In this document: piece after piece, positions 1 through 64,000 of the stretch
Layout: every line of letters starts with the position of its first letter
Numbering within the stretch: the first letter of the stretch is position 1
Origin: an uncultured Actinomycetes bacterium
Lineage (GTDB): Bacteria > Actinomycetota > Thermoleophilia > Gaiellales > JAICJC01
DNA: 64,000 nt
Reading direction: 5' to 3'
Assembly (NCBI GenBank): GCA_963825325.1
Contig: CAWGSU010000004.1
Span: 1,152,334-1,216,333, forward strand
Notes under the pieces: generated by a model
Databases searched by the model: none
What the model was told of the DNA's origin: nothing
What the model saw: the letters and a program-made list of their open reading frames with translations, nothing else
Translations under genes and position numbers: made by a program

Positions 1-796
1 CGCGTTCGTCCGGGCGGTCGGCCAGGGCGGCCAGATGCGCGGCCGGCGTGCCGTGCAGGTGCCACTCGTCGGCGTGCCCGGTGACGAGTCCCGCGGTCGA
101 CAGGCGCGCGAGGGCGTGCGAAACCGACGGCCGCTCGGCGCCGACGAGATGGCCGAGCAGGCGGTGCGTGAGGGGCAGCGGGATGCGGATCCCGCCCGGC
201 TCCACGCGTCCGAAGCGCCCGGCCAGATGCCACAAGAGCAGCGCCAGGCGCACCTCGAGGCGGGGCTGGCTCGTGATCGCGCGCTGCACGCTCAGGTCGC
301 CGGCGCGCCTGCCGGCCCGGCGCATGAGCACGTTCGAGATCTGCGGCCACGGCCGCACGCGCTCGGCGAACGCAGCGTCGAGCAGCGCGAGCCGCGACGG
401 CACCAGCGTGCGCCACTCCCACGTGCGCTCGAGCAGATCGTCGAGGCCCTGCTCCCACGCCTGCAGCAGGTCGCCGGGGCCGACGAGCTCGGTGGCGACG
501 CGATCGCCGACATGGGTGTCGACCGCCACCACTCCGTCGACCACGAGCACGCCGAACCCGCCGCCGGTGGCGGCGAACCAGTCGGCCGCCTGCTGCGCGC
601 CGGCGGGGACGTCCATCACGACGACGGTCGCCACCTGCCGGGCGACCACGCGCATGCGCAGGTCGAACTCCTGCGCCATGTCGTCGTCGAGGTCGAGCAG
701 GTAGCGGTATGACGACGACGCCTGCGGCCGGCGTGGATCCTCGCCGGGCCACTGCGAAGGCAACCGTTGATCGCGCTCGGTCTCGCTGCGGGGCAC
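1..796 (-). CDS. Crp/Fnr-family transcriptional regulator (3' end runs off the left edge, so it is absent from the ORF track)
   Basis: My own minus-strand translation starts at GTG 796, with GGGAGG 5 nt upstream. It reads VPRSETERDQ..YLLDLDDDMAQEFDLRMRVV..DRVATELVGPGDLL (cNMP-binding-like barrel) ..LTHRLLGHLVGAERPSVSHALARLSTAGLV (C-terminal HTH). I saw no stop down to position 1. An alternative ATG start lies at 679. Confidence 0.6.
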   Translation of the reverse strand, partial: MPRSETERDQRLPSQWPGEDPRRPQASSSYRYLLDLDDDMAQEFDLRMRVVARQVATVVVMDVPAGAQQAADWFAATGGGFGVLVVDGVVAVDTHVGDRVATELVGPGDLLQAWEQGLDDLLERTWEWRTLVPSRLALLDAAFAERVRPWPQISNVLMRRAGRRAGDLSVQRAITSQPRLEVRLALLLWHLAGRFGRVEPGGIRIPLPLTHRLLGHLVGAERPSVSHALARLSTAGLVTGHADEWHLHGTPAAHLAALADRPDER

Positions 797-889
797 CCGT
801 GCCTCCCATCCGTCCGTCGCGTGCGATTGTACCTTCTGTGGCGTGTCGCGACCGGGCGCGGCGCGGCCGGTTGCGGGTGGTGACGTGGC

Positions 890-930
890 GGTAATCCGGG
901 TTACCGTAGGGGTGCGTAACCCTGATTACG
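890..930. promoter_or_regulatory. Two 16-bp 5-N6-5 palindromes (GGTAATCCGGGTTACC 890-905 and CGTAACCCTGATTACG 915-930) in the divergent regulator/hypC intergenic region; candidate Crp/Fnr-type operators
   Basis: Both have perfect 5-bp inverted arms, and their centres are 25 bp apart. The spacer is also conserved when site 2 is read on the other strand (CGTAATCAGGGTTACG). GTAA/TTAC is rare in this GC-rich window. Confidence 0.45.
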
Positions 931-1044
931 CCGGCGGTTTGCCCACTCGGTGAGCCTGGTAGACATCGCGCATCGACCTCTTTGTGGCGCTCGCAACGCG
1001 GCGCCGCGAAGGAGACGTTCAGCACGCCCGAAGGAGATTGGCCC

Positions 1045-1326
1045 ATGTGCCTCGCGATTCCGGGGCAGGTGATCGAGATCGTGGACGACCGCAACCGGCT
1101 GGCGAAGGTCGAGATCGCGGGCGTGCGCCGCAACGTGAACGTGAGCCTGCTCGACGACGACGCCGGCGGCGGCGTCAAGCCGGGCGACTGGGTCCTGATC
1201 CACGTGGGCTTCGCGCTCTCCAAGGTGGATGAGGACGAAGCGCTGGCGACGCTCGCGCTGCTCGAGCAGATGGGCGCCGAGTACGAGCAGGAGCTCGAGG
1301 AGCTGAAGGCGAGCGTGATCGAGTGA
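1045..1326 (+). CDS. hypC: [NiFe]-hydrogenase maturation chaperone HypC
   Basis: The N-terminus is MCLAIPGQVIEIVDD and the protein contains PGDWVLIHVGFAL. ATG 1045 is in frame with ORF 982..1326 and is preceded by GAAGGAGA. Confidence 0.9.
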   Translation: MCLAIPGQVIEIVDDRNRLAKVEIAGVRRNVNVSLLDDDAGGGVKPGDWVLIHVGFALSKVDEDEALATLALLEQMGAEYEQELEELKASVIE

Positions 1327-1619
1327 CCGCAGGCCGGTACGCGGAGATGGCCCCCCCCAGCTCCGCCGCGCCGGCCTGCGGCCCCGACGACCACTGCATC
1401 ACCTGCGGCGATGTCGCGGTCGACCTCGCCGTCGTCCGCATCGATCCCTCCACGCGTCTCGCGTGGTGCTCGGGGGCGTCGCCGGCGGGCAGGCCGGACG
1501 CCGCCGGGGAGTGGGTGGACACCGAGCTCGTCGGCCCGGTGCGACCCGGCGACCGTGTGCTCGTCCACGCGGGCGTCGCCCTGACGCGGCTCGGCTCGCC
1601 CGCCGGCGGTGCCGCGTGA
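1323..1619 (+). CDS. HypC/HybG/HupF-family paralogue with an N-terminal extension (HCITCGD instead of N-terminal MC)
   Basis: GTG 1323 overlaps the hypC stop (GTGA). The core ..HCITCGDVAVDLAVVRID..VRPGDRVLVHAGVAL aligns with HypC (PGDWVLIHVGFAL). Confidence 0.7.
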   Translation: MTAGRYAEMAPPSSAAPACGPDDHCITCGDVAVDLAVVRIDPSTRLAWCSGASPAGRPDAAGEWVDTELVGPVRPGDRVLVHAGVALTRLGSPAGGAA

Positions 1620-2731
1620 AGTTCGTCGACGAGTTCCGCAACCCCGAGCTCGGCCGGGCCGTTGCCGGCGAGATCCTGGCGACGGTCGAGGCGGGGCGCC
1701 ACTACAAGATCATGGAGGTGTGCGGCGGGCACACCCACTCGATCTACAAGTACGGCGTGGACGACCTGCTGCCCGCGAACGTCGAGCTCGTCCACGGGCC
1801 GGGCTGCCCCGTGTGTGTGATCCCGATGGGCCGCGTCGACGACGGCATCGCGCTCGCCCACGAGCCGGACGTGATCTTCACCTGCTTCGGGGACATGCTG
1901 CGTGTGCCCGGTGCGAACGGCACGCTGATGGACGCGAAGGCCGAGGGCGCCGACGTGCGCATGGTGTACTCGCCGCTCGACGCGCTGCGCATCGCCCGCG
2001 AGAACCCCGACCGGCAGGTGGTCTTCTACGCGATCGGCTTCGAGACCACCGCGCCGTCGACCGCGCTCACGCTCAAGCGGGCCAAGGCCGAGGGCGTGAC
2101 CAACTTCTCGTGCATGTGCAACCACGTCACGATCGTGCCGCCGCTGCGGGCGCTGCTCGACTCGCCCGACCTGCGCCTGGACGGCTTCATCGGCCCGGGC
2201 CACGTCGCCACCGTCGTCGGCGGGCGCCCGTTCGAGTTCATCCCCGCCGACTACGGCCGTCCAGTGGTGATCTCCGGGTTCGAGCCGCTCGACCTGCTGC
2301 AGTCGGTGCAGATGATCCTGCGCCAGCTCGCCGACGGCCGCTGCCAGGTTGAGAACCAGTACGCGCGGGTGGTGCCGTACGAGGGCAACATGGCCGCCCT
2401 GAAGGTGATGGCCGAGGTGTTCGCGCTGCGGCCGCACTTCGAGTGGCGCGGCCTGGGCTTCATCTCGCAGAGCGCCCTGCGCCTGTCCGACGCCTACCGC
2501 GACCTCGATGCCGAGGTGCGCTACCAGGTGCCGGGCGTGCGCGTGGCCGACCCCAAGGCGTGCCAGTGCGGCGAGGTGCTGAAGGGCGTGATCAAGCCGT
2601 GGGAGTGCAAGGTGTTCGGCAGCGCCTGCACGCCCGAGCACGCGATCGGCACGTGCATGGTCTCGCCCGAGGGGGCGTGCGCCGCCTACTACAACTACGG
2701 CCGCTTCGCCCGCGACCGCGAGGTGGTGTGA
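1616..2731 (+). CDS. hypD: [NiFe]-hydrogenase maturation protein HypD
   Basis: GTG 1616 overlaps the upstream stop (GTGA). Motifs seen are VKFVDEFRNPEL, MEVCGGHTHSIYKYG, GPGCPVCV, FETTAP and the C-terminal CQCGEVL..GTCMVSPEGACAAYY. Confidence 0.95.
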   Translation: MKFVDEFRNPELGRAVAGEILATVEAGRHYKIMEVCGGHTHSIYKYGVDDLLPANVELVHGPGCPVCVIPMGRVDDGIALAHEPDVIFTCFGDMLRVPGANGTLMDAKAEGADVRMVYSPLDALRIARENPDRQVVFYAIGFETTAPSTALTLKRAKAEGVTNFSCMCNHVTIVPPLRALLDSPDLRLDGFIGPGHVATVVGGRPFEFIPADYGRPVVISGFEPLDLLQSVQMILRQLADGRCQVENQYARVVPYEGNMAALKVMAEVFALRPHFEWRGLGFISQSALRLSDAYRDLDAEVRYQVPGVRVADPKACQCGEVLKGVIKPWECKVFGSACTPEHAIGTCMVSPEGACAAYYNYGRFARDREVV

Positions 2732-2732
2732 G

Positions 2733-3827
2733 GTGCCGCGCGCGGCCGACCCCACCGACCGCGAGCAGCGGGTGCTGGACATCATCGAGACGGTGCGCTC
2801 CAAGCCGCCGAAGTTCCGCGATGCGCGCATCACCATGGCCCACGGCGCGGGCGGCAAGGCGACGCAGACGCTGATCGAGGGCCTGCTCGTGCCCGCCTAT
2901 GGGGCGGCCAGCCTCGCCGCGCTCGCCGACGCAGGCGCCGTGTCGGTCGGGGGCGTCGAGCTCGCGTTCACGACCGACAGCTTCGTCGTCAAGCCGATCC
3001 GCTTCCCCGGCGGCTCGATCGGTGAGCTGGCCGTGAACGGCACCGTGAACGACCTCGCCATGGCGGGCGCGCGGCCGCTCGCGCTGACCCTGTCCATGGT
3101 GCTCGAGGAGGGCCTCTCGGCAGACGACCTGCGCGCCGAGGTCGCGGCGATCGCCGCCGCGGCGGCCGCCGCGGGCGTCGAGATCGTCGCCGGCGACACG
3201 AAGGTCGTCGAGCGCGGGCACGCCGACTCGATGTACCTGTGCACGGCGGGGATCGGCCAGGTCGACCCGCGCGCGGCGCTCTCGCCGGCGGGCCTGCGGC
3301 CCGGCGACCGCATCCTCGTCTCGGGCTCGATCGGCGAGCACGGCACGGCGATCATGCTCGCCCGCGGCGAGTTCGACCTCGACGCCGAGGTCGAGTCCGA
3401 CACGTGCTCGCTCTGGCCGGCGGTCGACGCGCTGCTGGACGCCGCCGGCCACGACCTGCGCTGCCTGCGCGACGCCACCCGCGGCGGCGTCGCCTCGGTG
3501 CTGAACGAGCTCGCGCGCGCCTCGGGGGTGGCCATGGTCGTGCGCGAGGCGGATGTGCCGGTGCTGCCCGCGGTCGCGGGCGCGGCGGAGCTGCTCGGCA
3601 TCGACCCGATGTATGTCGCGAACGAGGGCAAGCTCGTCGCCTTCGTCGCGCCCGAGCGGTGCGAGGCGGCGCTCGCCGCGCTGCGGGCCGTGCCCGGGTG
3701 CGAGCGGGCGGTCGAGATCGGCGAGGTCAAGACCGACCCGCCGGGGATGGTGTTGGTGGAGACGGCGTTCGGCGGCAAGCGGGTCATGGACCAGCTCGTC
3801 GGCGATCCGCTGCCCAGGATCTGTTGA
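2733..3827 (+). CDS. hypE: [NiFe]-hydrogenase maturation protein HypE (carbamoyl dehydratase)
   Basis: The layout is AIR-synthase-like. Motifs seen are MAHGAGGKATQTLIE, AGDTKVVERG and the C-terminal DPLPRIC. Confidence 0.95.
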   Translation: MPRAADPTDREQRVLDIIETVRSKPPKFRDARITMAHGAGGKATQTLIEGLLVPAYGAASLAALADAGAVSVGGVELAFTTDSFVVKPIRFPGGSIGELAVNGTVNDLAMAGARPLALTLSMVLEEGLSADDLRAEVAAIAAAAAAAGVEIVAGDTKVVERGHADSMYLCTAGIGQVDPRAALSPAGLRPGDRILVSGSIGEHGTAIMLARGEFDLDAEVESDTCSLWPAVDALLDAAGHDLRCLRDATRGGVASVLNELARASGVAMVVREADVPVLPAVAGAAELLGIDPMYVANEGKLVAFVAPERCEAALAALRAVPGCERAVEIGEVKTDPPGMVLVETAFGGKRVMDQLVGDPLPRIC

Positions 3828-3855
3828 ACCACGCGGTTCCGAGAGGGAGGGTGAC

Positions 3856-4935
3856 TTGGCCACAGTCGAGTTCGTACCGAACCAGCAGCAGACCGAAGGC
3901 ATCACTGCCCACGTCCTGTGGATGACCACGGGGCTCTCGTGCGAAGGCGACTCGGTCGCGATGACCGCGGCCACGAACCCGAGCCTCGAGGACATCATCA
4001 CCGGCGTCATCCCCGGGATGCCGCGCGTCGTCATCCACAACCAGGTGATCGCCTACGAGGTCGGCCAGGAGTACATCCAGTCCTGGTACGACGCCGAGGC
4101 GGGCAAGCTCGACCCCTTCGTGCTGATCATCGAGGGCTCGATCGGCAACGAGAACATCAACGGCGAGGGCCACTGGTCGGGGTTCGGCGTCCACCCCGAC
4201 ACCGGCCAGCCGATCACCACCAACGACTGGATCGACCGGCTCGCGAACAAGGCGGCGGCGGTCGTCGCCATCGGCACCTGCGCGACCTACGGCGGCATCC
4301 CCGCCATGAAGAACAATCCCACCGGCGCGATGGGCCTGCCCGACTACCTGGGCTGGAACTGGAAGTCGAAGGCCGGCCTGCCCGTCGTGTGTATCCCCGG
4401 CTGCCCGGCGCAGCCCGACAACATGACCGAGACCCTGCTCTACCTCGTCCTGCACCTGGGCGGCCTTGCGCCCGCGCCGGAGCTCGACGACCAGCTGCGG
4501 CCGAAGTGGCTCTTCGACCGCACGACGCACGAGAGCTGCAACCGGGCCGGCTTCTACGAGATGGGCAACTTCGCCACCGAGTACGGCTCCGACCACCGCT
4601 GCCTGGTCAAGCTGGGCTGCGAAGGCCCGATCGTGAAGTGCAACGTGCCGGTGCGCGGCTGGGTCAACGGCATCGGCGGATGTCCCAACGTCGGCGGGAT
4701 CTGCATGGCCTGCACGATGCCCGGCTTCCCCGACAAGTACCTCCCGTTCATGCAGGAGGCGCCGCGATCACGGGTGACGACGATCCCCGCCCGGCTGACC
4801 TACGGCCCGATCTACAAGTTCCTGCGCAGCTGGGAGATCCGCCACAACGGCGACACCGAGCCCACCTGGCGCCACAACCGGAACGAGCTCACGAGCGGGT
4901 ACCAGCCCCGGAACTACGCCCGGAAGGGAGCATGA
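3856..4935 (+). CDS. hhyS: [NiFe]-hydrogenase small subunit, group-1h-like (no Tat signal)
   Basis: TTG 3856 lies 5-6 nt after GAGGGAGG. There is no RRxF twin-arginine motif. The first cluster motif is SCEGD (Asp where canonical enzymes have CxGC). Other motifs are GTCATYGGIPA, IPGCPAQPD and CNVP..GGCPNVGGICMACTMPGFPD. Confidence 0.9.
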   Translation: MATVEFVPNQQQTEGITAHVLWMTTGLSCEGDSVAMTAATNPSLEDIITGVIPGMPRVVIHNQVIAYEVGQEYIQSWYDAEAGKLDPFVLIIEGSIGNENINGEGHWSGFGVHPDTGQPITTNDWIDRLANKAAAVVAIGTCATYGGIPAMKNNPTGAMGLPDYLGWNWKSKAGLPVVCIPGCPAQPDNMTETLLYLVLHLGGLAPAPELDDQLRPKWLFDRTTHESCNRAGFYEMGNFATEYGSDHRCLVKLGCEGPIVKCNVPVRGWVNGIGGCPNVGGICMACTMPGFPDKYLPFMQEAPRSRVTTIPARLTYGPIYKFLRSWEIRHNGDTEPTWRHNRNELTSGYQPRNYARKGA

Positions 4936-4936
4936 C

Positions 4937-6715
4937 GTGACAACGGTCGAGACTCCGCAGGAGCGGAAGGTCATCGTCAAGGAGATGTCGTGGGATCCGA
5001 TCACGCGCATCGTGGGCAGCCTGGGCATCCACACCGAGATCGACTTCACGAACCAGCAGGTGCTCAAGTGCTACTCGACGTCGATGGTGTTCCGCGGGTT
5101 CGACATCTTCATGAAGGGCATCGATCCGCGTGACGCCCACTTCATCACGAGCCGGATCTGCGGCATCTGCGGCGACAACCACTGCACCTGCTCGTGCCTG
5201 AACCAGAACATGGCCTACGGTGTGAAGCCGCCCAAGCTCGGCGACTACGCCTACAACCTGGCCGAGTCGGCCGACTTCATGTTCGACCACGCGATCTTCA
5301 ACGACTGCATGGCCAACGTGGACTTCTGCGAGCAGATGGTCAAGGAGACGAACCCGACCCTGCTGCGCAAGGCCGAGTCGACCCCGTCCCCGCACGGCGA
5401 CATCCACGGCTACAAGACGATCGCCGACATCATGCGGGCGCTCAACCCGTTCACCGGCAGCTTCTATCTCGAGACCCTCCAGGTCGCCCGCTACACGCGC
5501 GAGATGTACTGCCTCTTCGGCGGCCGCCACACGCACCCGTCGACCATCATGCCGGGCGGCGTCTCGGCGGACATCACCCACCAGACGTGCACCGACTACT
5601 ACGTGCGGCTCATGCGCTACATCGAGTACGCCAAGCGCACCGTGCCCATGCACGACGACCTGTACGACTTCTTCCTGCAGGAGCTGCCTGGGTACGACAT
5701 GGTCGGCTACCGCGACACCGACCTGATCTGCTGGGGGTGCTTCGACGATCCCGACTACGTCGACTACAGCTACCGCGGCATGACCGAGTGGGGCCGGCAT
5801 CGCTACATCACGCCCGGCCTGGTCTTCAAGGGCGAGCTGGTGTCGACCGACCTGGTCGAGATCAACCTCGCCATCCGGATCCTGCTCGGGAGCTCCTACT
5901 TCGACGACTGGTCGAGCGAGGAGACGTTCGTGCATACCGATCCGCTCGGGAACCCGGTCGACAAGCGCCACCCGTGGAACAAGGTGACGCTGCCCAAGCC
6001 GCAGAAGCGCGACTGGACGGACAAGTACAGCTGGGTGGTCTCGCCGCGGATGTACGACGCCCGCAACGACACCTACGTCGCCTGCGACACCGGCGGCGGC
6101 CCGTTCGCCCGCCAATGGGTGACGGCGAAGGCCGGCCTGGTCGACATCGGCTACCTGAAGGCCACCGGTCACAGCCTGCAGATGGTGCTCCCGAAGACCG
6201 CCAGCATGCCGGAGATGGAGCTCGAGTGGAAGATCCCGGAGAAGTCGAACGCGATCGAGCGTGACCGGGCCCGCTCCTACCACCAGGCCTACTCGGCCCT
6301 CGTCGGGCTGCACTGCCTCGAGAAGGCCCTGGGCGAGATCCGGGCCGGGCGCACGAAGAGCTGGAACAACTTCAAGGTGCCCCAGGAGGCTGTGAGCGTC
6401 GGCTTCCACGAGGCCGCGCGCGGAGTGCTCTCGCACCACATGGTGATCCGGGGCGGCAAGATCGCGAACTACCAGCCGTACCCGCCGACGCCGTGGAACG
6501 CGAACCCGCGCGACGTCTACGGGACGCCGGGCCCGTACGAGGACGCCGTCCAGAACACCCCCATCTTCGAGGAGAACGGCCCCGAGGACTTCAAGGGAGT
6601 CGACATCATGCGGGCGGTGCGCTCGTTCGACCCGTGCCTGCCGTGTGGCGTGCACATGTACACGGGGGCCGGACGGGTGCGCAAGGTGGAGCATCGCCCG
6701 ACCGGACTCTGCTGA
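4937..6715 (+). CDS. hhyL: [NiFe]-hydrogenase large subunit, group-1h-like
   Basis: The N-terminal Ni-binding motif is SRICGICGDNHCTCS. The C-terminal motif is SFDPCLPCGVHMY, followed by a 17-aa tail that would be removed by the endopeptidase. GTG 4937 lies 1 nt after the small-subunit stop. Confidence 0.95.
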   Translation: MTTVETPQERKVIVKEMSWDPITRIVGSLGIHTEIDFTNQQVLKCYSTSMVFRGFDIFMKGIDPRDAHFITSRICGICGDNHCTCSCLNQNMAYGVKPPKLGDYAYNLAESADFMFDHAIFNDCMANVDFCEQMVKETNPTLLRKAESTPSPHGDIHGYKTIADIMRALNPFTGSFYLETLQVARYTREMYCLFGGRHTHPSTIMPGGVSADITHQTCTDYYVRLMRYIEYAKRTVPMHDDLYDFFLQELPGYDMVGYRDTDLICWGCFDDPDYVDYSYRGMTEWGRHRYITPGLVFKGELVSTDLVEINLAIRILLGSSYFDDWSSEETFVHTDPLGNPVDKRHPWNKVTLPKPQKRDWTDKYSWVVSPRMYDARNDTYVACDTGGGPFARQWVTAKAGLVDIGYLKATGHSLQMVLPKTASMPEMELEWKIPEKSNAIERDRARSYHQAYSALVGLHCLEKALGEIRAGRTKSWNNFKVPQEAVSVGFHEAARGVLSHHMVIRGGKIANYQPYPPTPWNANPRDVYGTPGPYEDAVQNTPIFEENGPEDFKGVDIMRAVRSFDPCLPCGVHMYTGAGRVRKVEHRPTGLC

Positions 6716-6725
6716 GAGGAGCGGC

Positions 6726-7568
6726 ATGAACGACCCGATGGAGCGGGTCTCCGAGCTCACCGCGGCCCTCGAAGCGCTCGAGGACGGGGATGCCCGCAGG
6801 CTGGCCGAGGAGCTCGTCGGGGCGGTGGTCGACCTCTACGGAGAGGGCCTCGCTCGCATCATGGACGTGCTCGCCGACGATTCCCTGGCCGCCGGCGAGC
6901 TGCGGGGACGGTTGGCGGCCGACGGCCTGGTCGCCAGCCTCCTGCTCGTGCACGACCTCTATCCGGTGCCGCTCGAGGAGCGCGTGCTCGCGGCGCTTGC
7001 CTCGGTGCGTCCCTACATGGAGTCGCACGGCGGCGACGTCGAGCTGCTTGGGATCGACGCGGGGGTGGCGCGGCTGCGCCTGGTCGGCCACTGCCATGGC
7101 TGCCCGGCGTCGATGCAGACGCTCGAGCTCGCAATCACCGACGCGCTCGAGGAGCGGGCGCCCGACCTGCTGGGCGTCGAGGTCGAGGGCCTGGCCGAGC
7201 CCGCGCAGCCGGCCGGCGGCGGCATGACCGCGATCCGGGGCCGGCTGGCGGCGCCCACCTGGCTCCCGGTCGAGGCGGCGGGCGACGTCGCCCCCGGCGC
7301 GGTCGCGACGGTGACGCTGCGCGGTGCCGAGATGGTGGTCGCAAACGTCGCGGGCACCCTGCTCGCCTACCGCAGCGAGTGCCCGTGCTGCGGCAGCGGC
7401 CTTGCCGACGCGACCCTCGAGGGCGAGATCCTCGCCTGTGACAAGTGTCACCACGGGTACGTGCTCACCGAGGCCGGCCGGGCCGTCGGCTCCGACGACG
7501 TCCATCTCGATCCGGTGCCGCTGCTTCGGCGTGACGGCGTCGGGGTCGCCGTGGCGGTCGCCACGTGA
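6726..7568 (+). CDS. Hydrogenase-associated NifU-like / Cys-rich Rieske-like two-domain protein (HhyE/HucE-like)
   Basis: The NifU C-terminal-type motif is VRPYMESHGGDVELLGI..RLVGHCHGCPASMQTL. The C-terminal domain carries ECPCCG-x15-CDKCHHGY. ATG 6726 is in frame with ORF 6645..7568. Confidence 0.75.
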   Translation: MNDPMERVSELTAALEALEDGDARRLAEELVGAVVDLYGEGLARIMDVLADDSLAAGELRGRLAADGLVASLLLVHDLYPVPLEERVLAALASVRPYMESHGGDVELLGIDAGVARLRLVGHCHGCPASMQTLELAITDALEERAPDLLGVEVEGLAEPAQPAGGGMTAIRGRLAAPTWLPVEAAGDVAPGAVATVTLRGAEMVVANVAGTLLAYRSECPCCGSGLADATLEGEILACDKCHHGYVLTEAGRAVGSDDVHLDPVPLLRRDGVGVAVAVAT

Positions 7569-8212
7569 GCGCGGGCGTCCCTCCCTCTGCGCCCAACCCC
7601 GAGGTGGTCACGAGCCTGCGCCGGCTGGCGCGGTCGCGTACGGCGGCTGCGCCGCCGGCGGCCGCTCCGGCCGGCGCGCGCTGCGACCTGTGCGGCACGA
7701 CGATCGACGAGGAGCACCGCCACCTGCTCCAGCTCGCCGAGCACCGCATCCTGTGCGCGTGCGAGCCGTGCTTCGCCATGCGGGCGGGCGATCCCGATCT
7801 GCGCCCGACGGGGACGCGGGTGGCGGTGCTGAACGGCTTCGACCTCCCCGACGAGCTCTGGGCCGCGTTCCAGATCCCGATCGGCCTCGCGTTCTTCTTC
7901 CGCACCGCCGACGGCGTCGTGGCGTTCTATCCCAGCCCGGCCGGAGCGACCGAGTCGGAGCTCTACCTCGAGGCGTGGGACGACCTGGTGGCCAGAAACG
8001 CCGCGCTCGCCGGCCTCGAGCAGGAGGTCGAGGCGCTGATCGTCGACCGCTTGAGCGAGCCGCGCAACTACGCGATCGTCCCCATCGACCGCTGCTACGA
8101 GCTCGTCGGCGCGATCAAGGCGAGCTGGCAGGGCATCTCGGGCGGGAGCGCGGTCGAGGATGCGGTGGCCGCGTTCTTCGCCGCGTTGCACGGGCGCCGG
8201 AGCGTCGCGTGA
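7565..8212 (+). CDS. Uncharacterised hydrogenase-cluster protein with CxxC..CxCxxC motif (recalls DUF5947, from memory)
   Basis: The start has a 4-nt overlap (GTGA) with the upstream gene. The Cys motif is ARCDLCGTTIDEEHRHLL..ILCACEPCF. It is on the same strand, and the codon bias matches its neighbours. Confidence 0.7.
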   Translation: MSAGVPPSAPNPEVVTSLRRLARSRTAAAPPAAAPAGARCDLCGTTIDEEHRHLLQLAEHRILCACEPCFAMRAGDPDLRPTGTRVAVLNGFDLPDELWAAFQIPIGLAFFFRTADGVVAFYPSPAGATESELYLEAWDDLVARNAALAGLEQEVEALIVDRLSEPRNYAIVPIDRCYELVGAIKASWQGISGGSAVEDAVAAFFAALHGRRSVA

Positions 8213-8868
8213 GCGCGGTCCCGGCGCTCGAGTTCACGGTGCTCGGGGCGTCGTGCGTCGAGGACGCCGCCGCGCCGACCCTGCGCGTCGACCTCGGCGT
8301 GAGCGAGAGCGCCGGCCTCGAGGTGTTCACGATCGCGCTCACCGCCCAGATCAACATCGACCCGTCGCGGCGCAGCTACGACCCCGAGACGCGCACGCGC
8401 CTGATCGAGCTCTTCGGCGAGCCGGAGCGATGGTCTCAGACGACGCACAGCTTCCTGTGGGCCTACTCGAGCGCGCTCGTGCCGAGCTTCACCGGCACGA
8501 CCACCTTCTCGCTCCCGATCGCGTGCACGTACGACCTCGAGGTGGCGGCGACCAAGTACTTCGCCGGTCTGCCCGGCGGGCACGTCCCGCTCACGTTCCA
8601 CTTCAACGGCTCGATCCTGCACCGGGCTCCGGGCGGCGACATCCAGGTGGTCGCGATCCCGTGGTCGTGCTCCGCCCGCTGGCGGATGCCGGTCGAGACG
8701 TGGCGGGGGATGATGGACCGCCACTACCCGAACTCGAGCTGGGTGCGGCTGCACCCTGACACGACCGACTCGCTGCGCAGGTACACCGCCGAGGCGGGCC
8801 TGTTCTCGATGGATGCCGCGATCGTGCGGCTGCTCGAGTCGGCGACGTCGCCCGAGGCCGGCGCATGA
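8209..8868 (+). CDS. Uncharacterised hydrogenase-cluster protein (recalls DUF6084, from memory)
   Basis: GTG 8209 overlaps the upstream stop (GTGA) and is in frame with ORF 7324..8868. The sequence reads VSAVPALEFTVLGASCVEDAAAPTL..IALTAQINIDPSRRSYD. Confidence 0.7.
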   Translation: MSAVPALEFTVLGASCVEDAAAPTLRVDLGVSESAGLEVFTIALTAQINIDPSRRSYDPETRTRLIELFGEPERWSQTTHSFLWAYSSALVPSFTGTTTFSLPIACTYDLEVAATKYFAGLPGGHVPLTFHFNGSILHRAPGGDIQVVAIPWSCSARWRMPVETWRGMMDRHYPNSSWVRLHPDTTDSLRRYTAEAGLFSMDAAIVRLLESATSPEAGA

Positions 8869-9746
8869 GCGCCGACGCGGCACTCGAGTCGCTGCTCGAC
8901 GCGCTCCTCTACGAGGGCTACGCGCTCTATCCATACACCGGGACAGCGGCCAAGAACGCGACCCCGACGCCCTTCGGGATCGTCTACCCGCCCGCCTATG
9001 CCCACGCCGCCCCGGCCGCGTTCGACATGCTGCGCATGCACGGCGTGGTGCAGGGCAACGGCGACGCCTCGGTGGCGGCCGAGGTGCGGCTGCTGCAGGC
9101 CGCGCCGGAGGGCGGGCACCGGGCGCTCGAGCGGCGGCTGCCCGCGCTTGCGGGGACGCTTGCCGGCCTGGCCGAGAGCTCCCACGTCGAGACGTTCGGC
9201 CTGAACGGCATCTCGGGCCGGGTGCGGCTCTCGGTGCGACCGCTGCATCCCGACGTCTGGCGGATCGCGCTCTGCGTGCACAACACGACGTCGGTGCCGC
9301 CCGGCGTTGATCGCACCACCGCACTGCGCTCGAGCCTGCTCTCGACCCACCCGGTGGTGCGGGTGGGCGGCGCGCGCTTCGCGTCGCCGCTCGAGCGGAC
9401 GGGCGTGCTCGGCCATGCCGTGTCCGGCTGCGGGAGCATCAACACCTATCCCGTGCTCGCGGGGGAGGCCGACGACGTGCTCGTCGGGGCGACGATCATG
9501 CTCCCCGACCACCCGCAGCTCGCGCCCGAGAGCCGTGGCAACCTGTTCGACGGCACCGAGATCGAGGAGGCGCTGCTCCTGCATGTGATGGCGCTCTCCG
9601 ACGACGAGCGCGATCAGGTGACGGGCGGCGACCCGGCGCTGCGCGAGATGGTCGAGCGGGCGGCGGCGGCGACGCCGGAGGACCTGCTGCGGCTGCACGG
9701 CCGCACCGTGCTGTCCGACCCCGCGCCGGAGGGGGGACGGTCATGA
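8865..9746 (+). CDS. Uncharacterised hydrogenase-cluster protein (293 aa)
   Basis: It overlaps both neighbours by ATGA. It begins MSADAALESLLDALLYEGYALYPYT. I recognise no motif. Confidence 0.7.
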   Translation: MSADAALESLLDALLYEGYALYPYTGTAAKNATPTPFGIVYPPAYAHAAPAAFDMLRMHGVVQGNGDASVAAEVRLLQAAPEGGHRALERRLPALAGTLAGLAESSHVETFGLNGISGRVRLSVRPLHPDVWRIALCVHNTTSVPPGVDRTTALRSSLLSTHPVVRVGGARFASPLERTGVLGHAVSGCGSINTYPVLAGEADDVLVGATIMLPDHPQLAPESRGNLFDGTEIEEALLLHVMALSDDERDQVTGGDPALREMVERAAAATPEDLLRLHGRTVLSDPAPEGGRS

Positions 9747-10039
9747 TGGAGGGGTTCGGCGCGCGCGGCGAGCCGCCGGTCGGCGAGGAGCAGGCCGTGG
9801 TCGACGGCGTCACCTACCGCCGGGGCGACAAGGTGCGCCTGCGGCTGACCGAGCGCACCGACCCGTACGACCGCATCCTCGACGGCAGGGTGGCGACGCT
9901 CGAGCGGATCTACTACGACTACGAGGACAAGCTCTACTTCGGTGCGACGATCGACGACGACCCGGGGCAGGACCTGATGCGCGAGACCGGCCGGTTCCTG
10001 TTCTTCTTCGCAGGCGAACTGGAGGCATACCCGACGTGA
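9743..10039 (+). CDS. Uncharacterised small hydrogenase-cluster protein (98 aa)
   Basis: It has an ATGA overlap upstream and a GTGA overlap downstream. The sequence includes ..DGRVATLERIYYDYEDKLYFGATIDDDPG. Confidence 0.65.
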   Translation: MMEGFGARGEPPVGEEQAVVDGVTYRRGDKVRLRLTERTDPYDRILDGRVATLERIYYDYEDKLYFGATIDDDPGQDLMRETGRFLFFFAGELEAYPT

Positions 10040-10551
10040 CAGACCGTAACGAGAAGCAGATCCTGGTGGCGGGCATCGGCAACTCGTGGCTGCGCGACGA
10101 CGGCTTCGGCGGCGAGGTCGCCCGCCGACTTGCCGGGCGCGAGCTGCCGGCCGGCGTGACGGTCGCCGACTTCGGCACCGGCGGGCTCGACCTGGCCTAC
10201 GAGGTCATGCGCGGCTACGACGCGCTCGTCCTGATCGATGTCAGCCGCCAGGGCGAGCCGCCTGGCACGCTGTACGTGATGGAGGCCGACGAGGCCGACG
10301 TCGCCGCCGGGATCGCCGATGGTGACATGATCGACCCGCATGCGATGGATCCCGAGAGCGTGCTGCGCTTCGTCAAGGCCGTCGGCGGCTGGCCGGGCAA
10401 GGTGATCGTGATCGCCTGTGAGCCGGACGAGGTCGAGGAGGTCGGGATCGGCCTTTCGGGCCCGATCGCGGCGTCGATCGACCGCGCGGTCGAGCTCGTC
10501 CTGGAGACGATCGCGGGTCTGCGCGGCGATGCCCCTCTCGAGGTGGGCTGA
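10036..10551 (+). CDS. Hydrogenase maturation endopeptidase (HyaD/HupD family)
   Basis: Motifs seen are ILVAGIGNSWLRDDGFGGEV, DFGTGGLDLAYEV and ALVLIDV..GEPPGTLY. Confidence 0.9.
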   Translation: MTDRNEKQILVAGIGNSWLRDDGFGGEVARRLAGRELPAGVTVADFGTGGLDLAYEVMRGYDALVLIDVSRQGEPPGTLYVMEADEADVAAGIADGDMIDPHAMDPESVLRFVKAVGGWPGKVIVIACEPDEVEEVGIGLSGPIAASIDRAVELVLETIAGLRGDAPLEVG

Positions 10552-10558
10552 AAGCCCC

Positions 10559-10921
10559 ATGCACGAGCTGTCCGTCGCGAGTGCCGTCGTCGACACCGCC
10601 ACCCGCCACGCCGAGGGCCGCCGCGTGACGGCGGTGCAGCTGCGCGTCGGACACCTGCGCCAGGTCGTGCCCGACTCGCTCGCGTTCTACTTCGACCACG
10701 TCGCCGTCGGCACGCTCTGCGAAGGCGCCCGGCTGGAGCAGCAGATCGTGCCGGCGCGCCTCGTGTGCGAGGCCTGCAAGCACGAGTGGGAGCTCGGCGA
10801 GGCGATGTTCCGCTGCCCCCGCTGCGACGCCACGCGGGTGCAGATCACGGCCGGCAACGAGCTCTGTGTCGAGTCGATCGAAGTCGAGGAGCGGGAGGCC
10901 GCATGCATCGCACCAAGGTGA
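10559..10921 (+). CDS. hypA: Nickel-inserting maturation protein HypA
   Basis: The N-terminus has the MHE motif. The zinc site is CEACKHEW..CPRCD. ATG 10559 is in frame with ORF 10418..10921. Confidence 0.9.
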   Translation: MHELSVASAVVDTATRHAEGRRVTAVQLRVGHLRQVVPDSLAFYFDHVAVGTLCEGARLEQQIVPARLVCEACKHEWELGEAMFRCPRCDATRVQITAGNELCVESIEVEEREAACIAPR

Positions 10922-11580
10922 GGGTGCTCGAGGACGTGCTCGACGCGAACGCGACGATCGCACGCGCGAACAGGGACGACTTCGACCGCGCGGGGGTGCG
11001 CGTCGTCAACATGATGAGCTCGCCCGGCGCCGGCAAGACGACGCTGCTCGAGCGCACGCTGGCCGACCTCGCCGGCGTGCGCGTCGGCGTGCTCGAGGGC
11101 GACGTCGCCGGCACGCTCGACGCCGACCGCATCGCGGGCATCCACGTCCCGGTGACGCAGATCAACACCGAGGCCGGCTTCGGCGGCGAGTGCCATCTCG
11201 ACGCGAACATGGTGCGCTCGGCGATCCCGGCGCTGCCGCTGGGCGAGATCGACCTGCTCGTGATCGAGAACGTCGGCAACCTCGTGTGCCCGGCCGAGTT
11301 CCGGGTCGGCGAGGACGTGCGCGTGATGGTCGCGTCGGTCGCCGAGGGCGAGGACAAGCCGCTCAAGTACCCGCTCATGTTCCGCACGTGCGAGCTCGTG
11401 CTCGTGAACAAGATCGACCTGCTGCCGTACGTCGACTTCGACATGGACCGGTTCAACTACCACCTGGACGCGGTCCACCCAGGCGTGCCGCGCCTGCTGA
11501 TGAGCGCGCGCACCGGCGACGGGGTGGATGCGTGGCGCGAGTGGCTGCGCGAGTTCGCGCTCGAGCGCCAGCCGGCGTGA
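10903..11580 (+). CDS. hypB: Nickel-dependent GTPase HypB
   Basis: The protein reads MHRTKVRVLEDVL.. with the SPGAGKTT P-loop, ENVGNLVCPAEF and NKIDLL. It overlaps hypA by 19 nt. I saw no N-terminal CxxCGC motif or His stretch. Confidence 0.9.
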   Translation: MHRTKVRVLEDVLDANATIARANRDDFDRAGVRVVNMMSSPGAGKTTLLERTLADLAGVRVGVLEGDVAGTLDADRIAGIHVPVTQINTEAGFGGECHLDANMVRSAIPALPLGEIDLLVIENVGNLVCPAEFRVGEDVRVMVASVAEGEDKPLKYPLMFRTCELVLVNKIDLLPYVDFDMDRFNYHLDAVHPGVPRLLMSARTGDGVDAWREWLREFALERQPA

Positions 11581-12779
11581 CCGAGACGCGGGCGGCCGAT
11601 CGCGCCCGGCGGGCGCTCGACGACCTGATCGAGCGCCGCGCGGGCGCCGACGCCGCCTTCTTCGCGCAGCACGCCGCCGCGATCGCGAGCCTGTGCCACG
11701 CCATGGCCGAGCGCTTCGCCCGCGGTGGCCGCCTGATCGCCGTCGGCACCTCGCCGCAGGATCGCAGCGACGTGCGCCACGTCGCGGTCGAGTTCGTCCA
11801 TCCCGTGATCGTCGGCAAGCGCGCGCTCCCGGCCGTCGGCCTCGACCCGGCCGCGGGGTCGCTCGCGGGCCAGGTCGGCCTGCTGGCCGAGGCCGACGAC
11901 ATCGTGATCGGCTTCGGCGCCGACGCGGGCGTGGCGGCGGCGATCGCCGTCGCGCGCACGCGCGGCTGCCTGACGGTCGCGTTCGCCCCCGTCGGTGCCG
12001 AGTGGGAGGCGGTGCCTCCGGGCGCGGACACCGCGGTCGACCAGGAGCTCACAGAGACGCTCTACCACCTGCTGTGGGAGCTCGTGCACGTGTTCTTCGA
12101 GCACCGCGGCCTGCTGGCGGGCAGGAGCGCCGGGCCGGTGCACGACTCGGGCGCCTCGGCGTTCCTGTATCCGTTCCTGTCCGAGGGCGAGCACGACCTG
12201 GACGCGGTGCTCGCAGACGTGCGCCGGTCGGTGCTGATGAAGGCCGACGAGGTCGCCGCCCTGCGCGAGCGCACGCTGCGCGAGGGCGCAGACGCGATCG
12301 TCGCGGCCGCGGCCGCGCTGCGGGCCGTCCTCGACGACGGCGGCACCGTGCTCGCGTTCGGAAACGGCGGCTCGGCCACCGACGCGATGGATCTCGTCGC
12401 CGACCTGCGCGCCGGCCTGCGGCCGCGGCGCGCGCTCGACCTGACCGAGGACTCGGGCATCCTGACCGCGCTTGCGAACGACATCGGCCCCGACGTGCTG
12501 TTCGCCCGCCAGGTGATCGCCTACGGCCGGCCGGGCGACGCCGCGGTGGCACTCTCGACGAGCGGCGGCTCCGAGAACATCATCGCCGGCCTGGCCGAGG
12601 CCCGTCGGCGCGGCCTCGTGACGGTGGCGCTGGTCGGCTACGACGGCGGCCGCATCGCCGCCGAGCGCCTGGCCGACCACGTCGTCGTGACGCCGTCGCA
12701 GCACATCCCCCGCATCCAGGAGGCGCAGGCGAGCGCCTACCACGCGCTGCGCGAGCTGATCGAGCTCGCGGGCGGATAG
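11577..12779 (+). CDS. Tandem SIS-domain protein (GmhA/phosphoheptose-isomerase-like), last gene of the hydrogenase locus
   Basis: GTG 11577 overlaps the hypB stop. The C-terminal half reads GGTVLAFGNGGSATDAMDL..ALSTSGGSENI..VALVGYDGG. The N-terminal half is a degenerate SIS copy (GGRLIAVGTSPQDRSD). Confidence 0.8.
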   Translation: MTETRAADRARRALDDLIERRAGADAAFFAQHAAAIASLCHAMAERFARGGRLIAVGTSPQDRSDVRHVAVEFVHPVIVGKRALPAVGLDPAAGSLAGQVGLLAEADDIVIGFGADAGVAAAIAVARTRGCLTVAFAPVGAEWEAVPPGADTAVDQELTETLYHLLWELVHVFFEHRGLLAGRSAGPVHDSGASAFLYPFLSEGEHDLDAVLADVRRSVLMKADEVAALRERTLREGADAIVAAAAALRAVLDDGGTVLAFGNGGSATDAMDLVADLRAGLRPRRALDLTEDSGILTALANDIGPDVLFARQVIAYGRPGDAAVALSTSGGSENIIAGLAEARRRGLVTVALVGYDGGRIAAERLADHVVVTPSQHIPRIQEAQASAYHALRELIELAGG

Positions 12780-12785
12780 GCGCGC

Positions 12786-14003
12786 TCAGACCTCGGCCGC
12801 CAACGTGTCGGGGTCGGCGGCCACAGCGGCGAGGGGGTCGCCGCGCAGCCGCAGCCCGAGCATCGGGTAGACGAGCGTCGAGAGCACCGCCGCGCCGATG
12901 AGGGCGGCGGCGGTCGACGCCCGCATGTGGCCGGTCCTCGTTGCGAGCGTCGTGATCGCGAGGACGAGCGGCAGCTGCGTCGATGACATCAGCGCCAGTG
13001 CGGCCCGTTCACGGGCATCGAGCACCCCCCGGTAGAGCACGAGCGCCGGCGTCCCGCGCACCACGAGGAACAGGAAGAAGAACACCACCATCTTGACGAT
13101 GCCGGAGGGGCTGGAGACGAGCGCGGGCAGGTCCAGGCTCATCCCGCTCGCCACGAAGAAGAACGGCACGAACACGCCGAACGCCACCGCCGTCAGCTTG
13201 GAGTCGAAGGCGGGCAGCTCGCGCGTCTTCAGCACCTGGCGGGTGATCATGCCGGCCGCGAACCCGCCCAAGAGGAGGTCGAGACCGAGCTTGAACGCCA
13301 GGAAGGCGAGCGCGAACACGAGCGCGACGATCCAGCGCACGGCGAGCTGGGAGCTGCTCTCGAGGGTCCGCTCGAACAGCGGAAACGTGCGTGCCGACGA
13401 CCGCACGGCGAAGACGGCGACGCTCACGGCGAGCGCGACGAACGCGATCAGGATGAGGGCGTTGTGCTCGGTGCCCTGGCTGGACAGGAGCAGTGTGAGC
13501 AGAAGGATCGGCCCGAACTCGCCGACGGCGCCCGCGGCCAGCATGTAGGTACCGAAACGGGTGCGCAGCTCGCCGGCGTCGGAGAGGATCGGGATCAGCA
13601 TCCCGATCGCCGTCGTCGCGAGCGCCGATCCGGTGTAGAGCAGCGAGAGCACGACCCCGAACGCGGCCAGCACGCCCCCGATGGTGTAGGCGAGCGCGAG
13701 CGAGAGCCCCCAGCCGAGCAGGCCGAGCCGAAGCGGCGCGCCCCTGATCCGCTGGATGTCGATCTCGTAGCCCGCGAAGAAGAAGAGCAGGCCGAGGCCG
13801 AGGTCGGCGAAGAACGTGACGAACTGGTCGACCTTCAGGCCGAATCCGTGCGGCCCGATGATCACGCCGATCACGAGCTCGATGACGACCACCGGGATGA
13901 GAACGCCGCGCCCGCCTGCCACCGCCGCCAGGCTGCCGGCCAGCGCCGAGGCGGCGACGATGGCGAGAAACGTCGCCGGGTCGACGTGGATCAGGTAGAG
14001 CAT
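12786..14003 (-). CDS. Cation:proton antiporter (Na+/H+ exchanger family)
   Basis: The protein is polytopic, reading MLYLIHVDPATFLAIVAAS..GVIIGPHGFGL..FFFAGYEID. Its ATG overlaps the Fur-like stop (TGATG). The 49-aa N-terminal extension in the track is Arg-rich shadow. Confidence 0.85.
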   Translation of the reverse strand: MLYLIHVDPATFLAIVAASALAGSLAAVAGGRGVLIPVVVIELVIGVIIGPHGFGLKVDQFVTFFADLGLGLLFFFAGYEIDIQRIRGAPLRLGLLGWGLSLALAYTIGGVLAAFGVVLSLLYTGSALATTAIGMLIPILSDAGELRTRFGTYMLAAGAVGEFGPILLLTLLLSSQGTEHNALILIAFVALAVSVAVFAVRSSARTFPLFERTLESSSQLAVRWIVALVFALAFLAFKLGLDLLLGGFAAGMITRQVLKTRELPAFDSKLTAVAFGVFVPFFFVASGMSLDLPALVSSPSGIVKMVVFFFLFLVVRGTPALVLYRGVLDARERAALALMSSTQLPLVLAITTLATRTGHMRASTAAALIGAAVLSTLVYPMLGLRLRGDPLAAVAADPDTLAAEV

Positions 14004-14458
14004 CACGCGCGGCCTTCGGCGTCCGCGCACGCGGCGCACAGCCCGACGATCGGGAAGTGGGTGAAGCGGGCCTGGACGCCGAACCGCTCGTGGATCAGGT
14101 CGCGCACCGGGTCGAGCTCCTCCGGCGCGATGGCGCGCACGGCGCCGCACCCCTCGCAGTAGACGTACTCGCGCTCGCCGGGCACGACCAGGGCGTGCAG
14201 CCCGGGCCCGTGGCCGAGGTGCACGTGGCGCACGACGCCGTGGGCTTCGAGCGTCTCCAGGTTGCGGTACACCGACGCGGTGTCGAGACCGAGGCCGGTG
14301 GCGAGCTGTTCGGCCGATACCGGCCCATCGGCCGCGAACAGCGCCTCGAGCACGAGCCGCCGCGGCGTGGAGATGCGCAGGCCGCGCTCGCGCAACGCCG
14401 CCAGAGCCTCGTCCAGGCCGGCGAACGCGAGCGTCGGGACGCGCGGAGCCTCGGTCAT
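14003..14458 (-). CDS. Fur-family metalloregulator (possibly nickel-responsive, Nur-like)
   Basis: The winged helix reads PRRLVLEALF..SAEQLA..SVYRNLETLEAHGVV. It also has HVHLGHGPGLHA and the CEGCG..CAAC zinc site. Confidence 0.85.
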   Translation of the reverse strand: MTEAPRVPTLAFAGLDEALAALRERGLRISTPRRLVLEALFAADGPVSAEQLATGLGLDTASVYRNLETLEAHGVVRHVHLGHGPGLHALVVPGEREYVYCEGCGAVRAIAPEELDPVRDLIHERFGVQARFTHFPIVGLCAACADAEGRA

Positions 14459-14471
14459 CTCCGCGGAGAGA

Positions 14472-15476
14472 CTATCCCGGCGTGTCGGCTCCGGCGCTCC
14501 AGCGCTCCTCGATACGGCCGAAGTGCCACACCGCGAGCGACACCGCCCATGTGACGACGAACATGCCGACGATCACGAAGCCGACGGCGCTCATGTCGGG
14601 ACCTCCGCCCGCGAAGATCCCGGCGAGCTCGATCGTCCCGACCCCCAGCGCGACCAGGGCCGAGAGCCCGGTGATGGTGATGTTGTAGTAGACCTTGCGC
14701 ACGGGCTGCGAGAACGCCCACCCGTAGGCGAAGTTCATGAACGAGCCGTCGATCGTGTCGAGCAGCGACATGCCGGCGGCGAACAGGATCGGCAGGCACA
14801 GGATCGCGTAGAACGGCAGGCCCGCACCCGCGGCGCCGGCGGCCAGGAAGAGCAGCGCCACCTCGCTGGCCGTATCGAACCCGATGCCGAAGAGCAGGCC
14901 GAGCGGGTACATCTGCCACGGGTGCCGGATCGCGCGGGTGAAGCGGCCGTAGATGCGGTTCAGGAACCCGCGTGTGTTCAGCCGGTGCTCGAGGTCGGCC
15001 TGGTCGTAGCTGCCGCGGCGCATGTCGCGGAAGACTCCGACGATCCCGACCAGAATGATCAGGTTCAGGATTCCGATCACGTACAGGAACGTCCCCGACA
15101 CGCCGGTGCCGACGAGGCCGGTGATGTGATGCAGTCGCGACTCCGGGTTCGTCACGGGGCCGCCCAGCGCGCGCACGCCGATGGCGAACAGGAACGCCAG
15201 CGCGAACACGACCGACGAGTGCCCGAGCGAGAAGAAGAACCCGACGCTCATGGGCCGCTTGCCCTCGGACATGAGCTTGCGCGTGGTGTTGTCGATGGCC
15301 GCGATGTGGTCGGCGTCGAACGCGTGCCGCAGGCCGAGCGTGTAGGCGGTGAGGCCGATCCCGATCGTGAAGGCGCCCGAGTCGCCGAGGCGGTAGTGGT
15401 GAGGCGCGATGACGGCGATCAGCAGGAAGAAGCCGACCACGTGCAGCCCGCCCACGACGATCGCCATCGCCGCCAC
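14472..15476 (-). CDS. NiCoT (HoxN/HupN/NixA) nickel/cobalt permease
   Basis: The signature LRHAFDADHIAAIDNTTRKL is followed by FFFSLGHSSVV. About 8 TM segments are visible. Confidence 0.9.
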   Translation of the reverse strand: MAAMAIVVGGLHVVGFFLLIAVIAPHHYRLGDSGAFTIGIGLTAYTLGLRHAFDADHIAAIDNTTRKLMSEGKRPMSVGFFFSLGHSSVVFALAFLFAIGVRALGGPVTNPESRLHHITGLVGTGVSGTFLYVIGILNLIILVGIVGVFRDMRRGSYDQADLEHRLNTRGFLNRIYGRFTRAIRHPWQMYPLGLLFGIGFDTASEVALLFLAAGAAGAGLPFYAILCLPILFAAGMSLLDTIDGSFMNFAYGWAFSQPVRKVYYNITITGLSALVALGVGTIELAGIFAGGGPDMSAVGFVIVGMFVVTWAVSLAVWHFGRIEERWSAGADTPG

Positions 15477-15546
15477 GCTGCGCCACTGGGCGGCGGTGAG
15501 CGCAGCGCCGATGCGGCGGCGGGTGCGGGTGGGGGCGCCGATTTCT

Positions 15547-15620
15547 CGACCCTAGTTCGGGTCGGTCGCTCCTGCAAGGAGGTCGCGTTAAGCGGCCGGC
15601 GGGCGGTAATCAGGCTGACC
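15547..15620. promoter_or_regulatory. Upstream region of the nickel operon, with GGTAATCAGGCTGACC (15605-15620, third copy of the GTAA-N6-TTAC-like motif) and the inverted repeat CGACCC-N6-GGGTCG (15547-15564)
   Basis: The 16-mer is 13/16 identical to 890-905. It shares the 9-nt run GTAATCAGG with the reverse strand of 915-930. Confidence 0.3.
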
Positions 15621-15632
15621 GCAGAGCGAGTG

Positions 15633-16736
15633 TCAGCGGTCGCGCAGGCGGCCGATGCGCTCGTTCGCGCCCGAGGCCCAGCACGCGCCGCCCGGCGTGC
15701 ACGCGACCGCGTCGAAGCTGCCGGCGTCGAACTGCGTCCACGCAAAGCCGCCGTCGGTGGTGATGTCGCTGCCGGTCAGGCCGACCGCGAGCGCCGTGCC
15801 TGACGTGTGCGGCACCCACGTCGCGCCGGAGCGATAGCCGTCCGGGGCGGCACCCGCGGCGACGAGCGTCCAGGTGCGGCCGCCGTCGCCGGTCAGCGCG
15901 AGCGCGCGCGGCGCCGTCGCCGGTGTGGCGAAGTCGCCGCCGATCGCGAGGCCCTGCGCCTGCGACCGGAAAGCGACCGCGAACACGCCGGCGCTCGCGC
16001 CGCGGTGAAGCGGCGTCTGGGACACCTTCCAGGTGCGGCCGCCGTCGGCGGAGCGGTACACGCGCGAGCCGGCTGGGCCGCCGCTGCCGAACCAGGCGTG
16101 GCGGTGGCCCGAGGTCGTGATGCACTCGTTGCTCGCGGCGAAGCCGTACTCGTTCGGCGCGTGCGCCCTCGGCACGTTGCGGGCCGGGTCGATGCGCCAG
16201 CTGCGCCCGCCGTTCGCCGTGATCAGGATCCGGAAGCGCCCGTTCACGGGGTCGCTCAGGATCAGGCCGTGGCGGCGGTCGAAGAAGGCCATGCAGTCGT
16301 AGAACGCCTGCGGGTTCGCGTTGCGGTTCGTGATCCGCCAGTGCCTGCCGCCGTCGGCGGTGAGGTAGGTGCGGAAGTCTCCGGGCGCGTTTCCGATCGA
16401 CATCAGCACGGCGTGGTTGCGGTCAAACGCCTTCAGGCCGCGGAACTCGAGCGCGCTCGTGCCGGCTGGGCCGACGCTCTGCCATGCGCGGCCGCCGTTC
16501 GTGGTGCGAAGGACGGTGCCGTTGCTGCCGCTCGCCCACGCGACCCGGGCGCTCACGGGGCTGATCGCGCGCAGATCGGCGCTGCCGCCGTGATGGACGA
16601 CCTGCCAGTGCGGGCGGCCGTGCCCGGACGCCGTCGCCACGGCGGCTGCGAGCGCGGTCCCTGCCACGAGCATCACCACGCCGATTCGCGTCCCGATCGG
16701 CACCCTCCCCATGGCGGCCATCATACCCCGCCGCAC
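15633..16736 (-). CDS. Secreted BNR-repeat beta-propeller protein (Ycf48/sialidase-like fold)
   Basis: It has a signal-like N-terminus. Six S/T-x-D/N-G-G-x-x-W repeats are present (TTNGGRAW, TADGGRHW, TANGGRSW, SADGGRTW, TGDGGRTW, TTDGGFAW). Confidence 0.7.
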   Translation of the reverse strand: MRRGMMAAMGRVPIGTRIGVVMLVAGTALAAAVATASGHGRPHWQVVHHGGSADLRAISPVSARVAWASGSNGTVLRTTNGGRAWQSVGPAGTSALEFRGLKAFDRNHAVLMSIGNAPGDFRTYLTADGGRHWRITNRNANPQAFYDCMAFFDRRHGLILSDPVNGRFRILITANGGRSWRIDPARNVPRAHAPNEYGFAASNECITTSGHRHAWFGSGGPAGSRVYRSADGGRTWKVSQTPLHRGASAGVFAVAFRSQAQGLAIGGDFATPATAPRALALTGDGGRTWTLVAAGAAPDGYRSGATWVPHTSGTALAVGLTGSDITTDGGFAWTQFDAGSFDAVACTPGGACWASGANERIGRLRDR

Positions 16737-16769
16737 CGACCGCGGTCAGACCCCTTCTGGTGGACACGT

Positions 16770-16785
16770 TGTGAGCCGGCTCACA
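16770..16785. promoter_or_regulatory. Perfect canonical CRP-type box TGTGAGCCGGCTCACA
   Basis: This is a 16-bp perfect palindrome matching TGTGA-N6-TCACA. It lies in the divergent intergenic region between the BNR gene and the NHL gene. Confidence 0.5.
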
Positions 16786-16924
16786 CTCCCGCGGGCGCGG
16801 CCGATCCGGCGGCGCACGGCCGCGGTAGGCCTCCTACGGAGGCCGAGCCTTGGGGCCCGCGCAGCGTGCGCGCGTGGCGGGGGGTCGAGCGAGATCGCTC
16901 GCGGCCGCACCGGAGGGGGGCGGT

Positions 16925-18037
16925 ATGACCAAGAGACGGCTCATGGGTGTTGCGGTGGCGTGCGCCGCAACGGTGATGTGCCTGGGCGCCGCGGCTGCCC
17001 AGGGGGCGATGAGGGCGTTCGTCGGCCCGCTGCACTCGATCAAGGTGGTGGCGTCGACGGTGCCGGGCAACGGCGATGTGAACCCGTACGGGGTCGCCGT
17101 CGTCCCTCGCTCCACGGGGAGCCTGCACAAGGGCGACGTGCTGGTGTCGAACTTCAATGCGGCGTCGAACCTGCAGGGCACCGGCACCACGATCGTCCAG
17201 ATCAGCCCCGGCGGGCACCGTACGACGTTCGCGGCTCTGCGGTCGGGCATGCTGCCCGGGCGCTGCCCCGGCGGCGTCGGCCTCACGACGGCGCTCGGCG
17301 TGCTGCGCAGCGGCTGGGTGATCGTCGGCAGCCTGCCGACGGCCGACGGCTCCTCCGCCACGGCCCGCGCCGGCTGCCTGATCGTGCTCAACAGCCGCGG
17401 CCGTGCGGTCGAGACGCTCGCGGGCGGATCGATCAACGGCCCGTGGGACATGACGACCGTCGACCGCGGTGACGGCGCGACGCTCTTCGTCGCGAACGTG
17501 CTGAACGGCACCGTCGCGGCGGGCGGCGCGACCGTGAACCGCGGCACCGTCGTTCGCATCGGCCTGCGCACCCACGACGGCGGCATGCCGATGATGACCT
17601 CCGAGCGCGTGGTCGCCCGCGGGTTCGGCGAGCACAGCGACCCGGCCGCGCTTGTGGTGGGGCCGACCGGCCTCGCGCTCGGCGCCTCGGGGACGCTGTA
17701 CGTCGCCGACAGCGCCGGGAACCGCATCGCCGCGGTACCGGATGCGCTGCGGCGCGACCACGCGGCCTGGAGGGGCCGCACCGTCACGATGGACGGGGCG
17801 CTCAACGTCCCGCTGGGGCTGACCGTCGCCCCCGGCGGCGACATCCTCACGGTGAACGCGGGGGACGGCCGGCTCGTCGAGACGACGCCGGGTGGTCATC
17901 AGATCGCCGTGCGGTGGCTCGACACCTCGGGCTCGCCCGCGGGCTCCGGGGCGCTGTTCGGGCTCGCGATCCGGCCCGACCGGCACGCCGTCTGGTTCGT
18001 CGACGACGCGACGAACCAGCTCGACCTGCTGCACTAG
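16925..18037 (+). CDS. Secreted NHL-repeat / six-bladed beta-propeller protein
   Basis: The signal peptide reads MTKRRLMGVAVACAATVMCLGAAAAQGA. NHL-like repeats are present (TLYVADSAGNRIAAV, ATLFVANVLNGTV). Confidence 0.7.
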   Translation: MTKRRLMGVAVACAATVMCLGAAAAQGAMRAFVGPLHSIKVVASTVPGNGDVNPYGVAVVPRSTGSLHKGDVLVSNFNAASNLQGTGTTIVQISPGGHRTTFAALRSGMLPGRCPGGVGLTTALGVLRSGWVIVGSLPTADGSSATARAGCLIVLNSRGRAVETLAGGSINGPWDMTTVDRGDGATLFVANVLNGTVAAGGATVNRGTVVRIGLRTHDGGMPMMTSERVVARGFGEHSDPAALVVGPTGLALGASGTLYVADSAGNRIAAVPDALRRDHAAWRGRTVTMDGALNVPLGLTVAPGGDILTVNAGDGRLVETTPGGHQIAVRWLDTSGSPAGSGALFGLAIRPDRHAVWFVDDATNQLDLLH

Positions 18038-18052
18038 CGGCGGGTCTCACCG

Positions 18053-18086
18053 CCCCGGCCGGCGGCCTGCCCGCCGCCGGCCGGGG
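18053..18086 (+). terminator. GC-rich hairpin after the NHL gene
   Basis: The 13-bp perfect stem is CCCCGGCCGGCGG / CCGCCGGCCGGGG with an 8-nt loop, 16 nt after the stop. There is no clear U-tract. Confidence 0.5.
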
Positions 18087-18116
18087 CTGATCCGCGTGCG
18101 CGGTACGCTTGGGTGC

Positions 18117-18527
18117 GTGGGGTACCGCGTGACGACCATCGAGGCGCTCGCACCGGGCGTCTTCCGCAAGCTCCGCCACGAGCTCGCCGTCACCGCGTTC
18201 GGGGTGAACGCGATCGTGCTGCCGCCGGGAACGGAATGGTTCCACCATCTCCACCACGTGCAGGACGAGCTCTACTTCGTGCACGCGGGGACGGCCGGGT
18301 TCGAGGTCGGCGGTGAGCGGTTCGAGCTCGCACCGGGCGGTGCGGTGCACGTCGAGTCGACGACACCGCGCCGGTTCTGGAACGCGGGCGAGGACGAGCT
18401 CGTCCTGCTCGCGATCGGCGGAAAGGACGGCTACGTCGAGCGTGACGGCGAGATGGTCGACCCGGCCGACGTCGAGCGCCGGCGGCGGTTCTCGGCCGGC
18501 GACATCGACGCGATCCGGCGTCGCTGA
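18117..18527 (+). CDS. Cupin-domain protein
   Basis: The cupin motifs are HHLHHVQDELYFVHAGTAGFEV..GGAVHV. The start is uncertain (GTG 18117 or 18129). Confidence 0.75.
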   Translation: MGYRVTTIEALAPGVFRKLRHELAVTAFGVNAIVLPPGTEWFHHLHHVQDELYFVHAGTAGFEVGGERFELAPGGAVHVESTTPRRFWNAGEDELVLLAIGGKDGYVERDGEMVDPADVERRRRFSAGDIDAIRRR

Positions 18528-18544
18528 GCGGCTACGATCCGCGC

Positions 18545-18916
18545 ATGACGGCGGTGTCGTGGAAGGTGATCGAGCACGGCTGGGACGTTCTCTCGGCCGA
18601 CGGCGAGCACGTCGGCGTGGTGTTCCTCGTGGTCGGCGACGAGAACGAGGACATCTTCGACGGCCTCGCCATCACCCACCACGTAGGCTTCGCGTTCCAC
18701 AACTACGTCGACCGGCCCCACTACGTCGAGGCGGCCCAGGTGGGCGAGATCTCAGACAGCGGGCGCGTGAGCCTTCGGATCACCGCCGACGAGGCCCGTC
18801 ACCTGCCGTTGCACGACGTGCCGGAGAGCGCGCGGATCGAGCCCGACGCCGCGTCGCGCACCGATCGGCTCCGCACCTCGATCGAGCACCTGACGGGCGA
18901 AGACCGCACCAACTGA
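18545..18916 (+). CDS. PRC-barrel-like small protein (DUF2171-like)
   Basis: The N-terminal part reads WKVIEHGWDVLSADGEHVGVV..DIFDGLAI. The family call is from memory. Confidence 0.6.
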   Translation: MTAVSWKVIEHGWDVLSADGEHVGVVFLVVGDENEDIFDGLAITHHVGFAFHNYVDRPHYVEAAQVGEISDSGRVSLRITADEARHLPLHDVPESARIEPDAASRTDRLRTSIEHLTGEDRTN

Positions 18917-18921
18917 CCGGG

Positions 18922-20040
18922 TCAGAACTCGCCTTTCTCCTGCAGCCAGTAGGCGAACAGCGGGTCGGCGACGAGCGGCGTGCCCGCCACCCGGATCACC
19001 TCGGCCCGGCCCTCGAGCGCCTCGAGCGATGCCCGCACGCTGCCCTTCTTGAGCCCGACCGAGGTCAGCACGCGCGCGTCGTAGATCGTCCCCTTCTCGA
19101 GGGCGATTGCGAGTGCCAGCCGCTTCTCGTTCGTCGGCAGCGCCTCATAGCGCGCTCGCAGCAGCGGCCGGGCGCCGTCCGATGCCCGCCGCAGCGCCTC
19201 GAGCCATGCGCTCTCGTCGGACTTCGAGCCGCGCGGCGTGACCGCCCACAGATGGTGGGCGAGCAGCATCGTGCGCTGCGGATGGCCGCGGGTGAAGGCG
19301 ACCAGGGGGTCGAGCGCCTCGCCGGGATCGCGCCCGGTCGCGGTGAACCGGTGCAGGATCTCGCGGGCACACGCGTCCTCGGGCAGCGGCCGCAGCTCCT
19401 TCGGCAGGGCGTGCTCGAGGAACGGCCGCGAGGGATCCGAGAACAGCCGCTCCATCAGGCTCGGGGACGAGCCGGCGAAGATGTAGGACGCGGAGTCCGA
19501 CTGGTACTGGATCACGCTGCGGATGATCCCGTCCGCGCCGCGGACGTTCAGGATGTCCTGGATCTCGTCGAGCGCGATCACGCTGCGCACGCCGCTGCGC
19601 TCGAACAGCCGGGCGGGGAGCTCGAGCAGCTTCAGCAGCACGGGCTCGGCGTCCAGCGTGGGGTTGGACATCATCTTGACGGCGAACCCCGGCCCGCCGA
19701 ACGAGACGCCGATCTTCCACGTCTTCAGGATGTCGCTGGCCGCCGTGCGGATGCTGCCGCGCAGCGACCGGGCGTAGCCGCGCTCGAAGCGGGTGACGAT
19801 GGCCCCCATCGTGAGCACGTCCATGAGGTCGATGTGGGCGGTCGGCATGCCCTCGTCCTCGGCGACGGCAAGCACGCGCCCGAGCAGGCTGCTCTTGCCG
19901 TAGCGGCGCGGCGCGACCAGCCGGGAGGAGTGGCCGCCGGCGGCGAGGTCGAAGAGCTCCTGCGCCTCGTCCTCGCGGTCGATCATGTCGTCGGGCTTGA
20001 GCGGCCCCGACGTCTGGAAGGGGTTCAGGTCGCGCGCCAT
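18922..20040 (-). CDS. Orphan AAA ATPase with a C-terminal winged-helix-like tail (archaeal-ATPase / DUF234-like architecture)
   Basis: Walker A is APRRYGKSSLLG and Walker B is VIALDEIQDI. The C-terminus reads LKKGSVRASLEALEGRAEVI. Confidence 0.8.
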   Translation of the reverse strand: MARDLNPFQTSGPLKPDDMIDREDEAQELFDLAAGGHSSRLVAPRRYGKSSLLGRVLAVAEDEGMPTAHIDLMDVLTMGAIVTRFERGYARSLRGSIRTAASDILKTWKIGVSFGGPGFAVKMMSNPTLDAEPVLLKLLELPARLFERSGVRSVIALDEIQDILNVRGADGIIRSVIQYQSDSASYIFAGSSPSLMERLFSDPSRPFLEHALPKELRPLPEDACAREILHRFTATGRDPGEALDPLVAFTRGHPQRTMLLAHHLWAVTPRGSKSDESAWLEALRRASDGARPLLRARYEALPTNEKRLALAIALEKGTIYDARVLTSVGLKKGSVRASLEALEGRAEVIRVAGTPLVADPLFAYWLQEKGEF

Positions 20041-20046
20041 CGTTGC

Positions 20047-20055
20047 AGTATATCA
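20047..20055 (-). promoter_or_regulatory. Extended -10 (TGATATACT on the minus strand), 6 nt upstream of the ATPase ATG; suggests a leaderless mRNA
   Basis: The minus strand reads ..tttTGaTATACTgcaacgATG. I see no SD sequence between the -10 and the ATG. Confidence 0.35.
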
Positions 20056-20083
20056 AAAACCTACTGAACGGTATGGATATGAA

Positions 20084-20120
20084 ACACCGCCGGCCGGCCC
20101 CCGGCCGCGACCGCCGGTGT
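20084..20120 (-). terminator. GC hairpin downstream of the DUF899 gene
   Basis: ACACCG..CGGCCGG-ccc-CCGGCCG..CGGTGT is followed on the minus strand by TTTCATAT. Confidence 0.4.
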
Positions 20121-20174
20121 CATGAAAACCACCTGTGCGGTCGAGTATTTCCATACCGCGTCGGCGCGCCGGAC

Positions 20175-20924
20175 TCAGGCGGAGAAGTCGGGTGTCGCGT
20201 CGTGGGCGGCGGCGGCCCGGCCCTTGGGCTCCTCCCAGTCCTCCTGCCGGCCCAGGGCGGTCAGGTCGAGGAAGGTGTACGCCGCGGCGAGGTCCTCCTG
20301 GCCGCGGCCGTGGGTGGAGTTCGTATGGAAGATGCGGTCGTCGTCGCGCAGGAAGCAGCTCACGCCCGGCATCTCGAGCGGCTGCGGGGCGGTGGTGACC
20401 CAGCGCATCGACTCGGTCTGCTCGAGCTCCGCGCGCGTGCGGAAGTTCACCTCCATCGGCGCGACGGACTCGTCGATCGTGACGTGAAAGTCGTAGTTGA
20501 AGCTCGTCCCGTACGACGAGTACCAGGGCAGCGTCCAGCCCCGGCGCCGCCGGTAGGCCTCGAGCTTCGCACGCGGCGCGCGTGACACGAGCGCGAAGGA
20601 CGTCTCGCGCGCCGCGAGGTGGGCGAGCGTCCCGGCGGCGAGCTCGTCGACGGCCCCGGTGCAGCTCGGACAGCCGTCGTCCCACTCCGGGTCGAACATG
20701 AAGTGCTGGACGATCAGCTGGCGGTGGCCGCCGAACAGGTCGATCAGGCGCGCCTCGCCGTCGGGGCCGTCGAAGACGTAGTCGGTCTGCACCGGCACCA
20801 TCGGCAGGCGGCGGCGGTCGGCGTTCGCCGCATCGGCGGCCCGCGTCAGCTCCTTCTCACGCTGGAGCAGCTGCTTGCGGGCCCTGTGCCACTCGTCTCG
20901 CGACGCGATCTCGGGCAGGCTCAT
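20175..20924 (-). CDS. DUF899 thioredoxin-like protein
   Basis: Motifs seen are [21 protein letters not shown] and [17 protein letters not shown]. Confidence 0.85.
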
Positions 20925-21069
20925 GCGTGACCTCCGGTGGCTGGATGGTGGTTACAGGAGATGGACCACGCGAGTGGCCCGAACTCATCGCCGCCACCCT
21001 CAACTCGGCGCCGGCGGCGCCGATCACGCGACCTGCGGCTCGATTGGCGGCTCGGCGGAGGTGTGTGAG

Positions 21070-22797
21070 ATGGCAGGCGTTCTTCGTGACTTGCCCATTG
21101 GCCGAAAGCTGTACGGCAGCTTCGGCGTTGTTGTCCTGCTCCTGGCGGTGGTGGCCGGCGTCTCGCTGTGGGCGCAGGCGACAATGGGCGATGCGAGCCG
21201 GTCGGCCCGCACCGCCGCGCGCAGGGCCGAGGCCGCGGCCGACGTGCGCGGCCTGGCGTCGTACATCCACGAGTCGCAGACCCGCTTCGTGCTGACGGAC
21301 GGCGAGTCGTATCGCGATCATGTTGGCGATGTGCGGGCGTTCCGCGCCGGTCTGCACACGCTTGCCGGCGAGACCGTGACGCCGTCCGACCACGCCCGCC
21401 TGCAGGCGATCCGGCGCGGGTTCGCAACCGTGTCGAGGTTCGACCGCGTCCTGATCGGCAACGTCCGGGCCGGGCGGCGCACCGCCGCAAGAGCGATCGT
21501 CCAGGGCGGCGCCGACCACGCCGCCGACGTGCTCGCGACGGCCGCCGGCGCCTACCAGACGGCTGCCGACCGTGAGCAGGCCGCAGCCGACTCCCGGTTT
21601 GCCTCGACGCGTTCGCTGGCCACGTGGCTCGTCGGCGTCGTCTCGCTGATCGCCGCGCTTCTGGCCGGCGCGTTCGCGTTCCTCGTCGGCCGGGCGATCA
21701 CGCACGGCCTGCGCCCGGTGCTCGATCGGCTGACGATGCTGCGCCGGCACTGCGTCACCGATCTGAAGGCGGGGCTCGAGGCCATGGCGACGGGCGATCT
21801 CACGGTCGGCGTCACTCCGGTCACGCCGCCGATCTGCAATCCCGGCCGTGACGAGATCGGCCAGACCGCCGAGGCGGTCAACGCGATCGCCGCGGCGACG
21901 GTGGCGTCGGTGGATGCGTACAACCGCATGCGGGCCGAGTTGTCGGGGCTCGTCGCCAGGATCTCGGCGGTGGCCGGCTCGATCAGCGAGGCGTCGCAGG
22001 ACATCGCCACGACCTCCGAGGACGCCAGCCGTGCGGTCGGCGAGATCGCGACCGCGATCGGCGCGGTCGCGGCCGGCGCCGAGCGCCAGGCGCGCATGGT
22101 CGAGCTGGCGAATGCCACCACGACCCGCACGAGCGCGGCCGCAGAGCAGGCGCGCGAGGTGGCCGAGCGGGGCGCATCGTCTGCGGGCGAGGCGTCCACG
22201 GCGATGAGCGCGGTCGACGAGTCGACCGGCGAGGTGACCGCCGCGATGGAGCAGCTCGCCGGCAAGTCGGAGCAGATCGGCGGGATCGTCGAGACCATCA
22301 CCGGCCTCGCCGACCAGACGAACCTGCTGGCGCTGAACGCGGCCATCGAGGCCGCCCGCGCGGGCGAGCAGGGCCGCGGGTTTGCGGTCGTCGCCGAGGA
22401 GGTGCGCAAGCTCGCCGAGCAGTCGCACGCCGCCGCCCGCCGGATCGCAGACCTGATCGGCGAGATCCAGGCCGACACCGTTCGCGCCGTCCGTGTGGTC
22501 GAGGAGACCTCGGGCCGCACCGAGGCGGGCACCGCGGTCGTCGGCGCAGCGCGCGCTGCCTTCCTCGAGATCGATCACGCCGTCCGCACCGTCACGGGTC
22601 AGATCCACGAGATCGCCGCTGCGACGAGCGAGGTTGCGAACGTCGCCGTGCAGACGAGTGCGGCCACCGAGCAGGTGTCGGCGTCAACCGAGGAGACCAC
22701 GGCGAGCGCGCAGGAGCTGGCCGCGAGCGCCCACGAGCTCGCCGCCACGGCGGCGACGTTGGAGCAGCTCGTGTCGGGCTTCAGGACGACCGTCTAG
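21070..22797 (+). CDS. Methyl-accepting chemotaxis protein
   Basis: It has two TM segments and a HAMP domain. The signalling hairpin reads [42 protein letters not shown] 21070 gives the [15 protein letters not shown]-terminus. Confidence 0.9.
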
Positions 22798-22982
22798 CGC
22801 GGCAGGCCGTCGCGGCGGGGGGCGCCCTCGAGGCCGGCGGCGGTGAGCCAGCCGACGAGGATCGCGATGACGCCGGCTGCGGTCACGGACATGTGCGCGG
22901 TCGCGAGGCCGGCCGTGACGATGACCACGCCGGCGCAGAGAAGTGCGACCGGAACCGCCGGCCTCGCCGTGAAATGGCGCAT
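22794..22982 (-). CDS. Possible small two-TM membrane protein (62 aa)
   Basis: Two hydrophobic stretches are present ([18 protein letters not shown] and [17 protein letters not shown]). No homology was recognised, so it could be spurious. Confidence 0.3.
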
Positions 22983-23048
22983 CCCCTGACCCTAGCGGCG
23001 GCGCGCCGCAGCGGCACTGGTGGTTTCCACCCATTCTGAGGGCGAGGG

Positions 23049-23054
23049 TATAGT
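23049..23054 (+). promoter_or_regulatory. -10-like TATAGT, 8 nt upstream of the patatin GTG (leaderless candidate)
   Basis: The sequence is gagggTATAGTgggccttcGTG, with no SD sequence. Confidence 0.3.
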
Positions 23055-23062
23055 GGGCCTTC

Positions 23063-25381
23063 GTGGCACCTGGCACGCAGGCGGTGGGACGCGACGAGCT
23101 GCGCGTCGCTCTGGTTCTGAACGGTGGGGTCAGCCTCGCCATCTGGATGAGCGGCGTCGTCACCGAGGTCGACGCGCTGCGCGCGACCGGCGCGCTCGAG
23201 CCGACGCTCGACTCCACCGCCCAGGCCTACCGCGCCCTCCGCACCCTGCTCGACCTGCGGGTCACGGTGGACGTGATCGCGGGGACGAGCGCGGGCGGCC
23301 TGAACGGCGCGCTGCTGGGCACGGCCATCGCGTGCGGGAACCGCCTGCGCGGCGTGCGCGAGCTGTGGATGGATGCCGGCAGCCTGAGGGGACTGCTGCG
23401 CACCGACCGGATGCCCGCGGTCTCGGTGCTCATGGGCGACGGCGTTGGCGATCGTCCCGGGCTGCTCGGGGCGGTGAGGGACGCGCTCAAGACCGCGTCG
23501 GAGCCCGAGGGGCCCGAGCCGCAGGCCGACGTCAGGCTGACGATGACGACGACGGGGATCCTGGGCGTGGCCGAGGACGAGCTGCAGGACAGCTATGGCG
23601 GCCGGGCCGAGCGGATCGAGCATCGCTGGCGTTTCCGCTTCGCGACCCCGCCGCCGGTCGGCCAGCCGCTGGCCGGCCGGGCGGCGATCGGCCGCGAGAG
23701 CGTCGAGGCGCTCGCCCGGGCGGCGCGGTCGAGCAGCTCGTTCCCGTTCGCGTTCGAGCCGAGCACGATCGATCCGAACGACACGGCCGTCCGCGCCGCG
23801 CTCCATACGCGCGGCGGCAAGCCGGTCTACCCCGCCGCGGGCCTGCCGGAGCACCGGAGCGTCGACGGGGGCGTCCTCGACAACTCGCCGCTCGACATCG
23901 TGCTCGACGACATCGCGCACCGGCCCGCCACCGACCTGGCCGCGCGGCGGGCGGTCGTGTTCGTCGTCCCCTACCCGGGTGTGACGGGCGACGCGGGAAC
24001 GGCCAAGTTCGATCTGCGGTCGGTGGCCGACACGACGTTCAACCTGCCGCGCGAGGTGCCCGATCTCGACAACCTGAACCAGGTCGCGACCTACCTGGCC
24101 GAGCACGGCGCGCGCATGCAGACCTACGACCGGCTCATGGCGGCCGCCGGACTCGAGGCGATCGCCACCGCGGTCGCCGGGCCGGCCGACTCGCCCACCC
24201 CCGCGCAGGCCCGACGCGTCGGGCGGCGGGTGCTCTCGCGGCTGCGCGCCGCCCGGGCCGACCTCTCGCCAGCGCCCGCTGACGATGCCCGGCGGGCCGA
24301 GCTGCGCACGCGCCAGCTCGACGTGCACCACGCGATCTCGCTCGCCGCCACCGATCCCGGTGCGGCGGCGGTCAGGGATCCGATCGTGGCCGGCCAGGCC
24401 GCCCTGACCGGGGACTCCGCGTCGTGGGAGCGCCTGGTCGCCGCGGACCGGATCCTGCATCCGGCGACGGGTCTCGGCGGCGACGACGACCAGGGTGACC
24501 TCGGGTTCACATTCATGCGGCTCTGCGCCGACGCGACGAATCCGGGCGCCTACGGTGACGAGGTCAACCCCATCGGCACCCGCGCGACGAGCCCAGGGGC
24601 GAAGCTCTACGGCCTCCAGCTGGGTCATTTCGCCGGGTTCGTGCGCCGCTCGTGGCGCGCGAACGACTGGATGTTCGGCCGCCTCGACGGCGCCGCCCGC
24701 GTCGTCGATCTGCTGCTCGATCCGCGCCTGCTGCGGCAGCAGGCGATCACGCGGGGAGGGATGCGCGCCGCGCTCGACGGCCTCGGCGCCGACCGGGAGC
24801 TGCTGCGCGATCGAGTGGCGGACGCGCTTCGCGCCGATGCCCTCCCCGACCCCTCCGGCGAGGACACCGCCGACGAGCAGGTGATCGCGGGGGCCGTCGA
24901 CGATGCGGCCCGGATCATGCCGGGCCGGGCGGCCGCGCGGCCGTCGGCCGGCGGTGAGACCCCGATCGCCGACGCCCCGTCGCGCGAGCTGCTCGTCTGG
25001 CGCCACGCCTGGCGGATCGTTCTGCAGACGGCGGTCATCCGGTCGGAGCTCAACCGGATCGGCGAGGCGATCGACCAGGACGAGCACGACGGGTTTCACC
25101 ACGACAACCCGCGCCCGGACACGGTGGTGGCAGACGCCCCCGACGCCGACTGGCTCGCCGCCTTTGGGCGCTATTACGGCCAGATCTCGGGAGCCGACGT
25201 GATCAAAAAGCTCGTCGCCGACGAGATGGCCGCCCCCAACGGCCACAGCCTCGAGGCCGACGGGATCCACCAGGCCTTCCGCATGGCCGCCGACGAGGCC
25301 GGCGGGCTGCCCTCGGTCGCGCGCCACCTCGCGTCGGTGTTCGACCACGTGTGGCGGCTCAAGGACAAGCTCGGCCTCTAA
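23063..25381 (+). CDS. Large patatin-like phospholipase (772 aa)
   Basis: The oxyanion motif is LVLNGGVSLAIW, the nucleophile elbow is AGTSAGGLNG, and the catalytic Asp motif is VDGGVLDNSPLD. A long C-terminal domain of unknown function follows. Confidence 0.85.
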   Translation: MAPGTQAVGRDELRVALVLNGGVSLAIWMSGVVTEVDALRATGALEPTLDSTAQAYRALRTLLDLRVTVDVIAGTSAGGLNGALLGTAIACGNRLRGVRELWMDAGSLRGLLRTDRMPAVSVLMGDGVGDRPGLLGAVRDALKTASEPEGPEPQADVRLTMTTTGILGVAEDELQDSYGGRAERIEHRWRFRFATPPPVGQPLAGRAAIGRESVEALARAARSSSSFPFAFEPSTIDPNDTAVRAALHTRGGKPVYPAAGLPEHRSVDGGVLDNSPLDIVLDDIAHRPATDLAARRAVVFVVPYPGVTGDAGTAKFDLRSVADTTFNLPREVPDLDNLNQVATYLAEHGARMQTYDRLMAAAGLEAIATAVAGPADSPTPAQARRVGRRVLSRLRAARADLSPAPADDARRAELRTRQLDVHHAISLAATDPGAAAVRDPIVAGQAALTGDSASWERLVAADRILHPATGLGGDDDQGDLGFTFMRLCADATNPGAYGDEVNPIGTRATSPGAKLYGLQLGHFAGFVRRSWRANDWMFGRLDGAARVVDLLLDPRLLRQQAITRGGMRAALDGLGADRELLRDRVADALRADALPDPSGEDTADEQVIAGAVDDAARIMPGRAAARPSAGGETPIADAPSRELLVWRHAWRIVLQTAVIRSELNRIGEAIDQDEHDGFHHDNPRPDTVVADAPDADWLAAFGRYYGQISGADVIKKLVADEMAAPNGHSLEADGIHQAFRMAADEAGGLPSVARHLASVFDHVWRLKDKLGL

Positions 25382-25499
25382 CCGGCGCTCCGGAAGTGCT
25401 GACGCTCACACATGGTCCGTGACCGTCGGAGCAGACGGTGGACTGACCGCACCCTAGCCTCGGTGCATGCCCTCAGCGACCGAGGAAGGAGCGCGACAC

Positions 25500-25892
25500 A
25501 TGACCCCCAAGACGACCATGACGCGGACGATCCGCCTCGCGATCGGGACGGCCGCGGCGCTTGTCCTGATGACCCAGGCCGCCCAGGCGCGGCCGAGCGG
25601 TATCAATCAACGGACGGGTCTGCCGATCGTCGGCAGCATCCACCACCCTCACATGTACGTGCAGATCCCGGTGAGCCCCGCCAACAATGTCGCAGCGGCG
25701 CACGCCGGCGACACCAACTCGAGCCGGTTCGGGTCGGAGACACCGGCGCAGACCGTCCGCCTCGCGACGAGCACGGGCGGTTTCGACTGGTATGCCGCCG
25801 CGATCGGCGCCGGCACGGTGCTCGCCGTGGCACTGATCGGCGCGGCCGCGCTGACAGCGCGCGGACGCCGACGCGTCCCACTCTCGGCCTGA
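25500..25892 (+). CDS. Secreted protein with a C-terminal sorting-signal-like tail
   Basis: GAGGAAGGAG precedes ATG 25500. The signal peptide ends ..TQAAQA/RP. The C-terminus reads LATSTGG, then a hydrophobic helix, then TARGRRR. Confidence 0.5.
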   Translation: MTPKTTMTRTIRLAIGTAAALVLMTQAAQARPSGINQRTGLPIVGSIHHPHMYVQIPVSPANNVAAAHAGDTNSSRFGSETPAQTVRLATSTGGFDWYAAAIGAGTVLAVALIGAAALTARGRRRVPLSA

Positions 25893-25906
25893 TCGATCGC
25901 GGCCGA

Positions 25907-25941
25907 CCGGGCGGGCTCGAGCCTGTTCCGAGCCCGCCCGG
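25907..25941 (+). terminator. Strong GC hairpin
   Basis: The 13-bp perfect stem is CCGGGCGGGCTCG / CGAGCCCGCCCGG with a 9-nt loop, about 15 nt after the stop. Confidence 0.6.
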
Positions 25942-26313
25942 CCGAGGCGTCGGCGGCGGCGCTGCTCGCGGGGCCCTGCGGCCGTGCAGATGGCGACGCC
26001 GGCCGGCGACGCGGCCAGTCGGATCCCAGCGGGGCTAACTCCCCCCGCCGCCCCCTGGTCCGGCATTCCGAAATCTGTTGTCCTCGTGCGCGCGGCGGGC
26101 GTCTCCGGGGTCCGGGGTTGGCGTGACCGTCGAGCCGAGCGACGCAGCGAACGACGCGAACCCGAGGCACTGCGGTGCGGCCGGGACCGTTGATGCGCAC
26201 TGCGGACACCGCGGCGGTGAACCGTGCGCGTCGCCATCCGGAGGATTGAGTGGGAGGGGAGCGCCGTGCCGAACTTCCTGGGGAGGGAGAGTGCTGCGGC
26301 GCCCCCTCCCAAC

Positions 26314-26420
26314 CTTGTGACCATAACAAGTAAGGCGGCTGTGCCTATGCCCCCGATTGGATGATCCGGCGTGTGCCTATGCACATGACATCCGCATCGG
26401 GTGAGGGGATTGCATAGGCA
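26314..26420. repeat. Cluster of short repeats: CTTGT-N7-ACAAG, GTGCCTATGC x2 (direct, 32 bp apart) and TGCCTATGCA / TGCATAGGCA (inverted)
   Basis: The copies lie at 26314-26330, 26341-26350, 26373-26383 and 26411-26420. All fall in a non-coding stretch upstream of ORF 26476. Confidence 0.6.
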
Positions 26421-26475
26421 AACGGTGGCATGTACCCTGGCGCATGCGGGCACAGAAGGGCCAGGGCAGATCCAT

Positions 26476-26724
26476 ATGGGCTACTACGTGCAGCTGCGCT
26501 ATCCGCAGGGCGGACGGTGGGTGACCGTCGCGGTGTCAGACACCCGCACCAGCGCCGCCACAGTCGCCGCCAACGCATACCGAGAGAGGAACGACCCGCA
26601 AGGCCAAGCGCCGAGTCAGGTGCGGATCGTGAGTGCCGACCAGCTCGTGCGTGAAGGCGGGGAACATGAGCTCCGCATCGCCGACGCAGAACTGATCGGC
26701 GCCGCTAGGCGCGAAGGCGTCTAG
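26476..26724 (+). CDS. Hypothetical small protein (82 aa)
   Basis: The sequence reads MGYYVQLRYPQGGRWVTVAVSD... A CCGGCCG hairpin follows the stop. No homology was recognised. Confidence 0.4.
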   Translation: MGYYVQLRYPQGGRWVTVAVSDTRTSAATVAANAYRERNDPQGQAPSQVRIVSADQLVREGGEHELRIADAELIGAARREGV

Positions 26725-27052
26725 AGCGCGACCTGTAAGGGGCCACCGGCCGCTCGGGCAAACGGCCGGTCGCGCGGAGCGGAACGCTGTTCGTCTTGTC
26801 TGCGACGCGCCCCGGTCTTATGGGCAGCGGCCGACCCCAAGAGACTGCTGATCGCCACTTCCGGGAGACCCCCTCCGGGAGGCCGACCGCTGCGGAACAG
26901 ATGTTGCACGTCCGCTGGCGGCTCGAGCCTCACCCGATGCGGGTGATTGGTAGGTCACGCCACCCGGCCTGCGCTGCGTAGCGCGCGAGCCACCTGACGG
27001 CCGCGCGGTCGTACCTCTGCCGAACAGTTATGGTCTCTCCCGTGAGGGCATC

Positions 27053-27454
27053 GTGACGACGCAGGGCCCGTTCCGGGCGGAGAAGCCGACGTTGACCACG
27101 CATCCCGTGGCCGGCGGCGACGCGCTGATCTTTCCGATCACGCCGCCGCCTCCTCAGTGGTGGTGGAGGGCGCTGCGCCATCACATGGGCGCAGATCCGA
27201 CGCTCACCAGGCCGTGGGATCAGGAGCAGGACTGCCGCATCGCGGTGGTGTGCCCCGATATGGACAAGCTGGGGGACGTGATCGACGCGATCGATGCTGC
27301 GGTCGAAGCGTCAAACCGCGACTACGAGCACGAACTGGCGCTCGAGCGCGACTCGGCCGACCACCGGAGGACGGCAGAGGCCGAGCGCGAGCGGCACCTG
27401 GCCGAGATCCAGCGTGCGCTCGACGCGCGATACGCCAAGACGCCAGACACATAA
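27053..27454 (+). CDS. Hypothetical protein (start uncertain; charged, coiled-coil-like C-terminus)
   Basis: The sequence includes ..DKLGDVIDAIDAAVEASNRDYEHELALERDSADHRRTAEAERERHLAEIQRALD. An internal ATG (MGADPTL) is an alternative start. Confidence 0.4.
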   Translation: MTTQGPFRAEKPTLTTHPVAGGDALIFPITPPPPQWWWRALRHHMGADPTLTRPWDQEQDCRIAVVCPDMDKLGDVIDAIDAAVEASNRDYEHELALERDSADHRRTAEAERERHLAEIQRALDARYAKTPDT

Positions 27455-27481
27455 GCGCAGGTGTGGCGGGCTCTTGTTGAA

Positions 27482-27570
27482 CGGAGGGGGAGGGATTCGA
27501 ACCCTCGGTACGCCTAACGACGCACAACGGTTTTCGAGACCGCCGCATTCAACCACTCTGCCACCCCTCC
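27482..27570 (-). tRNA. tRNA-Ser (anticodon CGA)
   Basis: The reverse complement folds as a class II cloverleaf. The acceptor is GGAGGGG/CCCCTCC, the D arm is GCA..TGC, and the anticodon loop is CTCGAAA. It has a long variable arm and the T arm GAGGGTTCGAATCCCTC. CCA is not encoded. Confidence 0.9.
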
Positions 27571-27610
27571 GGGAGGCCGCGCCATTCTACTCGGATACGC
27601 TTCCCGGCCC

Positions 27611-28777
27611 ATGGCCACGCCCGTCCCGAGCACGCCCGACCTGACCGACGAGCAGCGTGAGATCCAGGCGCTCGCGCGCGACTTCGCGCGGGCCGAGATC
27701 CGCCCGATCGCCGCGGAGGTCGACGAGTCCGACGTCGTCTCGCCGCTCGCGGTCGTCGCCCGCGCGGCCGAGGTCGGGCTGACGTCATACATGCTTCCCG
27801 AGGAGGTCGGCGGCGGCGGCATCGGCGACGTGCTCACGGGCTGCGTCGTGCAGGAGGAGCTGAACTGGGGCTGCGCGGCGATCGGCAACCTGATCACCTC
27901 GGCCGGCTTCTTCGCCCGGCCGCTGCTCGAGGTGGGAACGCCGGCGCAGCGCGAGCGCTGGCTGCGGCCTTTGTGCGGGGCGCGGCCGCCGCTGACGGCG
28001 CTCGCCTCGACCGAGCCCGGCGTCGGCTCCGACGCTGCCGCGATGACCACCGCCGCCGTAAGGACCGGCTCGGGCTACCGCCTGAACGGGCAGAAGACCT
28101 GGATCTCCAACGGCGGCCTGGCCGAGTTCTATGTCATCTTCGCCACCGTCGCCCCGGGCACCGGCTCGCGCGGCGTCACCGCGTTCGTGGTCGAGAAGGG
28201 CGACGCCGGCGTCTCGTTCGGCGAGCCGATGCGCAAGCACGGCCAGCGCGCGATCGTCTCGACCGAGGTGTTCCTGCACGACGTCGATCTGCCGGCCGAC
28301 CGGCTCCTCGGCGAGGAGGGCAAGGGCTTCTACAGCCTGATGCACACCTTCGACGAGTCGCGCGTGCACCTGGCCGCAGGCGCGATCGGCATCGCCCGTG
28401 CGGCGCTCGAGTACGCCACCGAGTACGCCCGCGAGCGCACGGCGTTCGGCAAGCCGATCGGCCAGCACCAGGCGGTCGGGTTCCGGCTCGCCGACATGGC
28501 GACGCGCATCGACGCCGCGCGCCTGCTCACCCACCGTGCCGCCCGGTCGATGGATGCCGGCCGCCATGTCCCCGCCGAGGCGGCGATGGCCAAGCTCTTT
28601 GCATCAGAGGCGGCGACGTGGTGCACCTGGGCGGCGGTGCAGACCCTCGGCGGCTGGGGCTATTCGCGCGAGTACCCGGTCGAGAAGTGGATGCGCGACG
28701 CAAAGCTCGAGGAGATCGAGGAGGGCACCTCGGATATCCAGCGCCTCATCATCGCGCGCAGCCTGCTCGGCCGCTGA
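27611..28777 (+). CDS. Acyl-CoA dehydrogenase
   Basis: The sequence reads [16 protein letters not shown].., with [19 protein letters not shown] and the C-terminal [16 protein letters not shown]. Confidence 0.95.
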
Positions 28778-28829
28778 CGCAGCCGGGCGGGGCGCTCAAA
28801 AAGCGGGGTCGTCCGCCGATCCTCCGGAC

Positions 28830-30401
28830 GTGAGGGTCAATCGGCGGAAGCTTCTGGTGAGCGCGGCCGGCATGGTCGCTTCGGGCAACCTGCTCGTGGC
28901 GGCGTGCAGCAGCGGGGCGACCGCCCCGCCGTACCGGTGGCGCAAGGGCGCGATGGACGGCGGCGGCTACTGCAATGCCATCGCCACCGATCCGCTCTCG
29001 CCCGGGCATGCGGCCGCCGCGGGCGACGTATGGGGCGAGTTCGCGACCAGGACGGGCGGCGCGCTCTGGTACCCGACGATGATCGGGGCGACGTCGATCG
29101 GCGACATCTACGGCCGCGCGGTCGCCTACTCGCGGCGCACCCCGGGGCTGCGCTACTACGGGATCGGCGTGCTCAAGGACGTGAACCCCAAACAGGGATA
29201 CCTCGGCGCCGTCGCGCCGGGCTCGATGACCCTGCAGACCCGAAACGACGACATCGGCTTCTCGACCTACCTGCCCGACGGCGCCGCCCACGACCTGCCG
29301 CGCGCCGCCGGGACGCTGATCGTGGTCGACGATGACGCGCACTCCGGCACCGAGTACCTGTACGTGCTCGCCCGGCAGGGCTTGCTGCGATCCGAGAACG
29401 GCGGCATGTCGTTCACGCCGCTCGGCCTGCCCGCGGTGCAGCCGCGGGCGGCATGGGCGGCGCTCTGCCTGTGCCCGGACGGGTCGCTGCTCGTCGCGAG
29501 CTACCGCACGAGCGACACGGCGGGCTCGCAGGTATGGCGGATCACGAACCCGCGTGGCCATGCCACCGTCACGCTCGTCGCAGGCGCGCCGGCGGTCGTC
29601 GAGGACATCGCGGTCGTCGACGGCGTCGTCTATGCCGCGTGCGGGACCTACGGCCTCTACCGGGTCGATCCGGCGGGCGGGTGGACGGCGCTCGCGCCGG
29701 GCACGTTCCACGGCTGCCACCTCTCGTCGGTCGCCGGCCACAGCGGAGTCCTCTGGGTCGGCAACGGCATCGGCATGACCGACCACCGCTACATCGCCCG
29801 CTCGCGCGACGCCGGCCGGAGCTTCGTCTGGACGACGACCGCGGGGCACGTCTCGAGCGCGGTGCTCGGCGCCGGCCGCAGCTGGTGGCTCGGCTCGGCG
29901 TGGCCCACGCTCGCCGGGCACGCCTATTCGGTGAGCCAGCTCGCCGTCGATCCCGCGAACGCGAACATCTGCTACTCCGCGGGTCGCAGCGGCGTCCTCG
30001 TCACCCGTGACGGCGGCGTCACCTGGCAGCCGGCGATGAACGGGCTCGACGGGTCGGAGGTGAACCAGGTGCAGGCGGGGCCGGCCTCCGGAGAGGCCTG
30101 GGCGACCGACACGGACTGGATCGGCATCCACACCACCGACCACTGGCGCACGTGTGTGCGCGTCCCCGACGTTGCCGATCTGCCGCCGATGCACGCGCCG
30201 GCGCTCGTGCGGACGCGGTCCGGCGTCCGCTACGAGGTCGCGCTCTCGAACCCGCGGCAGATGCTCGTGAACGGCCTCGACGTCGCCAGCACGTTCTTCC
30301 GCTCGGCCTGCATCACGCCCACCGATCTCGACGTCTCGAGCGACGGTCGCATCTACGTCGGCCTCAAGGGCGGCGGCGTGCTGGTCGGCCACCGCGCCTA
30401 G
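28830..30401 (+). CDS. Tat/lipoprotein-signal BNR-like beta-propeller protein
   Basis: GTG 28830 gives VRVNRRKLLVSAAGMVASGNLLVAACSS (twin-Arg plus lipobox). BNR-like motifs are SENGGMSF, SRDAGRSF and TRDGGVTW. Confidence 0.7.
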   Translation: MRVNRRKLLVSAAGMVASGNLLVAACSSGATAPPYRWRKGAMDGGGYCNAIATDPLSPGHAAAAGDVWGEFATRTGGALWYPTMIGATSIGDIYGRAVAYSRRTPGLRYYGIGVLKDVNPKQGYLGAVAPGSMTLQTRNDDIGFSTYLPDGAAHDLPRAAGTLIVVDDDAHSGTEYLYVLARQGLLRSENGGMSFTPLGLPAVQPRAAWAALCLCPDGSLLVASYRTSDTAGSQVWRITNPRGHATVTLVAGAPAVVEDIAVVDGVVYAACGTYGLYRVDPAGGWTALAPGTFHGCHLSSVAGHSGVLWVGNGIGMTDHRYIARSRDAGRSFVWTTTAGHVSSAVLGAGRSWWLGSAWPTLAGHAYSVSQLAVDPANANICYSAGRSGVLVTRDGGVTWQPAMNGLDGSEVNQVQAGPASGEAWATDTDWIGIHTTDHWRTCVRVPDVADLPPMHAPALVRTRSGVRYEVALSNPRQMLVNGLDVASTFFRSACITPTDLDVSSDGRIYVGLKGGGVLVGHRA

Positions 30402-30406
30402 CGGCG

Positions 30407-31165
30407 CTACCGGCGCTTCTCGGTAAAGGCGGTTGCCGCGTCCTGCGCGTCCGCCGTTCCCGCGAGCATGCCGTAGCCGAGCTGCTCCATGAGCACGGCC
30501 GCCTCGCGCGACGACTCCGCGGCCAGGTCGATCGTGCGCTTGGCCACCTGCAGGGCGAGCGGCGGGAGCGCCGCGAGCTCCTGCGCGATCTCGAGCGCCC
30601 GTGTGAGCGCGTCGTCCTCGGCCAGGACGCTGACGAGGCCGAGCACGTACGCCTCGCCGCCCTCGAAGCGGCGGCCGCGCAGGACGAGCTCCTTGGCGCG
30701 CGCCGGCCCGATCGCGCGGGTCAGGCGCAGGATCCCGCCGGAGCTCGGGATGATGCCGAGCCCCACCTCCGGCAGGCCGAACGTGGCCGTGGCATCGGCG
30801 ACGCGGATGTCGGTCGCGAGCGCGAGCTCGAGGCCGCCGCCCAGGCAGTAGCCCGAGATCGCGGCCACCGTCGGCTGCGGCAGCCGGGCGATGCGCTCGT
30901 AGACGCCACCGGTCGCGTCGTAGTAGGCCAGCACCGATGCGGCGTCGGCGTCGCGGAACTCGGTCACGTCGGCGCCGGCCGAGAACGCCCGCGGGCCGCC
31001 GGTGATGACGACGCAGCGGCTCTCGCGCACCGCGGCGGTCTCGATGGCCGCGCCGAGCCTCTCCTCCATCACCGCCGAGAGGGCGTTCAGCTTGTGCTCG
31101 CGCTGCAGCTCGACCACGGCGACGGCGCCGTCGCGGCGAACGCCCACTGCCTGATCATCGGCCAT
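30407..31165 (-). CDS. Enoyl-CoA hydratase/isomerase
   Basis: The N-terminal part reads VAVVELQREHKLNALS..VVITGGPRAFSAGADVTEF, followed by GYCLGGGLELALATD. Confidence 0.9.
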   Translation of the reverse strand: MADDQAVGVRRDGAVAVVELQREHKLNALSAVMEERLGAAIETAAVRESRCVVITGGPRAFSAGADVTEFRDADAASVLAYYDATGGVYERIARLPQPTVAAISGYCLGGGLELALATDIRVADATATFGLPEVGLGIIPSSGGILRLTRAIGPARAKELVLRGRRFEGGEAYVLGLVSVLAEDDALTRALEIAQELAALPPLALQVAKRTIDLAAESSREAAVLMEQLGYGMLAGTADAQDAATAFTEKRR

Positions 31166-31179
31166 CCGTGCGGTCCTCG

Positions 31180-32295
31180 CTAGTGGGGCGCGACGGCTTC
31201 TTCGTCGAGCGGCGCGAGCGCGGCGCCGGTGTCGGTGAGGACGCGCAGCGCCTCGGGGGGCAGATAGGCCTGCACCGGTGTGCCCTGCTTCCACGGGATC
31301 TCGGCGCCCGCGTTCTGCACGAGCACCTGGATCGTCGCCCCGACGGCCAGTCGCGTGATCACCTGCACGGACGGGCCCAGGTAGACCAGCCGCTCGACCA
31401 TGCCCGGGATGCGGTTCGGCCCACCGTCGGTGTGCTCCTCGAGCTGCACGCGCTCGGGCCGGATCGTGACCTTGCTCGGCCCGCGGGCGTCGGTCTTGCC
31501 CTGCAGCGCGTCGAGCTCGAAGTCGCCCACCATCAGGCGGCAGATGTTCGCGCCGCCCACGGCCTCGGCGTCCATCAGGTTCGAGGCCCCCAGGAAGTCG
31601 GCCACGAAGACCGTCTCCGGCTCCTCGTAGATCTCGCGCGGAGGCCCCACCTGCTCGACCTTGCCGTCGGCCATGACCGCGATCCGGTCGCTCATCGTGA
31701 GCGCCTCCTCCTGGTCATGCGTGACGTAGATGAAGGTGATCCCCACCTGCTGCTGCAGCGCCTTCAGCTCGACCTGGAGCGCCTTTCGCAGCTTGGCGTC
31801 GAGCGCGCCGAGCGGCTCGTCGAGCAGGAGCACGGCCGGCTTCAGCACGAGCGCGCGGGCGAGCGCCACGCGCTGCTGCTGGCCGCCGGACATCTGCCCC
31901 GGCTTGCGCTTCTCGAAGCCCGTGAGCTGCACGAGCTCGAGCGCCTCTGAGACGCGCTGGCGCAGCTCCTGCTTGCCGACTCTCTGCCTGCGCAGGCCAA
32001 ACGCGACGTTGTCGCCCACGTTCAGGTGCGGGAACAGGGCGTAGTTCTGGAACACCGTGTTCACGTTGCGCTTGTGCGGCGGCGTGTAGGCCATGTCGGC
32101 CCCGTCGAGCAGGATCTTGCCCTCGGTCGGCTGCTCGAACCCGGCGATCATCCGCAGGGTCGTCGTCTTGCCGCAGCCCGACGGCCCGAGCATCGAGAAG
32201 AACTCGCCGCTCGGCATGTCGACGTTGATCCCCGCGACGGCCGCGACGTCGCCGAAGCGCTTGACCAGGTCGACCAGGGTGACTTCGCCGGGCAT
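31180..32295 (-). CDS. ABC transporter ATPase (PotA-like)
   Basis: Motifs seen are GPSGCGKTT, LSGGQQQRVALARAL and LLLDEP. A C-terminal TOBE-like domain is present. Confidence 0.9.
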   Translation of the reverse strand: MPGEVTLVDLVKRFGDVAAVAGINVDMPSGEFFSMLGPSGCGKTTTLRMIAGFEQPTEGKILLDGADMAYTPPHKRNVNTVFQNYALFPHLNVGDNVAFGLRRQRVGKQELRQRVSEALELVQLTGFEKRKPGQMSGGQQQRVALARALVLKPAVLLLDEPLGALDAKLRKALQVELKALQQQVGITFIYVTHDQEEALTMSDRIAVMADGKVEQVGPPREIYEEPETVFVADFLGASNLMDAEAVGGANICRLMVGDFELDALQGKTDARGPSKVTIRPERVQLEEHTDGGPNRIPGMVERLVYLGPSVQVITRLAVGATIQVLVQNAGAEIPWKQGTPVQAYLPPEALRVLTDTGAALAPLDEEAVAPH

Positions 32296-32309
32296 CGGTC
32301 TCCAGCCTA

Positions 32310-33236
32310 CTAAATGTCGAATGCGGCCATGTCGCCGACCATGCCCTGGCCGGCCTGACGCTCGCCGCGTGTGAAGATGCGGTACCCCACGTAGCCGAGC
32401 ACGACCGAGGCGAGCGTGATCACGGACAGGATCGTGGCGATGGCGTTGGTGGACGGGAGCGGCGCCGCGCGGGTGGCGGAATAGATGACCATCGGCACGG
32501 TCGTCGAGCCGCCGCCATTCGAGAGCCAGTAGGAGATCACGAAGTCGTCGATCGAGATCGCGAAGCAGATCGCCGCGCCCGCCACGATCGCCGGCGTGAG
32601 CAGCGGCAGGAGCACCTTCGTGAGCGCGACCCGCGGCGACGCGCCCAGGTCGGCCGCCGCCTCCTCGTACTGTTTGCCGATCGAGAACAGGCGCCCGCGC
32701 ACGATGACGACGACGTAGGAGATCGAGAACGTGACGTGGCCGAGCACCTGGGCGAGCGTCCCGGTGTGGATGAACGTGAACAGGTTCGTGAACACGAGCA
32801 GGAGCGACACGCCCATCACGATCTCGGGCGTTACGAGCGGGAAGAGCATGATGAAGTTCGACACGCCGGAGCCCCGCCCGCGCCAGCGGGCCAGGCCGAG
32901 GGCGAGCAGGACTCCGAGCGGCGTCGCGATGATGACGTCCAGGGCCGCGAGCTTGAGGCTCTGCTGCAGCGCGCTCGAGAGGCCGGGGTCGTTGATCACC
33001 GAGCCCGGGTCGCTGATGTACCAGCGGGTCGAGAATCCTGCCCAGATCGTGCGCGACCGGCTGTCGTTGAACGAGTACTGCACCGCGATCAGCACCGGCA
33101 CGATCGCCCAGATCATGTACGCCCACGTGAACACGACCAGGAAGCGCGGCCGGCCCCAGGGGTTGGCCATCCAGCCGCGGGCGCGGCGCAGTGCCGATGG
33201 GCGCTGCGTGGGTGCGGTTGCCGTTGCGGTGGTCAT
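32310..33236 (-). CDS. ABC transporter permease (PotC-like)
   Basis: It is a polytopic protein with the EAA-type loop YEEAAADLGASPRVALTKVLLP. Confidence 0.9.
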   Translation of the reverse strand: MTTATATAPTQRPSALRRARGWMANPWGRPRFLVVFTWAYMIWAIVPVLIAVQYSFNDSRSRTIWAGFSTRWYISDPGSVINDPGLSSALQQSLKLAALDVIIATPLGVLLALGLARWRGRGSGVSNFIMLFPLVTPEIVMGVSLLLVFTNLFTFIHTGTLAQVLGHVTFSISYVVVIVRGRLFSIGKQYEEAAADLGASPRVALTKVLLPLLTPAIVAGAAICFAISIDDFVISYWLSNGGGSTTVPMVIYSATRAAPLPSTNAIATILSVITLASVVLGYVGYRIFTRGERQAGQGMVGDMAAFDI

Positions 33237-34132
33237 GCCCGCTGCTCCCTCGTCGTGCGCGCGACGGTGACCATGTAGTAGGCCATCAGCACCACCAGGA
33301 AGGCCGACAGGATCAGCGTCAGCGCAGCGCCGATGGTCGGCTGCGACGTGTAGTGGAAGTAGAGGTCGATCTGGTTTCCGAGCATCGAGGTGGTCGGCGC
33401 GCCGGAGACGATGTTCGGCGTGTAGTAGTCACCGAACATCGGCAGGGCGACGAGGACGCACCCGCCCAGGATGCCGGTCTTCGACAGCGGCAGCGTGACG
33501 TGCAGGAACGTCCGCCACGGGCTCGCGCCCAGGTCGCGGGCCGCCTCGAGCACGCTCTTGTCGATCCGATCAAGCGCGGCGTAGAGGGGCAGGATCAGGA
33601 AGGGGATGTACCCGTACACGAGCGCGAAGATCACGGTGATCGAGCGGCCGTCAAGCCAGCCGTACGGCTGCGTGATGACGTGTGACCAGATCAGGAACCG
33701 GTTCACGTAGCCGTCCGGCGCGAGCAGGTTCACCCACGCCAGCATCCGCATCAGGTAGCTGATCCAGAGCGGCAGGATCAGCAGGATCAGGAGCAGGCTC
33801 TTCGTCCGCGAGGCGTGCCGGGCGATGTAGTAGGCGACCGGGTAGCCGATCCCGATGCACATTGCGAGCGATACCGCCACGTACTCGCACGTGCGCACGG
33901 CCACGCCCCAAAGGTCGTTCCCGCTCGCGAACGGGCTCAGCCGCGAGAGCGCCTCGCTGACCCAGCCGATGTTCCAGTCGAGCGGGTTCCAGGCCGGGAT
34001 CGGCGTGAGCAGCGTCGGGTCGACCGATCCGAACGCCACCGCCGTCACGGCGTAGAACGGGATGATGAACAGGATGATGAGCCAGACGACGCCCGGAAGC
34101 GCGAATCCTTGCCACAGTCCCCGCGGGTACAT
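33233..34132 (-). CDS. ABC transporter permease (PotB-like)
   Basis: The EAA loop is LEAARDLGASPWRTFLHVTLP. It overlaps the downstream permease by 4 nt. Confidence 0.9.
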   Translation of the reverse strand: MYPRGLWQGFALPGVVWLIILFIIPFYAVTAVAFGSVDPTLLTPIPAWNPLDWNIGWVSEALSRLSPFASGNDLWGVAVRTCEYVAVSLAMCIGIGYPVAYYIARHASRTKSLLLILLILPLWISYLMRMLAWVNLLAPDGYVNRFLIWSHVITQPYGWLDGRSITVIFALVYGYIPFLILPLYAALDRIDKSVLEAARDLGASPWRTFLHVTLPLSKTGILGGCVLVALPMFGDYYTPNIVSGAPTTSMLGNQIDLYFHYTSQPTIGAALTLILSAFLVVLMAYYMVTVARTTREQRA

Positions 34133-34135
34133 CGG

Positions 34136-35422
34136 CTAGCCCGCCAGGAAGTCGGAGTAGCCGTTCTGCCAGAGCACCCGGCCCGTGTCGGTCAGGGTCA
34201 TCTCCTGCAGCGACGTCGGCCCGAAGTCGTCGTTCGTGAGCACCGCCGTGTGCAGGTTCTCGGGAATCACGCCCTTCGACACGAGCGTGTCCGGGTCGAT
34301 CTCGTTCAGCGGCGGCTGGTAGCCGTTGAAGTTCACGAAGTTCGAGTAGGCGACGCCGTTGTCGATGATGTAGTTGAGCCACAGGTGCGAGAGCACGGGC
34401 TTCTTCGTCGTGGCACAGATCGACCAGCAGTCGTTCTGCACCGGCACATGGCCGTTCGGTGCCTTCCAGTAGCTCATGACGCTGGCCGGCGTGTTCTTGG
34501 GCAGGTAGTAGAAGTAGGCCGACATCGGGTCGCCGGACCAGGCCTGGTTCAGCCAGGCCGTCCCCTCGGGGATCGTCTGGTACTGGGAGTCCCCCACCTT
34601 GATATTGCAGATGCTGTAGAGCTGCTTGAGGTCGGCCACGGCACGGTTGATCAGCTTGGGATCCTCGGTGTTGATGTCGGTGATCCCGCGCCGCAGGAGC
34701 GCCATCGAGATCGTCTCACGGTCCTCCGAGAGGAGCGCCACCTTGCCGCTGTAGGCCTGCGACTCCCAGAAGATGTCCCACGGCTGCTTCATGCCGGCGA
34801 TGTCCTGCTTCACGTGGTCGTTGCGCCACAGGATTCCGGTGGCGTAGGTGGTGTACGGCACGGTGTAGCGCGACTCGACGTCGTAGAACGGGCTCACGAG
34901 CTGCGGCCAGATGTTCTTCTTGAGGTTCGGGATGTAGTCCAGGTTGAGCGGCTTGATCAGCTTGCCCGCGACCACCTGGTCGAGGTTGTCCGGCGTCATC
35001 TCCATCACATCGGGGGTCACGGAACCGGACGCGAGCCGCTGGATCCCCGAGGCGATGTTGTCGAACGGCGTATACACCGGAGTCACGTTGTACTTGGCGC
35101 AGAACTCCTTGAAGAGCTTCAGGTACAGGTAGTCCGGGTAGTTGAAGATCTCGAACGTGCCGCCCGTCTCGGGCTTCAGGTTCGAGGCGATCGGCTGCTC
35201 CCAGCGCGGCAGCGTCACGCGCTTGTCCGGCCGCGCGAGCGGCAGTCCGCCGGGGCCGGTGGGCGCTGCGCCGGCCACGCTGCTGCCGCCGCCCGGCGTC
35301 GTGCTGTTCGAGCAGGCCGCGAGCAGCGAGCCGGCGCCCGAGAGGCCGATCGCCGCGCCGCCCGCCCGTGTGAGCAGATCGCGCCGCGTGTGCCCCCGCG
35401 GTTCCTTCGGATGCATCGTCAT
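34136..35422 (-). CDS. Extracellular solute-binding lipoprotein (polyamine/PotD-PotF-type)
   Basis: The start MTMHPKEPRGHTRRDLLTRAGGAAIGLSGAGSLLAACS carries a Tat-like signal plus a lipobox. Family resemblance is judged by eye. Confidence 0.8.
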   Translation of the reverse strand: MTMHPKEPRGHTRRDLLTRAGGAAIGLSGAGSLLAACSNSTTPGGGSSVAGAAPTGPGGLPLARPDKRVTLPRWEQPIASNLKPETGGTFEIFNYPDYLYLKLFKEFCAKYNVTPVYTPFDNIASGIQRLASGSVTPDVMEMTPDNLDQVVAGKLIKPLNLDYIPNLKKNIWPQLVSPFYDVESRYTVPYTTYATGILWRNDHVKQDIAGMKQPWDIFWESQAYSGKVALLSEDRETISMALLRRGITDINTEDPKLINRAVADLKQLYSICNIKVGDSQYQTIPEGTAWLNQAWSGDPMSAYFYYLPKNTPASVMSYWKAPNGHVPVQNDCWSICATTKKPVLSHLWLNYIIDNGVAYSNFVNFNGYQPPLNEIDPDTLVSKGVIPENLHTAVLTNDDFGPTSLQEMTLTDTGRVLWQNGYSDFLAG

Positions 35423-35504
35423 CGTTCCCTCCAGTGATGGTGCGCGATCGGTAGGACGCCTGCCACACCCGGTCTGTTGGCGGCTGCCGGGGGAGTCTCC
35501 CAGG

Positions 35505-36659
35505 TCACGCAGGCGCCCCGGCCGTGAGCGCGCGCAGGCCCTCGTGCTCGTCGTCGATCCCAGCCGCCGGGATCGCGTCGCGGATGAGGTCGTGGAAGTG
35601 CAGGAGGCCGTTCTCGCGCGCTCCGATGACGCCGGCGCGGTAGAGGCTCGAGCCAAGCCCCTCCTGGACGCGCGCGGTGAGGTCGTTGTCCTCGTGCTGG
35701 ACGAGGCCGTTGATGCGCGTGTTCAGCCTGCGCACGGCCCGGTCGCGCCGGCCGGCGGTCTCGGGCGGGCGGAACGTGTTCCACACGGTCATCGTGTTGA
35801 GCGCATCCACGGGGTAGTTGACCCAGAAGTCGATCTGGTCAGGGTAGAGGTTGAAGGTCATCGCCGGGAAGGCGAACACGAAATTCCACTCACTGCGCTC
35901 GGGCTCGCGCAGGCCCGGCATCGGCCGCATGAGCCGCTGGTAGAGCCGTTCCTGCCAGTCGTGCGAGGCCTTGTCGCGCATCGGACCGCGCGCGATCGAG
36001 ACCCGCGCATCGCTGGCCTCGACCAGGTAGCGCTTGTAGTCGAGCAGCCGCAGCAGGCCGGGATGGCCGACCGGGATGTGGTAGCCCTCGAGGTAGTTGT
36101 CGATCGAGTTCTTCCAGTTGATCGGGAGCACGGCGCTCGAGGTCTGGTCGAGCACGAGCCGCTCGGGCCGGTATGGCGCGAGCCAAGACTCGAACGGCCC
36201 CAGGTAGTCGCTCAGGGGCTCGGGATCGGGGTCGAGGGTCGCGAACACGAACCCCGCCGCCACGCCGACCCGCAGCGGCCACAGGCCGTTTGCGTCCTTG
36301 TCGAACCCCGCGAAACCGGTCTTCTCGGGGATCGCGAGCAGCGTCCCGTCGAGGCCGTACGTCCAGCCGTGGTACGGGCAGCGCATCGCCTTGCCGCAGT
36401 TGCCCGCGCCGTCGAGGACGCGCGCAGCCCGGTGCCGGCACACGTTCGAGAACGCCCGCAGGTCGCCGTCCTTGCCGCGCACGACCGCGATCGGCTCGCC
36501 CGCGATCGTCATCGAGACGTAGTCGCCGGGCTCGCGCAGCGCGCTCACGTGGCCGACGAGCAGCCAGCCGCGGGTGAAGATCTCGCGCCGCTCTGCCTGG
36601 AAGAACTCCGGGCTGCGATACGCCCACGCCGGCAGGGTGCGAGGCGGCTCGGAGCTCAT
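35505..36659 (-). CDS. Rieske [2Fe-2S] non-haem-iron oxygenase, alpha-subunit type
   Basis: The Rieske motif is CRHRAARV-x-CPYHGWTY, followed by a catalytic domain. Its ATG overlaps the TetR stop (ATGA). Confidence 0.85.
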   Translation of the reverse strand: MSSEPPRTLPAWAYRSPEFFQAERREIFTRGWLLVGHVSALREPGDYVSMTIAGEPIAVVRGKDGDLRAFSNVCRHRAARVLDGAGNCGKAMRCPYHGWTYGLDGTLLAIPEKTGFAGFDKDANGLWPLRVGVAAGFVFATLDPDPEPLSDYLGPFESWLAPYRPERLVLDQTSSAVLPINWKNSIDNYLEGYHIPVGHPGLLRLLDYKRYLVEASDARVSIARGPMRDKASHDWQERLYQRLMRPMPGLREPERSEWNFVFAFPAMTFNLYPDQIDFWVNYPVDALNTMTVWNTFRPPETAGRRDRAVRRLNTRINGLVQHEDNDLTARVQEGLGSSLYRAGVIGARENGLLHFHDLIRDAIPAAGIDDEHEGLRALTAGAPA

Positions 36660-37267
36660 GCCGCCCTCCCCCGCGCGCGGCGCACGGGTCCGAGCTCGTG
36701 CGCTGTTGCAGCGGCGAGCGCCGCTCGCATCCCGGCCGGCGTGCGCATCCCTATGAGCGTTTCGCGGCCCCAGTCGTCCACGCAGGCGGCCAGGCGGCGG
36801 GCGGCTCCGTCGACGTCGACGTCCGCGCGGATCGACCCGTCCTTGGCGCCGTCTGCGATCAGCTCCGCCACCTGCTCGATCCAGCGCTGGTGCGAGTCGG
36901 CCACCATCGCCCGGGCGGCCTCGTTGTGCGCGGCGTACTGCCACATCTCGTTCCAGACCGCCCAGTTCGTGCGGATGGCGGGATCGTCGCCCGCCCACGT
37001 CAGGATCAGCCGCTCGGCCCGCTCGCGGCCCGTGGCGAGCTTGGCCATCTGCTCCTCGGCGAACGCGTCGGCCAGGTCGTCGGCATGGCCGAAGGCCTGC
37101 AAGATCACGTCGGCGCGCGAGGGGAAGTAGTAGTGCACGAGCGCGGTCGAGACCCCGGCCTCGCGGGCGACGTCCGAGACGCGCACGGCGGCGGCGCCGG
37201 TGCGTGCGATCGCCCGGCATGCTGCGTCGAGGATGAGGTGCTTGCGGTTGGGCGCCTGCTCGGTCAT
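36656..37267 (-). CDS. TetR-family transcriptional regulator
   Basis: The N-terminal HTH reads ILDAACRAIARTGAAAVRVSDVAREAGVSTALVHYYFPSR. Confidence 0.9.
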   Translation of the reverse strand: MTEQAPNRKHLILDAACRAIARTGAAAVRVSDVAREAGVSTALVHYYFPSRADVILQAFGHADDLADAFAEEQMAKLATGRERAERLILTWAGDDPAIRTNWAVWNEMWQYAAHNEAARAMVADSHQRWIEQVAELIADGAKDGSIRADVDVDGAARRLAACVDDWGRETLIGMRTPAGMRAALAAATAHELGPVRRARGRAA

Positions 37268-37285
37268 GATGGCTTGCAGCCTTGA

Positions 37286-37301
37286 CTGACTGATCAGTCA
37301 G
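37286..37301. promoter_or_regulatory. Perfect 16-bp palindrome CTGACTGATCAGTCAG; candidate TetR operator
   Basis: It lies 19 nt upstream of the TetR start, in the 51-bp divergent intergenic region. Confidence 0.6.
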
Positions 37302-37318
37302 GATACTCTGCCGACCCG

Positions 37319-37732
37319 ATGACCGTCAACGCGTCCCTCCGCAGCCCTGCGCACCACGACGAGGACTGGCGCGACCGCTGGCTCTTCCTCACACCGGAGG
37401 GCGAGTCACAGCTCCCGGCGGCGGTCGCGGCCCTGAGCGCCGCGCTCGACGAGACCTCAGGCGGCGAGGCGGCCGAGGCTGATCGCGTCGAGCGGATCGT
37501 GCTCACCGGTACCTATGCCGACTGGCTCAACTACCTGCGCGCGCGCCGCGCGCTGCTCGGGCGCTACGTCGACCGGTTCGGCCCCGACGCCCTGGCCGGT
37601 CACGTCGTGGACGTGCTCTGGAACCACTACCTGCTCGCCCTGACGGTGCCCGGCTCCGAGACGGCCGTCGACGCCGAGCGCGACCGGGTGCGGGCGCTCC
37701 TGCATCGCATCCACGGCCCGGACGCGCGCTGA
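37319..37732 (+). CDS. Hypothetical protein (137 aa), with a MarR-wing-like N-terminal remnant
   Basis: The N-terminal part reads WRDRWLFLTPEGESQLPAAVAALSAAL. The rest is unrecognised. Confidence 0.45.
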   Translation: MTVNASLRSPAHHDEDWRDRWLFLTPEGESQLPAAVAALSAALDETSGGEAAEADRVERIVLTGTYADWLNYLRARRALLGRYVDRFGPDALAGHVVDVLWNHYLLALTVPGSETAVDAERDRVRALLHRIHGPDAR

Positions 37733-37743
37733 CCGACGTCCTC

Positions 37744-39033
37744 GTGGTGGGCGCCGGCCTGGCCGGCCTCTCGGCGGCGCGCGACCTCACGCGCGCGGGC
37801 GCAGACGTGGTGGTGCTCGAGGGGCGCGACCGGCCCGGCGGCCGCGTCGAGCAGGTCGAGATCCCCGACGGCCGCACCGTGCAGATGGGCGGCGAGCTCG
37901 TCGGCGACTTCCACACGGCCTACCTGGAGCTGGCCGGCGAGCTCGGCCTCCACATGCGCCCGAGCTATGTCGCCGACCCGGGCGAGATCACGTTCGATCT
38001 CGTCGACGGCCTGTGGTGCGGCGACGACATCCCATGGATGACCGACGCCGACCGGGCAGACGGCGCCCGGGTGGCGGCGCTCTTCGCCGAGCTCTCACGC
38101 ACGGTCGCCGCCGACGACCCGTGGAGCCATCCCGACGCCGCGCGGCTCGACATGCTGTCGGTGAACGGCTGGCTGCGCGAGGTGGGCGCCACCCCGGCCG
38201 TGATCAGGGCGCGCGAGGTGGCGGCGCTCAGCGCCGCCGGCGGCTCCGGCGAGCGCGTCTCGATGCTCTCGGCGCTGCGCATGGACGCGGCTGCGGGATC
38301 GCTCGGCGACTACGACCTCGACGTGTGGGAGAGCCAGACCGTGGTCGAGGGCTCGGCGGCCGTCGCTCTGCGGATGGCCGCCGAGCTCGGCGACCGCCTG
38401 CGGCTCGGAACGCCCGTGCGCCGGATCGCCGTCGACGGCCGGGCCGAGGTCGTGCTCGCCGGCGGCACGCGGCTGACCGCGGATGCGGTCGTCTGCGCCG
38501 TTCCGGTCGGGCCGCTGCGCGACATCGCGCTCGAGGGGATCTCGGCAGCGCGGCTGGCGTCGCTGCGGCGGCAGCGCCACGCTCGCGCCGGCAAGGTCGT
38601 GGTCGCCTACGAGGGGTCGTTCTGGCAGGACCTGGGGCGAAACGGGCTGTGCGAGAGCGAGAACCTGTTCGGCTCGACATGGCCGCAGGGCGAGGGCGTG
38701 CTCTCGATCCTCGTCCCGCCCGAGCGGCTGCTGCACCACCTCTCGACCGCCGACGAGGTGCGGCGCGAGGAGGTGCTCGCGGCGCTCGTGCGCATCTACG
38801 ACGAGCGCGCGGCCGGCCCGGCCGCCTACCTGCAGCGCGACTGGGGCGTCGATCCGTTCACCCTCGGCTACGTGACGCAGTGGGCGCCCGGCGACGTGAT
38901 GGCGGTGGGCCCGCTGCACGGCACGCACGAGCCCCCGTTCTACGTGGCCGGCTCCGACCACTGGGTGGCCGGGTTCATGGAGGGCGCGGTGCGCACGGGC
39001 CGCGCGGCGGCAAGGGCGATCCTCGCTCGCTGA
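37744..39033 (+). CDS. Flavin-dependent amine oxidase (putrescine/monoamine oxidase family)
   Basis: The dinucleotide fold reads VVGAGLAGLSAARDL..VVVLEGRDRPGGRV. The true start may lie a few codons upstream. Confidence 0.85.
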   Translation: MVGAGLAGLSAARDLTRAGADVVVLEGRDRPGGRVEQVEIPDGRTVQMGGELVGDFHTAYLELAGELGLHMRPSYVADPGEITFDLVDGLWCGDDIPWMTDADRADGARVAALFAELSRTVAADDPWSHPDAARLDMLSVNGWLREVGATPAVIRAREVAALSAAGGSGERVSMLSALRMDAAAGSLGDYDLDVWESQTVVEGSAAVALRMAAELGDRLRLGTPVRRIAVDGRAEVVLAGGTRLTADAVVCAVPVGPLRDIALEGISAARLASLRRQRHARAGKVVVAYEGSFWQDLGRNGLCESENLFGSTWPQGEGVLSILVPPERLLHHLSTADEVRREEVLAALVRIYDERAAGPAAYLQRDWGVDPFTLGYVTQWAPGDVMAVGPLHGTHEPPFYVAGSDHWVAGFMEGAVRTGRAAARAILAR

Positions 39034-39060
39034 ATAAACGGGGTCAGACCCCGTCTATTC
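39032..39060 (+). terminator. Hairpin with AT-rich outer arms (GAATAAACGGGGTC a GACCCCGTCTATTC)
   Basis: The arms are 14 nt with one mismatch. The hairpin starts inside the stop codon of the amine oxidase gene. Confidence 0.5.
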
Positions 39061-39079
39061 ATGCGAGCATACGCCGCCG

Positions 39080-41137
39080 ATGGCCCGCGACCTGCGACCC
39101 TTCTTCGACCCGCACTCCGTCGCAGTCGTGGGCGCGTCCGACGACCCGGCGAAGTGGGGCAACTGGCTCGGGCGGGGGGCGCTCAAGGGCGAGCACCGCC
39201 GGCCGGTGTACCTGGTGAACCGCAACGGCGGCACCGTGCTCGACCGGCCGGCCTATCGCTCGCTCGCGGAGCTTCCGGCCGCGCCGGAGCTCGTGGTCGT
39301 GTCGGTGCCGCCGGCGGCGTTCGAGCAGACGGTTGACGACGCACTGGCCGTCGGAGCACGGGCGCTGATCGGCATCACCGCCGGCCTCGGCGAGCAGGGC
39401 GGCGAGGCCGAGGCGCGCGAACGCGATCTCGTGGCGCGTGTGCGCGCGGCCGGCGCGATGCTGCTCGGCCCCAACTGCCTGGGCGTGTTCGACGCGAACT
39501 CCGACCTCGGCATTGCCTCGAACGACTTCCCGGAGGGCTCGATCGGGCTCGCCTCCCAGAGCGGCAACCTGGCGCTCGAGCTCGGCATGCTGGCCCGCCC
39601 CGCGGGGATCGGCTTCTCCCGCTTCGCCTCGATCGGCAACCAGGCCGACGTCGACGTGGCCGAGCTCGTGGCCGCCTTCGCCGAGCACGCGCCGACCGAG
39701 GTGATCGGGGTCTACGCCGAGGACTTCCGCGACGGGCGCGCATTTGTCGACGCGGCCGCCGGGGCCCGCAAGCCGGTGGTGCTGCTCACCGTCGGTGCCA
39801 GCGAGGCGAGCGCCCGTGCGGCGCTGTCGCACACCGGCGCGCTCGTGTCGAGCGCCGCGGTGGTCGAGGCGGCGGCCCGCGCGGCCGGCGTGCACGTCGT
39901 GCACACGCCGAACGAGATGATCGACCGCATGCAGGCGCTCGTGCGCGCCCGGCCGCTTCGCGGCCCGCGCATCGCCGTCCTGGCCGACGGCGGCGGGCAC
40001 GGCGCGATCGCGTGCGACGTGGCGACCGCGGCGGGGCTCGAGCTGCCGCGGCTCTCGGACGAGCTCGCGGCCGTCCTCGCCGGCCAGCTGCCACGCACCG
40101 CCGCCACCCGCAACCCGGTCGACCTCGCGGGCGGCGGCGAGCAGGACTTCATGTCGTACGCCAGGGTCGCCCGCGCGCTGCTCGAGTCCGACGAGGTCGA
40201 CGGCGTGCTCCTGACCGGGTACTTCGGCGGCTACAGCCAGTACTCCGAGGAGTTCTCGGGCAGCGAGGTCGAGGTCGCCCGGGCGATCACCGCTGCCGTG
40301 GCCGACACGGGCCGGCCGATCGTCGCGCAGTCGATGTACCACGACACCCCTACCACGCACGCGCTGCGCGCCGGCGGCGTCCCCGTCTACCCGAGCATCG
40401 AGGCGGCGGCGGGTGCCCTGGCCGGCCTGCGCGCGCGTCCGGCGGCGGCGGGTGCCCCGCGCCTCCCACCTCGTGAGACGGCCGCGATCGAGCCCGGGTA
40501 CTTCGGCAGCCGCGCGCTGCTCGCCGCCGCCGGGATCCCGTTCGTGCGCGCGGTCCGCGTGCACACCGCCGCCGAGGCCGAGACGGCCGCGGCGGAGCTC
40601 GGCTATCCCGTCGTCGTGAAGGCCGTCGACGCGCTGCACAAGTCGGATGGGGGCGGCGTCCTGGTCGGCATCGCTGACGCGGCCGCGCTGCATGCCGCCC
40701 TCGAGGGGCTGATCAGCCGGCTCGCGCCTGCCGAGCTCTCGGTCGAGCGCATGGCGCCGATCCACGACGGCGTCGAGCTGATCGTCGGCGCGCGGCGCGA
40801 CCCGCGCTTCGGGCCGGTCGCCATGATCGGCCTGGGCGGGATCCACGCCGAGGTGTTCGCCGATGTCGCCGTCGACCTCGCCCCGATCGATGCGGCCGCC
40901 GCCGAGCGCCTGATCCGCTCGCTGCGAGGGGCGCCGCTCCTTCTGGGCAGCCGCGGCCGGCCGGCGCTCGACATCGCCGCCGCCGCGGGTGTCGCCGCGC
41001 GGCTGTCCCACCTTGCGGCAGCGCGGCCCGACGTGCTCGAGATCGAGGTCAACCCGCTGCTGGTCACGCCGACGGGCGCCGTGGCGCTCGACGCCCGCGT
41101 GATCCAGTCCGAGGAAGGAGCGTCCGATGCTCGTTAG
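39080..41137 (+). CDS. ADP-forming acetyl/acyl-CoA synthetase (CoA-binding + ligase-CoA + ATP-grasp)
   Basis: The sequence includes FFDPHSVAVVGASDDPAKWG.., QSGNLALE and GNQADV. The C-terminal ATP-grasp part reads GYPVVVKAV..HKSDGGGV. Confidence 0.85.
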   Translation: MARDLRPFFDPHSVAVVGASDDPAKWGNWLGRGALKGEHRRPVYLVNRNGGTVLDRPAYRSLAELPAAPELVVVSVPPAAFEQTVDDALAVGARALIGITAGLGEQGGEAEARERDLVARVRAAGAMLLGPNCLGVFDANSDLGIASNDFPEGSIGLASQSGNLALELGMLARPAGIGFSRFASIGNQADVDVAELVAAFAEHAPTEVIGVYAEDFRDGRAFVDAAAGARKPVVLLTVGASEASARAALSHTGALVSSAAVVEAAARAAGVHVVHTPNEMIDRMQALVRARPLRGPRIAVLADGGGHGAIACDVATAAGLELPRLSDELAAVLAGQLPRTAATRNPVDLAGGGEQDFMSYARVARALLESDEVDGVLLTGYFGGYSQYSEEFSGSEVEVARAITAAVADTGRPIVAQSMYHDTPTTHALRAGGVPVYPSIEAAAGALAGLRARPAAAGAPRLPPRETAAIEPGYFGSRALLAAAGIPFVRAVRVHTAAEAETAAAELGYPVVVKAVDALHKSDGGGVLVGIADAAALHAALEGLISRLAPAELSVERMAPIHDGVELIVGARRDPRFGPVAMIGLGGIHAEVFADVAVDLAPIDAAAAERLIRSLRGAPLLLGSRGRPALDIAAAAGVAARLSHLAAARPDVLEIEVNPLLVTPTGAVALDARVIQSEEGASDAR

Positions 41138-41933
41138 CGGCAGCTTCGACGGCCAGGTCGCCGTCGTCACCGGCGGGGGCAGCGGGATGGGCCGCGCGAT
41201 GGCGGTCGAGTTCGCGCGCCTGGGCGCGGCGGTCGTTGTGGCCGGCCGGCGGCCCGAGCCGCTCGCCGAGACGGTCGCCATGATCGAGGCCGGCGGCGGG
41301 CGGGCCGCCGCCCAGCCGACCGATGTGCGCGTCCCCGAGCAGGTGGACGCGCTGGTGGCCGCCGCGGTCGAGCGCTTCGGCCGCGTGGACGTGCTCGTGA
41401 ACGACGCCGCCGGAAACTTCGTCGTCAAGGCCGAGGACCTCTCGCCGAACGGCTGGCGGGCGGTGACCTCGATCGTGCTCGACGGTGGATTCCTGTGCGC
41501 CCGGGCCGCGGGCAGGCAGATGATCGCCCAGGGTGACGGCGGCGCCATCCTGAGCGTGATCGCAAGCTATGCCTGGACGGGCGGGCCGGGGACGGTGCAC
41601 TCGGCGGCCGCCAAGGCGGGCCTGCTCGCGATGACGCGCACGCTCGCGGTCGAGTGGGCGCCGCACGGCATCCGGGTGAACACCATCTGCCCCGGCCCGA
41701 CCGCGACCGAGGGTGCGGGCGCCGCGCTCTGGCCGACCCCCGCCGACGAGGCGCGGGTGGCGGCGAGCGTGCCCGCCGGCCGGCTGGCCACGGTGGAGGA
41801 GATCGCCTGGTGGACGACCGCCCTGTGCTCGCGCCACGCGGGCTACATCACCGGCGAGAACCTGACGATCGACGGCGGCCACTGGCTGGAGCACGAGGGC
41901 TACATGCCCGCGCTGCGGCCGCCGGCGCAGTGA
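41127..41933 (+). CDS. Short-chain dehydrogenase/reductase
   Basis: The cofactor motif is VAVVTGGGSGMGRA. Other motifs are NDAAGNF and the Y..K-type S..AAKAG. The C-terminus reads ITGENLTIDGG. Confidence 0.9.
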   Translation: MLVSGSFDGQVAVVTGGGSGMGRAMAVEFARLGAAVVVAGRRPEPLAETVAMIEAGGGRAAAQPTDVRVPEQVDALVAAAVERFGRVDVLVNDAAGNFVVKAEDLSPNGWRAVTSIVLDGGFLCARAAGRQMIAQGDGGAILSVIASYAWTGGPGTVHSAAAKAGLLAMTRTLAVEWAPHGIRVNTICPGPTATEGAGAALWPTPADEARVAASVPAGRLATVEEIAWWTTALCSRHAGYITGENLTIDGGHWLEHEGYMPALRPPAQ

Positions 41934-42712
41934 GCGTGCCCGACCCGGCCGGCCTGGAGCTCGTCGAGGCCGAGGCGATCGCCGACGCGTTCGGTGCAGA
42001 CGCCGTTCGGCTCGGCGGAGCGGTGTGCGCGCTGCGTTCCGACCTCGACGAGGCGTCGATCAACCGCGTGGTCGGGCTCGGGGTCACGGAGCCGGCCGGT
42101 GCCGCCGTCCTCGACCGGATCGCAGACGTGTTCGGCCCGGTGCGGCACTCGATCGCGCTTGCCCCGTCGGCGCAGCCGGCCGCGCTGCCGGACATGCTGC
42201 GCGAGCGCGGCTACGACGCCGGCTACGCCTGGGTGAAGTTCCACCGCCCCGCGGCGCTGCCGTTCACCGCCCCGACCGGCCTGCGGGTCGAGCGGATCGG
42301 CGCCGAGCGCGCCGGCGCCTACGTGAGCGTGCTCGCGGCCGGGTTCGGGATTCCGGCCGAAGTCGCGGGGATGATGGCGCACCTTCCCGGCAGGCCGGGG
42401 TGGGGCTGCTACCTGGCCTACGCCGGAGCTGACCCCGTCGCGGCCGGCGCGGTGTTCGTGCGCGGCGACCACGCCTGGCTCGGGCAGGCGACGACGCTCA
42501 CCGACCATCGCCGCCAGGGCGGCCAGTCGGCGCTTATGGCGGCGCGCATCGCGGAGGCGCAAGCGGCGGGGGCGACGATCATCGTGACCGAGACGGGTGA
42601 GACGGTCGACGGCCGCCCGGAGCACTCGTACCGCAACATCCTGCGGGCCGGCTTCGAGCCCGCGTACGTGCGCCCGAACTACGTCTCGGCCCCGGAAGAC
42701 GCGATAGCCTGA
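41930..42712 (+). CDS. GNAT-family N-acetyltransferase
   Basis: GTG 41930 overlaps the SDR stop. The acetyl-CoA motif is HRRQGGQSALMAARIAEA. The C-terminus reads SYRNILRAGFE. Confidence 0.7.
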   Translation: MSVPDPAGLELVEAEAIADAFGADAVRLGGAVCALRSDLDEASINRVVGLGVTEPAGAAVLDRIADVFGPVRHSIALAPSAQPAALPDMLRERGYDAGYAWVKFHRPAALPFTAPTGLRVERIGAERAGAYVSVLAAGFGIPAEVAGMMAHLPGRPGWGCYLAYAGADPVAAGAVFVRGDHAWLGQATTLTDHRRQGGQSALMAARIAEAQAAGATIIVTETGETVDGRPEHSYRNILRAGFEPAYVRPNYVSAPEDAIA

Positions 42713-42716
42713 CCGG

Positions 42717-43709
42717 GTGCGAAGCGCCGCGATCGTGATGCGGGGGTACGGCGGGCCCGACGTGCTGCGCCTGGAGGATGTGGACGTCCCGGCGATCCGC
42801 CCGGACGAGGTGCGCATCCGCGTGCTCGCCTCGGCGGTCAACCATGCCGACCTCGAGGTCCGCGCAGGCAAGTGGCCGATCCGCGGCGACGACCCGTTCC
42901 CGTACGTGCCGGGCCTCGAGACCGTCGGCGAGGTCGTCGAGGCGGGCAGCGATGTCGAGCCACGCTACGTCGGCGCGAATGTCGTCACCCTGATGCAGGG
43001 CCTCGGCGGCGTACGCGCAGAGCGCCCGGGCGGCTATGCCGAGCACGTGACCGTCGCCGCCGACGCGGTGGCGTTCGTCCCTGCCGATGTCGATCCGCTC
43101 GCCGTCGCCGGCGTCGGCCTGGCCGGCGTGACCGCATACGAGGGCCTGCGCCGCCTGGGGCCCGTGGCCGGGATGCGGGTGGCCGTGACCGGCGCCACGG
43201 GCGGGGTGGGCTCGGCCGCGATTGCGCTCGCATGTGCGCTCGATGCGGCCGAGGTGGTGGCGGTGGTCTCGCGGTCCGAACGGGTCGAGTACGCCCGCGC
43301 GCTCGGAGCCGATCGGGTGGTGGTGGCAGGCGCGTCCGATCCGGCTCAAGCGCTCGGGCCGCGTACGGTCGACCGCGTGCTCGACACGGTCGCGGGTGCG
43401 TTGTTCGGCACGTGTGTCGCCGCGCTTCGCCCCGGCGGCGGACTGTGCTCGGTCGGCACGGTCGCCGGCCCGGACGTCGCGATGAACGTCGACGCGCTGC
43501 AGCTGCCGGTGACGATCACGGGATACAGCTCGGAGACCCTCGACGGCGCGGCCCTGCGGGCGGCGATGACGACGATCTGCACCCTGCTCGCCGTCGACGA
43601 GCTGGCCGTCCCCGAGATCACCCAGGTGCCCCTCGCCGACGCCGCGAGCGCCCATCTGCTGCTCGAGGAGCACGCCCTCCAGGGGCGCGTACTCCTGATC
43701 CCGGCCTGA
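42717..43709 (+). CDS. Zn-dependent alcohol dehydrogenase / quinone oxidoreductase (MDR family)
   Basis: Motifs seen are VNHADLEVRAGKWP, PYVPGLETVGEV and VAVTGATGGVGSAA. Confidence 0.85.
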   Translation: MRSAAIVMRGYGGPDVLRLEDVDVPAIRPDEVRIRVLASAVNHADLEVRAGKWPIRGDDPFPYVPGLETVGEVVEAGSDVEPRYVGANVVTLMQGLGGVRAERPGGYAEHVTVAADAVAFVPADVDPLAVAGVGLAGVTAYEGLRRLGPVAGMRVAVTGATGGVGSAAIALACALDAAEVVAVVSRSERVEYARALGADRVVVAGASDPAQALGPRTVDRVLDTVAGALFGTCVAALRPGGGLCSVGTVAGPDVAMNVDALQLPVTITGYSSETLDGAALRAAMTTICTLLAVDELAVPEITQVPLADAASAHLLLEEHALQGRVLLIPA

Positions 43710-43736
43710 CTGTTAAGGGGACAGGCGTCTTAACAG
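43710..43736. terminator. Hairpin between convergent genes (CTGTTAAG-11 nt-CTTAACAG)
   Basis: It has a perfect 8-bp AT-rich stem and starts 1 nt after the stop at 43709. Confidence 0.45.
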
Positions 43737-43793
43737 TTGTGCCGGGGGTGTCGCGGTTTCGTGCGCTCTGGTGGAGCGGAGACCGTCACGCTT

Positions 43794-44531
43794 CTACGCG
43801 GTGCGGCGGCGCAACGTCGTCGCCCCGAGCGCGAGCGCGAGCAGGGTGACGCCGATGACGATGACGAGGTCGCGCACGGTGGTCGCGTCGAAGCCGCCGA
43901 GGCGGGTGACGCGGTCGAGGCCGTCGTAGGCGTAGGTGAGGGGCAGCACGTCGGAGACGTCCTGCAGGATCGGTGCCATGTTGTCGCGCGGGACGAGCAA
44001 CCCGCACAGCAGGAGCTGCGGGAACACCGCCGCGGGCAGGAACTGCACGGCCTGGAACTCGGTCTGGGCGAACGCGCTCACGAACAGGCCGAGCGACATA
44101 CCGAGCACGGCGTTTGCGATTGCGAAGCCGGCCACCGCCACCTTCGTCCCCGCCACGTGCAGGTCGAGGATCCCGAAGGCCACGATCGACGTCAGGGTCG
44201 CCTGCACCGCCGCGACCGCGCCGAAGGCGATTCCGTAGCCGAGCAGCAGGTCGATCTTCGCAAGCGGCATCGACATCAGCCGCTCGAGCGTGCCCGTGGT
44301 GCGCTCACGCAGCATCGTGATCGCCGTAACCAGGAACATGCTGATGAACGGGAAGATGCCGAGCAGCGGGCCGCCGATGCGGTTGAAGGCCTCCGGCTGA
44401 CCGTCGAGCACGTAGCGCAGCAGCACCTCGAGCACGCAGGGGACGACGAGCAGCAGGGCGATCGTGCGCGGGTCACGGCGCAGCTGCAGGAGGACGCGGG
44501 CGGCCGTCGCGGCCACGATGCGCGGGGTCAC
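43794..44531 (-). CDS. ABC-2-type exporter permease
   Basis: GTG 44531 overlaps the ATPase stop. There are six TM segments. The sequence includes RERTTGTLERLMSMP. Confidence 0.85.
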   Translation of the reverse strand: MTPRIVAATAARVLLQLRRDPRTIALLLVVPCVLEVLLRYVLDGQPEAFNRIGGPLLGIFPFISMFLVTAITMLRERTTGTLERLMSMPLAKIDLLLGYGIAFGAVAAVQATLTSIVAFGILDLHVAGTKVAVAGFAIANAVLGMSLGLFVSAFAQTEFQAVQFLPAAVFPQLLLCGLLVPRDNMAPILQDVSDVLPLTYAYDGLDRVTRLGGFDATTVRDLVIVIGVTLLALALGATTLRRRTA

Positions 44532-45256
44532 GCCGTCGCCTCCGACCGCTCGATCATGCGCAGAAACGCCTCGCCGAGGTCGTGTTCGCCCGTCGCGCGG
44601 CGCAGCTCCGCGGGCGTCTCCGAGGCCAGGATGCGGCCGTCGCGCATCAGCAGCAGGCGGTCGCAGTGGCCGGCCTCGTCCATCACGTGGCTCGAGACGA
44701 GCAGGCTCGTGCCGTCGTCTGCGAGCGATCGGAACATCGCCCACAGGTCGCGCCGCAGCACCGGGTCGAGGCCAACCGTGGGCTCGTCGAGCACGAGCAG
44801 CGCGGGCTGGTTCAGGAGCGCCGTCGCGAGCGAGACCCGTGCCCGCTGCCCGCCCGAGAGCCGGTCGACGACGCGGTCTGCGAACCCGTCCAGCCCGACC
44901 GTGGCGATGACCGCGTCCACGCGTGCCGGGGCGGTGCCGAGCACGCGGCCGAAGAAGCGCAGGTTCTCGCGCACCGAAAGGTCGCCGTAGACCGACGGCG
45001 CCTGCGTGACGTAGCCGACGCGGGCGCGCAGGCCGCTCGATCCGGCCGGCTCGCCGAGCACCGTGACGGTCCCCGACGCAACGATCTGGACGCCCACGAT
45101 CGCCCGCATGAGGGTCGACTTGCCACAGCCGCTCGGCCCGAGCAGGCCGGTGACCGCGCCCGCCGGCACGTCGAGCGAGATGCGGCGCAGCACCTCGGTG
45201 CCGCCGCGCTGCACCAGCAGGTCGCTGACCGAGATCGCGGGTACGGCTGCGGCCAC
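44528..45256 (-). CDS. ABC exporter ATPase (DrrA-like)
   Basis: Motifs seen are GPSGCGKST, LSGGQRARVSLATAL and LVLDEPTVGLD. Confidence 0.9.
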   Translation of the reverse strand: MAAAVPAISVSDLLVQRGGTEVLRRISLDVPAGAVTGLLGPSGCGKSTLMRAIVGVQIVASGTVTVLGEPAGSSGLRARVGYVTQAPSVYGDLSVRENLRFFGRVLGTAPARVDAVIATVGLDGFADRVVDRLSGGQRARVSLATALLNQPALLVLDEPTVGLDPVLRRDLWAMFRSLADDGTSLLVSSHVMDEAGHCDRLLLMRDGRILASETPAELRRATGEHDLGEAFLRMIERSEATA

Positions 45257-45278
45257 GCCGGGATGCTAGATGGTCGGC

Positions 45279-46112
45279 CTACCGGCAGGGGATGCGCCAG
45301 GGCCCGAGCTCGAGGTGCTTGCGCAGCGACTCGAAGCCGAGCGCGTTGGCGCGGGCGCAGAACGATCCCGATTGCGCCATGCGGCCGTACTCGACCTCGA
45401 ACACGGGCTTTCCGGCGGTGATGAACGGCCGTAGGAGGCCGCACTCCGAGTACTGGAAGCACTGCTCGTCGAGCTCCATGTCGAAGTACGGCTCGAGCGT
45501 GGGCACCTGATCGGGGTCGTTCTTGAGCGCGACCGCGAGCCCGGCGCGGTGGGCGTGGTTGGCGAGCCACGTGTTGAAGCGCAGCTGGTCGGCGCCGGTG
45601 AGATGGAAGCCCGTGCGCTCCTGGTAGCCCGCAACGTTGTCGAACTCGACCCCGTCGAAGCCCTTCGCCGCGCAGCGATCGATGCGCCACTGGAGCAGCG
45701 GCCCGAGGACGCCCATGCGGCGGATGTCGAGCCAGCGCTCGCCGGGCCACCCTTCGAGCGGCCGGCCGATCACCGAGGTGGGGAAGCGGGCGGCGTCGGG
45801 CCGCCACCGCTCCCACGAGCCCGCGTCGATGTAGCAGACGACTCTGCGGCCGCGGGCGTGCAGGTCGGCGACGAGCGCGGGCGTCGCCTCGAACATGTCG
45901 ATGTCGTACATCTGCGCGGCGACGGTGCGCCGCACGGTGCCGCTCAGCTGCCATTGCCAGCTCGTGCGCGGTGCGGGCACCCAGCAGCCCGCGCATGGGA
46001 CAGGCGCCGGCAGCGCGGGCGGCGCGGTTGCCGCGAACGGCTCGGCGGAGGCCGGCGCCGCGGCGGCGAGCAGGCAGACGGCGGCGAGCAGGGCGGTGGC
46101 GAGTGGGCGCAT
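45279..46112 (-). CDS. Secreted endo-alpha-1,4-polygalactosaminidase-like glycoside hydrolase (GH114-like)
   Basis: It has a signal peptide (MRPLATALLAAVCLLAAAAPASA). Motifs seen are SWQWQL, YDIDMFE, VVCYIDAGSWERWRPD and FDGVEFDNV. Confidence 0.75.
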   Translation of the reverse strand: MRPLATALLAAVCLLAAAAPASAEPFAATAPPALPAPVPCAGCWVPAPRTSWQWQLSGTVRRTVAAQMYDIDMFEATPALVADLHARGRRVVCYIDAGSWERWRPDAARFPTSVIGRPLEGWPGERWLDIRRMGVLGPLLQWRIDRCAAKGFDGVEFDNVAGYQERTGFHLTGADQLRFNTWLANHAHRAGLAVALKNDPDQVPTLEPYFDMELDEQCFQYSECGLLRPFITAGKPVFEVEYGRMAQSGSFCARANALGFESLRKHLELGPWRIPCR

Positions 46113-46206
46113 CCTGTACCCGTCATCGGCGACTCCCGCGCGCGCGCCATCCCCCGGCTGTGGTGGCGTTGGGGCGCTCGATCCCAATTGGCACTTCGCG
46201 TGGATG

Positions 46207-47085
46207 TCAATTGGGAGCGGGCGCCGCAGCCACCGCCCGCCGCGCCTCGGCCGAGAGGCAGAACTCGCGGAAGCCGATCGCGGCCGCCGTCTCGGGTCCG
46301 TGAGCGGGGGCGACGGCGTACCAGCGTCGCTCGATCGGCGTCCCGGGCGCGGCGACGCGCACGAGCGTCCCGGCCGCGACCTCGGCCTCGACCGCCTGCT
46401 CGGATAGGAGCGTCACGCCGAGCCCGACGGCGGCGGCCTGCTTCACGGCGCCGTTCGAGCCGAGGGTCATGGTCGAGCGCGGCTCGATGCCGGCGGCGGT
46501 CAGGAACCGCTCGGCCGTCTCGCGCGTGCCCGATCCGTGCTCGCGCAGGAGCCAGGTGGCGCCGGCGAGGTCGCCGGGCCCGGTACCCGGCGCCGCGACC
46601 ACCACCAGGCGGTAGTCGAGGAAGGGGACGCCGGCGAGCGCCCGGCCGCCGGGCGGCTGACCGGTCACCGCGAGGTCGACCTGGTGGCGCTCGAGTGCGT
46701 CGAACACCGTCGCGCGGTTGCCGACGTCGAGCGAGATCTGGACGTCGGGATGGCTGCCGCGGAAGGCCTTCAGGATCGCCGGGAGCACGTACTCGCCGGC
46801 GGTGGTGACGGCCGCCAGGCGCAGCGGCCCGGCGGTCTGGAGCTCGCGCCGGGCCTGCTGCTCGAGGCCGAGGATCTCGGCCGCGTAGCCGGCCAGGGTG
46901 CGGCCGGCGGGGGTGAGGCGCACACCGCGGCCCTCGCGCGCGACGAGCCGGTGGCCGACCTCGCGCCCGAGAGCGGCGATCGCCGCCGAGACGGCCGGCT
47001 CGGTGACGACGAGCCGCCGCGCCGCCGCCCGCACGGAGCCCTCCTCGGCGAGCGTCACGAGGGTGCGCAGCTGCCCGAACGTCAT
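46207..47085 (-). CDS. LysR-family transcriptional regulator
   Basis: The HTH reads MTFGQLRTLVTLAEEGSVRAAARRLVVTEPAVSAAIAALG. It is divergent from the PRK-like gene. Confidence 0.9.
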   Translation of the reverse strand: MTFGQLRTLVTLAEEGSVRAAARRLVVTEPAVSAAIAALGREVGHRLVAREGRGVRLTPAGRTLAGYAAEILGLEQQARRELQTAGPLRLAAVTTAGEYVLPAILKAFRGSHPDVQISLDVGNRATVFDALERHQVDLAVTGQPPGGRALAGVPFLDYRLVVVAAPGTGPGDLAGATWLLREHGSGTRETAERFLTAAGIEPRSTMTLGSNGAVKQAAAVGLGVTLLSEQAVEAEVAAGTLVRVAAPGTPIERRWYAVAPAHGPETAAAIGFREFCLSAEARRAVAAAPAPN

Positions 47086-47105
47086 TGAATCAAAAGCTTA
47101 TCAAT
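47084..47105. promoter_or_regulatory. AT-rich inverted repeat ATTGA-N12-TCAAT at the LysR start; candidate LysR box
   Basis: The sequence ATTGAATCAAAAGCTTATCAAT is the most AT-rich 22-mer in this neighbourhood. Confidence 0.35.
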
Positions 47106-47157
47106 CGGTGTGGTTATCTCCATTGTCTTACATACTGGGCCCGCGTACGCTTGGGCG

Positions 47158-48093
47158 ATGCCCCGACCGGTCATGCTCGGCATCGTCGGCGACTCCGCCA
47201 GCGGCAAGACGACGCTCACACGCGGGCTCGTGCGGGTGCTGGGCGCCGACCAGGTGTCGCATCTGCAGCTCGACGACTACCACCGCTACGACCGTGCCCA
47301 GCGCGCGGGCATGGGCATCACCCCACTCCATCCCGAGTGCAACCACATCGACGTGATGGCGCAGCACATGCGCCTTCTGCGGGCGAGCGAGCCGATCCTG
47401 AAGCCCGTCTACCGGCACGCCGACGGCACCTTCGGGCCGCCCGTCTATCTGAAGCCGGGCCGGTTCCTGATCGTCGAGGGCCTGCTCGGATACCACACCG
47501 AGGCGATCCGCGACTGCTTCGACATCCGCGTCTTCCTCGACCCGCCGGAGAGCTTGCGGCGCAAGTGGAAGGTGCTGCGCGACTGCTCGCGGCGGGGGTA
47601 CACGACCACCGAGGTGCTGGCCGAGCTCGACCGCCGCGAGGCCGACTCCGAGCAGTTCATCCGCCCGCAGCGCCGCCACGCCGACATCGTCGTCCGCTTC
47701 GCGCCGCCGGAAGGGGAGGTCGAGACCGACGCGCCGCCGACCCACCTCGACGCGCACCTGCTGCTGCGGCCCGGCCTCCCGCACCCCGACCTCTCCGACG
47801 TCGTCGGCGAGGCCGACGACGGGCTGCGCGTGCTCGGTGACGGCGGCGAGCAGGACGTGTACGTTCCCGGGCGGCTCGCCCCGGCGACGGCCGCGGAGCT
47901 CGAGGAGCGGATCTGGGCGCACATGCACTTCGCGAGCCACCTGCGGTCAGAGCGGCTGGGCGAATTCACCGCCGGCACCGAGCTGCACCGATCGGACTCG
48001 CTCGCGATCGTGCAGCTGCTCGTGCTCTACCACCTCGTCACGGTGCGGGCCAAGGTGGCGCTCGCAGGGGCTCAGGTCTCGGCGCGCGGCTAG
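47158..48093 (+). CDS. Phosphoribulokinase/uridine-kinase-family protein
   Basis: The P-loop is LGIVGDSASGKTT. Other motifs are LDDYHRYDR and FLIVEGLLGYH..FDIRVFLDPPE..RKWKVLRD. Confidence 0.75.
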   Translation: MPRPVMLGIVGDSASGKTTLTRGLVRVLGADQVSHLQLDDYHRYDRAQRAGMGITPLHPECNHIDVMAQHMRLLRASEPILKPVYRHADGTFGPPVYLKPGRFLIVEGLLGYHTEAIRDCFDIRVFLDPPESLRRKWKVLRDCSRRGYTTTEVLAELDRREADSEQFIRPQRRHADIVVRFAPPEGEVETDAPPTHLDAHLLLRPGLPHPDLSDVVGEADDGLRVLGDGGEQDVYVPGRLAPATAAELEERIWAHMHFASHLRSERLGEFTAGTELHRSDSLAIVQLLVLYHLVTVRAKVALAGAQVSARG

Positions 48094-48150
48094 TCGGCAG
48101 CGGTCCGCGCAGGAAGACGTCGGCCCGACCGCGCGGATACAGTCCAGCGC

Positions 48151-48471
48151 GTGATTATCACGACGACGAACGACCTTCCCGGCTACGAGATCGAGGAGGT
48201 GCTCGGCGAGGTGTTCGGCCTCACCGTGCGCTCGCGCAACGTCGGCTCGCAGATCGGCGCGGGCCTGAAGTCGATCATGGGCGGCGAGTTGCGCGGCATG
48301 ACGAAGGCGCTCGTCGAGAGCCGCGAGCAGGTGATCGAGCGCATGGTCGCCGAGGCCGAGGGGCGCGGCGGCAACGCCGTGCTCGCGATGCGCTTCGACA
48401 CGTCCGAGATGGGCGGCACGTGGACCGAGATCTGCGCCTACGGCACGGCCGTGCGCGTGCGCAAGCTGTAG
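48151..48471 (+). CDS. YbjQ/UPF0145-family protein
   Basis: The sequence reads MIITTTNDLPGYEIEEVLGEVFG..GGNAVLAMRFDTSE. Confidence 0.85.
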   Translation: MIITTTNDLPGYEIEEVLGEVFGLTVRSRNVGSQIGAGLKSIMGGELRGMTKALVESREQVIERMVAEAEGRGGNAVLAMRFDTSEMGGTWTEICAYGTAVRVRKL

Positions 48472-48484
48472 CCCGGCCGGTGGC

Positions 48485-48655
48485 CTATGCGGCGCGCCGC
48501 TGCGTGCGGCGAAGGTCGCGCTCGATGCAGTAGGCGGTGAACTGGGCGTGCCGGGTCAGGTACACGGCCAGCTCGAGCATTCCGAACGCAACCCATTCAT
48601 GGAAGAAGCGCTCGTCGACTGCGTTACGGGCGACGCCTTGAGCAGGGGTATCCAT
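48485..48655 (-). CDS. Possible small protein (56 aa)
   Basis: The ATG is preceded by GGTGAGG. The sequence reads MDTPAQGVARNAVDERFFHEWVAFGMLELAVYL. No homology was recognised. Confidence 0.3.
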   Translation of the reverse strand: MDTPAQGVARNAVDERFFHEWVAFGMLELAVYLTRHAQFTAYCIERDLRRTQRRAA

Positions 48656-48755
48656 GGGAGACCTCACCGGGGGGAGAGGAGTAAAGGCTCTCTCATCTAG
48701 CCGCAGCCGGTGCCCTTTGTGACTCCCCCGGTGGAGCCATTCGAAAGAACCACAA

Positions 48756-48769
48756 TTGGGTATACCCAA
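48756..48769. promoter_or_regulatory. Perfect 14-bp palindrome TTGGGTATACCCAA
   Basis: It lies in a lower-GC intergenic region, about 100 nt upstream of the small ORF at 48655. Confidence 0.3.
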
Positions 48770-48809
48770 GCAGGACACTCTGCACGAACTGCGGTTCCAC
48801 GGGCGCCGC

Positions 48810-49274
48810 TCAGCCCGGCGGGCGCTCGTCGTAGCGCGGCAACCCGTCGTCGGGAATCGGCTCCCACGGGGCGGCGTAGGCGACGAACTGACGCCAGGAC
48901 GGGCGGATGCCGGGGTCGGCGTCGAAGGCGCCGAGGCGGACGCTGATCACGTCCGGGTCGTCCTGGCTGCGGCTCCAAAGCGCCGACCCGCACGCTTCGC
49001 AGTAGAGCTTGTCGAATCCCTGTGGAGGCCGGTAGGCGCGCAGGAGCGCCTCGCCCTGCGTGATCCGCAGCGACCCGGGCGCGATCCGCGCCTGGGCGGA
49101 CGAGGCGGTGCCGGTGCGCCGCTGGCAGCGCGTGCAGTGGCAGTAGCTCGCGACGACGAGTGGCGCGTCGACCTCGAAGCGCACTCCGCCGCACAGGCAG
49201 CCGCCCGCGAGCGGGGTGGCGGCCATCTCAGAATGCGTGTGGCTCATCGGCATCTCCTCTCGACGGTCTGACAA
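48810..49274 (-). CDS. GFA-family (CENP-V/glutathione-dependent formaldehyde-activating-like) zinc protein
   Basis: Motifs seen are GGCLCGGVRFEV, SYCHCTRCQRRTG and CEACGSALW. The start is uncertain (49274 or 49247). Confidence 0.8.
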   Translation of the reverse strand: MSDRREEMPMSHTHSEMAATPLAGGCLCGGVRFEVDAPLVVASYCHCTRCQRRTGTASSAQARIAPGSLRITQGEALLRAYRPPQGFDKLYCEACGSALWSRSQDDPDVISVRLGAFDADPGIRPSWRQFVAYAAPWEPIPDDGLPRYDERPPG

Positions 49275-49298
49275 CGCTACATCGCACCCTATTCGCCG

Positions 49299-49926
49299 TC
49301 ACGTCGGCGGCGAGCCCGACCCGGCGAGCGCGCCCGGGAGCCACGCGGTTGCCACGGCCGCCCACGCCTGCGCCTGGTCGTGGTGGGGACGGTGGCCGGC
49401 GGCCGGCAGCTCGCGGTAGGCCCAGTCAGGGTGGGCGGCGACGGCCGCTCGCGCGAACGCGACCGGGACGACGTGGTCGCGGTCGCCGTGGATCACGAGC
49501 ACGGGACAGCGCACCGCCCCGGCCAGCCGGTGGTAGGCGGCCGGCCACAGCCCGAGGCGCGCGACCGCCGCCATCTGGCGCAGGCCGCGCCATGTCGGCC
49601 TGGGCGCGCGGCGCGCCGCGGCCCGTCGCGCACGTAGAGCATGCGGTGGTGGGCGTAGTCGAGCGCGGCTCGGCGCGCGAGCGCCCGCCGCGGGCCGGCG
49701 GGAAGAAGCTGCTCGTCAGGATCATTGCGCCGACGCGATCCGGCTGTCCGCACGCGATCCGCAGCGCCTCGACGCCGCCCTGCGAGTGCCCGACGAGGAT
49801 GAGCTCGCCTCTCGCTGGGACGGCCGTGCCGATCACCCCGAAGGCCGCGAGCGCGGGTGCGACGGCGTCCCATTCGCGGGGCGAACCGCCGACGCCGCTG
49901 CGGCAGACGATCGTGCGCTTCACCAC
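49299..49926 (-). pseudogene. Alpha/beta-hydrolase split over three reading frames
   Basis: Frame A carries the N-terminus with the nucleophile elbow LILVGHSQGG. Frame B carries LDYAHHRMLYVRD. Frame C carries the C-terminus CPVLVIHGDRDHVVP..LPAAGH. The frame changes fall near 49600-49700. Confidence 0.5.
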
Positions 49927-49942
49927 GGTGGGAGCATCTTGC

Positions 49943-52336
49943 CTACAGATAGCGGTGCTCGCGCAGCCAATGCAGGGCGAACCAGCCCCAGAACGGCGGC
50001 AGATAGAACGTGGCGATCCGGTACAGCAGGGCGGTGGCGAACGCGGCCGACTCGGGCAGGCCGGCGGCGGTCAGGCCGACCGCGAGGCCGCCTTCGACGA
50101 TGCCGATGCCGCCGGGCACGGGGATGAAGCTCGAGAACAGCGAGACGCTCATGTTGATGACGAGCAGCTCGGCGATCGGCAGCGGGTAGCCCATGCCCCT
50201 GGCGAACATCCCGAGCGCGATCGCGAACAGCACCTCGGTGCCGGCGCTGCCGAGCAGGAGCTGCGTGAGCTTGCGCGGGCGGCGCAGCGACTCGACGGCG
50301 GCGCGGATCTGCGGCAGCCAGCGGGCGACGGCCTCGCGAGTGCGGGTGCGGGCGATCCGCCCGATCCGAAGCAGCGAGACGACCAGCACGACGATGCCGA
50401 TCGCGATCAGCAGGATGAGGATGTGGCGGATCCCTGGAGTCGGCGGCGTGCTCAGGTGCAGGGTCAGCGTCGCCTCCGAGAACACGAGCAGCAGCACCAG
50501 CAGGATCGCCTGGACGGCGTTTCCGACGAACGAGTCGATCGCCCCGGCCGTGACTGCGACCGCCGGGGGAACGCCGATCAGCTGGAAGAAGCGCACGTTG
50601 ACGGCCATGCGCGCCAGGCTCGACGGCAGCGCGAGGTTGAGATAGCTGGTCGCGAGCTGGAGCACGTACACCGGGCCGTACGGCACGTCGGCGGGGACGG
50701 CGCCGAGCGTCGAGACGGCCTGGGTCAGCCGTGGGAGCTGCGCGACGAGCGCCGCGGCCAGGATCCACTCCCACGAGGCCGTGCGGATGTTGTCGCGCAG
50801 CTCGCCCAGGTCGACGCTGCCCACGAACGAGAGCACCGCCGCAGCGGCGAACGCGAGCAGCGCGAGCTGGATGACGACGCTCCAGGTGACGCGCCGCAGA
50901 CGCACCGGCTCGGGGGCCTCCGTCCCCGCGGCCTTGGCGGCCCGGTCGCGGAGGTCGTCGAGGTCCGTCCCCGCGGCCTTCGCGGCCCGCCGCAGCGAGC
51001 CCCCGAGCGCAGCCTCCTGGAGGTACGGCAGCACCGCGGCCACACCGGCGGCGCCGGCGCCGGCCAGGGCGGCGGCGACGGCCCGCTCGCTGCCCGCCGC
51101 CGTGGCGGTCGTCACGAGCAGCTGGGCCTGGTCGATGAGCGCGCGGTCGCGCTCGTCGGCGAGCGGGCCGCCGGCGAAGTCCGCGAGCACCACCGCGTGC
51201 CCGGCGACACGCACGGACGTCGGATCGATGCGGCCGTGGTAGATCCCGGCCGCCGCCAGCCGCTGCAGCTCGACCCACCCATCGCGCAACAACTCGTCGT
51301 CCAGCGTCTCCGCGGCCAGCGCGGCCAGCGGTCGCCCCTCGCACCGGAGCACGAGCAGCGCGTCGCCCGCCGCGGTGACGCCCGCGGTGACGACCTCGAC
51401 GGCGCGCACGCCCGCCTCGCGGGCGAGCAGGGTGACGAACGCCTCGTGCTCGGCCGGGTATGTCCGGGTCAGGCCGACCGTCGGGCCGCCGTCGCGGTAC
51501 CAGAGCGTCCGCCAGACCTTGGCCAGGAGCTGATTGTCGTACGCGTCGCGGCCGTACACCTTGATCTCGAGCGCCGCGCCGTCCGCATCGCGCCCGTGCA
51601 CCAGGAACACTCCGGCCGCCTGCCCCTCGGCGGGCTCGAGGCCCGTGGCCGCGATGCCGAAGTCGGCGAGCGCCGCGGACACGTCGGCGACGGTCGGCCG
51701 GCCGGCGGAAGTCCCCAGTGCCAGCCGGACAGCGGCTCCGGCCGCGAGGCCGATCAGGAGCGCCGCGGCCGTCCCGGTCACGTCGGTGCTGCCGGCGAGC
51801 ATTGCCGCCGCCGCGCCGAGCAGGAGGATCCAGCGGCCCGTGACACGCAGCGGGTGGGCGAGGTGGGCGTCGGCCACCGCGATGACGGCGGCGGCGATCC
51901 CCAGGCGTACGGCGGGGAACTGGCGGTGGGTCGTCAGCCCGGCCGCATCGTCGAAGCTCGGCCAGCTCCCGGTTGCGAGCCGCGCCGCGAGCAGGCCGAG
52001 CGCGAGGGCGAGGACGATTGCGAGCAGCGCCTCGAGGGTGATGAGGGGACGGCGCGAGACGAGCGGCGCCACGATCATCACGACCGTCCACAGGGCGACG
52101 ACGCCGATCAGGAAACCCCAGGCGGGCGTCATCCAGGTCGGGAACACCGCCAGGAACCGCAGCAGGGCGCGCTCGAGTGGCGTCGGCGGCTGCGCCGTGA
52201 TCAGCGCGAACGCTCCCAGGAGCGCGGCCGCGAGCAGCAGCACGTCGGTCGCCCGCCGCACCCTCGCCGCACCCGGCGGTGACGAGTAGAACCCGCGCCG
52301 TGCGGCCGGCGATCGTCGGGCGGACGTGGCGTTCAC
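49943..52336 (-). CDS. Large polytopic membrane protein with a C-terminal LPG-synthase-TM/flippase-like domain
   Basis: The N-terminus is a TM bundle. A central soluble domain follows (EIKVYGRDAYDNQLLAKVW). The C-terminus reads ..SSFIPVPGGIGIVEGGL..LLYRIATFYLPPFWGWF. Confidence 0.8.
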   Translation of the reverse strand: MNATSARRSPAARRGFYSSPPGAARVRRATDVLLLAAALLGAFALITAQPPTPLERALLRFLAVFPTWMTPAWGFLIGVVALWTVVMIVAPLVSRRPLITLEALLAIVLALALGLLAARLATGSWPSFDDAAGLTTHRQFPAVRLGIAAAVIAVADAHLAHPLRVTGRWILLLGAAAAMLAGSTDVTGTAAALLIGLAAGAAVRLALGTSAGRPTVADVSAALADFGIAATGLEPAEGQAAGVFLVHGRDADGAALEIKVYGRDAYDNQLLAKVWRTLWYRDGGPTVGLTRTYPAEHEAFVTLLAREAGVRAVEVVTAGVTAAGDALLVLRCEGRPLAALAAETLDDELLRDGWVELQRLAAAGIYHGRIDPTSVRVAGHAVVLADFAGGPLADERDRALIDQAQLLVTTATAAGSERAVAAALAGAGAAGVAAVLPYLQEAALGGSLRRAAKAAGTDLDDLRDRAAKAAGTEAPEPVRLRRVTWSVVIQLALLAFAAAAVLSFVGSVDLGELRDNIRTASWEWILAAALVAQLPRLTQAVSTLGAVPADVPYGPVYVLQLATSYLNLALPSSLARMAVNVRFFQLIGVPPAVAVTAGAIDSFVGNAVQAILLVLLLVFSEATLTLHLSTPPTPGIRHILILLIAIGIVVLVVSLLRIGRIARTRTREAVARWLPQIRAAVESLRRPRKLTQLLLGSAGTEVLFAIALGMFARGMGYPLPIAELLVINMSVSLFSSFIPVPGGIGIVEGGLAVGLTAAGLPESAAFATALLYRIATFYLPPFWGWFALHWLREHRYL

Positions 52337-52524
52337 GGCGCGCGCGAGTGTACAGCCATGATGCCGGGCGCGTCGAGTCGCGTCGCAGAAGCGGGGAGTG
52401 CTTCAAATAACCGTGGGGTACGGGGTTGCGTCCTCCCCTGGGGGCGCTCTACACCTCTGCGCACCCGAGTTTTCCACCCCCAGCCTTCGGGCCTGTTGGC
52501 ACGGAGGCGGGAGCGTCGAGACGC

Positions 52525-52920
52525 CTATCCCGTCGTAACGCCGCGTTGCCTTAGCAGGTCAAGAAGCCGTTGCTGTGTGGGCTTCTTGCACCAGAAGATG
52601 ACGGAGCGGTGATCGCCTCCGGCTGTTCCGTTCAGGATGACACCCCGCGTCATCATCGTCCTGCCGGTGGGTCGCGCGCGCGACCCCTCTAGGTTGATCT
52701 CGACTGCCGGACACAGTCGTCCGAGGAGCCGTCGCATCCACCTGTAGCGGAGGCGGACTCGGATCGAGTCTTTGTCGACGACCAACTCCGCGAGCGGGTG
52801 AGTTGCGTTCGCGCAATCCATATCCGCCCACGACCATCCTTCGAGCGTGCGCCCCGTGAGGGATACTCGCATTCCGCCGATGAACCGCTGCTCCTCCGGT
52901 GACGGTCGAGATGCGCTCAT
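52525..52920 (-). CDS. Hypothetical protein (131 aa), starting 11 nt downstream of the tRNA-Ser(GCT) 3' end
   Basis: GC is lower than in the surrounding genes. No motif was recognised. Confidence 0.4.
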   Translation of the reverse strand: MSASRPSPEEQRFIGGMRVSLTGRTLEGWSWADMDCANATHPLAELVVDKDSIRVRLRYRWMRRLLGRLCPAVEINLEGSRARPTGRTMMTRGVILNGTAGGDHRSVIFWCKKPTQQRLLDLLRQRGVTTG

Positions 52921-52931
52921 AGTCTCATTAG

Positions 52932-53021
52932 CGGAGAGGGAGGGATTCGAACCCTCGCTGGAGGTTTACCCCCCAGACCCACTTAGCAGGCGGGCGCCTT
53001 CAGCCACTCGGCCACCTCTCC
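52932..53021 (-). tRNA. tRNA-Ser (anticodon GCT)
   Basis: The reverse complement has the acceptor GGAGAGG/CCTCTCC and the D arm GCC..GGC. The anticodon loop is CTGCTAA. It has a long variable arm and the T arm GAGGGTTCGAATCCCTC. Confidence 0.9.
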
Positions 53022-53079
53022 CGGGTGCGAGGTCGGGTGCACGGACGCGCACCCACCTCGCTCAGTACGATACCGCCTC

Positions 53080-54153
53080 ATGTGGCGGCGCGTGCTCGTC
53101 GTGTGGTCGGCCAGTCGCGTCGCGGTCTTGAGCCTGGGGTATCTGCTCACGGCCGAGCTCGGGTGGCACCGCGCGCTGCAGCCGTGGCAGACGACGTGGG
53201 TGCGGGCGGTCACCGGCTGGGACTCCGTCTTCTACATCCGCATCTCGCACGTCGGCTACCGGCACGGCAAGGTCGAGGCGTTCTTCCCGCTCTACCCGCT
53301 GGCGATCCGGGCCGTGCGCGAGACGGCGATGGTCGGCGATGCCGTCGCGGCGCTGGTCGTTGCGAACCTGGCGGTGCTGGCGGCGCTCCTCGGCCTCTAC
53401 GTGCTCGCGCGCGACCGCCTGTCCGAGGAACACGCTCGCCGGAGCATTCTCTACCTGGTGCTCTCGCCGTACGCGTTCGCCCTGGCGATGGCCTACAGCG
53501 AGGGCCCGTTTCTGGCTGCGACCGTGTGGATGTTCGTGCTCTCCGACCGCGAGCGCGATCTGGCCGCCGTCCCGCTCGGCTTCGCGGCAGGGCTCACGCG
53601 CGTGACCGGCCTCGCCCTGGTGCCGCCGCTCGTGCTGCGCGCGTGGCGGCGGCGGACGGTGTCGGCGTGGCTTTTGGCCGCGTCCCCCGTGGCCGCGTTC
53701 TGCGCACAGGCCGCCTGGCTGCAGCACGCGGTGGGCGACCCGCTCGGCATGGTGCACGTGCAGGCGCAGTGGGGTGGCCATCCGGCGTTCCCCCTGATCA
53801 GCCTGGGAGACCAGTTCTGGCGCTTCGCCACCACCCGCGACGTGTTCTTCCTCGCCCGCGGGCTGACCGTCATCGTCTACCTCGCCCTGCTCGTCCCGCT
53901 GATCCGGCGCGAGCGCTTCCGCGCCAACCGCGCCGAGGACGTGCTGTTCGTCTGCGGCGTGTTCGCGATGCCGCTGCTCTCGTCGGTGCTGCAGTCGGTC
54001 GGCCGGTTCGGCCTGGTCGCGTTCCCGCTCGTGTTCGTGATGGCCGACATCGGCCTGCGGCGCGAGTCGTGGCACCGCGCCTACGTGGTGTTCGCGCCGA
54101 CCGCCCAGATCATCTTCTTCACGTCGGTTGCGCTCGGCTACCGGCCGCCGTGA
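53080..54153 (+). CDS. Integral-membrane GT-C-type glycosyl/mannosyltransferase-like protein (PIG-V-like)
   Basis: The sequence includes GWDSVFYIRISHVGY..EAFFPLYPLAIR, followed by about 9 TM segments. The family call is from memory. Confidence 0.6.
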   Translation: MWRRVLVVWSASRVAVLSLGYLLTAELGWHRALQPWQTTWVRAVTGWDSVFYIRISHVGYRHGKVEAFFPLYPLAIRAVRETAMVGDAVAALVVANLAVLAALLGLYVLARDRLSEEHARRSILYLVLSPYAFALAMAYSEGPFLAATVWMFVLSDRERDLAAVPLGFAAGLTRVTGLALVPPLVLRAWRRRTVSAWLLAASPVAAFCAQAAWLQHAVGDPLGMVHVQAQWGGHPAFPLISLGDQFWRFATTRDVFFLARGLTVIVYLALLVPLIRRERFRANRAEDVLFVCGVFAMPLLSSVLQSVGRFGLVAFPLVFVMADIGLRRESWHRAYVVFAPTAQIIFFTSVALGYRPP

Positions 54154-54162
54154 CCGGCCGCC

Positions 54163-56109
54163 TCAGCGCCGTTCCGTGAACGTCATCTGCCCGATCAGGA
54201 CCCCGTCCGGGTTTGACTTGGGGTAGGCGAACAGGAAGAACGTGTAGGTGGCGCCGCGGACGAGCCGGTGGGTGCGGCCGTGATCGCGCCACGACGACGA
54301 CAGGTTCCAGAATGTCCTGGGGGTGTACCTGGTCATGATCGAGTCGCCGCTGCGCTGGAGCACGAATGCGTAGCCCGCCTGGGTGGAGTGCGCGAGCCAG
54401 GTGAACCGCGGCGTCAGGTTGCGGATGCGAGCGCCGTTCTGGGGCGTGCAGATCTCGCCGGTGCGCAGCTTGAAGCGCACGCCCGCGGAGTAGTTGATCT
54501 GCGATGGGCGCGTCTTCGAGTGGTAGGTGGCGAACACGCGGTAGTAGTAGGTGGTGAAGTGCTTGAGGCCCGAGTTGGTCGCGACGCCGCTCGACCGCCG
54601 GACGGGGGTCCCGTCGGCGGCGTTCGCCGGGAAGTGCAGGCGGTTTCGCACGATCCGCACGCCGGCGAAGCGGGTCGCGGTCGGCGACACCCATGTGAAC
54701 CTGGCGCTGCTGCAGCCGACCGAGGCGTGCACCGCCTTCGCGTTCTTCGGGAAGATGCCCTTCCCGCTCAGCGTCACCTCGTGGCTGTGCGGCGCGATCG
54801 GGCCGGTGTCGTTCACCTGCAGGAACGCTGTGCGGTTTCCCGCCGCCGTCGGCGCGAACTCGACGTGAATCGTGCAGGTCGCGTTCGGCGCGAGCGTCTG
54901 GCCGGAGCAGGTGTCGGCGCTGCGGATGAAGCTCTTGAAGTTGGCGCCGTTGAGGGTGACCGTCGAGATCGGCAGGTTGCTGTTGGTCGTGTTGGTGATC
55001 GTGACGTTGTGGACGGGCGACGGCAGGCCGGCGATCACGGGGTTCGCGAACGTGACGCTCGCGGGAGTGAAGCCGACCGACGACGGCGTGCCGGTGCCGG
55101 AGAGGCTGACCGTCTGGGTGGGGTTGTTCGGGTCGCTGTCGTGCACCGTGACCGTCTCCGAGCGGGCGCCGGTCGCGGTCGGGACGAACGCCGCCGTGAT
55201 CGTGCACTGGGCATTCGGCTGCAGGACGGCGCCCTGGCAGCCGGTGTCGGATACGGCGAAGTCGCCGGTATTGGCGCCGCTGAAGCTGATGGTGCCGTAG
55301 GTGAGCGGGGCGGTGCCCGTGTTCTGGAGGGTGATGTTGCGCGTGCCCGAGTTCGTCGCCACCGGCTGGCTGCCGAACGCGATGCTGCTCGGGCTGACGT
55401 TGGCGTTCGCCTGGGTGCCGGTGCCCGACAGCGCCACCGACTGGCCGCCGGCGTTCAGCGTGGCGTGCTCGCCGCCGGTGCCGCTGGGCGAGAAGTTGAC
55501 GTTGAACGTGCACGTCCCGCCGCCGCCGATGCTCCCACCGCAGGTGTTCGAGCTGATTCCGAAGTCGGCCGCGTTGGCGCCCGTGATGCCCGGCCCGGTC
55601 GGGTTCGCGGTGTAGTCGGTGTTGTTCGTGACCGTCATGCTCTGTTCGGCCGAGGTCTGGCCGACCACGATGGAGCCGAAGTCCGCCGGCGTGGTCAGCG
55701 AGAACTGGTTGGCGACACCTTGCCCGTGGAGATCGAGAACCTGCGGAGATCCGGGATCGTCGTCCGAGATCGTCAGCGTGCCGTCGTCCGACCCGACCGA
55801 CTGCGGCGTGAACGCGACATCGACCGTGCAGGTGTCGTTCTGATTGAGGGAGGCACCGGTGCAGTTGTCGTTCGACGTGGCGTAGTCATTGCTGGGATTC
55901 ACACCGCTGATGTTGACGGCGCTCGAGCCGGTGTTGGTGAGCGTCACGGTCTGCGACGGCGTCGTGATTCCCAGCGCCTCGGTGTTGAACGGAACGGGGT
56001 CTGGGGCCGCCGACAGCGGCCCGTTCGTGATGGCGAGCGCGCCCGACCCGCCGGACAGGGCGGCGACGAGAGTCGCGAGAGCGATCAGAGCGATGCCGGC
56101 ACGGCGCAT
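54163..56109 (-). CDS. Secreted repeat protein: four HYDIN/ASH-like (choice-of-anchor-D-like) Ig-fold repeats plus an FN3-like domain and a C-terminal domain
   Basis: It has a signal peptide. Four repeats of about 95 aa each carry ..TxTNTG......DF......C......C.....F.P...G.......SG.G. Confidence 0.75.
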   Translation of the reverse strand: MRRAGIALIALATLVAALSGGSGALAITNGPLSAAPDPVPFNTEALGITTPSQTVTLTNTGSSAVNISGVNPSNDYATSNDNCTGASLNQNDTCTVDVAFTPQSVGSDDGTLTISDDDPGSPQVLDLHGQGVANQFSLTTPADFGSIVVGQTSAEQSMTVTNNTDYTANPTGPGITGANAADFGISSNTCGGSIGGGGTCTFNVNFSPSGTGGEHATLNAGGQSVALSGTGTQANANVSPSSIAFGSQPVATNSGTRNITLQNTGTAPLTYGTISFSGANTGDFAVSDTGCQGAVLQPNAQCTITAAFVPTATGARSETVTVHDSDPNNPTQTVSLSGTGTPSSVGFTPASVTFANPVIAGLPSPVHNVTITNTTNSNLPISTVTLNGANFKSFIRSADTCSGQTLAPNATCTIHVEFAPTAAGNRTAFLQVNDTGPIAPHSHEVTLSGKGIFPKNAKAVHASVGCSSARFTWVSPTATRFAGVRIVRNRLHFPANAADGTPVRRSSGVATNSGLKHFTTYYYRVFATYHSKTRPSQINYSAGVRFKLRTGEICTPQNGARIRNLTPRFTWLAHSTQAGYAFVLQRSGDSIMTRYTPRTFWNLSSSWRDHGRTHRLVRGATYTFFLFAYPKSNPDGVLIGQMTFTERR

Positions 56110-56125
56110 GGGTGGGCCCTTCGGA

Positions 56126-57241
56126 TCAGAGGTTGAGCAGGACGAGCACGATCGCGGCGCAGCTGCCGAACACGAGCAGCGCCGGGATCACGAGTGCGGC
56201 CGGGGCAACACCGGTCATCGCCAGCCGCGGCGCGGCCTCGCGGGCGGCGGGCATGTAGGCCGACGTGTGCGTGCGCCGGCGGGCGAGCAGTGTCGCCGCC
56301 GCGGTCGCGAGCAGCATCAGGAGGCCGACGACGGCCACCATCCGCGTGAGCATCGATGTGAGCCCGCCGCCCGACGACGAGCTCGTATGGGTCTGCGGCG
56401 CCCGCGTCGTGTGCACGTGCGGGGCCGGCTTGGCGGCGCTCGCGTCGCTGTTGCCGGTCGAGGCGTTCCCCGCGGCGTCGACGGTGTAGACCTGGTAGCA
56501 GTACTTGACGCCGGGCTTCGCCGTCGCGTCGACCTGCGACGTGCGCACCGCGGTGCCGCCGATCGCGGTGCCGTCGGCACGGCCGGTCGGGCATTTGGGA
56601 AAGACGCCGCGGCGAACCAGGATGAACGCGACGCCCGCGCGCACCGGGTTCCTCCATGACAGCACGAGCTGGCCGTGGGAATTGACCGTCGGGGTGAGGC
56701 CGGTCACCGGGCCGGGTGCGGTCGTGTCGCCGTGGTTCGTGATCAGGCCGGTGCGCGCGTACCGCGAGACGTTCCCGCTGCCGTCGACGGCGAACACGGC
56801 GTAGCAGTACGCCGAGCGGTTCACCGCTTTGCGGTCGACCTGGCTGCGGCGCAGCGTCGTTCCGCCGACGGGGATGCCGGTCTGCGGCGAGGTGGGGCAC
56901 GTCTGCCAGCCGCGCCGCACCACGATGTGCGCGAGGTCGGACGCACCCGGGTTCGACCATGTGAGCGTGATCTGGCCCGGCACCTTGGTGTTGGCGTGCA
57001 GGTGCCCGACCGGGCCCGGAGCCTGGGTGTCGGCCGCCGGCGGAGGGGTCGGCGTGGACTGGGGCGTGCTCGCCGGCGGCGGCGTGCTGCCACCACCACC
57101 GCCGCCCGAAGGCGGTGGCGGAGGCGGCGACGGGGTCGTTGCGTACGCCGCCGTCGCGCCGATGCTCATGAGCGCCGCCGCTGCGCATGCAGCCGCGAGC
57201 ACACGTCGCCCACTGCTTGTTCTCGATCTCCCCACGTCCAC
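56126..57241 (-). CDS. Surface protein with a Pro/Gly-rich linker, two FN3-like domains and two C-terminal TM helices
   Basis: It has a signal peptide and a PPPPPPSGGGGGGSTPPP linker. Two copies of APGPV..L.......L.W.NP......VRRG...CPT...DG..IGGT..R.SQVD...K....YCY.V..VD..GN.S are present. Confidence 0.7.
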   Translation of the reverse strand: MDVGRSRTSSGRRVLAAACAAAALMSIGATAAYATTPSPPPPPPSGGGGGGSTPPPASTPQSTPTPPPAADTQAPGPVGHLHANTKVPGQITLTWSNPGASDLAHIVVRRGWQTCPTSPQTGIPVGGTTLRRSQVDRKAVNRSAYCYAVFAVDGSGNVSRYARTGLITNHGDTTAPGPVTGLTPTVNSHGQLVLSWRNPVRAGVAFILVRRGVFPKCPTGRADGTAIGGTAVRTSQVDATAKPGVKYCYQVYTVDAAGNASTGNSDASAAKPAPHVHTTRAPQTHTSSSSGGGLTSMLTRMVAVVGLLMLLATAAATLLARRRTHTSAYMPAAREAAPRLAMTGVAPAALVIPALLVFGSCAAIVLVLLNL

Positions 57242-57572
57242 CTTCAGCCGGAGATGTCAATCACTTCCAGCGTACCGCAGCTCGAAAACACGTCAAGCTG
57301 CGCCTCCACCCCCTGACATCGACTGGAAGCACACTCCAGTCGGGCGCGATCATATCGCGGTCGGCAGCGGTGCGCGAGTGACCTGCGCGACGCTGGGCCG
57401 AGGCGTCACGGATACCCGCGCGGCGGTCGCCGGCCGGGGTGCCTGCAAATACAGGGAATTGGAAGGCATCCGCGCGAACGCCGTCTCATATCTCGTAAAC
57501 CTGATCGCCGTGGCCGCCACCGGTGCCGGTGTGCAATTCATCGCATTTTGCGGCAAGTGCTAGCCTAGGCCG

Positions 57573-59024
57573 ATGGTGGGCGACGTGGCGGTCACCCCGC
57601 TTCGATTCACGGGCGAGTTTCTGACCGCGCTTGCGGCGGCCGACGATCAGCGCGCGATTGCAGACGTGCTCGCCGGGGAGCTGTACGAGCGCCTGCGGCT
57701 CGACGGCGTGCTGGTGCACGAGCACCTGGCCGGCCGCAACCACACGTGGGCGCAGCGCGGCGTGATGAAGCCTCCCGTGGCGCCGCGCATCGCCGCGGTG
57801 CGCAGCGGCGAGCACTTCGCCGGCGGGTTCGGCTATTCGGCTCCGGGGTCGCCGCGGTGGGTCGTTGTGTGCGCGCGCCGCGATCCGGCCACCGAAGACG
57901 AGGTGTTGTTCTTGGCCACGGCGTGCGACACCGCGCTCGTCGCCGCCGCACAGGCCGGGCGCGTGACCGAGGAGCGCACCGCCGCCCGCACCGGCAGGGC
58001 ACTCGTCGAGCTCGGCCAGGCGCTGTCGCTCGAGCACGGCGAGGAGCGGGTGCTGCATCTGCTCACGCTCGCCGTCGCCCGCCTTGTGCCGCAGGACGGC
58101 GTGTCGGCCTGGCGTTCGAACGGAGACGGGTTCATCCTCGCCTCGGCCCACGGCTTCGCCGCCCGCAGGCGGCCGCCGTTCGGCACGCGGGTTCCGTCCG
58201 GCGCCCTGCCGGCCGACCTGATCGCGTCGCGGCGGCTGCGCGTGCTCCGGCGCGAGGACGCACCGGCGCTCGTGCGGGGGCCGCTCGCGGGCATCGTGCC
58301 GATCGGCGAGCGCGAGGGCAACCACGCGCTGCTCGTGGTCGAGCGCGAGGCCGCCCCGGACGCCGCCGAGGAGGCGCTGCTCCTGGGGGTGGCCGACCAG
58401 GCCCTGCTCGCGCTCGCAAACGAGCGGCTCCTGTCGGCCCAGCGCGAGGCGCTGTCGGGCATCGTCGCCTGCCTCGGCCGCGCGCTTGCGCTGCGCCACC
58501 GGGCGACGGCGGAGCACTCCGACCGGCTCACCTCGGACTGCACCGAGGTCGGCCGGGCGCTCGGCGTCCGCGACGAGGATCTGCGCGACCTCGCCTTTGC
58601 GGCCGCGCTGCACGACCTGGGCAAGATCGGCGTGCCCGAGCGCGTGCTCGGAAACCGGGGGCCGCTCGACTCCGAGGGCTGGCGCCTGATCCACGCCCAT
58701 CCCGCGCTCGGCGCCGAGATCATCGAGCCGGTGGGAGCGCTCGCGGGCGCGGCCGCCCTCATCCGCGCCTGTCACGAGCACTGGGACGGGACCGGCTATC
58801 CGCTCGGGCTGGCCGGCGAGGCGATCCCGCTCGGCGCGCGCATCATCCTGGCCTGCGATGCCTACCACGCCATGTGCGAGGAGCGCAGCTACCAGGCCGC
58901 GATGACCCCCGATGCCGCGCGCGAGCGCCTGCGCGAGCTGGCCGGCGTGGACTTCGACCCGCGGGTGGTCGACGCGCTGCTCGCGCACCTCACGCACGCC
59001 GACCGTGCCTCCGTGCCGGTGTGA
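57573..59024 (+). CDS. GAF-like + HD-GYP domain protein (c-di-GMP phosphodiesterase type)
   Basis: Motifs seen are HSDRL, AAALHDLGKIGVPE, HEHWDGTGYPLGL and ACDAYHAM. Confidence 0.85.
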   Translation: MVGDVAVTPLRFTGEFLTALAAADDQRAIADVLAGELYERLRLDGVLVHEHLAGRNHTWAQRGVMKPPVAPRIAAVRSGEHFAGGFGYSAPGSPRWVVVCARRDPATEDEVLFLATACDTALVAAAQAGRVTEERTAARTGRALVELGQALSLEHGEERVLHLLTLAVARLVPQDGVSAWRSNGDGFILASAHGFAARRRPPFGTRVPSGALPADLIASRRLRVLRREDAPALVRGPLAGIVPIGEREGNHALLVVEREAAPDAAEEALLLGVADQALLALANERLLSAQREALSGIVACLGRALALRHRATAEHSDRLTSDCTEVGRALGVRDEDLRDLAFAAALHDLGKIGVPERVLGNRGPLDSEGWRLIHAHPALGAEIIEPVGALAGAAALIRACHEHWDGTGYPLGLAGEAIPLGARIILACDAYHAMCEERSYQAAMTPDAARERLRELAGVDFDPRVVDALLAHLTHADRASVPV

Positions 59025-59106
59025 CATAAACACATTGCTTTACGTGTTATCGAACGTCCGTCGTGCTCGTAACGCAAACTCAACCTTGTTGTGACAGCAT
59101 GGCCGC

Positions 59107-59400
59107 GTGTTGGCCGTATCGAGATACCGCCTGACCGCGACCGCCTACCTTCCGGGCGCGGCGGCCGTGGGCGTCGAGAGCCGCATCCGCGCCATGGTCG
59201 AGAATCGAGTCCCGGACTCGGATCCCGAGGTGCGCGTGGCGCTCACGGATCAGGTCACGGTGGAGTTCACCGTCGTCGCGGCCAGCGCCACCGAGGCGCG
59301 CGCCGACGGGCGCGAGGTTGCGCTCGAGGTGCTCCAGGGCGCCTCGCCGCTCGCGCTCGACGCGGTCGAGCTGCTCTCACCGCCGCGCATCCCGGCCTAG
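59107..59400 (+). CDS. Hypothetical small protein (97 aa)
   Basis: The codon bias is plausible. No motif was recognised. Confidence 0.35.
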   Translation: MLAVSRYRLTATAYLPGAAAVGVESRIRAMVENRVPDSDPEVRVALTDQVTVEFTVVAASATEARADGREVALEVLQGASPLALDAVELLSPPRIPA

Positions 59401-59454
59401 CGCCTCACGTGCAGCTTTACGCGTTCCGGTGGTGACGTCACCGGACGGGGCGGA

Positions 59455-60315
59455 TCAGGGTGTCTCGCCGCCCTCGCCCTGGCGGCGCAGGTAGCGCTCG
59501 ATCTCGCGGGCGAGCTCGTCGCCCGAGGGGAGGGGCTCGTCGCCCATATCGCCCGCTGCCGACTCGAGCCGCGACACGGTCTCGCGCAGCATCGCGTCAC
59601 CGGCGACCGCCGCGTCGTAGCGGGCGTGTTGCTGGCGCTCCTCGTCGAGGAGCTCCTCGACGGCGATGGGCGTGTCCAGGTGGCGCGCGAGGCGGTCGAT
59701 CAGGGCGATGCTCGCGGCGGCGTAGCCGATGCTCGCGTAGGGCGGCACCTGGGCATAGAAGCCAACCGCGGGCGTGCCCGCCCCGGTCACGGCCATCTCG
59801 AGCACCGAGAGCGCCGCCGACGGGACGCGCAGCAGGCCCTCCGGCCCCGGCGTCTCGCTGGGCGCGAGCAGGCCGTCGCGCGAGGCCGTCACCATGACGG
59901 GCACCGGCCGCGTGTGCGCCACCGCCCCGGGCACGGCGCCGAGGCTGACCCACTGCGAGACGCCGAGCCGGGCGACCAGGTCAACGGCGTCGGCGGCGAG
60001 CTCCTGCCAGCGCAGGTCGGGCTCGGCCCCGGCGAAGATCAGGAGGTCGCGTGGGCCCACGCGCGTGTGGTGGATCTCGAGCGCGGGCCAGCTGAGCTCG
60101 GTGAGCCGCCCGTCCTGGACGTCGAGCACCGGCCTGCGCGAGCGGTAGTCGAAGACGGCGTCGGGATCGAAGGTCGCGACGACGCGGCCCTCGCCGGCGA
60201 CGTGGCCCACGGCCCGCGATGCGGCTTCGGCGGCGTCGACCCAGCCGTCGAACGAGGCGACCAGCACGGCGTCGTGCATCTGCGGCAGGTCGGCGGCGAG
60301 TTGGTAGAGCGGCAC
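59455..60315 (-). CDS. PAC2 (proteasome assembly chaperone 2-like) family protein
   Basis: The sequence reads LVASFDGWVDAAEAAS..DYRSRRPVL..LIFAGAEPDLRW, followed by an acidic C-terminal tail. Confidence 0.8.
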   Translation of the reverse strand: MPLYQLAADLPQMHDAVLVASFDGWVDAAEAASRAVGHVAGEGRVVATFDPDAVFDYRSRRPVLDVQDGRLTELSWPALEIHHTRVGPRDLLIFAGAEPDLRWQELAADAVDLVARLGVSQWVSLGAVPGAVAHTRPVPVMVTASRDGLLAPSETPGPEGLLRVPSAALSVLEMAVTGAGTPAVGFYAQVPPYASIGYAAASIALIDRLARHLDTPIAVEELLDEERQQHARYDAAVAGDAMLRETVSRLESAAGDMGDEPLPSGDELAREIERYLRRQGEGGETP

Positions 60316-60364
60316 ACGCGCAGGATACGGGGTCTGACCGGCTCCGGCGGGTGACGGCGGGCGA

Positions 60365-60994
60365 TCAGCCCGGAAAGATGCGCTCGCCCGCCCGAACCGG
60401 CACGGCCAGCCGGCTGCCTGGTGGCGCCAGTGGGCACGTCCAGGCCGGGTTGTAGGCGCATGACGGGTTGTAGGCGAAGTTGAAGTCGAGCACGAGACGG
60501 CCGTCGTCGTGGCCGAGGTCGGCGCCCTTGACCGTGTCGAGCAGATAGCGGCCGGCGCCGTAGGTCGACTGCCCGCTGGTCGCGTCGGCGAACGGCAGGA
60601 AGAGGCCGCCGCCGTAGCCCTCGAGCCAGTAGAGCGGCAGCTCGAGGTCGTCCCCGGCGAGCGTGAACCGGGCCGCGGCGAACCGGCGGAACCGGTACGG
60701 CGGGCCGGTGCTCGTCTGGATGTCGAGCATCCGCGGCGCGGCGGGCACGACGTCGGCCGTCACGCGCGCGTCGGGATCATAGGCGTGGTGGGCGAGGCCG
60801 CCGAAGCCGGCCCGCTGCTCGGGCAGGAGCGGCGACTGCGGGTGGTCGGAGAAGAGCCGGTCGCGTGTGCGCCGCCACATCTTCCACGCCGCTGCCGGGT
60901 CGGCGCTCGCGCGCACGCCGGCATAGAGCGCGAACACCTCGTGCCTCCAGTCGAGCAATGCGAGCTCGTCGATGGTCGCCACACCCGCCGTCAT
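60365..60994 (-). CDS. DUF1684-family protein
   Basis: The C-terminal part reads LVLDFNFAYNPSCAYNPAWTCPLAPPGSRLAVPVRAGE. Confidence 0.8.
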   Translation of the reverse strand: MTAGVATIDELALLDWRHEVFALYAGVRASADPAAAWKMWRRTRDRLFSDHPQSPLLPEQRAGFGGLAHHAYDPDARVTADVVPAAPRMLDIQTSTGPPYRFRRFAAARFTLAGDDLELPLYWLEGYGGGLFLPFADATSGQSTYGAGRYLLDTVKGADLGHDDGRLVLDFNFAYNPSCAYNPAWTCPLAPPGSRLAVPVRAGERIFPG

Positions 60995-61152
60995 CCTCCA
61001 CCGCTACGGAGAAACGGCGCAATCGGATTTCCGGCCGGGTGTAAGGCTTGAAGTTCCGATTGGCACAAGTCGAGTCAAATCGGTGTACGATACTGGCCGA
61101 GCTGGTCAGGGTTCCCAGCCTGGGCAACCGAACCCGCCACAAAGGAGACGAA

Positions 61153-61974
61153 GTGCACATACGACGACTTGTCGTACCCCTGCTTGCGGTCGCGGCGCTC
61201 TTGGGCCTTGCGACAGCGAGCGCAAGCGCGAACACGGTGCCGCGGTCCGTGCTCTACACGAGCACCCAGCCGGGAGCGCCGAACCTCCCCAGCCTGGGCG
61301 TCGAGGCATACGGCTTCAACCAGATCGGCGACGAGGTGCTCCTGCGCCGTGTCGCCAAGATCAAGTCGGTCACGGTGACCATGAGCGACTGGGCGTGCCA
61401 GTCCGGCGGCTGGAACACCGGTGACTGCGTGACGACGCCGGGAGCGACGTTCCCGACGCCGATCACGCTGAACATCTACAAGGCGAGCACGACCGACTCC
61501 ATTTCCGGGGAGACGACTCCCGGCGGCCTGCTGCTCACCGTGACAAAGACGTTCGCGGTCCCCTACCGGCCGTCCGCGAGCACGCACTGCACCGGCGCTT
61601 CGGTGGGCGAGTGGTTCAAGAACGGCCATGGCTGCTTCAACGGCCTCGCGCACAACGTCACCTTCACGCTGTCTGGGCTCAAGACCAAGCTGCCCACGGA
61701 CGTTGTGTGGGGCGTGTCGTACAACTCCGACAACAGCGGGCCTGACCCGCTGCACGGCTCGAACTCGCCGCAGGACTCGCTGAACGTCGGGCTCGCACCG
61801 AAGGTGCGCGTCGGCCATCAGCGCTTCCCGAGCGGGCTCTTCTGGGACACGCGGTATGCCCCGAATAGCTGCGGGACCCCGTTCGTCCCCGGCGACTTCA
61901 ACCTGGACGCCGCGGGCGGCAGCTGCTGGACCGGGTACGTCCCGGCCGTGCAGTTCAACGCCGTCACCAGCTAG
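61153..61974 (+). CDS. Secreted hypothetical protein
   Basis: GTG 61153 follows AAAGGAGA. The signal peptide is VHIRRLVVPLLAVAALLGLATASASA. Six Cys residues are present. Confidence 0.6.
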   Translation: MHIRRLVVPLLAVAALLGLATASASANTVPRSVLYTSTQPGAPNLPSLGVEAYGFNQIGDEVLLRRVAKIKSVTVTMSDWACQSGGWNTGDCVTTPGATFPTPITLNIYKASTTDSISGETTPGGLLLTVTKTFAVPYRPSASTHCTGASVGEWFKNGHGCFNGLAHNVTFTLSGLKTKLPTDVVWGVSYNSDNSGPDPLHGSNSPQDSLNVGLAPKVRVGHQRFPSGLFWDTRYAPNSCGTPFVPGDFNLDAAGGSCWTGYVPAVQFNAVTS

Positions 61975-62029
61975 CCACGCAGATCGTGCGGCCCTCCGTC
62001 CCTCCATGTGAGGGGCGGGGGGCCGGCGG

Positions 62030-63061
62030 CTATGCAGCGAGCCGCTCGGCTAGGTAGCGCAGCGCGATCGGATAGCGGTAGCCGATGTTCATGTGGGTGG
62101 CGTCGAAGAGCTCGTAGTGGACATCGGTGACGCCGATCCCGGCGAGCGCCGAACGGAACGCCTCGGCGCCCAGGTCGAGATAGAACTCGTCGCCCGTGCC
62201 GGCGTCGATGTAGATCGCCCGCATCCCGCGCAGCGCGTCTGCGTGGCCGGGCACCATCCGCACCGGGTCCCACGCGAGCCACCGCTCCCAGACGTCGGGC
62301 ATGAGCGCCGCGGTGGCGGGATCGAACGGCAGTCGCACGCTGCCGTCGGCGTCGGCCGAGTAGCAGGCGGCCATCGCGTAGGTGTTCAGCAGCATGTCGT
62401 CGCCCGCACGGGTGAACGCGAGCCGGCTGCGGAAGTCGGCCAGGAAGCGGTCGATCGACCCACCGTAGTTGTCGCGCAGGAGCCGGGCGCACGGGGCGAA
62501 GTCACGGGCGTAGCAGGCCTCGAAGAGCGCATCGCCGGCATGCGTCGCCAGCCCGCCCCACAGGTCGGGCCGCAGCATCGGCGTGATCATCGCCCCATAC
62601 CCGCCGCTCGACTTGCCGGCAATGCCGCGGTGCGCGGCCGCCGCCAGCGTCCGGTAGCGCGCGTCGACCCACGCCACCACCTCGTCGCAGAGGTACGTGT
62701 GGTAGCGGCCCGTGGCCGGCGAGTCCACGAACTGGCTGCCGCCGAGCGACGTCCAGCAGTCGACGAAGACCACAACGCACTGCGGCGTCTCGCCGTCGCA
62801 GAAGAGCTCGTCGACGCTCTCGGTGAAGAGCGGGCGCATCGGGCTGCGGTTGCGCCACATGTCGATCTGGCCCGTGAACCCCTGGATCACGTAGACGGCG
62901 GGATAGCGCCGCGCCGGGTCGTCGTCGTAGCCTGGCGGCGTGTACACCCACAGCGGCCGGTCGTGCGGATCGCCCAGAGGGTTTCCCGCCAGCACTGCGC
63001 TCGTGATGACATGCTCGTCCAGGCGGCCGCGCAGCGGCCGTCCCCACGGCGTCTCAGACAC
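62030..63061 (-). CDS. Esterase-family (enterochelin-esterase-like / esterase D-like) hydrolase
   Basis: The sequence reads YPAVYVIQGFTG... The nucleophile motif is IAGKSSGGYGA. Confidence 0.75.
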   Translation of the reverse strand: MSETPWGRPLRGRLDEHVITSAVLAGNPLGDPHDRPLWVYTPPGYDDDPARRYPAVYVIQGFTGQIDMWRNRSPMRPLFTESVDELFCDGETPQCVVVFVDCWTSLGGSQFVDSPATGRYHTYLCDEVVAWVDARYRTLAAAAHRGIAGKSSGGYGAMITPMLRPDLWGGLATHAGDALFEACYARDFAPCARLLRDNYGGSIDRFLADFRSRLAFTRAGDDMLLNTYAMAACYSADADGSVRLPFDPATAALMPDVWERWLAWDPVRMVPGHADALRGMRAIYIDAGTGDEFYLDLGAEAFRSALAGIGVTDVHYELFDATHMNIGYRYPIALRYLAERLAA

Positions 63062-63118
63062 GAATGCTGCTTCGCGGGGCGCTCACGCCCGAGACTCTAG
63101 CTGGCAGACTATGCGGCG

Positions 63119-63559
63119 ATGGACGAGTCCACGCTCGCCTCGACGGCCGACCGCGAACGCGCGGTGGCGCGCCTGGCCGACGCCCATGTCGAGGGCAGGC
63201 TGACCGTCGAGGAGCTCGACGCGCTGACCGGCGCCGCCCACACGGCCCGGACCGTCCACGACCTCGAGCGCGTCGTCGCGAACCTGCCCGCGGAGCCGGC
63301 GGCCGCCGTTGCCGAGCGCCCGCCCGCCCCGCTCGCCGCCCCGTCCGGCCCGTACACGGGCGGGCAGATCGGCGGCGCGACGGCGCTCACCGTGCTGCTC
63401 CCCGCCGGCCGTCTGATCGGGCTGATCGTGGCGCTCTCGATGTTGCGCGGCGAACGGCTGCCCGAGCGCCGCCGGCTGCTGCGCGTGTGGGCGACGGCGT
63501 GCGCGCTGGTGCTGACGATCGAGGTGCTGGCCGTCCTGATCTTCGTCGTCCACATCTAG
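63119..63559 (+). CDS. DUF1707-domain membrane protein
   Basis: The N-terminal part reads STADRERAVARLADAHVEGRLTVEELDALTGAAHTARTVHDLERVVANLP. Two C-terminal TM segments follow. Confidence 0.75.
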   Translation: MDESTLASTADRERAVARLADAHVEGRLTVEELDALTGAAHTARTVHDLERVVANLPAEPAAAVAERPPAPLAAPSGPYTGGQIGGATALTVLLPAGRLIGLIVALSMLRGERLPERRRLLRVWATACALVLTIEVLAVLIFVVHI

Positions 63560-63573
63560 GCCGGCGCGGGCAC

Positions 63574-64000
63574 GTGACGATCGCGCTGGACGGCCGTGGG
63601 TTGACCGTTGCGGACGTCGTCCGCGTCGCCCGGCACGGCGATCGGGTCGCGCTCGCCCCCGGGGTCGTCGATCACATGCGCGCATGCCGGGCGGTGGTCG
63701 ACGCCGTCGTCGCCGCGGGCACGCCTGTGTACGGCGTCACGACCGGCGTGGGCGTGCGCAAGCGCGTTCGGGTCGGCCCCGGCGAGATCGACGAGTTCAA
63801 CCGGCGCCTGATCGCCGACCACCGTGTCGCCGTCGGGCCGGACGCGCCGCGCGACGTCGTGCGCGCGACGATGGTGCGCCTCGCCAACAGCTTCGCGAGC
63901 GGGACGCCCGGCGTGCGTCCCGAGCTCGCCGAGCTCGTCGTTGCTGCGCTCAACGAGGGCCGGGAGCCGCGGGTGCGGATGCTTGGCTCGCCCGGTCAGG
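63574..64000 (+). CDS. Histidine/aromatic amino-acid ammonia-lyase family protein (5' part; runs off the right edge)
   Basis: My own translation from GTG 63574 reads VTIALDGRGLTVADVVRVARHGDRVALAP..GTPVYGVTTGVG..RLIADHRVAVGP..VRATMVRLANSFASG. There is no stop before 64000. Confidence 0.8.
   Translation, partial: MTIALDGRGLTVADVVRVARHGDRVALAPGVVDHMRACRAVVDAVVAAGTPVYGVTTGVGVRKRVRVGPGEIDEFNRRLIADHRVAVGPDAPRDVVRATMVRLANSFASGTPGVRPELAELVVAALNEGREPRVRMLGSPGQ

Follow-up and report, generated by a model that had tools for sequence, protein, structure and literature searches.

The 64-kb stretch of DNA analysed here, hereafter the window, carries a hyp/hhy cluster (1045–12779, + strand) in which Pfam recognises hypC, hypD, hypE, the small and large hydrogenase subunits, a NifU-Rieske protein, DUF5947, a HycI protease and a SIS protein. 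The large subunit (4937–6715) has the PDB entry 5AA5, the solved 1h enzyme, as its best match (1.5e-277, the next being 2e-44), and the accessory genes typical of group 1h (NifU-Rieske, DUF5947 and HycI) are present; judged by these similarities, the enzyme is an actinobacterial-type, high-affinity [NiFe]-hydrogenase of group 1h. The large ORFs at 20875–25381, considered as a possible hypF and further regulon member elsewhere in the window, encode a chemoreceptor and a patatin-like protein instead. On the opposite strand lies nicT (14472–15542, −), a nickel permease gene of the NiCoT family (Pfam NicO, 1.4e-89, 300.7 bits), whose product scores 500.8 bits against the NCBIfam NicT equivalog, for which the cut-off is 450. 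A gene for a Nur-like regulator of the Fur family (14003–14458, −; Pfam FUR) starts only 13 nt downstream of nicT, so that the two probably form one operon, and the nicT–fur pair is kept in many loci. The gene upstream of nicT (15633–16736, −) encodes a BNR-repeat protein, recognised by weak Pfam BNR matches, which we regard as standing outside the system.

The Crp/Fnr-type regulator and its probable sites upstream of hypC

The left edge of the window holds, in divergent orientation to hypC, a gene for a Crp/Fnr-family regulator (2–796, −), the 3' end of which is cut by the window edge and which probably starts at GTG 796 or TTG 763. Its product matches Pfam HTH_Crp_2 (4.8e-10; 4.3e-10 for the ortholog in locus L001), and no match to Pfam cNMP_binding was obtained for it. 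The AlphaFold2 model of a full-length ortholog (pLDDT 85) presents a Crp fold, including the N-terminal beta-barrel and the long dimerisation helix, and its top structural matches in Foldseek, extending over the whole length, are MtbCRP, NtcA and GlxR (target-normalised TM-score of approximately 0.75). Conserved cysteines that could form the N-terminal [4Fe-4S] cluster of FNR were found neither in the invariant columns of 40 homologs nor in the sequences themselves. By model and sequence, the regulator is thus a member of the Crp/Fnr superfamily but not FNR proper. In most relatives, the regulator gene is co-transcribed with an orphan, cysteine-complete paralog of the hydrogenase small subunit.

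For a survey of hypC sites, 80 loci were fetched via the hydrogenase large subunit. The motif GTAA-N6-TTAC stands 55–160 nt upstream of hypC in every one of these loci that has a regulator homolog of more than 50% identity, usually as a pair of sites 25 or 15 bp apart that co-occurs with the regulator gene, and it was not found upstream of hypC in those of the 80 loci that lack the regulator or have only a paralog of 36–44% identity, as is the case of the Thermoleophilaceae loci in which this paralog adjoins hypC. In the window, regulator gene and hypC diverge from a stretch that holds a distal site, GTAATCCGGGTTAC (891–904, 26.3 bits), and a promoter-proximal one, GTAACCCTGATTAC (916–929, 22.1 bits), the latter centred at about −49.5. 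The predicted extended −10 of the hypC promoter, TGGTAGACA (957–965, +), is placed by conservation: in 24 loci with a recognised −10, the proximal site is followed at 29–31 nt by the sequence TGnTA(G/T)A(C/A)C, the distance being exactly 30 nt in 19 of them and 29 or 31 nt in the remaining 5. We infer that GTAA-N6-TTAC is the operator of the Crp-like factor encoded in the cluster, the assignment of the binder included.

The predicted nicT promoter and its conservation

The preliminary description of this DNA had pointed to a third copy of the motif at the nickel permease, and the two resemblances on which it relied were confirmed in place: GGTAATCAGGCTGACC (15605–15620) is identical at 13 of 16 positions to GGTAATCCGGGTTACC (890–905), and has the run GTAATCAGG in common with the reverse complement of 916–929 (GTAATCAGGGTTAC). 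A scan with a matrix derived from 62 distinct hypC-upstream sites, all from other genomes, likewise bore the third copy out, ranking the core motif GTAATCAGGCTGAC (15606–15619) third best in the 64-kb window with 19.3 bits, after 26.3 and 22.1 bits and before a drop of 6.5 bits to 12.8, although the matrix is partly circular because its training sites had been chosen with the same pattern of at most one mismatch. The strong matrix sites of the window are therefore three, all at hyp and nicT. The score of the nicT site falls inside the range of the training sites (7–29 bits, median 22.6), and its single mismatch, TGAC in place of TTAC, is also the deviation seen most often upstream of hypC. Across the 2.3 Mb of relatives' DNA that were fetched, matrix matches of at least 18 bits stand upstream of hypC or NiCoT only. 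The crude pattern, GTAA-N6-TTAC with at most one mismatch, occurs four times in the window against 0.75 expected from shuffles, an excess that by itself does not settle whether the motif is there by chance. One of these four, at 30423 (GTAAAGGCGGTTGC, one mismatch), was taken as a chance match because of its low score (less than 5.3 bits, below the 15 best matches of the window) and because its TTGC variant is never present in true sites. The next matrix match after the three strong sites, that of 12.8 bits, is at 43846, with a low score and in an ambiguous coding context. Judged on matrix score and conservation, the motif at 15606–15619 is more than a chance match.

The gap that contains it, 15477–15632, extends from the stop codon of the BNR-repeat gene (TGA, 15635–15633, −) to the first canonical start of the NiCoT gene, GTG 15476 (−). 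The distance of about 130 nt between site and permease start given in the preliminary description was counted from this GTG and is not supported, since comparison places the true start near 15542: GTG 15476 is GTC in L162 and L164 and, taken as the start, would cut off a conserved, QWR-containing extension. This N-terminal extension, upstream of GTG 15476 and ATG 15467, is homologous to coding sequence of the relatives, and the substitutions downstream of the ATC at 15540–15542 (−) are biased to the third codon position. The codon at that place is ATC in the window, L161, L162 and L164, ATG in L163 and L165, and GTG in L167, and corresponds to the leaderless ATG/GTG position of the relatives; in the window, it would be the transcription start and possibly a non-canonical start codon. 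The predicted −10 hexamer, TAGGGT (15549–15554, −; TANNNT type), is kept as TAGGGT, TAGGCT, TATGGT or TACGGT and includes an in-frame TAG, by which the NiCoT reading frame is closed on its upstream side, and in the relatives with a canonical start the start codon follows it by 6–8 nt; the nicT mRNA is predicted to be leaderless. The predicted −35 hexamer, TTGCAG (15572–15577, −), is TTGCAG, TTGCAA or ATGCAA in all relatives, 17–18 nt before the −10. This promoter is predicted from conservation only, because a scan for E. coli-type consensus found none in the gap. Consensus scanning of the gap also gave no intrinsic terminator for the BNR-repeat gene, and Rfam returned no relevant match in 14000–17000 at E values up to 1, NiCo and cobalamin riboswitches included. 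A hairpin, GCTGAC...GTCAGC, which spans the stop codon of the BNR-repeat gene together with the site's left half, was discarded, being lost in L164 and L165.

The spacing between the site and the promoter points to a functional relation. The −10 follows the site's end by 51 nt in the clade of the window, by 40–41 nt in L167–L171 and by 30 ± 1 nt at hypC (24 loci), and the centre of the nicT site is accordingly at about −70.5 from the predicted start in the former and at −59.5 or −60.5 in L167–L171. As these steps are of approximately 10.5 bp, the site is kept on one face of the helix, and spacings about one helical turn apart suggest an activator. Class I activation of the CRP type would call for a centre near −61.5 or −71.5, or whole turns farther upstream. 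The regulator is accordingly a putative activator, the hypC site at about −49.5 fitting neither the classical class I nor class II.

Conservation of the site could not be assessed in orthologs by the NiCoT metagenome scan, because all the relatives that it reached were of at most 72% identity; that scan yielded locus L085, in which the exact site precedes a NiCoT gene at another spacing, 23 nt before a −10-like TAGCGT, as well as the enrichment data for the Nur box given below. Close NiCoT orthologs were found by protein search followed by contig look-ups. In them, GTCA-N6-TTAC is present upstream of the NicT/NiCoT gene in 11 out of 11 other close-relative loci with upstream DNA, a result that removes the possibility, raised in the preliminary description, that the motif might be missing from relatives. 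The loci are L161, L162, L164, L165/L166, L167–L171 and L173, and the NiCoT orthologs that keep the site are 98, 93, 83, 80, 79, 76, 76, 75, 74 and 74% identical to that of the window. The site is invariant in the MAFFT alignment A1 of six orthologous regions, whereas the DNA flanking it diverges, L162 having a 19-nt insertion that adjoins the site; in L167–L171 and L173 the gene upstream of nicT has been swapped and the site stays with nicT. Site and regulator gene co-occur in three genomes, the other contigs being too short: that of the window; the metagenome-assembled genome (MAG) to which L165 and L001 both belong as contigs, L001 holding the regulator and the hypC sites; and that of L169, in which one contig unites nicT–nur, the site before it, the hypC sites and the regulator gene. 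Five loci without a regulator adjoining hypC (L018, L052, L068, L075 and L076) have no site before NiCoT. In five regulator-bearing genomes, the NiCoT gene directly follows hypF on the hydrogenase strand, without a promoter of its own and without the site.

The second element of the promoter concerns the Fur-like protein, whose best PDB match is the Nur of Streptomyces coelicolor (3EYY, 5.6e-16). It keeps the Ni-site residues of Nur, His70, His72 and His126, as well as the four cysteines and the residues that contact DNA, Tyr56/Arg57. In place of the M-site histidines 33, 86, 88 and 90, required for DNA binding by Nur in S. coelicolor, the alignment shows Phe, Gly, Arg and Tyr, and for that reason we call the protein Nur-like and not a Nur ortholog. 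A candidate Nur-box-like 6-5-6 element, ACGCGA-CCTCC-TTGCAG (15572–15588, −), has the −35 hexamer as its right half and agrees at 8 of 12 positions with the Nur box consensus tTGCaa-N5-ttGCAA (An et al. 2009, PMC2691836), a score that about 9% of random 260-nt segments attain as well. The weak box of the window draws its support from its position and from the relatives, in which the same place scores 9–10 out of 12. Boxes of at least 10/12 are found in 37 of 94 NiCoT promoters as compared with 10 of 2000 random segments, and in L060, L062 and L074 a nur-like gene is divergent from hypC with a Nur box of 11/12 in between.

Proposed circuit and alternative readings

We consider it likely that 15606–15619 is a regulator site by which nickel supply and hydrogenase are switched together, with a separate Nur-type brake on nicT. 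The region 15477–15632 would be the promoter of a nicT–nur operon, encoding nickel permease and Nur-like sensor, with two regulatory inputs. Through the first, the Crp/Fnr-family regulator would bind GTCAGCCTGATTAC (15619–15606 on the coding strand), as it would both GTAA-N6-TTAC sites at 891–904 and 916–929. From the nicT site, whose centre precedes the predicted start by about 70 bp, as would be typical of class I CRP-type activation, it would activate nicT along with hyp/hhy, and production of the high-affinity [NiFe]-hydrogenase would bring with it a rise in nickel import. Through the second, the co-transcribed Nur-like protein would act on the box overlapping the −35 (15588–15572) and repress the operon when nickel is sufficient. 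Here we infer the direction of regulation, the transcription start, the signals sensed and the pairing of each protein with its element. The shared hydrogenase and nickel regulon surmised in the preliminary description gains from the 11 other orthologous promoters, the co-occurrence with the regulator and the helical phasing, and nicT is very probably a regulon member of the Crp/Fnr-type factor linked to the hydrogenase; the dual control by this factor and a metal sensor, also put forward there, we grade as plausible.

That the third motif copy is a functionless near-match, leaving nicT under the nickel sensor or read-through from the BNR-repeat gene alone, seems to us extremely improbable. 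Such matches do arise, as the crude pattern predicts 0.75 per window and the one at 30423 looks meaningless, and five regulator-bearing genomes do without a site before NiCoT. In these five, however, NiCoT is fused behind hypF, and elsewhere flanks and upstream gene change but the site does not vary in orthologous promoters, even where protein identity is as low as 74%; copying of one sequence among assemblies is excluded by the differences among the sites, and the 2.3 Mb of relatives have no match of 18 bits or more outside hypC and NiCoT promoters. Little better can be said of the proposal, made in the preliminary description, that the inverted repeat CGACCC-TAGTTC-GGGTCG (15547–15564) is the operator of the Fur-like protein, which we find highly unlikely. 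The repeat spans promoter spacer and predicted −10, where repressors classically bind, and this region of L164 contains a 6-bp inverted repeat as well, GCGACC...GGTCGC, though in a shifted position. Its left arm, on the other hand, is lost in L162 (93% identity) and L165 (80%), the spacers of the other relatives are unrelated, and 49% of composition-matched random 156-mers contain a perfect inverted repeat with a stem of at least 6 bp, as do 58% of the 156-nt segments taken from this DNA itself. Nor does the repeat resemble the 6-5-6 Nur box, which is kept at the −35 and enriched in NiCoT promoters generally. The inverted repeat is probably without a separate function, and the element at 15572–15588 is the better candidate for a metal operator.

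Two other readings accept the site and question what acts there. If the Crp-like regulator were a repressor or anti-activator, nicT would be off when it is bound; this we hold to be unlikely, although it deserves more weight than the remaining alternatives. Its activating role and its ligand are putative, the hypC sites (about −49.5 and −64.5/−74.5) lie outside the textbook activation classes, and two sites in a divergent region are typical of autorepression as well. Against it, with its centre at −60 or −70 the nicT site lies clear of RNA polymerase, spacings of 30, 40–41 and 51 nt present the same helical face, as expected for contact with the polymerase, and the placement of NiCoT within the hyp operon, as in the other arrangement, implies that permease and hydrogenase are positively co-expressed. 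It would also be conceivable that another factor of similar specificity, such as a global Crp/NtcA-like paralog, binds the motif and gives nicT and hyp a shared global input, since NtcA-type proteins recognise GTA-N8-TAC, the visible part of the genome amounts to only about 64 kb, and the 36–44% paralog adjoins hypC in Thermoleophilaceae loci. We judge this very unlikely, as upstream of hypC the motif accompanies the specific regulator gene only and is absent in sister genomes without the regulator or with the paralog alone, and the only three strong sites of the window are all at hyp and nicT.

Activation of nicT together with hyp/hhy, tempered by the Nur-type brake, is therefore the reading that we retain. 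A bolder version of it, which we offer tentatively and ourselves regard as doubtful, is that the Crp/Fnr-family protein is the direct transcriptional regulator of the atmospheric-H2-oxidising group 1h hydrogenases in Thermoleophilia and, with the small-subunit paralog, constitutes a new H2- or redox-sensing module that turns on the enzyme, its maturation genes and, via 15606–15619, the nickel supply, nicT of this clade being translated from a leaderless mRNA with AUC at its start.

Comparison with known systems

High-affinity hydrogenases of soil Actinomycetota take up most of the atmospheric H2 that soils consume, and the Thermoleophilia are abundant soil bacteria. Kropp et al. (2026, PMC13098282) still count the direct transcriptional regulators of these enzymes as unresolved. 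For the Thermoleophilia, the present locus supplies a candidate regulator, a predicted operator of 14 bp and a minimal regulon composed of hyp/hhy and nicT. It also suggests that nickel import has been coupled to the hydrogenase by two evolutionary routes, either with NiCoT fused behind hypF or with a shared operator on a separate promoter, and that a Nur-type nickel brake has been added onto the latter.

The cyanobacterial NtcA, also of the Crp/Fnr family, recognises the site GTA-N8-TAC at −41.5 (PMC3898017). The regulator described here has the same fold (Foldseek E of approximately 2e-12), and the half-site core GTA...TAC covers its motif; however, sequence identity is only 16–18%, the sites lie at about −49.5, −60 and −70.5 instead of −41.5, no sign of control by 2-oxoglutarate or PipX was seen, and the putative regulon comprises hydrogenase and nickel genes, not those of nitrogen. 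In S. coelicolor, Nur boxes are present at nikA, nikM and sodF (An et al. 2009, PMC2691836). Our Nur-like protein shares with that system the Fur-family descent, the Ni-site residues and a candidate 6-5-6 box in the promoter of a nickel importer, and differs from it in the replaced M-site histidines, in the degenerate box (8/12), in the probable co-transcription of its gene with the putative target transporter, and in that this target is a NiCoT permease and not NikABCDE or NikMNOQ.

NiCoT genes of the hoxN/hupN type are located inside hydrogenase clusters in Cupriavidus necator and Bradyrhizobium. As in those bacteria, the permease would be dedicated to the nickel of a [NiFe]-hydrogenase, and in five relatives it comes directly after hypF; in the window, by contrast, it is on the opposite strand with its own promoter, and its link to the cluster would be a shared operator and not co-transcription. 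The closest parallel in logic is the nikABCDE importer of E. coli, reportedly activated by FNR and repressed by NikR, as Rowe, Starnes and Chivers are said to have found in 2005. There too, a nickel importer serving [NiFe]-hydrogenase combines activation by a member of the Crp/Fnr family, under the condition in which the hydrogenase is produced, with a nickel-sensing repressor, as proposed here, and the circuit can consequently not be called undescribed, as the preliminary description had it, with respect to its logic; that judgement stands for its proteins, its motif and the class of hydrogenase. In place of FNR there is a distinct, uncharacterised subfamily that lacks the FNR cysteine cluster and is encoded in the hydrogenase cluster itself; the motif is GTAA-N6-TTAC and not TTGAT-N4-ATCAA; the repressor would be a Nur-like protein of the Fur family instead of NikR; the importer is a NiCoT permease instead of an ABC system; and the enzyme supplied is an aerobic, high-affinity hydrogenase of group 1h. 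Relative to the FNR and NikR logic of E. coli, the regulator, the motif and the group 1h enzyme are, as far as these comparisons go, new.

Regulator and putative operator of the hydrogenase cluster

Gene assignments in the window (72% G+C) were made with Pfam and NCBIfam. A Crp-type regulator gene lies on the minus strand at the left edge, where the window border truncates its 3' end, and is divergent from hypC (plus strand, from 1045), which shares its array with hypD, hypE, the genes for the [NiFe]-hydrogenase small and large subunits, NifU-Rieske, DUF5947, HycI protease and a SIS protein. The large subunit shares 97% identity with its counterpart in one Gaiellales MAG and 84-94% with those of many Thermoleophilia MAGs; among solved structures it comes closest to 5AA5, the 'actinobacterial-type' group 1h enzyme (E 1.5e-277). 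Convergent with these genes, a minus-strand group comprises a BNR-repeat gene (stop TGA at 15635-15633), the nickel permease gene nicT (NicT equivalog, 500.8 bits), a Fur-family (nur-like) gene at 14003-14458, 13 nt beyond nicT, and a Na/H exchanger gene. HTH_Crp_2 is the sole domain recognised by sequence in the regulator, and the AlphaFold2 model of an ortholog (L001, pLDDT 85) matches MtbCRP, NtcA and GlxR over its full length. No FNR-type cysteine cluster was found in the regulator or among the invariant columns of 40 homologs; in all, its homologs number more than 2000, all bearing generic names and all from MAGs or metagenomes.

Among 80 loci retrieved using the hydrogenase large subunit, GTAA-N6-TTAC occurs 55-160 nt upstream of hypC in every locus with a divergent regulator homolog more than 50% identical, usually as a pair spaced 25 or 15 bp, of which one member is exact and the other either exact or a GTCA/TGAC variant. 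It was not found upstream of hypC in the regulator-free loci, and was likewise absent there from Thermoleophilaceae loci that have just a paralog of 36-44% identity. Mainly because of this pattern across sister genomes, we regard the motif, a narrower form of the NtcA consensus GTA-N8-TAC, as the putative operator of the Crp-like regulator.

The 36-44% paralog stands divergent from hypC (at about 5300-6100) in 12 Thermoleophilaceae loci (L036, L039, L041, L044, L049, L051, L058, L059, L066, L072, L078 and L080) and presumably recognises another operator; these loci have neither a GTAA-N6-TTAC site nor a second [NiFe] small-subunit paralog. About 30 of the roughly 38 regulator loci have such a paralog immediately 3' of the regulator gene and in the same orientation (e.g., L001 3992-5032, minus strand; L169 11696-12721; L107 7763-8704), and the window copy would fall left of position 1. 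This protein shares 57-65% identity with the main small subunit, and 10 of 11 aligned cysteines are retained. It never adjoins hypC in loci without the regulator, which it could serve as a sensory or redox partner.

The site upstream of nicT

The gap between the BNR stop and the first canonical NiCoT start, GTG 15476 (15477-15632, minus strand), contains GGTAATCAGGCTGACC at 15605-15620, which is identical to 890-905 at 13/16 positions, and GTAATCAGG is common to this site (15606-15619) and the reverse complement of 916-929. The sequences and coordinates in the preliminary description, which had proposed a third copy of the hypC-type motif here, are exact. With a matrix trained on 62 different sites upstream of hypC in other genomes, a training that is partly circular, the window sites at 891 and 916 scored 26.3 and 22.1 bits and the nicT site ranked third with 19.3, the next match reaching 12.8; in 2.3 Mb of fetched DNA, all matches of at least 18 bits lie upstream of hypC or NiCoT genes. 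False positives below 18 bits are mainly a recurrent coding motif, GT(C/G)ATCTGGATGAC (15-17 bits), which encodes ..VIWMT.. in hydrogenase small subunits and occurs near 8930 in loci L008-L076 and downstream of the regulator gene at about 5000-5240.

Genome and metagenome scans gave no close NiCoT ortholog with upstream DNA (L001 ends before NiCoT and metagenome matches were at most 72% identical); close orthologs were obtained from a protein database search, after which the encoding contigs were looked up. GTCA-N6-TTAC is present at the corresponding place in all NiCoT orthologs with upstream DNA (L161, 98% identity; L162, 93%; L164, 83%; L165/L166, 80%; L167, 79%; L168-L171, 74-76%; L173, 74%). 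In a MAFFT alignment of six orthologous regions, GTCA, C and GATTACC are invariant and neighbouring columns vary, and a 19-nt insertion adjoins the site in L162. The BNR gene no longer precedes nicT in L167-L171 and L173, where another gene has taken its place and the site has stayed; the element therefore belongs to nicT. Matrix rank and ortholog conservation thus bear out the earlier proposal, and on such comparative grounds we take the third copy to be genuine.

The site and the regulator gene are documented together in three genomes, namely the window, the MAG to which both L165 and L001 belong (L001 carrying the regulator and the hypC sites), and L169, a single contig of which bears nicT-nur and its site together with the regulator gene and the hypC sites. 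No site was found before NiCoT in L018, L052, L068, L075 and L076, in which the regulator is not beside hypC. Two loci are outliers. L107 has a weak site; the other, L085, is a distant metagenomic NiCoT-Fur locus (70% identity) that follows a CDGSH protein gene. Its exact GTAACCGCGCTTAC (1469-1482) stands 84 nt before the NiCoT ATG, and a -10-like TAGCGT comes 23 nt after it, a class II-like placement with a spacing unlike other loci; no Nur box was found in this promoter.

Predicted promoter architecture and start of nicT

Downstream of the nicT site, all relatives have a -35-like TTGCAG/TTGCAA (15577-15572 in the window) and, after a 17-18-nt spacer, a -10-like TAGGGT/TAGGCT/TATGGT/TACGGT (15554-15549). 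An ATG or GTG start lies 6-8 nt past the -10 in L163, L165, L167, L169 and L170, the signature of leaderless mRNA in Actinomycetota, and because of these starts the nicT transcription start is predicted at about 15542. The site ends 51 nt before the -10 in the window as in L161, L162, L164 and L165/L166 (centre at about -70.5 from the predicted start) and 40-41 nt before it in L167-L171 (about -60). At hypC, an extended -10, TGnTA(G/T)A(C/A)C, follows the proximal site at 30 nt in 19 loci, 29 in three and 31 in two; in the window (957-965) the centre of that site is at about -49.5 from the predicted start, an unconventional position for a regulator site. Spacings of 30, 40-41 and 51 nt keep the site on one helical face, as one would expect of an activator that contacts RNA polymerase but not of a roadblock, so the regulator probably activates from these sites. 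The hypC extended -10 is without the usual final T, and a GTTT-type -35 is also present in several genomes (GGTTTG, 936-941, in the window); we take this promoter (936-965) to be closer to SigF/SigB-type stress-sigma promoters than to housekeeping ones.

Where relatives have the leaderless ATG or GTG, the window, L161, L162 and L164 have ATC (15540-15542, minus strand), just downstream of an in-frame TAG that is part of the -10. The first ATG/GTG/TTG after it is GTG 15476 (L162 and L164 have GTC there), followed by ATG 15467. The 25 codons between the ATC and the canonical starts (15467-15542) are conserved as protein (..TRTRRRIGAALTAAQWRS..), and differences between the window and L164 number 1, 3 and 12 at codon positions 1, 2 and 3, a third-position bias. 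Translation of nicT may hence begin at a conserved AUC on a leaderless mRNA, which would be unusual because such mRNAs strongly prefer AUG (PMC8459731).

Proposed nickel sensing and comparison with known systems

Among solved structures, the Fur-family protein is closest to Nur of S. coelicolor (3EYY, E 5.6e-16), with PerR next (2e-9). It retains the Nur-specific Ni-site (His70, His72 and His126), Tyr56/Arg57, which contact DNA, and the four cysteines, but all four M-site histidines, on which DNA binding by S. coelicolor Nur depended, are replaced; its metal-sensing chemistry may therefore differ.

As operator of this protein, the preliminary description had suggested the inverted repeat CGACCC-TAGTTC-GGGTCG (15547-15564), which we reject. 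The repeat consists of the end of the spacer and the -10 hexamer, its GGGT belonging to TAGGGT; neither L162 (93% identity) nor L165 conserves the left arm, spacers in other relatives are unrelated, and 49% of random 156-mers contain a repeat of such size, as do 58% of real 156-nt segments of the window. Nur recognises tTGCaa-N5-ttGCAA (PMC2691836), and nnGCrA-N5-TTGCAr is found in all relatives directly upstream of and including the -35. The match is 10/12 in L164, L168 and L170, and a best 6-5-6 match of at least 10/12 occurs in 37 of 94 fetched NiCoT promoters versus 10 of 2000 random segments. The best reading is that a nickel-loaded Nur-like repressor would occlude the nicT -35, an input less certain than the Crp site because the window's own box (ACGCGA-CCTCC-TTGCAG, 15588-15572, minus strand) is weak, matching at 8/12. 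In three loci without the regulator, a nur-like gene divergent from hypC takes the place of the Crp-like gene, and the shared intergenic region (L060 4487-4642; L062 5741-5896; L074 5805-5961) contains an 11/12 Nur box, TTGCGA-N5-TTGCAA, suggesting that nickel directly controls the hyp operon in these genomes.

A 2026 study (PMC13098282) describes the direct regulators of high-affinity hydrogenases as still unresolved. Our reading of nicT and hyp rests on comparative evidence, which points to nickel import tied to hydrogenase in two ways, since NiCoT, with no promoter of its own, begins at or beside the hypF stop on the hydrogenase strand in five genomes with the regulator (L006, L020, L022, L032 and L077), and the window clade has the shared putative operator. 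What would be new here is the regulator subfamily, its putative operator and its dedication to a group 1h high-affinity hydrogenase, together with the NiCoT-Nur operon as a target. The dual circuit itself, earlier thought undescribed, has a known logic: in E. coli, nik is activated by FNR and repressed by NikR, which matches the circuit proposed for nicT, and the proposed nickel brake, its repression arm, matches Streptomyces Nur.

What the first reader, a model, noticed from the sequence alone, without database searches (positions are those of the whole stretch)
25382..27481. 2.1 kb low-coding islet on the 3' side of tRNA-Ser(CGA)
Only three short orphan ORFs (about 130, 82 and 133 aa) are plausible between the patatin gene and the tRNA. 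GC drops locally, for example around 26300-26460 and 26720-27060. About 535 bp (25942-26475) appears non-coding, which is exceptional for this window.

A tRNA 3' flank is the classic integration site for mobile DNA. However, I find no integrase, no transposase and no direct repeat of the tRNA 3' end.

The region is either a decayed island or a locus encoding RNAs and small proteins.
Basis: partly seen in the sequence, partly recalled or inferred. Interest (0 to 1): 0.55.

Follow-up and report, generated by a model that had tools for sequence, protein, structure and literature searches.

The report
Decayed mobile-element scar beside tRNA-Ser
The gene-poor 2.1 kb next to tRNA-Ser(CGA) is most likely the worn-down remnant of an integrated mobile element: three real small genes survive among deletion scars, which is an ordinary kind of genome feature.

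Summary
The observation largely holds. Between the patatin gene and tRNA-Ser(CGA) there are only three small genes (130, 82 and 133 aa). Two stretches, 25893-26475 and 26725-27052, show no coding signal. There is a local GC minimum of 0.60 near 26300.

The ORFs are not orphans. The 82- and 133-aa proteins each have dozens of homologues under purifying selection, and the 130-aa protein has relatives in several fetched loci. Rfam finds no RNA family, and predicted folding is unremarkable.

The two closest relatives differ in this region. One (L001) carries different DNA between the 130-aa gene and the tRNA. Similarity to it resumes 12 nt past the tRNA 3' end.

The "non-coding" spacer is a patchwork of relics:
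- 43 nt of a membrane-protein gene that is intact in that relative;
- about 90 nt of the 3' end of a small-terminase gene, stop codon included.

In other genomes that terminase gene lies upstream of the 82-aa gene family, in elements carrying excisionase-like and RepAM (DUF3631) genes. A tyrosine integrase is seen only in one related element (L027), which also carries a 130-aa homologue but no 82-aa gene.

No integrase, att repeat or replication gene survives in the window. Verdict: a decayed integrative-element remnant retaining moron-like small genes. This is a known kind of feature and of low interest.

The parts
25500..25892 (+). 130-aa gene (the longer ORF starts at 25467). The protein has a Sec-type signal peptide (…AQAAQA/RPSG) and a C-terminal hydrophobic helix followed by RGRRR, so it is probably a secreted, membrane-anchored small protein.
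   Evidence: The GC3 frame fits. Homologues lie after the patatin gene in L001 and L002, directly upstream of the 82-aa gene in L018 and L020, and downstream of the terminase gene in the integrase-bearing element L027 (46-47% identity, E 4e-19 to 1e-23). No Pfam, PHROG, NCBIfam or PADLOC hit. The signal peptide and anchor are read from the sequence itself.
25904..25944 (+). GC-rich hairpin after the 130-aa gene, probably its terminator.
   Evidence: Inverted repeat of 16 nt, 94% complementary. The block is conserved in L001, L002 and L018.
25985..26027 (-). Relic of the 5' end of a small membrane-protein gene that is intact in relative L001.
   Evidence: 84% identical to L001 13249-13292. L001 12960-13248, the body of that minus-strand gene, is missing here.
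26045..26177 (.). Non-coding block shared with L015, where it lies upstream of the terminase-like gene. The second half is inverted relative to L015.
   Evidence: 26045-26109 matches L015 4284-4348 (85%). 26118-26177 matches L015 4415-4356 on the opposite strand (87%).
26178..26269 (+). Relic of the last ~70 nt of a small-terminase (Terminase_4/P27-type) gene, including its stop codon (GAGGATTGA, stop at 26247-26249), plus the start of the next intergenic junction.
   Evidence: Matches L015 5379-5448 (77%) and L014 5382-5454 (73%). The L014 ORF 4680-5429 passes the Pfam Terminase_4 cut-off (28.7 against 24.7 bits). About 960 bp of the L015 gene is absent here.
26252..26311 (.). Long local hairpin (GGGAGGGGAGCGCCG … CGGCGCCCCCTCCC). 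No function can be assigned.
   Evidence: Read from the sequence and present in the MFE and centroid folds. It is not conserved in L014 or L015.
26301..26370 (.). 70-nt conserved non-coding block containing the GC minimum of the islet. It is unexplained.
   Evidence: 82% identical to L018 8063-7996 on the opposite strand, in an unrelated intergenic region. An nhmmer search of all fetched loci finds no other copy.
26410..26475 (+). Promoter and leader of the 82-aa gene: -35 TTGCAT (26410-26415), a 17-nt spacer, -10 TACCCT (26433-26438) and SD GAAGGG (26455-26460). The -35 overlaps an imperfect palindrome, TGCATAGGCA.
   Evidence: Nearly invariant in 11 loci with different neighbours (alignments A1 and A5). 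It differs at 6-16% of positions, against 15-37% at third codon positions. Assigning it as a promoter is an inference; the E. coli-consensus scan does not call it.
26342..26382 (+). Two extra copies of the 9-mer TGCCTATGC (26342-26350 and 26374-26382), the reverse complement of the promoter copy at 26412-26420.
   Evidence: These are the only three exact copies in the 64 kb window. Other loci have only the promoter copy.
26476..26724 (+). 82-aa gene for a small cytoplasmic protein of unknown function. It forms a self-contained promoter-gene-terminator unit.
   Evidence: 29 homologues at 70-100% identity and 128 cluster representatives. Substitutions are biased to third positions (6/2/20 against L014). 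AF2 pLDDT is 82, with a beta-beta-alpha-beta-alpha-alpha layout. No significant match in PDB or BFVD. There is a weak match to phrog_15891 (E 3.5e-4).
26744..26802 (+). Terminator-like hairpins after the 82-aa gene: CCGGCCG…CGGCCGG, then GAGCGGAACGCTGTTC followed by a T-rich tail.
   Evidence: 26741-26782 matches L014 6537-6580 (82%). The terminator scan calls 26777-26792.
26783..27052 (.). Stretch with no gene and no homologue in any fetched locus other than the same organism (L012 and L013). It includes the SD (GAGGG) of the 133-aa gene at its 3' end.
   Evidence: There is no GC3 peak above 0.84, no protein-family hit for the ORFs here, no blastn match, and folding z-scores of -0.1 and -1.9.
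27053..27454 (+). 133-aa gene. The protein has an N-terminal beta-beta-alpha-beta-beta domain with an invariant GGDALxF…PxPPxWWW motif and a ~60-residue C-terminal helix. Function is unknown. The gene ends 26 nt before the tRNA.
   Evidence: 44 homologues at 46-99% identity. Substitutions are biased to third positions (20/13/43 against L007). AF2 pLDDT is 91. No significant fold or sequence match. The TscA hit is below cut-off (E 0.068). Elsewhere the family sits downstream of a Band_7 gene (L009, L028) or a histidine kinase gene (L007).
27481..27571 (-). tRNA-Ser(CGA). Its 3' end faces the islet.
   Evidence: ARAGORN and Rfam at 60.5 bits. Similarity to relative L001 resumes at 27469, 12 nt beyond the tRNA 3' end.

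Best explanation
The islet is not a working system. It is the eroded remnant of one or more integrative, phage-related elements that once lay on the 3' side of tRNA-Ser(CGA).

Such elements carry a terminase small subunit, an HTH_17 excisionase-like gene and a RepAM/DUF3631 replication initiator, plus small accessory genes. A tyrosine integrase is seen in one of the related elements examined here. Elements of this general type commonly insert next to tRNA genes.

In this genome the core genes (integrase, excisionase, replication, terminase) and the att repeat have been lost through deletions. What remains falls into two groups.

(i) Separately transcribed small genes that are still under selection:
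- the 130-aa secreted, anchored protein;
- the 82-aa protein, with its own strongly conserved promoter, leader and terminator (a 'moron'-like unit).

The 133-aa gene also lies in the variable segment. However, its family is found elsewhere only in ordinary chromosomal contexts, so it may be a later arrival.

(ii) Non-coding scars:
- about 90 nt of the terminase gene's 3' end;
- a block from upstream of that gene;
- 43 nt of a neighbouring membrane-protein gene.

What is shown:
- the genes are real and conserved;
- the region differs between close relatives, with a boundary at the tRNA end;
- the spacer is homologous to terminase-flanking DNA in other genomes;
- the 82-aa and 130-aa families lie downstream of that terminase gene in elements with Xis-like and RepAM genes (an integrase is seen only in L027).

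What is inferred:
- an element integrated at this tRNA;
- the order of the deletions;
- the promoter assignment.
For: 1. **Variable content with a boundary at the tRNA.** L001 (patatin 91% identical) aligns to 22794-25984 and 27469-34000. Between those points it carries 548 bp of different DNA, against 1484 bp here. L002 diverges after 25954.
2. **The spacer consists of relics.** 26045-26177 and 26178-26269 are collinear with L015 4284-4415 and 5379-5448, so about 960 bp of L015's terminase-like gene is deleted here. The terminase stop codon is retained. 25985-26027 is the 5' end of L001's membrane-protein gene.
3. **L014 shares both flanks of the 82-aa gene with the window** (26202-26269 and 26741-82). 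L014 also carries a Pfam-significant Terminase_4 gene, an HTH_17 excisionase-like gene (phrog_66, E 4.5e-10) and a DUF3631 gene.
4. **L027 has the fuller gene set.** It carries a tyrosine integrase (phrog_1, E 2e-54), DUF3631, HTH_17, a homologue 94% identical to the L014 633-aa protein, a terminase homologue, and a homologue of the window's 130-aa protein.
5. **DUF3631 is RepAM**, the replication initiator of pMEA300-type integrative elements (PMC3218068).
6. **In L015 the same segment lies about 1 kb from the 3' end of tRNA-Trp**.
7. **The three genes have lower GC3** (0.87, 0.78, 0.85) than their neighbours (0.93, 0.95).
8. **The 82-aa gene behaves as an autonomous unit.** The same ~330-bp promoter-plus-gene unit occurs in at least 9 different gene neighbourhoods, with sharp homology boundaries.
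Against: - No integrase survives, not even a detectable pseudogene.
- There is no att-like repeat of the tRNA 3' end.
- There is no replication or transfer gene in the window.
- The 130-aa gene follows the patatin gene in L001 and L002 as well, so it may be an old resident rather than part of a recent insertion.
- The 133-aa family is otherwise found in ordinary chromosomal contexts, downstream of Band_7 or a kinase, and never with the 82-aa gene or a terminase.
- Several 82-aa homologues sit in neighbourhoods with no mobile-element genes (L019, L021).
- Neither family occurs in IMG/VR, or in the cultured phage and plasmid collections.
- The integrase of L014 itself could not be seen, because the locus ends inside the DUF3631 gene.
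Confidence: 0.6

Rival explanations
1. An ordinary fast-evolving indel hot spot. Lineage-specific small genes and intergenic DNA are shuffled by illegitimate recombination and deletion. The nearby tRNA is incidental and no element ever integrated here.
For: - No integrase or att is present.
- L001 and L002 also show local deletions that have nothing to do with mobile genes: a collapsed cupin gene in L001 and an intact one in L002.
- A separate 1.8-kb indel carrying the chemoreceptor gene lies only 2.6 kb upstream.
- Many contexts of the 82-aa and 133-aa genes are plainly chromosomal.
Against: - The spacer has nucleotide homology to terminase-gene flanks.
- The 82-aa and 130-aa families co-reside with terminase, Xis-like and RepAM genes (and, in L027, an integrase).
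- The variable segment ends 12 nt from the tRNA 3' end.
- The same segment lies beside another tRNA in L015.
Confidence: 0.3
2. The non-coding stretches (25942-26475 and/or 26725-27052) encode a functional small RNA or a cis-regulatory RNA.
For: - There are strong local hairpins at 26252-26311 and 26744-26792.
- A 70-nt conserved non-coding block at 26301-26370 is shared with an unrelated locus.
- The 64-nt leader of the 82-aa gene is more conserved than synonymous sites.
Against: - Rfam at E<=10 gives only the tRNA and chance hits.
- Folding energies are not unusual (z = -0.12, -1.92, -0.97, -0.33).
- Most of the spacer is accounted for as relics of genes.
- In L018 the 130-aa and 82-aa genes are adjacent without the 464-bp spacer, so the spacer is dispensable.
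- The conserved leader is fully accounted for by a -35/-10/SD layout.
Confidence: 0.05
3. The 82-aa and 133-aa genes form a two-gene functional module, for example a toxin-antitoxin or defence pair, parked beside the tRNA.
For: - The two small genes are adjacent on the same strand.
- There is a weak TscA-antitoxin hit for the 133-aa protein (E 0.068).
Against: - The two families never co-occur in any other fetched locus (0 of 9 contexts of the 82-aa gene and 0 of 3 contexts of the 133-aa gene).
- They are separated by 328 bp containing terminator-like hairpins.
- There are no PADLOC hits.
- The TscA hit is far below the cut-off (13.8 against 27 bits) and lies in a long helix.
Confidence: 0.03

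Closest known systems
tRNA-linked genomic islands or degraded prophage remnants (integrase-mediated insertion at a tRNA 3' end followed by deletional decay)
   Same: - The islet lies immediately 3' of a tRNA.
- Its content differs between close relatives, and the boundary is within about 12 nt of the tRNA end.
- GC3 is lower than in the neighbouring genes.
- It contains fragments of a phage-type gene (terminase small subunit).
- Small accessory genes are retained.
   Different: - No integrase, no att direct repeat and no other mobility gene is left, so membership cannot be shown from the window alone.
- Part of the content (the 130-aa gene) is shared with relatives that lack the rest.
Actinomycete integrative elements of the pMEA300 type (AICEs: Int-Tyr, Xis, RepAM/DUF3631, Tra; Ghinet et al. 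2011, PMC3218068)
   Same: Related loci that share sequence with the islet carry an HTH_17 Xis-like gene and RepAM/DUF3631 (L014, L027) and a tyrosine integrase (L027).
   Different: - No FtsK/SpoIIIE Tra gene was seen in L014 or L027. Instead they carry a Terminase_4 gene and a conserved 633-aa protein with no family match.
- The window itself has none of the AICE modules.
Phage satellites of the PICI type (int, xis/alpA, pri-rep and terS, without capsid genes)
   Same: L027 shows an integrase, excisionase-like gene, replication initiator and small terminase without visible capsid, portal or large-terminase genes in the fetched 12-20 kb; L014 shows the same genes apart from the integrase. Small accessory genes lie at the end.
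   Different: - This was not tested functionally.
- The element ends were not defined and no helper phage is known.
- The window retains only about 90 nt of terS.
Prophage 'morons' (autonomous promoter-gene-terminator units carried as accessory cargo)
   Same: - The 82-aa gene has its own conserved -35/-10/SD and terminator-like hairpins.
- It appears in many different neighbourhoods as a ~330-bp unit.
- In L014 and L015 it lies downstream of a terminase gene.
- Its GC3 is lower than in the host genes.
   Different: - Many copies are in contexts with no phage genes.
- No transcription data exist.
- The family is absent from the phage databases searched.

Membership tests
tRNA-integrated island / integrative element | Site-specific recombinase (integrase) gene inside the element | tested here: not met
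   Pfam finds none in any islet ORF. tblastn with the L027 integrase against the islet gives a best E of 0.9.
tRNA-integrated island / integrative element | Direct repeat of the tRNA 3' end (attL/attR) bounding the element | tested here: not met
   The best local alignment score is 18-23, against a shuffled mean of 20 and SD of 2.2.
tRNA-integrated island / integrative element | Boundary at the tRNA 3' end, and presence/absence or content polymorphism among close relatives | tested here: met
   Similarity to L001 stops at 25984 and resumes at 27469, 12 nt past the tRNA end, with different DNA in between. L002 diverges after 25954.
tRNA-integrated island / integrative element | Sequence relationship to a bona fide element elsewhere | tested here: inconclusive
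   There are nucleotide matches to terminase-flanking DNA of L014 and L015, and the gene families are shared with the integrase-bearing L027. However, the matches are short (60-90 nt, 73-87% identity) and the ends of those elements were not defined.
AICE (pMEA300 type) | Int + replication initiator (RepAM/RepSA) + FtsK/SpoIIIE Tra (PMC3218068) | tested here: not met
   None of the three is in the window. Relatives have RepAM (L014, L027) and Int (L027), but no Tra was seen in the fetched stretch.
PICI-like phage satellite | int, regulator/xis, pri-rep and terS in a 10-15 kb island; induction and packaging by a helper phage | tested here: not met
   The window has only a ~90-nt terS relic. Induction and packaging cannot be tested with these tools.
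Prophage moron (82-aa unit) | Own promoter and terminator flanking a single ORF, located within phage-derived DNA | tested here: inconclusive
   A conserved TTGCAT-17-TAC[CTG]CT layout with an SD is present in 11 loci, and terminator-like hairpins follow the gene. It is adjacent to a terminase gene in L014 and L015 but not in L019 or L021. No transcript data exist.
Any Rfam RNA family | Covariance-model score at or above the gathering threshold | tested here: not met
   Only tRNA passes. Other matches have E>=0.003, overlap the tRNA or are eukaryotic families, and are far below the gathering score.
TscA antitoxin (PF23767) for the 133-aa protein | Pfam score at or above 27 bits; an adjacent toxin gene | tested here: not met
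   The score is 13.8 bits, E 0.068. There is no conserved partner gene across contexts.

The most novel reading that the evidence does not exclude
The intact relatives of this scar (L027 and L014: RepAM/DUF3631, HTH_17 Xis-like gene, conserved 633-aa protein and P27-type small terminase, plus a tyrosine integrase in L027; no capsid, portal, large-terminase or Tra genes seen) could represent a previously undescribed family of phage-satellite-like integrative elements in uncultured soil Actinomycetes. The 82-aa and 130-aa proteins would be its conserved accessory genes. The 82-aa protein might bind the palindrome TGCnTAnGCA that overlaps its own invariant promoter. The window would then hold a domesticated leftover of such a satellite.
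Probability: 0.2. Interest if true: 0.5.

Novelty: new member of a known kind. Interest (0 to 1): 0.25.

Why it matters
Little hangs on this region by itself. It is a small example of how tRNA flanks gather and then erode mobile DNA, leaving selected small genes behind.

It has three modest uses:
- It assigns three "hypothetical" ORFs to real, conserved, lineage-restricted families, two of them with confident structure models and no known fold relatives.
- It shows that apparently non-coding DNA in a compact high-GC genome can be explained block by block as gene relics, without invoking an RNA gene.
- It points to related loci carrying an unusual Int/Xis/RepAM/TerS gene set, which may deserve their own study as candidate satellites in an uncultured actinobacterial lineage.

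Tried and rejected
- **Rfam.** A scan at E<=10 over 25300-27700 and a gathering-threshold scan of the whole window found only tRNAs.
- **RNA folding.** Both non-coding stretches were folded on both strands, and the z-scores are unremarkable.
- **att repeats.** A search allowing mismatches and gaps found nothing above shuffled controls. The same holds for tRNA-Trp in L015.
- **Protein-family libraries.** Pfam, PHROGs, NCBIfam and PADLOC gave nothing for the three small proteins beyond sub-threshold hits: TscA E 0.068, YjdP E 0.0075 and phrog_15891 E 3.5e-4.
- **PDB profile searches** were negative.
- **Profile-profile comparison** of the 82-aa and 133-aa families shows they are unrelated.
- **Mobile-element collections.** IMG/VR, cultured phages and plasmids contain no relatives of the 82-aa or 133-aa proteins; the L014 terminase has no match in cultured phages.
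- **tblastx** of the islet against all loci was uninformative, because high GC content generates noise.
- **Gene relics at the protein level.** tblastn with all L014, L015 and L027 element proteins against the islet found only the 130-aa gene.
- **Extending L014 leftwards.** The search with its DUF3631 protein did not return the exact protein, so a 72%-identical homologue (L027) was used as a proxy.
- **Metagenome scan.** It returned only 5 short loci.
- **Minus-strand ORFs** at 26721-26933 and 26930-27184 were considered as genes and rejected: no family hits, the second overlaps the 133-aa gene, and there are no homologues.
Full report
**Source and setting.** The window comes from a ~72% GC genome of an uncultured soil Actinomycetes lineage. 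The closest genomes found through the patatin protein are two Microflora Danica MAGs, L001 (91% amino-acid identity) and L002 (87%). Loci L012 and L013 are 99.5% identical to the region and represent the same organism.

**Checking the observation.**
- tRNA-Ser(CGA) is at 27481-27571 on the minus strand, so the region lies on its 3' side.
- The patatin gene (TIGR03607 type, with DUF3376) ends at 25381.
- In a genome this GC-rich, third-codon-position GC marks real genes. By that test, three ORFs between the patatin gene and the tRNA are credible: 25500-25892 (130 aa), 26476-26724 (82 aa) and 27053-27454 (133 aa).
- 25893-26475 and 26725-27052 show no coding frame.
- The other apparent gaps in my crude gene call turned out to be coding. 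The one exception is 52337-52930, which also lies on the 3' side of a tRNA-Ser (GCT).
- GC falls to 0.60 around 26300, in the lowest 0.5% of 200-nt windows. At 26720-27060 it is 0.695, which is not low. The islet as a whole (0.695 against 0.718) is unremarkable.
- No integrase, transposase or tRNA-derived repeat is present.

**The ORFs are real genes, not orphans.**
- The 133-aa protein has 44 database homologues at 46-99% identity. The 82-aa protein has 29 at 70-100%.
- An exhaustive profile search gives 128 cluster representatives for the 82-aa family among 1.84 billion proteins.
- Substitutions against homologous loci concentrate at third codon positions: 6/2/20 for the 82-aa gene against L014 and 20/13/43 for the 133-aa gene against L007.
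- AlphaFold2 models are confident: pLDDT 91 for the 133-aa protein and 82 for the 82-aa protein.
- Neither model has a significant structural match in PDB. The 82-aa model also has none in BFVD.
- Neither protein matches a Pfam, NCBIfam or PADLOC family above threshold, and distant members of the 82-aa family share no Pfam domain.
- The two families are unrelated to each other.
- The 130-aa protein reads as a signal peptide plus a C-terminal membrane anchor. This is taken from the sequence itself.

**Comparison with relatives.**
- L001 aligns with the window up to 25984 and again from 27469, which is 12 nt beyond the tRNA 3' end. Between those points L001 has 548 bp and the window has 1484 bp.
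- The L001 DNA encodes a minus-strand small membrane protein and a collapsed remnant of a cupin gene. That cupin gene is intact in L002.
- The window keeps only 43 nt of the membrane-protein gene's 5' end, at 25985-26027.
- L002 loses similarity after 25954 and has no tRNA at that position.
- The segment next to the tRNA is therefore a site of repeated gain and loss in all three genomes.

**What the "non-coding" spacer is made of.**
- Short blocks of the spacer match other genomes.
- 26045-26177 matches L015 4284-4415. Its second half is inverted.
- 26178-26269 matches L015 5379-5448 and L014 5382-5454. That is the last ~70 nt of a gene, with its stop codon (GAGGATTGA) conserved, plus the following junction.
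- In L014 that gene is a 249-aa ORF that passes the Pfam cut-off for the P27-type terminase small subunit.
- Relative to L015, the window has lost about 960 bp, which is nearly the whole terminase gene.
- Downstream of the 82-aa gene, the hairpin at 26741-26782 matches L014 6537-6580. So 26178-26782 looks like a shortened version of L014 5382-6580.
- In L018 the 130-aa and 82-aa genes are directly adjacent without the 464-bp spacer. The spacer is therefore dispensable.

**What the related elements are.**
- L014 carries, upstream of the terminase gene, a conserved 633-aa protein with no family match, an HTH_17 excisionase-like gene (phrog_66, E 4.5e-10) and a DUF3631 gene.
- DUF3631 is RepAM, the replication initiator of pMEA300-type actinomycete integrative elements (PMC3218068).
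- L014 itself could not be extended. A locus with a 72%-identical RepAM (L027) shows the fuller set: tyrosine integrase (phrog_1, E 2e-54), RepAM, HTH_17, the same 633-aa protein (94% identical), a terminase homologue and, downstream of it, a homologue of the window's 130-aa protein (46-47% identity, E 4e-19 to 1e-23).
- In L015 the terminase-to-82-aa segment lies about 1 kb from the 3' end of tRNA-Trp, the same geometry as in the window.
- So the 130-aa and 82-aa families, and the spacer DNA, all trace to a family of integrative, phage-related elements.

**The 82-aa gene as an autonomous unit.**
- Across 11 loci with different neighbours, similarity starts sharply about 70 nt upstream of the start codon and ends at the stop codon.
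- The upstream 64 nt reads as -35 TTGCAT, a 17-nt spacer, -10 TAC[C/T/G]CT and SD GAAGGG.
- It differs at only 6-16% of positions, against 15-37% at third codon positions.
- Terminator-like hairpins follow the gene.
- This is the layout of a prophage "moron", although several copies sit in ordinary chromosomal contexts.
- The window alone has two extra upstream copies of the 9-mer TGCCTATGC, which overlaps the -35. These are the only three copies in the 64 kb. I could not determine whether they are operator sites or duplication debris.

**The 133-aa gene fits the element story least.**
- In L009 and L028 its homologues follow a Band_7 gene in the same conserved neighbourhood. In L007 its homologue follows a histidine kinase gene.
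- It never accompanies the 82-aa gene elsewhere, and its upstream 270 bp has no match in any fetched locus.
- It may be a paralogue that landed in this variable spot.

**RNA hypothesis.**
- Rfam finds only the tRNA, even at E<=10.
- Folding energies of both non-coding stretches, on both strands, are within about 2 SD of shuffled controls.
- One 70-nt block (26301-26370), which contains the GC minimum, is conserved in an unrelated intergenic region of L018 and remains unexplained.

**Verdict.**
- The best reading (confidence about 0.6) is a decayed remnant of an Int/Xis/RepAM/TerS-type integrative element at the tRNA-Ser(CGA) flank. It retains moron-like small genes among deletion scars.
- The main rival (about 0.3) is a plain indel hot spot whose position beside the tRNA is incidental.
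- A functional RNA locus (about 0.05) and a two-gene module (about 0.03) are unlikely.
- The window fails the defining tests for an island, an AICE or a satellite, because it has no integrase, att repeat, replication gene or transfer gene. It can only be called a remnant.
- This is a known kind of feature, and interest is low (0.25).
- The most novel reading still open is that the intact relatives form an undescribed satellite-like element family in uncultured Actinomycetes.

Noticed in passing
window 21019-22791: The methyl-accepting chemotaxis protein gene (ORF 20875-22797) is absent from both close relatives, L001 and L002, with sharp boundaries. This is a second lineage-specific indel, only 2.6 kb upstream of the islet. 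MCP genes also lie near 82-aa homologues in L014 and L020.
   Followed up: partly
window 52337-52930: This is the only other truly low-coding stretch in the 64 kb (maximum frame GC 0.64-0.80). It also lies on the 3' side of a tRNA-Ser, here the GCT anticodon at 52931-53021 on the minus strand. No Rfam family matches. It was not compared with relatives.
   Followed up: partly
L027 2949-10960; L014 1-6513: These are integrative elements with RepAM/DUF3631, an HTH_17 Xis-like gene, a conserved 633-aa protein with no family match (94% identical between the two loci) and a P27-type small terminase; L027 also has a tyrosine integrase (the L014 locus ends inside the DUF3631 gene). No Tra, capsid, portal or large-terminase gene was seen in the fetched DNA. 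The gene set is PICI-like, in an uncultured actinobacterial lineage.
   Followed up: partly
window 26301-26370; L018 7996-8063 (opposite strand): A 70-nt non-coding block is 82% identical between two unrelated intergenic regions. It contains the islet's GC minimum (…TTGTGACCATAACAAGTAAGG…). No other copy was found in any fetched locus, and its function is unknown.
   Followed up: partly
window 26342-26350, 26374-26382, 26412-26420: These are the only three exact copies of TGCCTATGC in the window, clustered within 80 bp around the -35 of the 82-aa gene. The promoter copy is part of an imperfect palindrome, TGCATAGGCA. Other genomes have only the promoter copy.
   Followed up: partly
L009 5118-6489; L028 5899-7224: Homologues of the 133-aa protein sit directly downstream of a Band_7 (SPFH) gene, within a conserved SufBD / LPG_synthase / ABM neighbourhood, in two different genomes. 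This is probably the family's ancestral chromosomal position.
   Followed up: no
L020 10001-10339 and 16242-16496: One contig carries two copies of the 82-aa gene family, 78% and 70% identical to the window protein, 6 kb apart in a stretch rich in small ORFs with no family match. One copy again follows a homologue of the 130-aa gene.
   Followed up: no
L001 13300-13425; L002 12963-13772: A cupin-domain gene that is intact in L002 is collapsed in L001 to a 41-codon fusion of its N- and C-terminal ends. This shows that internal deletions recur at this locus in the relatives as well.
   Followed up: partly
window 26470-26478: The start codon used by most 82-aa homologues (ATG CAC ACG…) is ATC in the window. 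A new in-frame ATG two codons downstream (26476) has replaced it, shortening the protein from about 84-87 aa to 82 aa.
   Followed up: no
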